A stretch of DNA of 29,336 nt. It comes from Pseudomonadota bacterium (GTDB lineage: Bacteria; Pseudomonadota; Gammaproteobacteria; Arenicellales; Poriferihabitantaceae). The notes under the pieces were generated by a model, which did not search any database, was not told the DNA's origin, and saw only the letters and a program-made list of their open reading frames with translations. This document shows positions 1-29,336 of the stretch, in pieces. The position numbers were made by a program, and so were the translations under genes. The stretch's first letter is position 1. Each line of letters begins with the position of its first letter. Location of the stretch: contig JAAELZ010000211.1 of the NCBI GenBank assembly GCA_024226105.1, positions 1 through 29,336 on the forward strand, given 5' to 3'.

Positions 1-536
1 ACATTGACATCGTCTTCCAGGCCTTTTGCAGCAAGCGCCTTGGAGAAATTTGCCAGAGCCGCATTCACTGCACCGCCAACCATAAAATCTGCATCTGGTG
101 TTCGGGCAAACCCACCTGAAATATTGACCACATTGCCGTGATGCTTTTTCAGGCTTGGCCATAATAATCTGGATAACCGTACAGCACCATGAAACTTCAA
201 CGCAAAGCCGTCGATCATTTCTTCGTCAGGCTGCCGCGGAAAAATTCCTCCCTTGGTGGCACCGGCACAATTGATAAGAATATCGACAGGACCGAATTCA
301 AGGGCTGATTTTGCCGCGGCTTCGCACCCGGACAGCAGACTAAGGTCTGCTGCATGTGTGCCGACGGCGCAGTCAGTGTCTTCTTCAATTTTTCTTCTGG
401 CATCGGCGAGATTTTCTTCGTTGGCTGCAGCCAGAAAAACATCGGCACCTTCGGCCGCCAACCGGTGGGCGCAGGCGAAACCGATGCCACGTGAGCCACC
501 GCTGATAAACGCGGTACGGCCTTCAAATCGTCTCAT
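1..536 (-). CDS. Short-chain dehydrogenase/reductase (SDR), atypical active site; 3' end runs off the window
   Basis: Not in the ORF track; translated by hand from ATG at 536: MRRFEGRTAFISGGSRGIGFACAHRLAAEGADVF...GPVDILINCAGATKGG...GNVVNISGGFARTPDADFMVGGAVNAALANFSKALA. Has the GxxxGIG nucleotide-binding and NxAG motifs. GGAG lies 8 nt upstream of the ATG. Confidence 0.92.
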   Translation of the reverse strand, partial: MRRFEGRTAFISGGSRGIGFACAHRLAAEGADVFLAAANEENLADARRKIEEDTDCAVGTHAADLSLLSGCEAAAKSALEFGPVDILINCAGATKGGIFPRQPDEEMIDGFALKFHGAVRLSRLLWPSLKKHHGNVVNISGGFARTPDADFMVGGAVNAALANFSKALAAKGLEDDVN

Positions 537-538
537 TC

Positions 539-567
539 TCGTTACTCCACATTTCGTTACTCCACAT
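539..567. repeat. 14-bp direct repeat TCGTTACTCCACAT x2 (period 15)
   Basis: Exact copies at 539-552 and 554-567. It duplicates the last codons and stop of the upstream gene together with the GGAG RBS. Confidence 0.9.
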
Positions 568-1513
568 AATGGCTTTCCAGACCTTTTATAGTTGATGACA
601 GAGTTTCCAGGGTCGGCACCGCGATGCCCGCCCCCTTTGCTATACTGATCACCGAGCCGTAGATAAAGTCTACTTCGGTGGGACGTTTGTTAATAATATC
701 CACACACAGTGAAGACTTGTTGTCGCCCGTTCCACCAGCCTGGGAAATTAGTTCCAGGCCTGCGACAGCCTCCTCCCGCTCAAGCGCAATTCCTGAGTGG
801 GTTGCAACAGCCAGCGCCTCGTCAAGTGCGCGCAGACTTGCCGTTTTAAGGGCGGGCACGCTCAGACATTCGGCTACTGTAAGGTTTGTAGCGCCTGATA
901 TCGCACTCATTGCTATGTTGCCGAGCAATTTTTTCCAGATATCACGGAGGATATCTGGTGAGGCATGGGTTTCCAATCCGGCCTCGGTGAATGCCTTGGC
1001 AATCATCTCAACGCGCTCGCTTGCGCCACCACTTGCCTCGCCACCACCCATTTCACCAATATAAGAGGGCACACGTGAAAAATCCTGAACCTTGCCCGGT
1101 TCCAGCAAACAGCCGGCCATGGCCGTTAGACCACCCAGTACATTTTTCTTGCCGACCACTTCCCCAATCGCTTCTTCGTTGCCCAGCCCGTTTTGGAAAC
1201 TGATGCAGATGGCGCCGTTATCAACCAGGTGTTTGGTAGCCTGTGCTGCAATATGTGTGCCATGGGCTTTGCATTGAAAAAGGATCACATCTGCCGATAT
1301 TTTTGTAGAGACATCATTCGTTGCAGGCAGGTGCACTTTCCTGTCGCCACCAAAGCCGACGATATGAAGACCCTGTTGGTTGATTGCATCGATGTGTTCT
1401 GCGTTGGTATCAAATAGCGTGACATCCAGTCCGCCTTGGCTGAGTATTGCTCCAAACAGCCCTCCCATACCGCCTGAGCCTGCCACTAAAATTTCTGGTT
1501 TTTCCAGGCCCAT
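557..1513 (-). CDS. Ketopantoate reductase (PanE/ApbA) family oxidoreductase
   Basis: N-terminal GSGGMGG Rossmann motif, ISFQNGLGNEE, WKKLLGN (catalytic Lys), SSLCVD and TEVDFIYG; 318 aa. Family is clear, substrate is not. Confidence 0.9.
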   Translation of the reverse strand: MGLEKPEILVAGSGGMGGLFGAILSQGGLDVTLFDTNAEHIDAINQQGLHIVGFGGDRKVHLPATNDVSTKISADVILFQCKAHGTHIAAQATKHLVDNGAICISFQNGLGNEEAIGEVVGKKNVLGGLTAMAGCLLEPGKVQDFSRVPSYIGEMGGGEASGGASERVEMIAKAFTEAGLETHASPDILRDIWKKLLGNIAMSAISGATNLTVAECLSVPALKTASLRALDEALAVATHSGIALEREEAVAGLELISQAGGTGDNKSSLCVDIINKRPTEVDFIYGSVISIAKGAGIAVPTLETLSSTIKGLESHYVE

Positions 1514-1589
1514 ATCGTTTTCTCAATTCAATTTTGCAGGTTTTCTCAGAACGTGCTGGGAGTAGGCTGTTGCACTCGAAAGCTGCGAA

Positions 1590-1947
1590 GCGCGCCCCGT
1601 CTTGGTGATGCGCTTATCGAGTTGACAGACCATGACAGCCTGTCGCGTGAAACCCTACGTCGACGACTGGCTGAGAATGGCCTGAAACCCTGGCGCAGGA
1701 ACATGTGGTGTATCCCCAAAGTCGATGCCGCCTATGTGGCGGCCATGGAAGATGTTCTGGATCTGTATGCCTCCGAACCCGACCCCGACCAGCCGGTAAT
1801 CGGCTTTGATGAAAGCGCGACGCAATTGATTGGCGAAGTGCACCAGCCGATCCCGGCAAGACCGGGCCAGCATCAACGCTATGACCGCGAATACCGGCGC
1901 ATGGCACGGCCAATCTATTGGTATTCCGTAATATTCATAAGCCATGA
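1590..1947 (+). pseudogene. IS630-family transposase fragment (internal, frameshifted)
   Basis: Reads LSRETLRRRLAENGLKPWRRNMWCIPKVDAAYVAAMEDVLDLY...VIGFDES.TQLIGEV...YDREYRR. After a 1-nt loss at ~1901 it continues GTANLLVFRNIHKP to TGA (1945-1947), where IS630 enzymes read NGTANLFVF..H.PW. No ends recognised; left boundary approximate. Confidence 0.85.
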
Positions 1948-2000
1948 CAAGCCGCTCGTCCACCTTCGAGCCGGTGGAATAACATCGGTCAATCAAATCG

Positions 2001-2963
2001 TTAGGCCTGAAACGCCCGCAAATAGTAGCCCACCACACCCATAATGACCCCCACTACCATCATGATAATGGCAATGACCCGTAGCAATTTTAACCCCAAG
2101 GATTCGGTCTTTGTATCCGCCTCGGTTTCATCCGGGCCAGTATGTTGAAATATTGGCCTGCGGCGATCAAGATAGCCGATGGCGAACACGCCGAAAGCGA
2201 ACCCTCCGACATGGGCCGTGACTGCGACGTTGCCCGATGTCCCGGCAAGAAGGGCTATCAGTCCCAGCGGATAAATGATGAAACAGAGCACAATATAGAT
2301 CAGGCTTCTACGCTCCGTGACCAGTTCCCAGATTCCGGACAGTGGCAATTGTTGCATCTTTTCATCCGGCCAGAACAATGCTCTGAGCCGGTCATCAGCA
2401 TTTGGCACAAAGCGGAATGTGGCACCCAAAACACCAAAGGCGCCGGCGGAGGCGCCTATTAGGGGCGTTGTGCTGCCCCAGTTGAAGATCAAATAAGTGA
2501 CCGCGCCAACGGCAGACGCACCAGCGAAAATCAAAAGAAATCCCAAACCACCAATGCGCCAGGCGACAGTGCGGCCAAAGATGAATAACGCCAGGCCGTT
2601 GCCAAAAAGATGCGAGCCGTCCCCATGTAATAAGGCATAAGTGAAAGGCGTCCAGGAGTATGCTGACCAGCCACCAGGTGCCCATGGCTGCCCATATTCG
2701 GCTACGTATCGCATTGGAATAAATGCAAACAACAGAATGAAGTTCCTATAGTATTGCGGTTGGTAAGTGGCGACAAGAATTTGCGCGATATGGGCGCCGA
2801 CCAGCGCCAGAATGAAGAGGTCCACAAGGATGCTTGCGCGTCTCTTGTTTGAAAGCCCGACAATGAGCGCAATACCCAGCAAAAAGACGCTCCAGGCCGA
2901 AAGCGCATAATCATTGAATAGTAGAAAAGATTGTGCTGAGAAAACCGTCATGAAATTGGACAA
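2001..2963 (-). CDS. Rhomboid-family intramembrane serine protease with extra N- and C-terminal TM segments
   Basis: WTPFTYALLHGDGSHLFGNGLAL, catalytic Ser in IGASAG, catalytic His in AHVGGFAFG, many hydrophobic segments. Start is TTG 2963 or ATG 2951; GGAGG lies upstream. Confidence 0.88.
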   Translation of the reverse strand: MSNFMTVFSAQSFLLFNDYALSAWSVFLLGIALIVGLSNKRRASILVDLFILALVGAHIAQILVATYQPQYYRNFILLFAFIPMRYVAEYGQPWAPGGWSAYSWTPFTYALLHGDGSHLFGNGLALFIFGRTVAWRIGGLGFLLIFAGASAVGAVTYLIFNWGSTTPLIGASAGAFGVLGATFRFVPNADDRLRALFWPDEKMQQLPLSGIWELVTERRSLIYIVLCFIIYPLGLIALLAGTSGNVAVTAHVGGFAFGVFAIGYLDRRRPIFQHTGPDETEADTKTESLGLKLLRVIAIIMMVVGVIMGVVGYYLRAFQA

Positions 2964-3189
2964 TACCTCCTTCTATTACGAGGAGCCCATTTGTGCTGCC
3001 GGTGAAAAACCAGCTAACTGCACGTGTCTTTAATAACGTCTGGAAGAAAATACGCCTTGATACATATCAAGAGATTTTCGACAACGAGCGGCTTCATTCC
3101 CATAGGGGCATCAAATGATTCAATCTAAGCCGGAAATGTTCTAGCTCATGGAGGGCACTGTCAGAGGCATCATTCTTGCACCGGCCTCA

Positions 3190-3355
3190 TATGTTTCAAT
3201 CAAGCGGCAAATTGGACCTGGCCTTTTTTGATCAATATGACGTGCAAGATGTTCGCGGAAATTTGCAAAACCGATGCCGTATGCTGGATAACCTCTGGCG
3301 GAAACCGATGCCGCCTGCAGTAATTCATTGTCATCCTGGTTATCCGAACAATGCC
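3190..3355 (-). pseudogene. Degraded IS6-family transposase 5' remnant
   Basis: From ATG at 3334: MTMNYCRRHRFPPEVIQH, matching the IS6-family N-terminal Y.RHRFPPE.I.H motif. A shifted frame gives FREHLARHIDQKRPGP, resembling the FAR.IR..RP.P segment. GGCATTGTT (3347-3355) resembles IS6 terminal repeats. Boundaries approximate. Confidence 0.55.
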
Positions 3356-3600
3356 AGCAGTTTTCTTTTGATCTGTTGATCAGTTCCGCTGATTGAGCCA
3401 ACGCCAATTAGTCGGTCTATCAGGAATTCCGCCAATATCAGGGTTTCGGATGCGTCAGCAACTGCATGGTGCAACAAATTTTGCCAGATCTGTACAAGAT
3501 CTTTGTCCAGTTCTTCCACAAGTTTTAGGTCATCGGCATTTATAGCCAGTTCAATCTTAGATGAAATTTGTTGAAATCGTTTGGTAAGTTGCGTAATCAT
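3340..3600 (-). CDS. Hypothetical small alpha-helical protein (86 aa)
   Basis: Clean ORF in an otherwise unoccupied region, with amphipathic helical composition. Aligns without gaps over 35 aa to the 110-aa protein at 26856-27188. Confidence 0.7.
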   Translation of the reverse strand: MITQLTKRFQQISSKIELAINADDLKLVEELDKDLVQIWQNLLHHAVADASETLILAEFLIDRLIGVGSISGTDQQIKRKLLALFG

Positions 3601-3979
3601 GATTGCCTAACGTGCCAGCATCATGCTGTGAATCCTTGTGATTCAATTACCCCAATAAAAATATACGCACTGACCTATACCTGAAATTTTAGGTTATCGG
3701 CATATGAATGTGACAATGGCACAGAATAGATAAAAATTGAATTGTATTTTGTATTAATAGTTAATACCTTGAGCTAAATTGGAAATTGTTGTCGCAATAA
3801 TAATGATGATTGTGAAGTTATTCGTAGCAATCCAAAATAAATAAGCAAAAATTAACTCTTCAATATTAGATGACACTATATTTTTCCTGGTGTATAGAAG
3901 CATGCAATTACTTGATTGACTGGCGACAAATAAATGAGCTAATTTTATGCAAGATGATATGCCCGGATGAGGATTGGCC

Positions 3980-4978
3980 ATGGCATTCTATCACAATTTG
4001 AAAAACTACGAAGCGCAAAAGGCAAAATCAATTGCCCAGCGTTTGTTAATCTTGCGCAAGGAGTTAAGCGTTTCGCCAGGCGCCAAGCGTGCGCCCGGTT
4101 CGCTGGTGGTTGGTTCGTGGAACATACGTGCATTTGATGGAGGGCGTCCGCGGCGCGATGAGAGTTTTCACTACATTGCCGAAATTATTGACAAATTTGA
4201 TATCTGTGCGCTTCAGGAAATCAAAAAAGACCTGAAGCCACTGCGCCGGCTGGTTAAGCTGCTCGGGCCAAATTGGTCATACTTTGTTACCGATGTCACC
4301 GAAGGACATGCGGGAAACACCGAACGTATAGCGTTCTTATACAACACCAATCGTGTATTCTTCCGCAATCTTATTGGAGAACTGGTTTTACCGCCGGGAG
4401 ATTTGATCAATGGGCGCCAAATTGCCCGGACACCGTTTTTTGCATCTTTTCAGGCGGAATGGTTCAAGTTCACGTTATGCAGCGCGCACATTGCTTTTAA
4501 GGCTGCAGCTGGATTGGCGGATCAAGAACTCAGGCGGAGGGAAATTTCTACAATTGCCAGAGCCCTTGCCGCACGGGCTAAACAGGAAGGTGAGGTCTAT
4601 TTCTTTCTGGGAGACATGAACATAGACAGCCCGCAAGACCCGACAATGCAGGCACTGGAAGACAATGGTTTTAAAGCACCGTTGTTTGGCCCAACCAATC
4701 TCGCTGGCGGCAAACATTTTGATCAACTCGCGTATACTGGTGAAGGGCAACGCACCGACCTTCTTTCTCATGGCAAGTTCGATTGGCGCGGGGCGGTTTA
4801 CACGCCAGATGACCGCGATCATTATGAACCTATCGCTGCGCAAATGCGTGGTGAACCTTACGACAATTGGCCGTCAAAATACTCGGGTTGGACAACGCAT
4901 GAAATGTCAGATCATCTGCCAATCTGGGTTGAAGTGATGGTTGACTATTCGGATGCATATCTGGAGCGATTTATATAG
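3980..4978 (+). CDS. Endonuclease/exonuclease/phosphatase (EEP, DNase I-like) family protein
   Basis: SWNIRAFD, ALQEI, ERIAFLYN, LGDMNI and SDHLPIWVE motifs. Start placed at ATG 3980 (GAGGA 6 nt upstream) rather than the track's TTG 3974. Confidence 0.9.
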   Translation: MAFYHNLKNYEAQKAKSIAQRLLILRKELSVSPGAKRAPGSLVVGSWNIRAFDGGRPRRDESFHYIAEIIDKFDICALQEIKKDLKPLRRLVKLLGPNWSYFVTDVTEGHAGNTERIAFLYNTNRVFFRNLIGELVLPPGDLINGRQIARTPFFASFQAEWFKFTLCSAHIAFKAAAGLADQELRRREISTIARALAARAKQEGEVYFFLGDMNIDSPQDPTMQALEDNGFKAPLFGPTNLAGGKHFDQLAYTGEGQRTDLLSHGKFDWRGAVYTPDDRDHYEPIAAQMRGEPYDNWPSKYSGWTTHEMSDHLPIWVEVMVDYSDAYLERFI

Positions 4979-5033
4979 AAATAGGCAAATTGCCGAAGAA
5001 TATTCTGCCGTTGGTGGATAGAACCGGCATATC

Positions 5034-5639
5034 TCAAACTTTCAGGATGGCAATAATTTCTTCACAGGTAGTTATGGCAGCGATAGTGGATAAAGAGTCG
5101 ATGGTTGAGTTATGCGCTTGCTCGCTGAATGCGGCGCAGCCATTTTCGAGAACAATGCTGTGAAAATCGCGCACATGCGCATCCCTGAGGGTTGAAGCAA
5201 CGCCTCCATTGGTGACAATTCCCCCAAACACCAGGGTTTTCAATCCGGCACGATGCAATACCCACTCCAGACGGCTTTGGTAAAACGCCGAAAAGGCAAT
5301 TTTCTCCACCATCAGATCCACAGGTTGCATAGCATCAATCAACTGGTGCCCAAAGGTGCCCGGCGAGAAATCTCCTTTGCCCAGAAACGGGCGCAGCTTT
5401 TGCAGATGAGGTGAGATGAAGGGTTGTCCCGCCTTGCCTGGTACCAGTGTGAAATGGGTAGAGATGATCCAGCCTCCGGCGGCACGCATGGCATCGGCAA
5501 CTGGAACCAGTTGTTCAGGCAATGCGCTGATCGCTGCACATGTCTGTCCGGCACGACCATAGGCTCCTTCAGGGTGCAAAAAGTCATTTTGCATATCGAC
5601 CAGTACCAGTGCGGTGGTCTTCGGGTCAAATTCAAGCAT
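5034..5639 (-). CDS. Isochorismatase/cysteine hydrolase family protein (nucleophile Cys replaced by Gly)
   Basis: VDMQNDF (Asp), EKIAFSAF (Lys), and GIVTNGGVASTLRDA where TxxCV is expected. Starts 3 nt after the hydantoinase A stop. Confidence 0.9.
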   Translation of the reverse strand: MLEFDPKTTALVLVDMQNDFLHPEGAYGRAGQTCAAISALPEQLVPVADAMRAAGGWIISTHFTLVPGKAGQPFISPHLQKLRPFLGKGDFSPGTFGHQLIDAMQPVDLMVEKIAFSAFYQSRLEWVLHRAGLKTLVFGGIVTNGGVASTLRDAHVRDFHSIVLENGCAAFSEQAHNSTIDSLSTIAAITTCEEIIAILKV

Positions 5640-5642
5640 GGT

Positions 5643-7718
5643 TCAGGCCTTTTGATTGCGGGTGATGATCAGATTGCCGAAACGGTCCACCCTGCCTTCC
5701 AGCTCCGGCTCAATACAGATGGTGGCATCAGGTTGTTCCAGAATAGCCGGTCCGGGAATTTGGGTGCCGACTGATAGTGGCAGACGTTGATAGATTCCGG
5801 TCTGATGGAAGGCGTTGTCAAACCAAACCTGCCGGGTGCCGGTGCATGCGTCTTCCAGTGCCACGCCATCTGCCGGGGCTAGCATGGTCAGATCAAACTT
5901 GGGTCGCCTCCCGATGGCAGAGACGCGCAGGTTTAAGACCCGGACCGGTATGCCTGCAAGTGGCTTGCCGTACACTTCGCGGTAGCGGATCTCAAAAACA
6001 CTTGAGATAATATCCGTACTGATCCCGGTGTTGGTACCGTCAAAATCCAGTGGCACACTCACATCTACCGTATGCGTCTGGCCAACATAGCTCATGTCGA
6101 GTTCGAACCGGACTTCTGAGCTTTCAAACGCCACGCCGGTGTTTTCCAGCAGTTGAAATCCCTTGACCGCCAGGCCGGACAATTGCCTGTCCAGTCCTGA
6201 TATATCCAGCTGGCCCAAAATACCATTCACTGTCTGCACGAAATCATGACGCATGTCAGCAATCGTACAACCAAGGGCGGAATTGATACCAGGATAACGC
6301 GGCACCAAAGCACTTTTCAGGCCAACCTCCTTGATCAGCGCACCCGCATGCAGCGCGCCACCGCCACCAAATGGCATTGCGGAGAAGTTCTTGGGATCAT
6401 AACCGCGTTCGATCGACACCAGCCGGATAGCACCTGCCATTTTCGAGTTCGCCACTCGAATGACCGCCTCTGCTGCGCGCATGACGTCAAGACCAAGCGG
6501 CGTGGCGACATGGGTGTCTATTGCCGCCTTTGCCGCTTCTACATCCAGTCGGTCCAGCTTGCCACCGATGGGTTTATCGGCATTGATCCGGCCTAGTACC
6601 ACATTGGCGTCAGTAACGGTGGGGCGCTCATTGCCAAGCCCGTAACACACTGGTCCGGGGTCGGATCCCGCACTTTGTGGACCAACCTGCAGCAATCCGC
6701 CCGGGTCCACCGATGCGATAGAACCGCCACCGGCACCAATAGTGGTCATTTCGATCATCGGGGTGCGAACGGTCAGGCCGAAATCGATACTGGTTTGTGC
6801 AGCCAGCGAGCTTTGCCCGTCAACCACCAGCGAGACATCGAAACTGGTACCCCCCATGTCGCAGGTAATGACGTTAGGAAACCCGGCCTCGCTGGCGATA
6901 AATCCACTGGCAATCACCCCGGCGGCCGGTCCTGACAAAGTGGTGCGCACCGGCAATTGCCGGGCCGTATCGACGCTCATCACCCCGCCATTGGATTGCA
7001 CAATCAGTACTTCCCCCTCAAAGCCGTCATCGTGCAAAGCCTGTTCCAGCTTGTGCAGGTAACTTGCCACAACAGGTTGCAGGTAGGCATTCAGTGTGGT
7101 TGTTGAAGTTCTTTCAAATTCGCGAATTTCCGGGAGTATATCGCTCGAGGCTCCAACATGGTTGTTGGGCCATATCTCGCGCAGGATTTTCAGCGCGGTT
7201 CTTTCGTTTGCAGAGTTTGCATAAGCATTGATGAAAACAATACAGGCGGATTGGCATCCCAGCTCAAGCAGTTTATGCGCGGCTCGCTTCACCCCATTGG
7301 CATCCACGGTTGTGCGAATGGTGCCGTCGGCCAAGGTGCGTTCCGCCACCTCGACACGGCGGTTGCGTGGTACTACAGGCTCAAACTGCCCCCATAAACC
7401 CCAGGTATTGGGACGGTCCCGGCGGCGCATTTCCAGTACGTCCCGGAACCCTTGTGTGGTGATGATGCCGGTCCTGGCACCTTTTCGTTCCAGCAGGGCA
7501 TTGGTGCCAACAGTTGTTCCGTGCACAACCGTCGAGACATCGGCGAAATTTGCAATTTTCTGACGGATGCCTTCAATAAAACCTTTTGACTGGTCTGCAG
7601 GGGTTGATGGCACTTTGGTGACTTCGCAATGTCCGGAAACTTCATTCAGGAAGAAGACGTCGGTAAAGGTGCCGCCAACGTCGACACCAATCACATAGCG
7701 CGGTGCATCTTCGCTCAT
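5643..7718 (-). CDS. Hydantoinase/oxoprolinase family, A (ATP-binding) subunit
   Basis: GVDVGGTFTD, HGTTVGTNALLERKG, LSGPAAG, DMGGTSFD, GAGGGSIA, FGGGGALHA; 691 aa. ATGA overlap with the B-subunit stop. Confidence 0.95.
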   Translation of the reverse strand: MSEDAPRYVIGVDVGGTFTDVFFLNEVSGHCEVTKVPSTPADQSKGFIEGIRQKIANFADVSTVVHGTTVGTNALLERKGARTGIITTQGFRDVLEMRRRDRPNTWGLWGQFEPVVPRNRRVEVAERTLADGTIRTTVDANGVKRAAHKLLELGCQSACIVFINAYANSANERTALKILREIWPNNHVGASSDILPEIREFERTSTTTLNAYLQPVVASYLHKLEQALHDDGFEGEVLIVQSNGGVMSVDTARQLPVRTTLSGPAAGVIASGFIASEAGFPNVITCDMGGTSFDVSLVVDGQSSLAAQTSIDFGLTVRTPMIEMTTIGAGGGSIASVDPGGLLQVGPQSAGSDPGPVCYGLGNERPTVTDANVVLGRINADKPIGGKLDRLDVEAAKAAIDTHVATPLGLDVMRAAEAVIRVANSKMAGAIRLVSIERGYDPKNFSAMPFGGGGALHAGALIKEVGLKSALVPRYPGINSALGCTIADMRHDFVQTVNGILGQLDISGLDRQLSGLAVKGFQLLENTGVAFESSEVRFELDMSYVGQTHTVDVSVPLDFDGTNTGISTDIISSVFEIRYREVYGKPLAGIPVRVLNLRVSAIGRRPKFDLTMLAPADGVALEDACTGTRQVWFDNAFHQTGIYQRLPLSVGTQIPGPAILEQPDATICIEPELEGRVDRFGNLIITRNQKA

Positions 7719-9445
7719 GATTGTGCAGCCTTCCTCAGTTTGGTCGTTTGACGAGTGTTTACGTCGCCGTTCTGATCCAGCGCCACGGCGTAGTCTCGTA
7801 CAGCACTTTGCTGGCTGACAAAACCAAGGGCAACATCACGCGCTACAGCTGCCGGCTGGCGTTCAAACGGCAAGCCATAGCCGCCGCCGCCCGGGGTCTC
7901 CAGACGCACGCACTGGCCTTTCTTCAATTTGATCCCAACCATTTTTGAAACCATCGGCGGGATGTAATCGCCATCCTGCTGCTGGTAGGTGAATTTGTTA
8001 AGCGCCGCCGGTTTGCCACCGACAACGCCGGGGGGAGGGAATTTTCCACGTTCACCAAATAAAAAGACATCCGCATTTTCTTCCAGCAATTCAATTTCAT
8101 AGATTGCCCCAAGACCGCCACGGTGGCGTCCCGGTCCACCACTGTCAGGACGCAGGCTCCATTGGGTGAACATTACCGGATAAGCAGCTTCCAGTATTTC
8201 TGCCGGAGGAATGGTCGCGGTAGAAATTGGCGCATTACCATGGTTCAGGCCGTCGCCTTCAGGATGGCCACCATGACCGCCACCAAAAAATGAGAACATC
8301 ACCCAACGGCTTTTGTCTTTGCGAAAACCGGCAAGTGACAGGGCATTGATTGTACCATAAGCGCAACCATTGACCCGTTCGGGTGCCACATCCGCCAGGG
8401 CACAGAAAATCACGTCGATAATGCGCAGGATGGTTTCAGTATAACCCCCGACCGGTTTGGGCGCGCGTACGTTCAACAGTGAGGAATCCGGGATGATCAC
8501 CTCGATTGGCTCCAGAACGCCGGCATTGGCCGGGACTTCCGTAAACAGGTGTTTGGTGGCCACATAGATTGAGGCAATGGCGGTGGAGAGCGAGATATTG
8601 ACCGGTCCGGCACAGGCATCCGACGTGCGGCTAAAATCAAGCGTCATCCGATCATCTTTGATGGTCATATCCAGTACAATTTTCAATGGCTTGTCAACAA
8701 TGCCGTCATTGTCGAGAAAGTCTTCGGCTGAATAAGTTCCATCCGGCAAATCAGATATATTTGCCGCCATCAGTTTGGCCGCGCGATTGCGCAACTCCAG
8801 TAATGCTTCTGCCACAATTGTATCGGAATACTCATCCAGCAGTGCCTTCATCCGCCGCATTCCCAAATCAAGTGCGTTGATCTGTCCGTTCAGGTCGCCA
8901 TAAAGACTGCCAGGCAAGCGTGAATTCGCCAGCAGAATATCGACCACGTCCTGACGCAGCTCGCCCTTGCAAAAAAGTTTTACCGGCGGGATCAGCATGC
9001 CTTCCTGAAAACTTTCCGTAGCAACCGGGTTGTAGTTCCCGGGCACGTTGCCACCCACATCGTGCCAGTGACCGACCGAGGCAAGGAAGCAGAATATCTG
9101 GCCGTCCCGGTAGAAAGGCTGCACCAGCCTGAAATCTGAAAGATGAGTGCCACCATCATAGGGGTCATTAAAAATATAAATGTCGCCATCAGCCAGGTCA
9201 CCGTCCTTTGACGCTTTTTCAATCACTGCTTTCACAGCAAAAGACATGGCGCCGACGAAAATTGGCAAACCGGATTTACCCTGCACCAGCGTTTCGCCGG
9301 TCTTGGCGTGGTAAAGTCCGTGTGAGGCATCATGTGCCTCAGCAATTATTGGATTGAATGCGCTACGAAACAAGGTGGCATCCATTTCGTCCGCGATTTG
9401 TTCCAGACGGCCTTTCAGCACCGCCAGGGTCACTGGATCAATCAT
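7715..9445 (-). CDS. Hydantoinase B/oxoprolinase family subunit
   Basis: MIDPVTLAVL, FNDPYDGGTHLSD, GHWHDVGG, EGMLIPP, ETPGGGGYG. Start placed at ATG 9445 (GAGGA RBS, overlapping the lyase stop) rather than 9457. Confidence 0.95.
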   Translation of the reverse strand: MIDPVTLAVLKGRLEQIADEMDATLFRSAFNPIIAEAHDASHGLYHAKTGETLVQGKSGLPIFVGAMSFAVKAVIEKASKDGDLADGDIYIFNDPYDGGTHLSDFRLVQPFYRDGQIFCFLASVGHWHDVGGNVPGNYNPVATESFQEGMLIPPVKLFCKGELRQDVVDILLANSRLPGSLYGDLNGQINALDLGMRRMKALLDEYSDTIVAEALLELRNRAAKLMAANISDLPDGTYSAEDFLDNDGIVDKPLKIVLDMTIKDDRMTLDFSRTSDACAGPVNISLSTAIASIYVATKHLFTEVPANAGVLEPIEVIIPDSSLLNVRAPKPVGGYTETILRIIDVIFCALADVAPERVNGCAYGTINALSLAGFRKDKSRWVMFSFFGGGHGGHPEGDGLNHGNAPISTATIPPAEILEAAYPVMFTQWSLRPDSGGPGRHRGGLGAIYEIELLEENADVFLFGERGKFPPPGVVGGKPAALNKFTYQQQDGDYIPPMVSKMVGIKLKKGQCVRLETPGGGGYGLPFERQPAAVARDVALGFVSQQSAVRDYAVALDQNGDVNTRQTTKLRKAAQS

Positions 9446-10331
9446 TGTTATCCTCAAAGTTTACCGCATCGTAACTTGCTCCAAGGGCCAGCAGGTCATC
9501 GGTGCCGAGCAATCCGTTTAATCCGTCGAAGTCCAGCATCCGGTGTTGAAACGGCACGTTTGACCCATGAGTTTTAAGGCTAGAAAGATATTCCTGTATG
9601 GTCCTGGCTATGGCTCGCACCATGCCACCTGGAAAGATTGCAAGCGAAAATCCGATGGTTTTCAGTTCTGCAGCGGTTTTCTGGGGCGTCCTGCCACCCT
9701 CGACCATATTGGCCATCAGCGGTAGGCGAGATCCAAAACGCTCGACAATCGCCTGAATCTGTTCCATGGATTGTGGCGCTTCGACAAAAAGGATATCAGC
9801 CCCGGCCTCGGTATACTGTTCCGCGCGGTCCAGAGCAGCGTGAAAGCCTTCCACCGCAATGCCATCGGTACGCGCAATAATCAGGGTATCAGAACTACGC
9901 CGTGCATCCAGTGCCGCTTTGATCTTGCCGACCATTTCAGCGCTACTCACCAGTGTTTTGCCGCTCAGGTGACCGCAACGTTTGGGCAGGGTCTGATCCT
10001 CCAGCTGGATAGCGCCAGCCCCTGCGGATTCGAATAGGCGTATCGTGCGCATGACGTTGAGTGCATTGCCAAAACCGGTATCAGCATCGACCACAATGCG
10101 CAATTTACAACGTTCTGAGATTACCGACAGTGTTTCGGCAACTTCGGACATGCCAACCAGTCCGATATCCGGACGCCCAAATCGTGTATAGGCGATAGAT
10201 GCCCCCGAAAGATAGGCTGCGTGAAACCCCGCCTGTTCCACCATGGCGGCACCGAACGCATCAAATATGCCGGGAGCGATGGCAATCTCATCCCCGGATA
10301 ACTGGCTTTTCAGGTTTGGGTGGAGCGTCAC
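9438..10331 (-). CDS. Isocitrate lyase/PEP mutase family C-C lyase (methylisocitrate/dimethylmalate lyase-like)
   Basis: YLSGASIA, DADTGFG, LEDQ.LPKRCGH (catalytic Cys loop), IIARTD, ANMVEGGRTP. GTGA overlap with the LeuD-like gene. Confidence 0.93.
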   Translation of the reverse strand: MTLHPNLKSQLSGDEIAIAPGIFDAFGAAMVEQAGFHAAYLSGASIAYTRFGRPDIGLVGMSEVAETLSVISERCKLRIVVDADTGFGNALNVMRTIRLFESAGAGAIQLEDQTLPKRCGHLSGKTLVSSAEMVGKIKAALDARRSSDTLIIARTDGIAVEGFHAALDRAEQYTEAGADILFVEAPQSMEQIQAIVERFGSRLPLMANMVEGGRTPQKTAAELKTIGFSLAIFPGGMVRAIARTIQEYLSSLKTHGSNVPFQHRMLDFDGLNGLLGTDDLLALGASYDAVNFEDNND

Positions 10332-10831
10332 GTTGCAGCATCCCTTGTTGCCAGCCTTTTTTCCAGATGCTTCACCAGACCACCGTCTCTTACTATTTCC
10401 AGAAGATTGTCAGGCAATCGATCGCACTGATAGGTCTCATCGGTGGTGTGATTGGTAATTACGCCGTTTGCTGCATCTGCTGATATTTCATCACCCATGC
10501 GTATATTACCGGCATTTTTGCAAGTCAGCGCAACAACGCCAAAATTCAAGGCATTGCGAAAGAAAATTCCGGCAAAGGATTTGGCAACCAGTGTGCGCAC
10601 GCCAAGAAACTGCAGAGCCTGCACTGCCTGTTCGCGAGAAGAACCAATGCCGAAATTCTCACCGCCAACTATCACATCACCCGGATTTACATTCCCGGCA
10701 AATTGCGGATCAGCTGCCTCAAGACAATGATCGGCAAGTTGTTTTAGCGGGCCTTTCATGTAGAGACCGGGGGCAAGAATATCCGTATCGATGTTGTCAC
10801 CAAATACCCAGGCTTTCCCGTTTTTTGTCAT
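10328..10831 (-). CDS. 3-isopropylmalate dehydratase-like small subunit (short HacB/DmdB type)
   Basis: FGDNIDTDILAPG, NFGIGSSREQA, KSFAGIFFRNALNFG; 167 aa. Not named leuD because the context is catabolic. Confidence 0.93.
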   Translation of the reverse strand: MTKNGKAWVFGDNIDTDILAPGLYMKGPLKQLADHCLEAADPQFAGNVNPGDVIVGGENFGIGSSREQAVQALQFLGVRTLVAKSFAGIFFRNALNFGVVALTCKNAGNIRMGDEISADAANGVITNHTTDETYQCDRLPDNLLEIVRDGGLVKHLEKRLATRDAAT

Positions 10832-12105
10832 ATCCTACCCTCTTCAAGAAATTCCCGTGGATCAGTAATGAAACCGGTCACTGCACTTGCCGCCACAGTG
10901 TAGGGTGAACCGAGGTATACCTTTGACGTCAAAGCTCCCATACGTCCCTGAAAATTACGTGCGGTCGAGGAAATGCAGGTTTCATTTTCAGCCAGTACAC
11001 CCGCGCCATATCCAGCGCAAGCCCCACACCCCGAGGGCATCAGGATAGCGCCAGCTGCAGTCAGAGTTGCCAATGTACCATCACTCGCAGCGGCAGCGGT
11101 AATTCTGGTGCTCGCGGGCGCCAGTAGCAAACGGGTACTGCTGGAAATTTTGCGACCTTTCAAAACGGCGGCAGCCATATGCAGGTCATCCAGTTTTGCC
11201 CCGGTACAGCCCCCGATATAGGCCTGATGCACAGATACGCCCGTATGCATGTCCACTGGTGCGCAATTGGCCGGAGAATGAGGTGCTGCCACATAGGGGG
11301 AAAGGCTTGAGGCATCCACGAGGTGTGTTTTCAGATATTCTGCATCCGCGTCGCCCAACCATTTTTCTCGATCACCCGCATCACCGCCCGCGGCGCGAAT
11401 ATAGTCTGTTGTCGTTTCATCAGCAGCAATCAAACCGGTCTGTGCTCCAAGTTCCGCTGCCATGTTGCACAGCGTCATGCGGCTCATCATTGGCATATCG
11501 CAAACCGTGTTTCCGCAATACTCAATCACCTGATATTCCGCGCCACCTGTGCCTATACGTGCACATAGATGAAGGATGATATCCTTGGCGCATATGCCGG
11601 TTCCAAGAGAACCGTTTATATCGACACGTATGGTGCCCGGGACTTTTATCCATGTCTCGCCCGTTACCAGAATCCCGGCCATATCGGTGGCTCCCACGCC
11701 AAACATGAAACATCCAAATGCCCCCCCGGTTGGTGAATGGCTGTCACCGCCAACCACGAATTTGCCCGGTGACAAGTGGCCGCGCTCAGGCAGAACCACA
11801 TGGCAGATGCCCTGCATATCATAAAATCTGCTAATCCGGTTATCGCTCACCCATTTTCGGGTCATATCCAGTATTGCGGCACTCATCGCATCAACCGCCG
11901 GCACAAAATGATCCGAGATCACCACCACTTTGTCCGGGTTCCAGACTGTTGCACCAAGCTGTTCCAATATCGGTTTCACCCGCCGAGGACCGCCGCTGTC
12001 ATGCATCATCGCCAGATCGACCGTGCAGGTTACCACCTCGCCCGGATTAACGCTTTGGCGTCCGCATGCGCGTGCTATTATTTTTTCTGCCAGTGTTGCG
12101 GCCAT
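10828..12105 (-). CDS. 3-isopropylmalate dehydratase/aconitase-family large subunit (HacA/DmdA type)
   Basis: TLAEKII, DHFVP, GICH, GDSHS, RMTLCNMAAELGA; [4Fe-4S] ligands in IGGCT and SGCGAC; STARNFQGRMG; 425 aa. Confidence 0.95.
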   Translation of the reverse strand: MAATLAEKIIARACGRQSVNPGEVVTCTVDLAMMHDSGGPRRVKPILEQLGATVWNPDKVVVISDHFVPAVDAMSAAILDMTRKWVSDNRISRFYDMQGICHVVLPERGHLSPGKFVVGGDSHSPTGGAFGCFMFGVGATDMAGILVTGETWIKVPGTIRVDINGSLGTGICAKDIILHLCARIGTGGAEYQVIEYCGNTVCDMPMMSRMTLCNMAAELGAQTGLIAADETTTDYIRAAGGDAGDREKWLGDADAEYLKTHLVDASSLSPYVAAPHSPANCAPVDMHTGVSVHQAYIGGCTGAKLDDLHMAAAVLKGRKISSSTRLLLAPASTRITAAAASDGTLATLTAAGAILMPSGCGACAGYGAGVLAENETCISSTARNFQGRMGALTSKVYLGSPYTVAASAVTGFITDPREFLEEGRI

Positions 12106-12126
12106 TATTTTTATAGTTCCAGGCGA

Positions 12127-13452
12127 CTAGTTTCCCATCAATACCGGGTCAAATGGATAGGTGGTCAGGTTTTCGTGACCATCTTGTGTTATCAGGACCT
12201 GATCTTCAAGCTTGATCGAGAAATCCCCTCCTACAGCACCTACGAGTGCTTCGACGCACAGCACCATTCCGGGCTCCAGAACATAGTCGAATGCCCCTTC
12301 GACAAACTGGCTTGGATAGGCAATTGTTGGCCATTCATCGCACAGGCCCACGCCGTGCATTTTGCAACCATATTTCAGAGGTTCAAATACATCGTCGAGA
12401 TGGTGCCCGCCATAGGTCAACTCGCTCATACTGACGCCTGGTTTCAGCATTTCAATATTGGTCATTATATGCTCATGTGCGTGGCGCATAGCATAGACCA
12501 TTTCATTTGATGGCTTATCATCGCCAAACCACCAGGTTCGAGAAATATCAACGCAGATGCCATAAGTGCCGATCAGATCGGTATCAAAGGCGACTATCTC
12601 ATTGTTTTGCAGAATTCGGGGGCCACATTCCTGGAACCACGGATTAGTTCGCGGGCCAGTTGTCAGCAAACGCGTCTCAATCCATTCACCACCACGTTTG
12701 ATGTTTTCTGCGTGAAGAACCGCCCAGATTTCATCCTCGGAAAGGCCCGTCCGTGTCTGCTCATACATCGCACCAACGGCGGTTTCGCCAGCATGCATGG
12801 CGCAGCGCATGGCAAGGATCTCATCGGGCCCTTTTATCGAGCGGCTTTTCTCGGTAACTTCCTCACCTTCCTCAATCGTGAAGCCCGTTGCTTCAAGCGC
12901 CTTCAGACCGGCAATCTGAATTTTGTCGACGGCCAGGGCGCGGTTATCACCGGAATGTTCACGCATTAATTCGTCAACCTGAACAACGAAACTCCTTGCA
13001 TCGTCTTCACCCTTGTCACCGCTGACCATATAAAAGGATGAAGCGCCCGAGCGGCATTCTCGAACCAGTGGATTGAAATCCGCCAGAAAAGGCGAATTCT
13101 TGTAATCCCAGATCACCATATATCCGTCGGCACACAAAAGGACCGCACGGAAAGGATTGTGGGTATTCCACAATTGCATGTTTGTGGTGTCTGTGGCGTA
13201 GCGGATATTAAGCGGATCAAACATCAGCAACCCACCATAGTGCCGCTCTACTATGTGCTGGGTAAGCCGCTTCCAGCGAAATTCCCGCATACGCTGTAGA
13301 TTTGGTAAGGTCAGTCCGGCCCTCTCCCACTCCCGGAAGGCCAGTTGAGTTGGTCCGATTTCGATACGGTCAAGATCGTTTGGTGTTCCATCACCCAGGG
13401 TCGTTCCTCGGCTTGGATCTATCTTGCGGATGTCAGAATAATACTGTTTCAT
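12127..13452 (-). CDS. dddP: Dimethylsulfoniopropionate (DMSP) lyase DddP (M24 peptidase fold)
   Basis: RKIDPSRG.TLGD.TPND..RIEIGPTQLAF.EW, TNMQLWN.HNPFRA, WIETRLL..GPRTNPWFQECG, and metal ligands FDTD, VDISR, MHGVG, CVEA, KLEDQ closely match roseobacter DddP as I recall it. Start set at ATG 13452 (MKQYYSD); the track's 13596 start is an extension. Confidence 0.93.
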   Translation of the reverse strand: MKQYYSDIRKIDPSRGTTLGDGTPNDLDRIEIGPTQLAFREWERAGLTLPNLQRMREFRWKRLTQHIVERHYGGLLMFDPLNIRYATDTTNMQLWNTHNPFRAVLLCADGYMVIWDYKNSPFLADFNPLVRECRSGASSFYMVSGDKGEDDARSFVVQVDELMREHSGDNRALAVDKIQIAGLKALEATGFTIEEGEEVTEKSRSIKGPDEILAMRCAMHAGETAVGAMYEQTRTGLSEDEIWAVLHAENIKRGGEWIETRLLTTGPRTNPWFQECGPRILQNNEIVAFDTDLIGTYGICVDISRTWWFGDDKPSNEMVYAMRHAHEHIMTNIEMLKPGVSMSELTYGGHHLDDVFEPLKYGCKMHGVGLCDEWPTIAYPSQFVEGAFDYVLEPGMVLCVEALVGAVGGDFSIKLEDQVLITQDGHENLTTYPFDPVLMGN

Positions 13453-13760
13453 GGCCATCATTCCAATCTGTTTTATCAACGGTAAGAACATTACAAATTG
13501 GTTGTCAATGAATTTTTGTGCCGATCCTGGCATCGCAAAAGGAATGCGGCTGGCAGTCGGGGGATGGATGGTTTGCGCGGCTTTTTTCAAATGCAAAATT
13601 AATAGATTGATTCAGGAAAGCTCTCTATTGTCAGTTGAGTTTTTCTATATATCTGGATAGCTGCTCTCGCGGCAAGAACTGCGGAGAGCAATTTGAACAT
13701 TTGACTTTTTGACGGGTACTTCTGTTCGCACTGCCTTGCATATTCCCGCAAATTTGAGAT

Positions 13761-15540
13761 TTACAAATTGAGAGTATCAGGATCAATGTCCAAAATTGCC
13801 TGATAGTGACTCAAATAGACCTTGCCGGTCAGGTGCTTGAAAAACTCCATTTTCTTCAAGCCGTCCATAACCGGGCCTTTGATTTCGGACATTCAAAACA
13901 GAACACCTGAATCTTTAAGCCTGTGGTTGATTTCTTCAATGCTTTCAAGTGCGCTCGCGTCAATGGCGTTCACGGCTGAACACATCAGAACTACATGTTT
14001 GATTTCAGGACGGCTGGTTATGTAGCCGTAAATAAAATCCTCCAGATAGCGGGCATTGGCAAAATACAGGCTTTCGTCGATCCTGATGGAAACGACCGAG
14101 GGACTGGTGTTTACATTGTGGCGCAGAATATTACGGAAGTGCTCGCTCCCCGCGACATTGCCAACAATCGCCAAATGCGGCCTGCTGGTATTATAAAGAT
14201 GGATTCCCACGGACAAGGCAACACCGACCGTAATACCCAGTTCCAAACCGAATATCAGCGTCACCACTATTGTTGCCAGCATCGCTGAAAAATCCGTGCG
14301 TGAATACCGCCAGGTGTGACGCATTGTTGCAAAGTTGATAAGCGAAACAACCGCAACAATGATAATTGCCGCCAGCGTCGCGACTGGAAGATAATATAGC
14401 ATAGGCGTCAGCAATAGCGTCGCGACAGCAATGCAAACGGCAGTGAAGGCGCCAGCCGCAGGGGTCTTTGCGCCGGCATCAAAGTTGACGACCGAACGCG
14501 AGAAACCTCCGGTTACCGGATAGGCCCCTGAAAATGCCGAGCCGAGATTTGCCATCCCAAGACCAATCAGTTCCTGATTTGGATTGATGCGCTGCCGTTT
14601 CTTTGCCGCCAGTGTCTGGGCAATCGAGATAGACTCCACGAAGCCAATTATACTGATAAGCATCGCCGGGCCTGCAAGTGCCGACCATAATTCCATATCA
14701 AAGGAAGGAATTGAAAAACCTGGCAATCCAACCGGTACTTCACCGATAATGTGCACACCGTAACCGGCAAAGTCAAAAACCGCGGAAACAATTACCGTCA
14801 CGCTGACTGCAATCAGCGGGCCGGCCTTGGCGAGAACCGACGCCAGAATTGAGTTGGCACCTTTGGAAATCAGGAAAGGTTTTAGGAGATTTTCTGGACC
14901 AGTACAAAAATACAATAACGCCGATGCCCAATATCAGACTGATCAGATTGGTTTGTGTGATTTGTCCCAGAATAGATGTGACCAGCTGATAAAATCCTCG
15001 CCCCGCAACCTTTATGCCAAGAAGATGTTTTAGCTGGCTGGTTGCTATGATAATTGCCGCCGCATTGATAAAACCGGTAATCACCGGATGGCTTAGAAAA
15101 TTGGCCAAAAAACCCAGTCTGAATACTCCCATGGCCAGCAGGAACAGGCCTGAAATGAATGCAAGCAGGATCGCGGCGGTCAGATATTCCGCTGTACCCT
15201 GATCGGCAATTGTGCCAACCGCGGAAGCAGTCAACAGGGAAACGACCGCCACAGGGCCAACCGCCATCACTCGACTGGTGCCAAATAGCGCATAGGCAAC
15301 GAGTGGTAAAATGCTGGCATACAGGCCAATTTCCGGAGGCAGCCCGGCAAGCAGTGCATAGGCCAGGGCCTGGGGGATGAGCATTATAGTGACAGTGATC
15401 GCGGCAACCAGATCGTTTGAAAACGTATTCGTGTTGTAGGTAGCAAGCCATTCAGCTGGTGGAAACCAGCTGGAAATTGTGCCCGAATTTAGATCCAGTC
15501 TGACCTGTTTGGCTGCATTCACCAATTTATCAAGTTTCAA
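13761..15540 (-). pseudogene. SulP/SLC26 family anion permease with STAS domain, disrupted
   Basis: The N-half (IPQALAYA.LAGLPP..GLYAS, GPVAVVSL, LSHPVITGF) and the C-half (QELIGLG, TGGFSRS, RIDESLYFAN) are in different frames; removing one G at 14885-14886 restores WSRKSLKPF. An in-frame TGA at 13893-13895 is followed by the normal tail MSEIKGPVMD...NL to TAA at 13761. Confidence 0.9.
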
Positions 15541-15668
15541 GATAAGGTCCCCTTGACTGGATTATCGGAAAATCTATTGGGCTGAAGTCAAAAAATAGTG
15601 CCAGACCAAATAGCCTGATGATCAAATTCAGCCAGTATTTGTCTCATGCGCTAACCAATTACATATGC

Positions 15669-15691
15669 TCTGCTGATGGAGCAGATTTTTT
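15669..15691. terminator. Possible intrinsic terminator hairpin
   Basis: TCTGCT-GATGG-AGCAGA followed by T6 on +, ~30 nt past the aminotransferase stop. The T-tract is on the opposite strand to the flanking genes, so the call is weak. Confidence 0.3.
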
Positions 15692-15720
15692 ATTCAGGGA
15701 TGCTACGAAACCAGGGTAAT

Positions 15721-17115
15721 CTATTCAAGTGGGTTTTGCTGGCAAAGCTGGTCTGACAGATCTCTTAGGGTACGTTCCAGGCGTTCAAGTAGCTCGGTTG
15801 CTTCTTCAGTCGTAATTGTGAGTGGTGGTGATACCAGAAACCAGTGCCCATATTTTCCACCTGAAGTTGGGCGGGAATAAATCATCAGGCCATTGTTAAG
15901 GCCATGAATTCTTACAAGGTCAGTTGGCTGCAATTCATTTTCAAACGATGCTTTGGTTGTTTGATCGGCGACGATTTCAACGGCAAGAAGCATTCCAAGA
16001 CCACGAATGTCACCAATGATAGGTAGTTTCGCTTTCAGGCTTTCCAGGCCTTTCCGCAGTTTTGCTCCCGTTACAATGGCGTTGTTAGTGAGATCAAGGC
16101 GCGCATATTCATCCAGTACAGCCAATCCGGCAGCCGATGACACAGGATTTGCATTGTAAGAATACTGGAATTCGAACCCGGTGAGATCAGCAAGTTCATC
16201 GACCATGATTGCCGGGGCAAGAACGGCACCTAACGGACTGTATCCGGAAGCCATGCCCTTTGCCATGGTAACAATATCTGGCAAGGCATCCGGCCAGTGG
16301 TGGGCAGCAAGAAATTTACCCGTGCGCCCCATGCCGCATAAAATTTCATCGAAAACCAGATGAATGGCGTGTGATGTGCAGATTTCCCGGATCTGACAAA
16401 TATATTCCCTGGACGGCACGACACATCCTGTAGACAGGCCGCCAACCGGCTCAATGACGAATGCAAGAACATTGCTGGCTCCCAATTCACTAATCCTGGA
16501 TTCCAGTGCGTCGGCGCAATGTCGGGCATAGCTTTTGATATTGTGATTTGGTGGCAGACGGTATGTCAGCGGAGCAGGAATTTTGGGTGTTGGTTCGGTA
16601 AATCCCTGCAGGAACGGTTTCATCATGATTTCGCCGTTCATGGCAAGTGTGGCAATTGTGGCGCCGTGATAGGAGGGTTGACAGGTAATAACTCTGGTTT
16701 TTGATGGCTTTCCGGTGGCAATTGCATATTGACGGAGAAACTTGATGGCATTTTCCATCGCTTCACTTCCACCCGAGGTCAGATGAATACGTTCAAATCC
16801 GGGACCTGCCAGTTTGGCCAGGCGTTGACAATATTCGATGTTGGGACGGTTTTGCGCCAGTCGTGCAAAAGCATATTCCATTTTCTTTGCCTGGGCAGCC
16901 ATAGCCTCGGCAACAACAGCGTTGCCGTGGCCGATATTACTGACAACCGGACCGGAAGAAACATCGATATAAGATGTGCCCTGATCATCCCACATATGTA
17001 TTCCCGAGGCTCGCTCGATAAGGGGTAGAGGGACCTTGTTGGCAGTGGCATAGAAGGCCGATTGTCCCCTTCCATCATTGTGTTTGGTCGAATGTTCTAC
17101 AGATATATCGGGCAT
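15721..17115 (-). CDS. Class III PLP-dependent aminotransferase
   Basis: YIDVSSGP.VSNIGHG, LTSGGSEA.E.AIK, SYHGAT, FVIEPVGG, VFDEILCGMGRTG, TMAKG (PLP Lys). Start likely ATG 17115 (GGAG 6 nt upstream); ATG 17127 is the alternative. Confidence 0.93.
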   Translation of the reverse strand: MPDISVEHSTKHNDGRGQSAFYATANKVPLPLIERASGIHMWDDQGTSYIDVSSGPVVSNIGHGNAVVAEAMAAQAKKMEYAFARLAQNRPNIEYCQRLAKLAGPGFERIHLTSGGSEAMENAIKFLRQYAIATGKPSKTRVITCQPSYHGATIATLAMNGEIMMKPFLQGFTEPTPKIPAPLTYRLPPNHNIKSYARHCADALESRISELGASNVLAFVIEPVGGLSTGCVVPSREYICQIREICTSHAIHLVFDEILCGMGRTGKFLAAHHWPDALPDIVTMAKGMASGYSPLGAVLAPAIMVDELADLTGFEFQYSYNANPVSSAAGLAVLDEYARLDLTNNAIVTGAKLRKGLESLKAKLPIIGDIRGLGMLLAVEIVADQTTKASFENELQPTDLVRIHGLNNGLMIYSRPTSGGKYGHWFLVSPPLTITTEEATELLERLERTLRDLSDQLCQQNPLE

Positions 17116-17148
17116 CGGATTCTCCATTTTTGCGAATTCACATCCTGT

Positions 17149-17202
17149 GATACAATTCCATTATATTGTATCGATAGTATTGACGTGCATATCGAGTCAA
17201 TA
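17149..17202. promoter_or_regulatory. Divergent promoter/operator with two inverted repeats
   Basis: GATACAAT-N8-ATTGTATC (17149-17172, perfect) and TATTGAC-N11-GTCAATA (17178-17202). The second contains back-to-back TTGAC -35-like hexamers. Confidence 0.65.
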
Positions 17203-17216
17203 TAAACATTGTCATC

Positions 17217-18611
17217 ATGACAATGTGGCTTCCTGACCTGGATGGTAAATCCGGTCCGAAATATCAATCGATTGCTCTGGCAATCGGTGAAAGCATAGCT
17301 AGTGGCAGCTTGAAGGAGCGCGACCGATTACCTCCACAGCGTGAGCTTGCCTATCAATTGGGTGTATCGCTCAATACGGTGAGCCGGGCTTATTGCGAGG
17401 CAACAAATAGAGGTTTTTTATGTGGTGAAGTAGGACGCGGAACATATGTTCGCGTCCATGGGCATCTTCCCTCCTCCAACACCGGCAATGGTATGATGCG
17501 AACAATCGATGGTCCCGTTGATTTCACCCTGAACCTGCCCGCCCATGGCAATGGAGCCATTGCGCTTGCCGAAACGCTCGAAACTCTGAAGCATTCCAAT
17601 GCCCTGTCATCTTATCTCGACTATCAAACTGGGAATGATTTGAAACGCCACACCCGGGCCGCGGCATCGTGGATCAGCCGGCTTGGTTTTGAAGCTTCAG
17701 GTGATGATATCATCCTGACAAACGGTGCACAGCACGCCATTATGGTGGCATTGTTGGCAATCACCCGACCAGGGGATGTTCTTTTGGTTGAACCGATGAC
17801 CTACGCTCCTGTCAAATCAATAGCGCTCCATCTCGGTTTGATACTGTTTGCCGTGGAAATGGACGAAGGGGGATTGTCACCACAGGCTCTGGATGCGGCT
17901 TGTAGTTCAACCGCTGCAGCAGTCCTCTACTGTTTGCCGACATTGCACACACCCACGACAATCACCATGTCATCTGAGCGTCGGCGGGAAATTGCCGAGA
18001 TCGCCAGAAAACATCAACTGACGATTATTGAAGATGACGTCTTTGGATTTTTGCAGTCACACAGACCTCCGCCGCTGGCAGGTTTTGCTCCTGATTTGAC
18101 AATTTTGATTTCCAGCGTATCAAAATGTCTCGCTCCAGGCCTTCGCATTGGCTATATTCACGCGCCAAAAAGGCTTCAACGCGCACTGCGGGCCGCAGTG
18201 AATCTATCATGCTGGATGCCCCCGCCTTTGATGGCTGAGATCGCCAGCATGTGGATTGAAGAGGGCACAGCCGACAATCTCAACGAATTCCAGAGAATTG
18301 TCGCCCGAACCAGACAAAAACAGGCGCAACAAATTCTCGATGGGCACGAAGTGTTGTCAGACCCAGAAGGATTTCATTTGTGGCTTTTGCTGCCGACCCA
18401 CTGGCGCGCAGATACCTTTCGTGCCGCTGCTGAAAAATCAGGCGTAAAAGTGCTGACGGGAGAAACTTTTGCGGTTGAACAAAACACTGCCCCCCAGGCT
18501 GTCAGACTTTGCCTTTCTCATGAAATTTCAGATGAACGGGTGAACAAGGGACTGGGCATCCTCGCCGGTTTACTGGCGGAAACCAGCGACCCTGGCCTGC
18601 TGGTGGTCTGA
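17217..18611 (+). CDS. MocR/GabR-type (GntR family) regulator with PLP aminotransferase-like domain
   Basis: N-terminal wHTH RLPPQRELAYQLGVSLNTVSRAY...GEVGRGTYV; TNGAQHA, IIEDDVF, SSVSKCLAPGLRIG (PLP Lys). Confidence 0.95.
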   Translation: MTMWLPDLDGKSGPKYQSIALAIGESIASGSLKERDRLPPQRELAYQLGVSLNTVSRAYCEATNRGFLCGEVGRGTYVRVHGHLPSSNTGNGMMRTIDGPVDFTLNLPAHGNGAIALAETLETLKHSNALSSYLDYQTGNDLKRHTRAAASWISRLGFEASGDDIILTNGAQHAIMVALLAITRPGDVLLVEPMTYAPVKSIALHLGLILFAVEMDEGGLSPQALDAACSSTAAAVLYCLPTLHTPTTITMSSERRREIAEIARKHQLTIIEDDVFGFLQSHRPPPLAGFAPDLTILISSVSKCLAPGLRIGYIHAPKRLQRALRAAVNLSCWMPPPLMAEIASMWIEEGTADNLNEFQRIVARTRQKQAQQILDGHEVLSDPEGFHLWLLLPTHWRADTFRAAAEKSGVKVLTGETFAVEQNTAPQAVRLCLSHEISDERVNKGLGILAGLLAETSDPGLLVV

Positions 18612-18849
18612 TTTTGTAACCATGAATGGGTCAGGAATTCAGCACATTACTTCAGGCTCGATACGGCATATTTTAGTTGGCACTTCAATTCCAGGTGACT
18701 AAGTCGTGGATTCATAAACACCCAGCCATAACCTTATTGCAGCCAGCTTGAATCACAGCCACCAGGCAATCTCAATTCATCCATGGACCGGCAGGCATTA
18801 CCCCAAGAACGGACATATTATCTCGGCACACAAACGGTAGATAATGTTA

Positions 18850-18919
18850 AGGATTGTCGGACATCTGGCCCTTGATTGAGTTTGCGGCGAATTCGGATTG
18901 CCAGGTGTCGGACAATCCT
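18850..18919. repeat. Long hairpin downstream of the transposase (candidate oriIS structure)
   Basis: Arms AGGATTGTCGGACATCTGGC (18850-18869) and GCCAGGTGTCGGACAATCCT (18900-18919), 18/20 complementary, 30-nt loop. Confidence 0.85.
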
Positions 18920-19202
18920 CAGTGAAAGAAACTGCGGGATAGGTCTGCGGTGTTTGTGGCTTGGCTATGGATATAGTTGCACGGCTGGTTTTTCTGGAGC
19001 GGTTTTTGTAGGTGGTCATTGCGGAGTTTTGACCCGCAAAAGACCCTGCTGCGTGGTTTTGTGCGGTGTTTTCGATTGGACAAACCCACTGGCCTGCCAT
19101 TGTTTTTTACAAGAACTGGATATTTGGCCAATCGGGACTGCCACCAGTCTGGAACCGGTGTTGAGCGCTTTTGACGATTTGAGTTTGCGCTGATGTATAA
19201 AT

Positions 19203-20414
19203 TCAAGCTGCGTTCCTTGTTTTTGCGGGCGGCGGATGTGTCCAGGGTTTTTCGGCTCTGGGGAAGGTTTCAATGATGATCATAGGCCCGCCACAACATG
19301 GGCAGGACGGCAATTCCATGGCAGATACATTGTCGCCTTCATTGGGGTCGCCTTCATTGGGTGTTTCGTTGTCAGGCGGTAGATCAAGCAATTTACGGCA
19401 CAGGGCAATGTTCCTGGCGCGATAGCCATTGGCAAACAGACCGTAATGGCGGATGCGATGAAAGCCATGCGGCAGGACGTGGATGAGAAAGCGGCGGATG
19501 AACTCGCCTGCATCCAGGGTCATAGTTTTCTGTCGGTCCCGCCCTTTTGCACGGTAATCCTTCCATTTGAACGTGACTTGATTATCCTCAATTTTCAGCA
19601 GACGGCTGTTTGCGATAGCCACTCTGTGGGTGTAGCGGGACAGGTAAGCAAGAACCGCTTTTGGTCCGGCAAAGGGGCGTTTGGCGTAAACGACCCAATT
19701 GGTTTTGTGTAAACGTGCCAGGAAGCCTGCGAATGCCGCGCTATCCGCCAGGTGGATGTGTTCACTGAAGAAGCTCAATCGCCCCGCCTCATGTGCCGCA
19801 AACAGCTTCTCAAGAAACAACCGGCGGAACAATTTTGAGAGTACCCATACGGGCAGGAAGAAGCCGGGCTTGCAGGATACCCATGTTTTTTCATCCCGCG
19901 ATATCCCGCCACCGGGCACGATCATGTGTACATGGGGATGATGAGTCATGGCAGAGCCCCATGTGTGGAGAACAGATGTCATCCCGATCTTTGCCCCCAG
20001 ATGTCTGAGATCGGCAGCGATGGTGATCATGGTCTGGGAACTGGCTTTAAGCAGCAGATCGTAAACTACCGCCTTGTTGTGATAGGCAATATCGGCGATT
20101 GCAGCAGGTAACGTAAAGACCACATGGTAGTAGGGCACTGGTAGCAATTCCGCCTGTCGCGCCTCCAGCCATTTGATGGCCGCACCGCCTTGGCACTTGG
20201 GACAGTGCCGGTTGCGGCAGGAATTGTAGGCGATCCGCAAATGCTCACAATCGGCGCACTGTTCCACATGGCCACCGAGTGTTGCAGTACGGCAGATCTC
20301 GATTGCACTCATCACCTTCAACTGGCCGAGGCTTATGTGACCGGCATTGGCTCTACGCCATGCCGCCCCGTGATCGCGGAAGATGTCCGCAACCTCCAAT
20401 CTTGCACGGGACAT
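19203..20414 (-). CDS. IS91-family transposase (zinc-binding domain + HUH/Y2)
   Basis: LEVADIFR, CRT..LGGH...C..C, NSCRNRHCPKCQ, HUH motif HPHVHMIV, Y2 motif YLSRYTHR, FHRIRHYGL, C-terminal CPCC; 403 aa, no lesion seen. Confidence 0.95.
   Translation of the reverse strand: MSRARLEVADIFRDHGAAWRRANAGHISLGQLKVMSAIEICRTATLGGHVEQCADCEHLRIAYNSCRNRHCPKCQGGAAIKWLEARQAELLPVPYYHVVFTLPAAIADIAYHNKAVVYDLLLKASSQTMITIAADLRHLGAKIGMTSVLHTWGSAMTHHPHVHMIVPGGGISRDEKTWVSCKPGFFLPVWVLSKLFRRLFLEKLFAAHEAGRLSFFSEHIHLADSAAFAGFLARLHKTNWVVYAKRPFAGPKAVLAYLSRYTHRVAIANSRLLKIEDNQVTFKWKDYRAKGRDRQKTMTLDAGEFIRRFLIHVLPHGFHRIRHYGLFANGYRARNIALCRKLLDLPPDNETPNEGDPNEGDNVSAMELPSCPCCGGPMIIIETFPRAEKPWTHPPPAKTRNAA
19332..19361. repeat. 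15-bp tandem duplication inside the transposase C-terminal linker
   Basis: GTCGCCTTCATTGGG x2, in frame (PNEGD PNEGD). Confidence 0.9.
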
Positions 20415-20427
20415 GGATCTGCGGCGA

Positions 20428-21303
20428 TTATCCGGTGCTCACTCCGGATTTGGTCAATATCTTATCGAGCGGGCTCATAACCTCGCGGATCGTTTTGGTC
20501 GCCACCTGTGTGTACAATGCCGTGGTGGTCAGCTTCTTGTGCCCAAGCAGCACCTGGATCACGCGAATATCGATGTTCTGCTCCAGCAGATGTGTTGCAA
20601 ACGAATGCCTGAGCGTGTGTGGCGTTACCCGTTTGTCGATCTCCGCCATTTGAACCGCGGCATGGCAGGCACGGTTGAACTGGCGGGCTGAGATGGGATT
20701 GACTGGGTTCTGGCCGGGAAACAGCCAGCCCTGCGGTCGGGCCTCAACCCACCAGGCACGAAGCAGTTCAAGCAGGTGGGGTGACAGCATCACATAGCGG
20801 TCTTTACCGCCCTTGCCCTGTTCCACGCGGATGACCATGCGTTCTGAATCAATATCGGCAATCTTCAGCGAGGCTACCTCTGACGCGCGTAATCCGCAGC
20901 CATAGGCAACGCTCAATGCCGCCTTATACTTCAACCCAGGACCGGGAGCGCATTCAAGCAGGCGTGCCACCTCCTCAGGGCTTAAAACCACCGGTAATTT
21001 GCGGGGCTGGCGTACCGTGCTGGTAAATTTTCTGACATCATCGCGCCCCAGTGTGGTGCCGAAGAAAAACCGCAAGGCCGAAACGGCGGCGTTGATCGTA
21101 AAGGGTGAAGTACCATTATCGCTCAGATGCAACTGGTAGCGGCGAATATCCTCACCGCTGGCCTGATCCGGCGGGAAGCCCAGAAACCGGCTGAAGTTCT
21201 TAATACGCCGGATGTAATCCTTCTGCGTCTTCTCACCAAACCGGCGGATCGACATGTCTTCAATCATACGTGTGCGAAGTGTGGAAACCTTCTCCTGTGT
21301 CAT
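20428..21303 (-). CDS. Tyrosine recombinase/integrase with N-terminal SAM-like domain
   Basis: Full catalytic set: GLRASE (R), QGKGGKDR (K), HTLRHSFATH (HxxR), LLGH, TALYT (Y). Start ATG 21303 with AGGAG RBS, not the track's 21345. Confidence 0.95.
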   Translation of the reverse strand: MTQEKVSTLRTRMIEDMSIRRFGEKTQKDYIRRIKNFSRFLGFPPDQASGEDIRRYQLHLSDNGTSPFTINAAVSALRFFFGTTLGRDDVRKFTSTVRQPRKLPVVLSPEEVARLLECAPGPGLKYKAALSVAYGCGLRASEVASLKIADIDSERMVIRVEQGKGGKDRYVMLSPHLLELLRAWWVEARPQGWLFPGQNPVNPISARQFNRACHAAVQMAEIDKRVTPHTLRHSFATHLLEQNIDIRVIQVLLGHKKLTTTALYTQVATKTIREVMSPLDKILTKSGVSTG

Positions 21304-21324
21304 GGGAATACTCCTGTTTACTAA

Positions 21325-21349
21325 ACTTGTGACTTTTACAATCACAAGT
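21325..21349. promoter_or_regulatory. Inverted repeat just upstream of the recombinase RBS
   Basis: ACTTGTGA-N9-TCACAAGT, perfect 8-bp arms. Candidate autoregulatory site or RNA hairpin. Confidence 0.5.
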
Positions 21350-21500
21350 CTCGCAGACAGAACGCTTCACCGCGATACACCCACCAATACCGCGAGAGCG
21401 GTTTCGTTCAATGGCACTTTTCTGACATACCCCGGCTTCAAATGTTTATCTCAATCACCTCCGAAAACGGACATGAAATTAGCGCGGTGACAGACGAATT

Positions 21501-22397
21501 TTATGAGTATGCCTCCTGTTTCTCCAACAATCTGTCAATCACTCTTTTCAGATATGAATTGTCGACACTATGCCTGGCAATCTCGATTGTTAAAGACCGG
21601 TCAAGTTCCACTTTAACATCAAACGGCGCAACCAAAACACCCGAGGCTAATTGCGATTGTACCAAATTTTGGTGGCCGATCAGCACACCTGCGTCATTTT
21701 TCGCTTCCTCAACAGCTAGCGAATACAGCGAGAATGCGGGACCGCTCACCGGCAATTTTTGTCCGGGGAGCACTTTGTGGAACCAGGTTTTCCAATCATC
21801 AGACCAGGTTGTGTCATGCAGAAGCACTGCATTTGCCAAATCTGCGGGAGAGCCGAGATCATCAGCAACTTTTGGCGAGCACACCGGGAAAATGCTGTCT
21901 CGTCCAATGACGATTGATTTTTCGCAAACCGGGTGTTCTTCATAAAATATTGACAGATCATAAGGTTCCCGTTTCAACATCGGGCGTTGCTCGAGGGCGG
22001 CAACGGAAAGTGAGATTTCGGGCATGGCTGCCCTGATTTCCGGAAACCGGGGTGATAGCCAGAGTTGAGCGACGCTTGGCAGTGCGGCAATGCGGATTTC
22101 GTGCGTAATGGCATTTGCCCGCAGTTTATTTACCGCTTCGCCCAACCGGTCAAAAGCTTCGATGAAATCAGTCAAAGTACCTGCACCAAGTGCCGTCAGT
22201 TCTATGCCCTGGGGATGGCGCTTGAACAGTTTTTTGCCGGTCCACGCCTCAAGCGACTTGATGTGCTGAGCCACAGCACCCGGCGTGACGCAGAGTTCTG
22301 CTGCCGCATCAGTGAAACTTTCCAGTCTTGCCGCAGCCTCAAAAGCGCGCAGTGAATTCAAAGCCGGCATTTTCGGGCGGGGAGGAGATACTGACAT
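21501..22397 (-). CDS. LysR-family regulator, GcvA/AmpR-like
   Basis: PALNSLRAFEAAARLESFT.AA.ELCVTPGAVAQHIKSLE.W.G..LF.R, WLSPRFPE; 298 aa; divergent from the SHMT-fold gene. Confidence 0.95.
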   Translation of the reverse strand: MSVSPPRPKMPALNSLRAFEAAARLESFTDAAAELCVTPGAVAQHIKSLEAWTGKKLFKRHPQGIELTALGAGTLTDFIEAFDRLGEAVNKLRANAITHEIRIAALPSVAQLWLSPRFPEIRAAMPEISLSVAALEQRPMLKREPYDLSIFYEEHPVCEKSIVIGRDSIFPVCSPKVADDLGSPADLANAVLLHDTTWSDDWKTWFHKVLPGQKLPVSGPAFSLYSLAVEEAKNDAGVLIGHQNLVQSQLASGVLVAPFDVKVELDRSLTIEIARHSVDNSYLKRVIDRLLEKQEAYS

Positions 22398-22412
22398 GCA
22401 ATTAATATACCC

Positions 22413-22439
22413 CTAGTTTTTCTACGGCTAAATTCTAGC
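22413..22439. promoter_or_regulatory. Possible tandem LysR binding boxes
   Basis: CTAGTTTTTCTAC (22413-22425) and GCTAAATTCTAGC (22427-22439), degenerate 13-bp dyads just upstream of the LysR start. Confidence 0.35.
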
Positions 22440-22501
22440 AGAACTCGTTTGCGAACTGCAACCCTTTCTGGTTAGGATTTGCGTTCAATGAGGAGATTAA
22501 T

Positions 22502-23830
22502 ATGCCTGCATTAGAAAAACGTGACTGGGTACCATCCCATTGTGAAACCTATGTCCAAGGATTGGCACACTCAGCTTCGCTGGCAGATGTGGACAGTATT
22601 GCCAGAAGAGTTGAAGCCCTGATTGAGCGTAATCGGAAAATTCATGAACGCGATTGTTTTAACCTGAATCCGGCAACCAATGTCATGAACCCGCGGGCCG
22701 AAGCGGTATTATCGGCCGGGCTCGGGTCGCGTCCTTCGCTTGGCTATCCCGGCGACAAATATGAAATGGGCCTGGAGGCGATAGAAGAAATTGAAGTTGT
22801 CTGTGCCGAATTATGCGCGGAAATATTTAACGCCAAATATGCTGAAATTCGTGTTGCTTCCGGAGCTTTGGCCAACCTCTACGGATTCATGGCCATTTGC
22901 AAGCCGGGTGATGCCATCATCGTTCCACCCGCATCAATTGGTGGCCATGTCACTCATCATGATGCAGGATGTGCGGGTCTTTACGGATTGCAGATATACC
23001 CGGCTCCGGTCAACGCCGATGGGTTTAGTTTCGATGTGGCAGCAACACGGGCACTGGCACAACGTGTAAAACCAAAACTGATCAGCATTGGTGGCAGCCT
23101 TAATCTTTTTCCCCATCCGGTGAAGGAGATCAGAACAATTGCCGATGAAGTTGGTGCAAAGGTCCTGTTTGACGCTGCCCATCAATGCGGCATTATTGCC
23201 GGTGGTGCCTGGCCTGATCCACTGGGTGAGGGCGCCCATCTGATGACCATGAGTACTTATAAAAGCCTGGCGGGTCCTGCGGGCGGTCTGATCGTTACCA
23301 ATGACGCGGAAATTGCCGAGCATCTGGATGCAATTGCCTTTCCCGGCATGACCGCCAATTTTGATGCAGCGAAATCAGCGGCACTCGCCATAACCATGCT
23401 GGACTGGAGAGTTCACGGGAAAGCCTATGCCCAGGCGATGGTTGATGTTTCCAAATCGCTTGCCATTGAACTTGACGCACTCGGCCTGCCGGTATTTGCC
23501 AAACACCGGCGGTTCACTCAGTCGCATCAATTCGCAATTGAGGCGGCCGATTTTGGCGGTGGTCAGGCAGTTTCGAAAATACTTCACAAATCCGGATTTT
23601 TAGCCTGTGGAATTGGCTTACCTGTTGCCGCAGTTGAGGGAGACTTGAATGGCCTGCGAATTGGTACCCCGGAGCTTGTTCGCTGGGGGATGACGGTGGA
23701 GCACACGAAACAACTGGCAAACCTCATCGCCCGCGCTTTCACCACCAATAATCCCGGTTCACTGGCTGAAGAAGTAGCGGCCATGAGAAGCCGGTTCAAC
23801 AAAATTCATTTTGTTTGTGCGGGTGATTGA
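22502..23830 (+). CDS. Serine hydroxymethyltransferase-fold PLP enzyme (divergent; alpha-methylserine aldolase-like)
   Basis: FNLNPATNVMNP, SLGYPGDKYEMG, GGHVTHH, FDAAH, TMSTYKSLAGPAGG (PLP Lys), GLRIGTPE. Differs from housekeeping GlyA (LIASEN, EGYP..RYY, TTTHKT). Confidence 0.88.
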   Translation: MPALEKRDWVPSHCETYVQGLAHSASLADVDSIARRVEALIERNRKIHERDCFNLNPATNVMNPRAEAVLSAGLGSRPSLGYPGDKYEMGLEAIEEIEVVCAELCAEIFNAKYAEIRVASGALANLYGFMAICKPGDAIIVPPASIGGHVTHHDAGCAGLYGLQIYPAPVNADGFSFDVAATRALAQRVKPKLISIGGSLNLFPHPVKEIRTIADEVGAKVLFDAAHQCGIIAGGAWPDPLGEGAHLMTMSTYKSLAGPAGGLIVTNDAEIAEHLDAIAFPGMTANFDAAKSAALAITMLDWRVHGKAYAQAMVDVSKSLAIELDALGLPVFAKHRRFTQSHQFAIEAADFGGGQAVSKILHKSGFLACGIGLPVAAVEGDLNGLRIGTPELVRWGMTVEHTKQLANLIARAFTTNNPGSLAEEVAAMRSRFNKIHFVCAGD

Positions 23831-23852
23831 GGTTCTGGTTCTCTCAATTTTC

Positions 23853-25046
23853 TCAGATATTAGTATAAAATATAGATGCTCGCTTGAAATACAGACTTGA
23901 TAGCACACCGGCAATTGACAGGAAAAGCATCAAAACAAAAGCAGTCCGGTAATCACCGGATTGATCGAAAAACACTCCGCCCAGATAGGCTCCAAACCCA
24001 CCGGCCATTTGATGGACCATGGAGATAAAACCGGTAATTGCACCCAAATATCGAAGGCCAAAAGCCTTGCGCACAAATACCACGGTTAGTGGCGCGGTTG
24101 CCAAAAAAGTCAGGCCATAACCCAGCGCAAAGATCGTGACACTCAAACTGTCCTGACTGAATATAATCAATGTAAACAAAAATATGCGCAGGATGAAGCA
24201 GGCGATGGTTGGTTGCAACGGGTCCGATTTATCAGACCAGAATCCTGACAAAATTACTCCAATCACAGCAGTTAACCCCATTAACGCCAGAATGTTCCCA
24301 GCCAACAATGTCGATACTCCCTGATCCTGGGCAAAGGCAACAACATGGGTTGCCACAAAGAAATCCTGGAAACCGCAGATCATGTAAATAATTATCAAGC
24401 GCCTGAAATAGGGAGTATCACGAGCATCCCGGAATTTTACCGAATTATCAGTTTGTGCTGCGGATTTTTGTCCGGGTTCATTCTTGAAATCCCTTTGACT
24501 GACCGCCATCAGAACAAATGGCACCAATGCCAGATTGGCCACACCGAGCCAGAGATAAACCGGTTTCCACCCGGATTGAACCAGGATTACGGCAAGTACC
24601 GCTATCATCACTAATTGCCCAAAACCCATGCCTGAAATGGCGAACGCGTTGGCCAGTCCAATTCGCTTTGGAAACCACTGCGTAATCATCACTCCTACAG
24701 GTGTAAGTGAAGTCAGGCCATTTCCGAATGCAAATATTATGCCGTAAAGCAAAAATGCCTGCCAGGGCGCCAAAGCGAAGCTGATCAGGCCGATTCCAAG
24801 TGCGCTGATGATCAGCCCGGCTACAAGCACATGCGTTAGATTGAATCGATCTGCCAATCGCCCGGACAGATACATGCACAGGCTGGATACTACCAGAGAA
24901 ACAAATACCGCCAGGCTGACAATGCTTCGCGACCAGTCAAAATCTGCGGCCATTGGTTTCAAGGTCAGACCAATTGCAAAACGCGAGCCACCACCTACCA
25001 GCAGCACCAGAAACCCGGTTACCAAAACAGCAAAATAACGATTCAT
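23853..25046 (-). CDS. MFS transporter
   Basis: About 12 hydrophobic segments, motif A-like SGRLADRF and SGFWSDK; 397 aa. Confidence 0.9.
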   Translation of the reverse strand: MNRYFAVLVTGFLVLLVGGGSRFAIGLTLKPMAADFDWSRSIVSLAVFVSLVVSSLCMYLSGRLADRFNLTHVLVAGLIISALGIGLISFALAPWQAFLLYGIIFAFGNGLTSLTPVGVMITQWFPKRIGLANAFAISGMGFGQLVMIAVLAVILVQSGWKPVYLWLGVANLALVPFVLMAVSQRDFKNEPGQKSAAQTDNSVKFRDARDTPYFRRLIIIYMICGFQDFFVATHVVAFAQDQGVSTLLAGNILALMGLTAVIGVILSGFWSDKSDPLQPTIACFILRIFLFTLIIFSQDSLSVTIFALGYGLTFLATAPLTVVFVRKAFGLRYLGAITGFISMVHQMAGGFGAYLGGVFFDQSGDYRTAFVLMLFLSIAGVLSSLYFKRASIFYTNI

Positions 25047-25099
25047 ATAATTCGCATACCTGTAAGTGCTCCGGAATTTCGGGTAGCATTGTTAATCCG

Positions 25100-26701
25100 T
25101 TAAAGCCATCGACTGCAGAACCGGTCTTGTGAAATGGCATCACCCCAGGGGGACATAATTTCTGTCATACCGGTATTTTCTCCGAAACTTCGAGCAACGG
25201 CGCTGGGGCAAGCAAAAGAATAGGGATAATTGGTTCGTCGCGCTCGTCTTAACGGGTGTTGGGCGGCAATCAATTGTTTTGTTTTTTCCTCAAGGCTATG
25301 GTCTGCCACGACCATGTCACCGCCGCTCATGTCGATGCGGGGATGATGAAATGCCTGTTCCAGGTCCATATCATAATCGCACAGGAACGAAGTCAGTTGC
25401 ATTACTGCCGGCATGATTTTACGGCCGCCGGAAGCACCGACAGCAAAAGACATATCGCCTTTGTGGCCAATGGCAGGGCACACATTCATCAGGCATTTTT
25501 TGTCCGCACCGAGGGAATTCGGTTTGCCCTGTTCGGGATCAAACCACATGATGCCGTTATTCATCAGTATGCCAGTTGATGGCAAAGTCACCTTGCTGCC
25601 AAAGGCGGACAGGAGTGTTTGCGTCATGGCAACCATATTGCCGTCTTGATCAACAACGCTGAAATGGGTGGTACAGGTATCACCGCGCTTACTGTCATCA
25701 TCACCCATATTTGCCATACGAGTTGCATAGGCGGTTTTCAGTGCATTGGCATAACCGGCATACATTCGGGCATCGGGAGTTCCCTTTGGTTGTTTTTGTG
25801 AATGCTCCAACTCCCTTAACGCATCTGCCAGGGTCGCTCCCGCAGTCAGACCGGGAACCACGGAAATCATCGCATCACGATAGCTGATATCCAATGGGTC
25901 AACCAGCATCGCCCGATAGTCGTACAGATCTTCCGCAGTCAGGCTGCCGCCTAGTCGTTGCATGTCAGCGACAATGGCGCGAGCCAGGTCGCCGTCATAA
26001 AGTTCCCTTGGTCCCTTCTCTGCAACCTGCCTCAGGGTTTGGGCCAGTTGGGAGAAATCCAGGTGATCTTCCAAAGTCGCGGTCCACTGGGAGATGATTG
26101 GAAATCCGTCCCTAAAATAGATATCGCGTGAGGTGTCATACAAATTAATCAGTTTGGCGGAACCGGCAATCATCAAAGAAGTATTCCAGTCAACGATCGG
26201 TCCTTCCATTGCCAGGTCTACTGCCGGTTGCACCAGTTCTACCCAGGATTTGGTGGCAAAATTCTCGTGAGCAATCCGCACTCCATCAACCAGTCCGGGA
26301 ACAGCAATTGAACCGGGACCATGCAAATTTCTATCATCTTTTACCAATCGCCAGGGAAACAGGTCAGATGCAGTTCCACCGGCCAGCGGATAGAGTGTCG
26401 GGTCGAGTGATTTCGATGAGCGCATACCATAGTCGATTGCGTGGGATTTGTTTTTTTTGCAATCATAAATTACCATTGCACCGCCACCCGCAAGACCGCT
26501 CATCCACGGTTCAACCACACCAATTGCAAAAGAAGTAGCGATAGCCGCGTCAATTGCGTTACCGCCTTCTGCCAGTATTTGCGCACCAACTTCCGCAGCA
26601 AGCCGATGTTGGGCAGCGACAATGCCACCAGCAGATCTGCAGACGCTTTTGCCTATTGTCTGGGAAGAGCTGAAGTTTTCTCTTAGTGATTGAGAATCCA
26701 T
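25100..26701 (-). CDS. Gamma-glutamyltransferase family (Ntn hydrolase)
   Basis: GGNAIDAAIA..FAIGVVEPWMSGLAGGG, AVPGLV.G, autoprocessing Thr in CTTHFSVVD, FGSKV, GILMNNG, GASGGRKI. No signal peptide evident. Confidence 0.93.
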   Translation of the reverse strand: MDSQSLRENFSSSQTIGKSVCRSAGGIVAAQHRLAAEVGAQILAEGGNAIDAAIATSFAIGVVEPWMSGLAGGGAMVIYDCKKNKSHAIDYGMRSSKSLDPTLYPLAGGTASDLFPWRLVKDDRNLHGPGSIAVPGLVDGVRIAHENFATKSWVELVQPAVDLAMEGPIVDWNTSLMIAGSAKLINLYDTSRDIYFRDGFPIISQWTATLEDHLDFSQLAQTLRQVAEKGPRELYDGDLARAIVADMQRLGGSLTAEDLYDYRAMLVDPLDISYRDAMISVVPGLTAGATLADALRELEHSQKQPKGTPDARMYAGYANALKTAYATRMANMGDDDSKRGDTCTTHFSVVDQDGNMVAMTQTLLSAFGSKVTLPSTGILMNNGIMWFDPEQGKPNSLGADKKCLMNVCPAIGHKGDMSFAVGASGGRKIMPAVMQLTSFLCDYDMDLEQAFHHPRIDMSGGDMVVADHSLEEKTKQLIAAQHPLRRARRTNYPYSFACPSAVARSFGENTGMTEIMSPWGDAISQDRFCSRWL

Positions 26702-26855
26702 TGACTAAATTCCAGGTTGGATAATTAGTTTCTGTAAGCAACAGTAATATACGCGGTGTTTTCACTTTTGGAATTTTTGGACAAGAATAACAATAAGAGA
26801 GATCGGACATCGGCCGTGGAATAATTAAAATATCCGAATTCTGAAAAATTGACCG

Positions 26856-27188
26856 TCAAACAGCGCGTGTCAGTATATCTTGATGTTCAGGATACGTTTC
26901 CGCCGATATTTCTGAAATGTCATCCAGAATTTGACTTGTCATCTTCTTGATGATTTCCTGATCTTCAGAGCGCTGGTTAATTTGCTCAACAATAAAGCGA
27001 ATTCGGGTGAATGCCTGCAAGGGAGTGCGAGCTTCGGCCTGCATAATCGCATTAAACGCATCGCTTAATTCACGATCAGCTTCAGAGATGTCATGATCAC
27101 TAACTTCCAATTCGGAAGCCAGAAGCTGGGTTAGGTGATCACGAGCCGAGTTATAGCGAGTTATAAGCTTGCCAAAATAACAGGTCAA
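26856..27188 (-). CDS. Hypothetical small alpha-helical protein (110 aa)
   Basis: TTG start with GGAG RBS, downstream of and co-oriented with the LuxR-type gene. Similar to the 86-aa protein at 3340-3600. Confidence 0.75.
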   Translation of the reverse strand: MTCYFGKLITRYNSARDHLTQLLASELEVSDHDISEADRELSDAFNAIMQAEARTPLQAFTRIRFIVEQINQRSEDQEIIKKMTSQILDDISEISAETYPEHQDILTRAV

Positions 27189-27376
27189 TGTTTACTCCAC
27201 GTCTAGCAACAAAAATCTGTTGCTGTCCCACTAAATGCCCACATCTGTAATCCCTGCTATCGTTTTTATCGACTTTTATAGATCAACTGTCAATCACCCA
27301 ACTCAATCAGGCACACAAATTGGATAGCTTTTGGTGCAAATTCCTCAGTAATTTAGTAGATTACCAATTGACCAAT

Positions 27377-28150
27377 TTAAACCTGATCTCTGAATTGCGT
27401 GCTGAATATCTCACCAAAAGCAATTGCCTTGGCGATCGCTTGTGATCGATTTTTTGCTTTCAGTTTCTTTTCTGCAGTTTTCATAATTAAACCGATGGTA
27501 ATTTCGCTCAGATTGAGGAATCCACCAATTTCGATATCGGTATAACCACTGGAATTCAGGAACAGTGCTTCTGCTTCCAGAGTGGATAACCTTTTTGATT
27601 CAAAAAAAGTAGTAACCTCGGGAAAACGGCAGATAATGGCAACGGCAATCTGGCAGACCGCGTCAATGATTAACAATTTATCTTCGGAAGAAAAGGGTCC
27701 ACTATTTGAACTCATCATAAGCTGGCCAAGACCGCGGCCCAATATTACCGGGACCACAAAAACGCCGCTGGGGAAACATTTTGATAATTCATCAAGAAAT
27801 CTATTGCTTAACAGGTCGTCGAATTGCGACCGGTCAATCTCACTGACTTCAAATGGATGCAGTAAGCGAAGCGCTTCAACAGCAATTGGACAGATACCAT
27901 TTTCACCCATTTTTTTTCGAATATTCGTCAGTTCTTCTGGTGCATTACGAAAAGGCCTGACTACATTATCGGGGTTATTGCGATCACAAAAAAGCACAGA
28001 AATCAACCGAAGTTGTCTTGAAAGGAAAAACTGCTCGGCAATGGAGCAGGCAGTTTCAGGATCTGTTGTTTTTGAGATTTGCCCAATAGTGCTGCGAATA
28101 TCGAACTGTAACTGTTCCACATTCGTATCGGTTATCCTCCGGATATTCAT
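27377..28150 (-). CDS. LuxR-family regulator (C-terminal HTH; degenerate autoinducer-binding-like N-domain)
   Basis: C-terminal LSTLEAEAL...SGYTDIEIGGFLNLSEITI...KKLKAKNRSQAIAKA; GGGGGA RBS; 257 aa. Confidence 0.85.
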   Translation of the reverse strand: MNIRRITDTNVEQLQFDIRSTIGQISKTTDPETACSIAEQFFLSRQLRLISVLFCDRNNPDNVVRPFRNAPEELTNIRKKMGENGICPIAVEALRLLHPFEVSEIDRSQFDDLLSNRFLDELSKCFPSGVFVVPVILGRGLGQLMMSSNSGPFSSEDKLLIIDAVCQIAVAIICRFPEVTTFFESKRLSTLEAEALFLNSSGYTDIEIGGFLNLSEITIGLIMKTAEKKLKAKNRSQAIAKAIAFGEIFSTQFRDQV

Positions 28151-28224
28151 TTATCCCCCAATCAGACCACCACCATATTATATTAGTCGAATCACCACAA
28201 CAACATATTCACGTATGATAGCAT

Positions 28225-28241
28225 TTTGAAAATATTTCAAA
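28225..28241. promoter_or_regulatory. Palindromic putative operator in the luxR/iolB divergent intergenic region
   Basis: TTTGAAA-ATA-TTTCAAA, perfect 7-bp arms. Cognate regulator unknown. Confidence 0.4.
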
Positions 28242-28480
28242 CAAAATCCTGGCGTTTTCACCGGAAATTCCTGAACATGGAAGCTAAGATTTGTGATATT
28301 TGATGTTCCAGGATGGACTAATTCACAATCGGGACTGAAAAAGTCAACAATATCATAAGTAAGATTCGATAGTGATTGGGAATTTCCTTCACTGTCAGGC
28401 AGAGTCGAAATCTGTGCATTATTAATTTGCTGACTCCGATAAAGTGATTACAGTAACCATTTCATTGTCAGGAGTATTTT

Positions 28481-29290
28481 GTGGGAAAACTTCATCGAAA
28501 ACCAGCTGGTTCGAACGGCGAGGTACATAACATAAGCCCGCAGGGTGCCGGGTGGACTTATGTCGGCTTCAAATTATATCACCTTGATAAAGGCGATAGC
28601 ATTAAACAGTTGAGCGATGATCGTGAGGTGATACTGGTATTGGTTGAAGGAAAAGCGGAAATTGCTGCAGGTGACAGTAATTTTGGTGAACTGGGTGATC
28701 GCATGAGTGTTTTTGAACGCACTCCGCCCCATTGTGTTTATGTGCCCAATGCAGTCAGCTGGACGGTAAATCCAACAACCAGGTGTGTTCTCGCGGTTTG
28801 CTCTGCGCCAGGAAAAGGAAACTATCCGGCTCGGATTATCGGGCCAACCGGTATCGAGCTTGAACAGCGGGGGAAGGGAGCCAATACGCGTTATATTCAC
28901 AACATCGCTATGGAAAATCGTGACGTTGCCGACAGTTTGCTTGTCACCGAGGTGTTCACACCTGATGGCAACTGGTCATCTTATCCGCCGCATCGCCATG
29001 ATGAAGATAATTACCCGGATATAACTTATCTGGAAGAAACCTACTATCATCGTATCAACCCGGCTCAAGGATACGGAATCCAGCGGGTGTTCACCGAAGA
29101 TGCAACACTCGATGAAACCATGGCCGTGTCGGATGGCGATGTGGTCCTGGTTCCAAAAGGCCATCATCCCTGTTGCTCACCCTATGGCTACGAAATGTAT
29201 TATCTCAACGTCATGGCAGGACCTTTGCGAAAATGGCGTTTTCAAAACCATCCGGACCATGACTGGATATTTCAGCGGGACAAAGACTGA
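28481..29290 (+). CDS. iolB: 5-deoxy-glucuronate isomerase (myo-inositol catabolism)
   Basis: ISPQGAGWTYVGF, RMSVFE, RGKGANTRYI, SLLVTEVFTP.GNWSSYPPHRHD, LEETYYHR, VLVPKGHHP, YYLNVMAGP.R.W. GTG start with AGGAG RBS. Confidence 0.96.
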   Translation: MGKLHRKPAGSNGEVHNISPQGAGWTYVGFKLYHLDKGDSIKQLSDDREVILVLVEGKAEIAAGDSNFGELGDRMSVFERTPPHCVYVPNAVSWTVNPTTRCVLAVCSAPGKGNYPARIIGPTGIELEQRGKGANTRYIHNIAMENRDVADSLLVTEVFTPDGNWSSYPPHRHDEDNYPDITYLEETYYHRINPAQGYGIQRVFTEDATLDETMAVSDGDVVLVPKGHHPCCSPYGYEMYYLNVMAGPLRKWRFQNHPDHDWIFQRDKD

Positions 29291-29336
29291 ATTTCGATCA
29301 CCTGATGGAGTGGGGAACACGTGCCGGTGACTAGAG

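Follow-up and report, generated by a model that had tools for sequence, protein, structure and literature searches.

In the window (the whole 29,336-nt stretch of DNA that was analysed), a dddP gene for a roseobacter-type DMSP lyase lies directly in front of six genes that, judged by sequence and gene order, are the core (middle part) of a widespread, uncharacterised operon. The arrangement is probably a lineage-specific operon fusion, in which dddP was joined to a truncated and otherwise unrelated operon. A roseobacter-type dddP would have been acquired horizontally, would have lost its terminator, and would have been joined 21 nt upstream of an operon copy truncated at both ends, with dddP replacing the regulator and importer genes and only a probable 19-codon relic being left of the flavoprotein gene; transcription of the six remaining genes would then run through from the dddP promoter. 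Selection still maintains them, as all seven genes were under purifying selection (dN/dS 0.05-0.19, window versus the sister assembly L091). Because the linkage occurs in one lineage only, with dddP replacing the front of the operon, it looks like an evolutionary accident and not like a new DMSP pathway. A metabolic link of the six genes to DMSP is unsupported, and there is no sign of DMSP, DMS or acrylate feeding into their pathway.

The DMSP lyase gene and its junction with leuC

The dddP gene (12127-13452, minus strand) encodes a 441-aa protein with an M24 fold, recognised by NCBIfam NF043017 and by its similarity to PDB 4rzy. It matched NF043017 over profile positions 2-443 with 832 bits, for a curated equivalog cut-off of 600 bits, and was 77% identical to the crystallised RlDddP (4rzy) and 73% identical to the DddP locus of R. 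nubinhibens (L046), which has been tested functionally. Six ligands of the binuclear metal centre (Asp295, Asp297, Asp307, His371, Glu406 and Glu421) as well as Tyr366 and Asp377 are invariant in the DddP family (PMC4108388). Alignment to 4rzy placed all six ligands (D295, D297, D307, H371, E406, E421) and the proposed catalytic Y366 and D377 in the window's protein. The profile score and the intact active-site residues bear out the assignment as dddP made in a preliminary description of this DNA, and on this evidence the product appears to be a true, ordinary DMSP lyase.

Concerning its origin, the protein shared 70-78% identity with Rhodobacterales DddPs but only 54-60% with DddP-type genes from the host genus and family, this genus possessing a different DddP type (54-56% identical). 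It resembles the roseobacter DddPs (RlDddP, PDB 4rzy/4s00; RdDddP, 4b28; R. nubinhibens DddP) in this 70-78% identity, in the metal ligands and in Tyr366/Asp377. The loci themselves differ: in roseobacters dddP closes its transcription unit, with terminator-like hairpins after its stop, whereas in the window no such hairpin follows and six unrelated genes lie behind it.

The TAG stop of dddP (12127-12129) and the leuC-like ATG (12105-12103) are separated by a 21-nt spacer without terminator (12106-12126, minus strand), the putative fusion joint, and all coordinates of the preliminary description were confirmed. No terminator-like or promoter-like site and no Rfam element was found at the junction, where RNA folding was no better than for shuffled sequence (z = +0.61). 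The tight packing of the six downstream genes was also confirmed, with 4-nt overlaps at leuC/leuD, leuD/lyase and hyuB/hyuA, an 8-nt overlap at lyase/hyuB when hyuB starts at ATG 9445 (576 aa, as in orthologues; 20 nt with the alternative start TTG 9457), and a 3-nt gap between hyuA and the isochorismatase-like gene. The term "translationally coupled", which had been applied to the whole unit, stands for the five downstream junctions only; the 21-nt dddP/leuC gap, which has only a weak GGAA at -16..-12, is close spacing and strictly not translational coupling.

The region upstream of dddP (13453-13675, minus strand) is common to the sister assemblies, high identity with L091 and L005 extending as far as 13675, and is the presumed promoter region of the fused unit; we infer a promoter there, with no convincing sigma-70 match found in it. 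As there is neither promoter space nor a terminator at the dddP/leuC junction, the dddP promoter most probably drives transcription of the six genes by read-through. None of the stretch was found in three RNA runs of the same samples.

The source genome is a bin of 926 contigs (89.8% complete, 5.5% contamination), which could suggest an assembly or binning chimera. However, the same junction recurs in L005 and L091, both deposited assemblies (nucleotide identity 96-97%), and within one continuous 33.9-kb contig of the public run X2, which covers window positions 3139-13666 at an even depth of ~28. Since three other assemblies share it, the junction is not an assembly artefact, and the probability of a chimera is practically negligible. 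Among the strains, the fused block was 96-97% identical and the flanks only ~90%.

The six downstream genes and their parent operon

All six genes lie on the minus strand. The LeuC-like large subunit of an aconitase-family hydratase (10828-12105; Pfam Aconitase; NF001614, 532 bits) was 63-83% identical to its operon orthologues and possessed Cys300 and a Cys360-x-x-Cys363 motif, the cluster ligands being assigned by motif pattern only. It is followed by a LeuD/DmdB-like small subunit (10328-10831; TIGR02087, 174 bits) and by a PrpB/Dml-like C-C lyase of the PEP-mutase/ICL superfamily (9438-10331; PF13714), which has the K(K/R)CGH catalytic loop as KRCGH at residues 117-121 and whose closest relatives of solved structure are petal death protein, methylisocitrate lyases and 2,3-dimethylmalate lyase. 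The next two genes encode the HyuB-type subunit of an ATP-dependent ring-amide hydrolase (7715-9445; PF02538, 556 bits) and the HyuA-type subunit (5643-7718; Hydant_A_N, Hydantoinase_A and Hydant_A_C domains). HyuB scored 269 bits against caprolactamase (6yra_B) and 260 against N-methylhydantoinase, versus 121 and 68 against subunits of acetophenone and acetone carboxylase; the ranking was the same for HyuA (N-methylhydantoinase 440 bits, 6yra_A 380, carboxylase subunits 242-298). Both scored far below the cut-offs of the NCBIfam carboxylase profiles, and no gene for a gamma subunit or another extra carboxylase subunit was found in the operon. By these comparisons, HyuBA resembles ATP-dependent lactamases and not carboxylases.

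The last gene encodes an isochorismatase-fold protein (5034-5639; PF00857) with the motif TNGGVAST, where cysteine hydrolases have TNxCV. The cysteine nucleophile of the Asp-Lys-Cys triad used by RutB, NicF and N-carbamoylsarcosine amidase is missing from it, and the glycine in its place was kept in every orthologue whose match reached the motif.

The full operon comprises 13 genes, encoding a GntR regulator, a Liv-type ABC importer, LeuCD, the KRCGH lyase, HyuBA, the Cys-less isochorismatase-like protein and a flavoprotein. The regulator (GntR/UTRA) and the five importer genes lie directly upstream of leuC, and the flavoprotein (FAD_binding_2, fumarate-reductase/TcuA-like, ~463 aa) directly follows the isochorismatase-like gene. 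This architecture was found around the LeuC relatives closest to the window's (75-83% identical; L085-L090, L092, L093) and in about 80 metagenome loci. The window shares with these uncharacterised operons (L085-L176) the same six core genes, their order and overlaps, the KRCGH loop and the Gly-for-Cys exchange, the order LeuC-LeuD-lyase-HyuB-HyuA-isochorismatase-like and the overlaps matching L085-L090 and 19 complete metagenome loci (63-86% protein identity). It lacks the regulator, the five importer genes and the flavoprotein. Where the ABC ATPase gene of full operons ends 2-5 nt before leuC, the window has dddP.

The operon's putative substrate is a cyclic amide. Variant operons have an isochorismatase-like protein and two PuuE-type ring hydrolases in place of HyuB-HyuA-isochorismatase. 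The pathway logic of the dimethylmaleate hydratase DmdAB/2,3-dimethylmalate lyase and creatinine routes offers two points of comparison. DmdAB and Dml (Eubacterium barkeri nicotinate fermentation) likewise combine a hydratase of the LeuCD family with a lyase of the ICL superfamily, and the creatinine route (N-methylhydantoinase HyuAB and N-carbamoylsarcosine amidase) pairs an ATP-dependent HyuAB with an isochorismatase-fold protein, but none of these enzymes was matched at equivalog level by the window's genes.

At the downstream end, a probable 19-codon relic of the flavoprotein gene was located at 4971-5030 (minus strand; read 5030-4971), encoding MPVLSTNGRIFFGNLPISI, followed by a stop. It starts 3 nt past the stop of the isochorismatase-like gene, as the flavoprotein gene does in L085, and both products begin with MPVL; the assignment follows from its position, the identity of 8/19 residues alone not being significant (tblastn E = 2). 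Within the bin, no orthologues of the operon's GntR regulator, importer or flavoprotein were found: relatives of the regulator and importer were at best 25-48% identical, and the flavoprotein had no match at E below 1e-10. As the bin is fragmented and the flanks of the contig show little synteny with same-genus genomes, statements on what this genome lacks are provisional.

Distribution of the linkage

The preliminary description had proposed surveying dddP neighbourhoods for a recurring linkage, and had named uniqueness to this genome as evidence against its proposal. In the survey of both dddP and module neighbourhoods, the linkage was confined to one lineage (~96% identical), which is essentially that outcome. 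Among about 85 related module loci, dddP was present in none except the sister assembly L091. Where at least 700 nt were available upstream of leuC (72 loci), an ABC ATPase gene was adjacent in 39 and dddP in one (L091, same lineage); the remaining loci had varied genes in this place, including those for a 2-hydroxyacid dehydrogenase, MFS, EamA and Amidohydro_2. From the other side, only one of the 80 nearest dddP loci had leuC and the module downstream, namely the 99%-identical sister L005. The module was absent from all five dddP-bearing roseobacter genomes inspected, and its LeuC did not turn up in 8 genomes of the same genus or in 36 of the same family. The capture of dddP in front of an unrelated operon, one of three unranked options in the preliminary description, is the one favoured by this distribution, the operon elsewhere starting with GntR and the importer and without dddP.

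Alternative explanations and implications

Another option was that the operon is a sink for a DMSP-related product with, as a long shot, HyuBA carboxylating acrylate to a butenedioate, LeuCD hydrating it and the lyase cleaving the product. The HyuA/HyuB superfamily does include ATP-dependent carboxylases, and LeuCD-type enzymes can hydrate maleate-type acids; moreover, the module lacks the flavoprotein desaturase and therefore would depend on an already unsaturated substrate. This reading is nevertheless highly improbable, given the lactamase/hydantoinase-like scores of HyuBA, the missing gamma-subunit gene, the variant operons in which the replacing PuuE-type enzymes are hydrolases and not carboxylases, the operon's usual possession of its own importer without a DMSP lyase, and the five roseobacter genomes lacking the module. 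In addition, the bin has, at another locus, an AcuI/YhdH-type reductase gene (421 bits, cut-off 297) beside one for an acyl-CoA ligase. A DMSP lyase gene co-transcribed with acrylate-detoxifying genes is known from Rhodobacter sphaeroides (acuR-acuI-dddL; PMC3017554), which likewise places such a gene in an operon with catabolic genes; there, however, AcuI handles the lyase product and the linkage recurs across taxa, whereas in the window the partners are amide and ring-acid enzymes in a single lineage. A change in the substrate of DddP, to another onium or related compound yielding a product for the six-gene pathway, had also been suggested and is very unlikely. The low activity measured on DMSP (Km 13.8 mM for RnDddP, cited in PMC4108388) leaves room for other substrates in the family, but the 77% and 73% identities to RlDddP and the R. 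nubinhibens locus, together with the retention of every metal ligand and both proposed catalytic residues, speak against it, and a dN/dS of 0.046 (window versus L091) and a branch no longer than others in the tree gave no sign of neofunctionalisation.

An adaptive co-regulation with no shared chemistry, in which a DMSP-responsive promoter would switch on the breakdown of a co-occurring nitrogen compound from algae or host, with DMSP as the signal of its presence, is unlikely although less easily dismissed; it amounts to a softer version of the sink proposal, which had also considered a co-occurring algal metabolite. Purifying selection on the seven genes after the fusion, the higher identity of the block than of its flanks, compatible with a block that selection has maintained or spread, and the position of some full operons among genes for the catabolism of osmolytes or quaternary amines (Rieske oxygenase, DMG-dehydrogenase-like gene, PhyH and BKACE in L088 and L089) are in its favour. 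However, the arrangement is known from one lineage only, the absence of the dedicated importer and regulator from the bin puts the entry route of the substrate in doubt, and the DMSP response of the dddP promoter is an assumption. Rather unlikely, too, is a non-neutral fusion in this probably host-associated lineage, in which the truncated module, lacking importer, regulator and desaturase, would have been rewired to a DMSP signal or to an already unsaturated substrate, forming a selected, possibly mobile block that couples DMSP sensing or cleavage to ring-amide catabolism.

Under the preferred reading of a lineage-specific fusion, the tempting lead of an acrylate or DMSP sink is removed as unsupported, and gene function should not be deduced from adjacency to dddP in this bin. 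What the reading adds is modest: the locus would be a natural operon fusion, with an acquired DMSP-lyase gene without terminator fronting the central part of an uncharacterised but widespread ring-amide operon. Selection has preserved this part although importer, regulator and flavoprotein are missing, and this truncated natural variant could aid later work on the operon by showing which genes can function as a unit. The 5' boundary of leuC is confirmed as a modular joint. A point against this reading is the purifying selection on the fused arrangement in several strains, as functional coupling would predict the same.

Gene layout and integrity of the dddP-leuC junction

Seven consecutive genes are encoded on the minus strand of the window: dddP (12127-13452) comes first, followed by a LeuC-like gene (10828-12105), a LeuD-like gene (10328-10831), a gene for a lyase of the PEP-mutase/ICL superfamily (9438-10331), hyuB (7715-9445), hyuA (5643-7718) and an isochorismatase-fold gene (5034-5639), the last six being referred to here as the module. 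The dddP stop lies 21 nt before the leuC ATG, and the junctions after leuC are, in order, overlaps of 4, 4, 8 and 4 nt and a 3-nt gap, the 8-nt lyase/hyuB overlap presuming that hyuB starts at the ATG at 9445 (576 aa, as in orthologues). The re-derived coordinates agreed with the spacing and overlaps claimed in the preliminary description. At the dddP/leuC junction, a consensus scan detected no terminator-like or promoter-like site, the fold of the junction RNA was not better than that of shuffled sequence (z = +0.61), and no Rfam family match was found. The term translational coupling, proposed for the whole operon, is accurate at each of the five junctions after leuC; it does not fit dddP/leuC, where the spacer contains only a weak GGAA at -16..-12.

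The identical junction was present in two more deposited assemblies, L005 (recorded as 'Hyphomicrobiales bacterium Bse_9') and L091 (from GCA_024449465.1), both 96-97% identical to the window block at the nucleotide level. In addition, a single 33.9-kb contig from the public sequencing run X2 spanned window positions 3139-13666, junction included, with even depth. Together, the sister assemblies and the X2 contig ruled out an assembly chimera. The window is one of 926 contigs (C211) of a bin with 89.8% completeness and 5.5% contamination. Its 8-kb flank matched same-genus genomes at just 64-69% identity over 300-800 bases, so the place of the contig in this bin is provisional.

Comparison of the window with L091, a pair in which both genomes already carry the fusion, gave dN/dS values of 0.13 for leuC, 0.10 for leuD, 0.19 for the lyase gene, 0.07 for hyuB, 0.16 for hyuA and 0.11 for the isochorismatase-like gene. 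Moreover, the lyase retained the KRCGH motif and the LeuC-like protein the Cys and CxxC pattern. These values and motifs indicate that the truncated module is alive and under selection. As it has no room for a promoter of its own, transcription most probably enters it by read-through from the promoter of dddP. The public runs containing this stretch were DNA only; it was absent from all three RNA runs of the same samples, and no RNA contig was recovered.

The module as the core of a widespread operon

The nearest relatives of the LeuC-like protein (75-83% identity) were encoded in loci with the order GntR/UTRA regulator, importer, core genes and flavoprotein. The importer is of the Liv-type ABC family (periplasmic binding protein, two permeases, two ATPases), and the core genes encode LeuC, LeuD, the lyase, HyuB, HyuA and the isochorismatase-like protein in that order. 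The flavoprotein that follows (FAD_binding_2, ~463 aa) had flavocytochrome-c and TcuA as closest models. All loci, including 80 further ones contributed by a metagenome scan, were searched by panel tblastn, and 19 possessed the complete seven-gene core. In 72 loci, the sequence extended 700 nt or further upstream of leuC; an importer ATPase gene adjoined leuC in 39 of these and dddP in only one (L091, of the window's own lineage), the other neighbours including genes for a 2-hydroxyacid dehydrogenase, MFS and EamA transporters, Amidohydro_2 and a V4R protein, among others. Since the importer ATPase gene, dddP or varied genes can precede it, the 5' edge of leuC is a modular joint. The six genes downstream of dddP form the core of an operon that is widespread and unrelated to dddP.

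On the dddP side, the gene neighbourhood survey suggested in the preliminary description revealed no recurring dddP-leuC linkage: among the 80 nearest dddP loci, the module lay downstream of dddP solely in the window's lineage (L005). A module-type LeuC was absent from all five dddP-bearing roseobacter genomes inspected (best matches 37-39% identical), and dddP was absent from both class genomes harboring a distant module. Searches of eight same-genus and 36 same-family genomes did not reveal the module's LeuC, and the module occurred in 3/400 class genomes and 2/61 relatives of an evenly drawn genome sample. It is too rare for a meaningful 2x2 table, and the genome-level co-occurrence results are spot checks. 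A full-text literature search for a dddP operon or neighbourhood yielded just the known acuR-acuI-dddL case.

Of the readings put forward earlier, the one in which dddP was captured in front of an unrelated operon is favored, the module being the core of an operon found elsewhere without dddP. The evidence thus supports a fusion, or promoter capture, specific to this lineage, and does not support a DMSP-linked pathway. A functional coupling keeps some plausibility because the fusion is under selection, but we consider it improbable. The uncharacterised operon itself is of more interest than the dddP fusion.

Module chemistry and the acrylate question

The competing reading, that the module is a sink for a DMSP product, with carboxylation of acrylate as a long shot, did not withstand comparison of the enzymes. 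Caprolactamase (6yra) and N-methylhydantoinase (7hk5) were much closer relatives of HyuB and HyuA than were the acetophenone and acetone carboxylase subunits, and no gene for an extra carboxylase subunit was found in the operon. Furthermore, in five variant operons (L099, L138, L139, L129 and L165) HyuB-HyuA-isochorismatase was swapped for a different isochorismatase-like protein and two PuuE/allantoinase-like proteins of the polysaccharide-deacetylase fold (L099:3041-5572; L138:12600-15261). This is a non-orthologous displacement of the trio, and it suggests that the step concerned is a hydrolytic ring opening. The hydratase and lyase pair of the module resembles DmdAB/Dml-type chemistry. Full-text literature searches retrieved nothing relevant on the enzyme combination, dimethylmaleate hydratase, dimethylmalate lyase, maleamate amidohydrolase or maleimide.

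The last gene was also considered as a cysteine-hydrolase amidase and rejected, the nucleophile being absent. Its product has Gly at the catalytic Cys position (TNGGVAST), as does every orthologue (L085-L176) whose match reached the motif, which makes a classical cysteine amidase unlikely.

Elsewhere in the bin, an acyl-CoA ligase gene on contig C97 (3233-5796) has as its direct neighbour a gene for an AcuI/YhdH-type reductase, which scored 421 bits (cut-off 297). A PrpE-like gene is also present in the bin. With these genes, acrylate or a related acid could plausibly be handled by a conventional CoA route encoded outside the window.

Origin of dddP and of the fusion

The DddP of the window scored 832 bits on the NCBIfam equivalog (cut-off 600). 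It shared 77% identity with the crystallised enzyme of Ruegeria lacuscaerulensis and 70-78% with 79 Rhodobacterales-type loci, among them that of Roseovarius nubinhibens ISM. Six metal ligands and Tyr366/Asp377 are reported to be invariant across the DddP family (PMC4108388), and all were present in the window's protein. The dN/dS against L091 was 0.046. Judged by its sequence, the gene is an ordinary dddP. In a tree rooted with the distant paralogue of the bin, DddP fell among basal Rhodobacterales branches, with deep nodes and root uncertain. As the DddP-type genes of the bin's own genus and family were only 54-60% identical to it, horizontal transfer of dddP from a roseobacter-like donor seems likely. 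The GC and GC3 of dddP and the module did not differ from the bin average, and composition therefore says nothing on foreign origin.

In full operons the last importer gene stops 2-5 nt before the leuC ATG; in the window, the sequence upstream of this ATG showed no similarity to an importer gene and consisted of the dddP 3' end and the spacer. Roseobacter loci possessed GC-rich hairpins after the dddP stop, some with a T run (e.g. L010, L014, L017), and no such hairpin was found in the window. At the other end, 3 nt past the isochorismatase-like stop, ATG CCG GTT CTA opens a 19-codon frame (4971-5030) that begins MPVL like the L085 flavoprotein gene at the same spacing, and then stops. Its similarity to the flavoprotein (8/19 residues, E = 2) is weak alone; because of its position, the frame is a probable relic of the operon's flavoprotein gene. 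A search of the rest of the 89.8% complete bin detected no orthologue for the regulator, importer or flavoprotein. The parsimonious history would be that both ends of a full operon were lost and that, before or after this, a dddP without terminator came to stand before the module. A continuation of the operon into the ApbA-type reductase gene (557-1513) across a 3.5-kb insertion was rejected, given the probable flavoprotein relic and the divergence of L091 from the window at 3139.

The block 3139-13675 (dddP, the six genes and a nuclease gene) was 96-97% identical to the sister assemblies, against ~90% for the aminotransferase/MocR flank (15399-18846), with dS values of 0.08-0.17 and 0.24, respectively, suggesting later exchange or acquisition of the block than of its flank. 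The insertion site of the island was not located in same-genus genomes, and the flanking aminotransferase lacked a close orthologue. The divergence point of the sister assemblies is marked by a 34-nt sequence (3111-3144) that recurs on bin contig C187; several X2 and X4 contigs also contain it, with raised depth. Genes for an IS91-family (Y2_Tnp) transposase and a tyrosine recombinase lie at 19203-21345, and the segment 18847-21409 is missing from L005.

Upstream of dddP, a SulP-family permease gene (13893-15540, minus strand) is broken into two frames that overlap (14773-15540 and 13893-14915). Most of this gene (~13667-15398) is missing between 9-bp repeats (TCGCGGCAA) in the sister assemblies and run X2, which looks like independent inactivation of the gene in sister strains.

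A second, distant DddP-like M24 gene was located on bin contig C60 (1111-2280); with 41% identity and 421 bits, it stays under the cut-off for DddP. Paralogues of this type were common in the bin's family and order, and 46 of 61 relatives had a DddP-family match, 15 of them exceeding the cut-off.

Follow-up and report, generated by a model that had tools for sequence, protein, structure and literature searches.

What does a run of six tightly packed catabolic genes degrade, and do these genes make up a whole pathway? The question is raised by a 29,336-nt stretch of DNA (contig JAAELZ010000211.1 of gammaproteobacterial assembly GCA_024226105.1), hereafter the window, in which six co-directional, translationally coupled genes occupy positions 5034-12105 of the minus strand. 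They encode LeuC-like and LeuD-like proteins, a PrpB/ICL-family lyase with a KRCGH motif, HyuB, HyuA, and an isochorismatase-fold protein. On balance, we lean toward the view that the six form the core enzymes of a catabolic module that is widespread, mainly in Alphaproteobacteria, but uncharacterized, that this module probably degrades a small cyclic amide bearing a carboxylate (either a lactam resembling pyroglutamate or a related ring), and that it is present here as a cut-down copy behind dddP.

Gene content and integrity of the locus

The features of the locus are listed in Table 1. All six ORFs are intact and lie exactly where an earlier, sequence-only reading of this DNA had placed them, and family profile matches agree with the identities it gave them. 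The span of 5034-12105 was nevertheless too narrow, as a DddP gene (12127-13452) on the same strand, 21 nt upstream of the LeuC-like gene, had been overlooked. Successive junctions along the six genes are ATGA, GTGA, an 8-nt overlap, ATGA, and a 3-nt gap; the likely HyuB start is the ATG at 9445, which overlaps the lyase stop.

Table 1. Features of the module and its upstream neighbors (positions in the window)
Feature	Position	Strand	Basis
dddP, DMSP lyase (M24 fold)	12127..13452	-	NCBIfam DddP equivalog; start = Met at 13452, longer ORF to 13596
DddP-LeuC spacer, 21 nt	12106..12126	-	Sequence read; breakpoint near 12122, possibly strain-polymorphic
LeuC-like Fe-S hydro-lyase large subunit, archaeal type, 425 aa	10828..12105	-	NF001614 532 bits, hacA_fam 470 bits
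LeuD-like small subunit, specificity loop YMKG	10328..10831	-	TIGR02087 174 bits
PrpB/petal-death-protein-like C-C lyase, ICL/PEP-mutase superfamily	9438..10331	-	PF13714 143 bits; TIGR02317 prpB 276 bits
HyuB-type subunit, ATP-dependent lactamase/hydantoinase	7715..9445 (ORF to 9457)	-	PF02538 556 bits
HyuA-type subunit	5643..7718	-	Hydantoinase_A 306 bits plus N- and C-terminal domains
Isochorismatase-fold protein, motif TNGGVAST	5034..5639	-	PF00857, E 9e-35
Segment with frameshifted SulP gene (13893-15540), neighboring context outside the pathway	13667..15407	.	Sulfate_transp half-matches

Completeness of the source assembly is 89.8% and contamination 5.5%; mis-binning of the contig is possible. 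Assembly chimerism or artefact was rejected, since a 33.9-kb contig from a different sample covers positions 4000-13666 at ~96% identity. None of the RNA runs examined contained the sequence, and scans for promoters and terminators returned sites no more numerous than in shuffled sequence.

Upstream of dddP, a 1.7-kb segment (13667..15407) is bounded by the 9-bp direct repeat TCGCGGCAA and does not occur in the majority strain: X1, X2, and X4 show the joint 13666>15399 at a depth of 28-37, with the segment itself at a depth of 3-9 in X1/X2 and 0 in X4. Its SulP gene is frameshifted, with two overlapping half-ORFs matching Sulfate_transp positions 1-185 and 190-380.

Conservation and truncation of the module

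The block is conserved in dozens of genomes, mostly alphaproteobacterial, and its many carriers live in soil, in association with plants, or in the sea; Azospirillum, Roseibium, Stappia, Hoeflea, and Paraburkholderia are among them. Counts were made on 50 loci found with the lyase, each with at least 7 kb of flank on both sides. HyuA, HyuB, and the isochorismatase-fold protein occur in 36 of the 50, always together; an FAD flavoprotein and a GntR regulator are each present in 31, LeuCD in 25, a binding protein (SBP) in 24, and PrpD in 5. The gene order is far from chance. The canonical cluster adds a HutC-type GntR regulator, an ABC importer, a fumarate-reductase-type flavoprotein that is distantly TcuA/flavocytochrome-c-like, and often a SnoaL-like protein; on an Azospirillum oryzae plasmid, for example, the annotated order is GntR, five ABC genes, lyase, HyuB, HyuA, isochorismatase-fold protein, FAD, LeuC, LeuD. 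Some loci keep the lyase-flavoprotein pair without the remaining genes. Amdase/maleate-isomerase-family genes occur in 5 related clusters and TTT transporters in some, and NCBIfam scans of the variable neighbors (FAD_binding_3 monooxygenase, Amdase-like, GMC, ALDH, SDR) returned no equivalog that names a substrate.

A clue to the substrate comes from the canonical SBP, which is known from relatives and absent from the window. Its nearest match is the L-pyroglutamate-binding protein SAR11_0655/8WCH (PMC11485210) at 133 bits, homology of about the 30% level, with amino-acid binders at 69 bits or less. This likeness points to a carboxy-lactam as the candidate substrate.

The regulator, importer, flavoprotein, and SnoaL-like protein are all missing from the window, and the claim that the six genes form a whole pathway does not survive the absence of the first three. 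No flavoprotein orthologue was found in the source assembly, although at ~90% completeness the gene could be unassembled. The 68 other genomes of the family yielded no HyuB orthologue, and at the DNA level synteny with 8 congeners is lacking. On sequence grounds, the module in the source genome is a horizontally acquired, cut-down copy that has lost its regulator, importer, and flavoprotein. An IS91-type transposase and an integrase lie near it.

Could this copy be no more than a non-functional, decaying remnant on a mobile island? Such an origin would fit the lost regulator, transporter, and flavoprotein, the transposase and integrase nearby, the absence of the module from all relatives in the family, and the adjoining SulP gene, which is frameshifted and deleted in most strains. 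However, the six ORFs are intact and translationally coupled with their catalytic motifs in place, and dN/dS is 0.06-0.20 (dS about 0.12-0.16) against the 96%-identical relative that shares the truncated 3' end, so we regard decay as unlikely. These values show that the cut-down module is still under purifying selection and therefore retains some useful function, perhaps acting on an intermediate that enters by another route.

The junction with dddP

The upstream gene is a DddP by its NCBIfam equivalog score (832 bits, cut-off 600) and matches DddP of Ruegeria lacuscaerulensis (4RZY) over its full length at 770 bits (residues 49-488 of the long ORF), the DTD...D, HGVGLCDEW, CVEA, and KLED blocks being identical in the alignment. 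The 21-nt spacer is bridged by X2 and X4 contigs, and two strains, from separate samples, have the junction. X1 and X2 additionally contain contigs whose sequence becomes unrelated past 12122, just beyond the dddP stop, and the junction may be polymorphic among strains. In some X1/X2 contigs, a 30-nt alternative sequence takes the place of DddP; it is absent from 31 related genomes. Exact-protein matches to DddP and LeuC were not found in public assemblies, and linkage of DddP to the module was seen in 0 of 29 genomes of the order, 0 of 80 metagenome DddP loci, and 0 of the 50 well-flanked module loci. dddP was separately acquired and then joined upstream of the module; with only 21 nt between them, the two are probably transcribed together.

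This arrangement raises the possibility of a DMSP-linked operon, in which DddP yields DMS and acrylate (or acts on a DMSP analogue), the six enzymes metabolize the product, and DddP replaces the flavoprotein as the source of an unsaturated acid. The close same-strand spacing with no terminator-like site between, the recurrence of the junction in two samples, and the presence of DddP precisely where the flavoprotein has been lost all speak for it. Acrylate, however, is a monocarboxylate and an unlikely substrate for LeuCD or ICL-type enzymes. The pairing was found nowhere else, the junction may be polymorphic given the contigs that diverge past 12122, and this DddP closely matches characterized DMSP lyases along its entire length. 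We therefore consider a DMSP-linked role very improbable.

Enzymes of the module

The LeuC-like protein keeps the three [4Fe-4S] cysteine ligands (C300, C360, C363) and the LeuD-like protein carries the GSSRE motif of the aconitase-superfamily small subunit (as GSSREQA), which identifies the pair as an Fe-S hydro-lyase of that superfamily. The large subunit scores 358 bits against M. jannaschii IPMI (4KP1) and 354 bits against HACN (4KP2). Scores against the leucine-type equivalogs fall below cut-off (LeuC 237 versus 560 bits, TIGR00170; LeuD 43 versus 116, TIGR00171). The sequence-only reading would have been abandoned had these genes complemented an E. coli leuCD mutant and been the genome's only copies, but contig C222 of the same assembly carries a canonical leuC (TIGR00170, 763 bits) and leuD (260 bits), and a role in leucine biosynthesis was rejected for that reason.

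In the lyase, PKRCGH (residues 116-121), DADTG, and EDQ are conserved across 81 sequences, placing it in the ICL/PEP-mutase superfamily. Its best NCBIfam match, prpB (TIGR02317), reaches 275.9 bits against a cut-off of 354.4, so it falls outside the PrpB equivalog, and it scores 187 bits against 1ZLP, 184 bits against 3EOO, and 162 bits against the fungal DML 3FA3. The PrpB-type Arg is retained, and its NMVEGG motif resembles that of petal death protein, a 2-alkylmalate lyase. The proposed functional link between hydratase and C-C lyase is borne out by the related loci, where three non-orthologous hydratases (archaeal-type LeuCD, bacterial-type LeuCD, or PrpD/MmgE) fill the same slot beside the lyase.

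The hydratase also bears on the intermediate. By alignment, the LeuD specificity loop reads YMKG in the window, YLVY in 3VBA, and YLRT in 2PKP, and a Lys or Arg is kept in nearly all of 41 orthologues; the weight given to this residue derives from the methanogen homoaconitase literature. Together with the PrpD-type replacements of LeuCD, the loop favors an aconitate-like intermediate with a carboxy substituent rather than a simple alkyl-maleate. The plain alkyl-maleate proposed earlier is thus doubtful, the TTT transporters of some clusters pointing the same way.

HyuA and HyuB sit, as had been claimed, in the lactamase/hydantoinase branch, with caprolactamase 6YRA and N-methylhydantoinase 7HK5 nearest. 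HyuB scores 270 bits against 6YRA_B and 260 bits against 7HK5, and both subunits stay below the caprolactamase equivalog cut-offs of 1000 (HyuA versus CapA, 543 bits; HyuB versus CapB, 321 bits).

The isochorismatase-fold protein departs from expectation. Among solved structures it comes nearest to Cys hydrolases (3KL2, biuret hydrolase, RutB), and it keeps Asp15 and Lys113, but the nucleophile position holds Gly: the motif is TNGGVAST in the window, TNCCVEST in 3KL2, and TEV(S)VQTS in 6XJ4. The Gly is invariant in 29 of 29 orthologues, and Cys-bearing paralogues nearby (TNMCVETT and others, 27-32% identity) fix the alignment register; genuine Cys-type paralogues adjoin the module in some clusters. 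The protein therefore lacks the Asp-Lys-Cys triad of cysteine amidohydrolases (NicF maleamate amidohydrolase, CSHase, RutB, BiuH), scores below the RutB, BiuH, and PncA equivalog cut-offs (RutB 82 versus 378 bits, BiuH 63 versus 370 bits), and, because Gly replaces the nucleophile in every orthologue, is not the maleamate-amidase-type cysteine hydrolase that it had been taken for.

Proposed pathway

These enzyme families, from which alone the step order is deduced, suggest the following route. HyuB/HyuA would open the ring with ATP. The Cys-less partner would then act on what ring opening yields, by Asp-acid, non-nucleophilic chemistry like that of the isochorismatases PhzD and EntB, a proposal made by analogy with those enzymes; an enamine, carbinolamine, or vinylogous N group might be hydrolyzed and ammonia freed, rather than an amide through an acyl-cysteine. 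In the canonical cluster, the fumarate-reductase-type flavoprotein would introduce or remove a C=C beside a carboxylate. The LeuCD-like hydro-lyase would hydrate or isomerize an aconitate-like, carboxy-substituted unsaturated acid, and the PrpB-like lyase would cut the hydroxy-acid so formed, giving pyruvate or glyoxylate as the 2-oxoacid along with a second acid.

A more ambitious version holds that the Cys-less protein with HyuAB constitutes a new activity, a non-nucleophilic hydrolase or deaminase on the ATP-lactamase product, and that the module is an undescribed lower pathway taking pyroglutamate-like carboxy-lactams, possibly from pigment or N-heterocycle breakdown, to pyruvate or glyoxylate plus a dicarboxylate. 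We offer this tentatively, as the odds are against it; the protein could alternatively be a non-catalytic partner or catalyze something unforeseen.

The sequence-only reading had instead proposed a self-sufficient six-gene pathway for a maleimide, pyrrolinone, or other N-heterocycle, in which HyuAB opens the ring, the isochorismatase-fold protein hydrolyzes the amide like maleamate amidohydrolase, LeuCD hydrates an alkyl-maleate, and the lyase cleaves an alkyl-malate as DmdAB/Dml do. The enzyme families fit such a scheme, as do the NMVEGG motif shared with petal death protein and the Amdase/maleate-isomerase-family genes in 5 related clusters. It is hard to reconcile with the missing nucleophile in all orthologues and the true Cys-type paralogues beside some modules, with the conserved flavoprotein, importer, and regulator that are missing here, and with the LeuD Lys/Arg, the PrpB-type Arg of the lyase, the PrpD replacements, and the TTT transporters, which point to a more anionic substrate. 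We judge it improbable. Creatinine/N-methylhydantoin, nicotinate (tetrahydro-6-oxonicotinate), citrazinate/tricarballylate-imide, 2-hydroxy-5-oxoproline, and opine-lactam were also considered as substrates; none accounts for all the enzymes, and none is named here as the substrate.

Literature searches bore out the statement that no characterized pathway is known to have this gene set: those on the gene combination, dimethylmaleate hydratase/dimethylmalate lyase, dddP neighborhoods, and RB-TnSeq data found no characterization. Finding the substrate of the carboxy-lactam module that we favor would bring to light an N-containing ring acid common in the environment and show how it enters central metabolism, and would give a function to a Cys-less isochorismatase branch now auto-annotated as "cysteine hydrolase." The window shows the module to be reducible to six core enzymes, horizontally mobile, and placed behind a DMSP lyase gene, yet kept by selection; such a reduced copy helps to tell core steps from accessory ones.

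Comparison with known systems

DmdAB (2,3-dimethylmaleate hydratase) and Dml (2,3-dimethylmalate lyase) catalyze the last steps of nicotinate fermentation in Eubacterium barkeri. The likeness is at the family level, a LeuCD-type Fe-S hydro-lyase beside a KRCGH-loop ICL/PEP-mutase lyase at the end of an N-heterocycle pathway. The window, however, lacks the enamidase, B12 mutase, and PrpF-type isomerase, the LeuD Lys/Arg suggests a charged substituent, and the lyase resembles PrpB or petal death protein (184-187 bits) at least as closely as it does the fungal DML 3FA3 (162 bits). Enamidase, 2-methyleneglutarate mutase, and methylitaconate isomerase were not found in the window or in 80 annotated related loci, in keeping with the earlier remark that no mutase or PrpF-type isomerase is present.

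In the creatinine route, an ATP-dependent N-methylhydantoinase (HyuAB) is followed by N-carbamoylsarcosine amidase, which has the isochorismatase fold. The module likewise has a HyuA/HyuB pair directly followed by an isochorismatase-fold protein, but this partner lacks the CSHase-type catalytic Cys, and the module adds a hydratase and a C-C lyase, which are not needed to form sarcosine. Both among solved structures and in NCBIfam, HyuA/HyuB have their best relative in CapAB of Pseudomonas jessenii (6YRA), which opens a lactam with ATP, with 5-oxoprolinase-type lactamases grouped alongside; the window proteins nonetheless score far under the CapAB equivalog cut-offs, and the gene context differs.

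PhzD has Gly in place of the nucleophile Cys, as does the window protein, which also has the fold, Asp, and Lys in common with the EntB/PhzD isochorismatases. The match to PhzD is only E 1e-7, however, and no siderophore or phenazine context accompanies it. Finally, although the lyase falls short of the prpB cut-off (276 versus 354), is linked to HyuAB, and is unaccompanied by PrpC or PrpE, the module has the dehydratase/hydratase plus PrpB-like lyase logic of the methylcitrate cycle (PrpD, aconitase, PrpB) and tricarballylate oxidation (TcuA), a likeness extended by the PrpD-family proteins that replace LeuCD in some clusters and by the distantly TcuA-like canonical flavoprotein.

Organization and conservation of the gene cluster

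An ORF scan of the window recovered six densely packed genes on the minus strand (5034-12105), joined in order by ATGA, GTGA, an 8-nt overlap, ATGA, and a 3-nt gap. The overlap assumes translation of HyuB from the ATG at 9445, the point from which it resembles the caprolactamase beta subunit. All three Fe-S cysteines are retained in the LeuC-like protein, as is the KRCGH loop in the lyase, and the sequence-only reading had therefore delimited the cluster correctly. A seventh gene that it had missed, encoding a DddP DMSP lyase, lies 21 nt upstream of the LeuC-like gene on the same strand.

Features of the window and their positions
Feature	Position	Strand	Basis or remark
LeuC-like	10828-12105	-	NF001614, 532 bits (NCBIfam)
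LeuD-like	10328-10831	-	TIGR02087, 174 bits (NCBIfam)
ICL/PEP-mutase-family lyase	9438-10331	-	top match prpB, 276 bits, under 354 cut-off
HyuB	7715-9457	-	PF02538, 556 bits (Pfam)
HyuA	5643-7718	-	Pfam/NCBIfam
Isochorismatase-fold protein (Iso)	5034-5639	-	Pfam/NCBIfam
DddP	start 13452	-	NCBIfam equivalog, 832 bits, cut-off 600
EEP-family nuclease gene	3974-4978		
Deletion in X1 and X2 strains	4449-4530		80 bp, inside EEP-family gene
SulP-family transporter gene (split)	14773-15540 and 13893-14915		overlapping frames within 13667-15540
9-bp direct repeat TCGCGGCAA	13667-13675 and 15399-15407		flanks 1732-bp segment
IS91/Y2-type transposase	19203-20414		
Tyrosine recombinase/integrase	20428-21345		

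Strain variation touches HyuA trivially: the strain in sequencing run X4 carries a 1-nt insertion at 5649, two codons ahead of the stop, which changes only the C terminus. The HyuA alignment to the related MAG contig L004 has one gap somewhere along its length.

Querying a genome collection with the lyase returned 80 loci at 59-96% identity, mainly from Alphaproteobacteria (Stappia, Roseibium, Hoeflea, Ferrovibrio, Breoghania, Roseomonas) plus a small number of Beta- and Gammaproteobacteria. Fifty of these loci had 7 kb or more on each side of the lyase; HyuA, HyuB, and Iso were neighbors in 36 of the 50, always all three together. A FAD_binding_2 flavoprotein of the flavocytochrome-c/soluble fumarate reductase type and a HutC-type GntR regulator each occurred in 31, LeuCD orthologues in 25, a branched-chain-type ABC binding protein in 24, a SnoaL-like protein in 21, and a PrpD/MmgE-family protein in 5. 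The lyase and flavoprotein are also found as a pair, apart from the remaining genes and beside other transporters. An annotated Azospirillum oryzae plasmid carries the complete set within one operon, where LeuCD is of bacterial type and distal, in contrast to the archaeal type at the proximal end. At two further loci (L021 and L043), a PrpD-family gene replaces LeuCD immediately upstream of the lyase. The occupation of one slot by three non-orthologous dehydratases argues strongly that HyuAB works in the same pathway as hydration/dehydration and C-C cleavage, which bears out the core of the sequence-only reading. Our literature searches found neither a publication assigning a function to this module nor a characterized pathway matching the gene set, as the sequence-only reading had supposed. 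The cluster is real and its gene set conserved, and the pathway is uncharacterized.

A leucine pathway role for the LeuCD-like genes is ruled out, since they are not the only copies in the genome: canonical leuC and leuD lie on another contig, C222 (TIGR00170, 763 bits; TIGR00171, 260 bits). Canonical leuC occurs again on contig C464; this duplicate may reflect a strain mixture or MAG contamination (5.5% reported).

Truncation, selection, and probable horizontal acquisition

The proposal that the six genes form a complete pathway is unsupported, because the window copy is without the flavoprotein, importer, and regulator of the canonical cluster. Neither these nor the SnoaL-like gene adjoins the six genes in the window, and no flavoprotein orthologue was found in the whole assembly (89.8% complete). 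The nearest relatives of the module, in Rhizobiaceae and Rhodobacteraceae MAGs (79-86% identity), carry the full canonical cluster, so the window copy looks to have been derived through loss at both ends. The truncated module is nonetheless maintained under selection: in a comparison with L004, which is 96% identical and has the same 3' boundary (Iso, then the EEP nuclease gene), the dN/dS values of HyuB, LeuD, the lyase, and Iso were 0.06, 0.10, 0.18, and 0.20, respectively, with dS of about 0.12-0.16. Similarity to L004 stops at 3139, so that beyond Iso it has only 3139-5036 in common with the window. A 34-nt stretch at this limit (3111-3144) matches contig C187 of the same assembly with 91% identity and may mark a repeat or a point of recombination.

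HyuB has no orthologue in 68 other genomes of the family, 8 congeners among them, and the window's initial 19 kb has no DNA match in congeners except for weak similarity inside dddP. The window DddP shares only 54-56% identity with DddP of congeners, against 75-81% with DddP from other lineages and metagenome contigs. Moreover, the transposase and recombinase 7 kb from the operon are consistent with a mobile island. Together these observations indicate an island gained by horizontal transfer or, possibly, mis-binning of the contig. The window thus contributes a truncated, horizontally moved, DddP-headed variant of the module that is still selected.

The DddP gene and its junction with the module

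DddP aligns over its full length with the characterized Ruegeria lacuscaerulensis enzyme (4RZY, 770 bits), which sets its start. The region is present in public runs of the same study. A 33.9-kb contig from another sample covers 4000-13666 at ~96% identity and a second contig spans 12070-13666, so the DddP-LeuC junction is bridged in other data and is not a chimera. Contigs from runs X1 and X2 depart from the window at 12122, just past the dddP stop, into unrelated AT-rich sequence; a 30-nt consensus of this sequence had no match in 31 related genomes. Strains may thus differ in whether they carry dddP, the variant having another gene ahead of the LeuC-like gene. The 21-nt spacer makes co-transcription of dddP with the six genes likely. 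A chemical link, however, is improbable, since the module was absent from other DddP loci (0/29 in the order and 0/80 among metagenome contigs) and DddP from the well-flanked lyase loci (0/50). A second DddP-like gene (41% identical) lies on contig C60 of the same assembly. In three runs the dominant strain lacks the 1732-bp segment between the direct repeats, at a depth of 28-37 for the deleted form and, across the segment, 3-9 in X1/X2 and 0 in X4.

Predicted intermediate and substrate

The LeuD specificity loop reads YMKG in the window, against YLVY in isopropylmalate isomerase (3VBA) and YLRT in homoaconitase (2PKP). Nearly all 41 orthologues keep K or R in this loop. In the methanogen enzymes this small-subunit loop determines specificity, and the 2PKP Arg binds the distal carboxylate. 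The lyase likewise retains the Arg aligned with the PrpB residue that contacts the succinate carboxylate (GGMVRA versus CGAYRAM in 3EOO). The position is Tyr in petal death protein, which the lyase otherwise resembles, sharing its NMVEGG motif. Along with the PrpD replacements, the TcuA-like canonical flavoprotein, and the TctC/TTT and TRAP transporters of variant clusters, these residues would favor an aconitate-like, carboxy-substituted intermediate over the plain alkyl-maleate suggested earlier, which they leave unsupported. A maleate-type intermediate is still conceivable given the Amdase/maleate-isomerase-family genes in five related clusters.

For the ring substrate, the best solved match of the canonical-cluster binding protein is SAR11_0655 (8WCH; 133 bits versus at most 69 for amino-acid binders), which binds L-pyroglutamate with a Kd of <5 nM and represents a new ABC transporter class (PMC11485210). 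HyuA and HyuB are nearest to caprolactamase and N-methylhydantoinase rather than to acetone or acetophenone carboxylases. Given these similarities, the leading candidate class of substrate is a small carboxylated lactam.

An isochorismatase-fold protein without its cysteine

In alignments to solved cysteine hydrolases, Gly stands in Iso at the position of their nucleophile Cys (TNGGVAST versus TNCCVEST in 3KL2). The motif GIVTNGGVASTxRDAHVR is unvarying across 29 orthologues, which also retain the Asp (DxQNDF) and Lys (EKxAxSAF). Five loci (L036, L055, L066, L076, and L080) have a canonical-Cys family member besides or instead of Iso; these paralogues, at 27-32% identity, carry Cys at the Gly position (TNMCVETT, TSGCVRAT, TNVCCDSS), which confirms the alignment register. 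Judged by its residues, Iso is not a cysteine amidase. Its likening to maleamate amidohydrolase fails, and N-carbamoylsarcosine amidase is ruled out, as the defining Cys is missing. Ring opening, hydration, and C-C cleavage in the proposed pathway logic stand, but amide hydrolysis by Iso does not; any true amide hydrolysis may fall to a Cys-bearing paralogue. The window also brings to light that this module's "cysteine hydrolase" is without its cysteine. True isochorismatases such as PhzD and EntB have Gly at the same position, as Iso does, and use the Asp as general acid to hydrolyze a vinyl ether. By analogy, we propose that Iso would hydrolyze an enamine, carbinolamine, or vinylogous N group in the HyuAB product.
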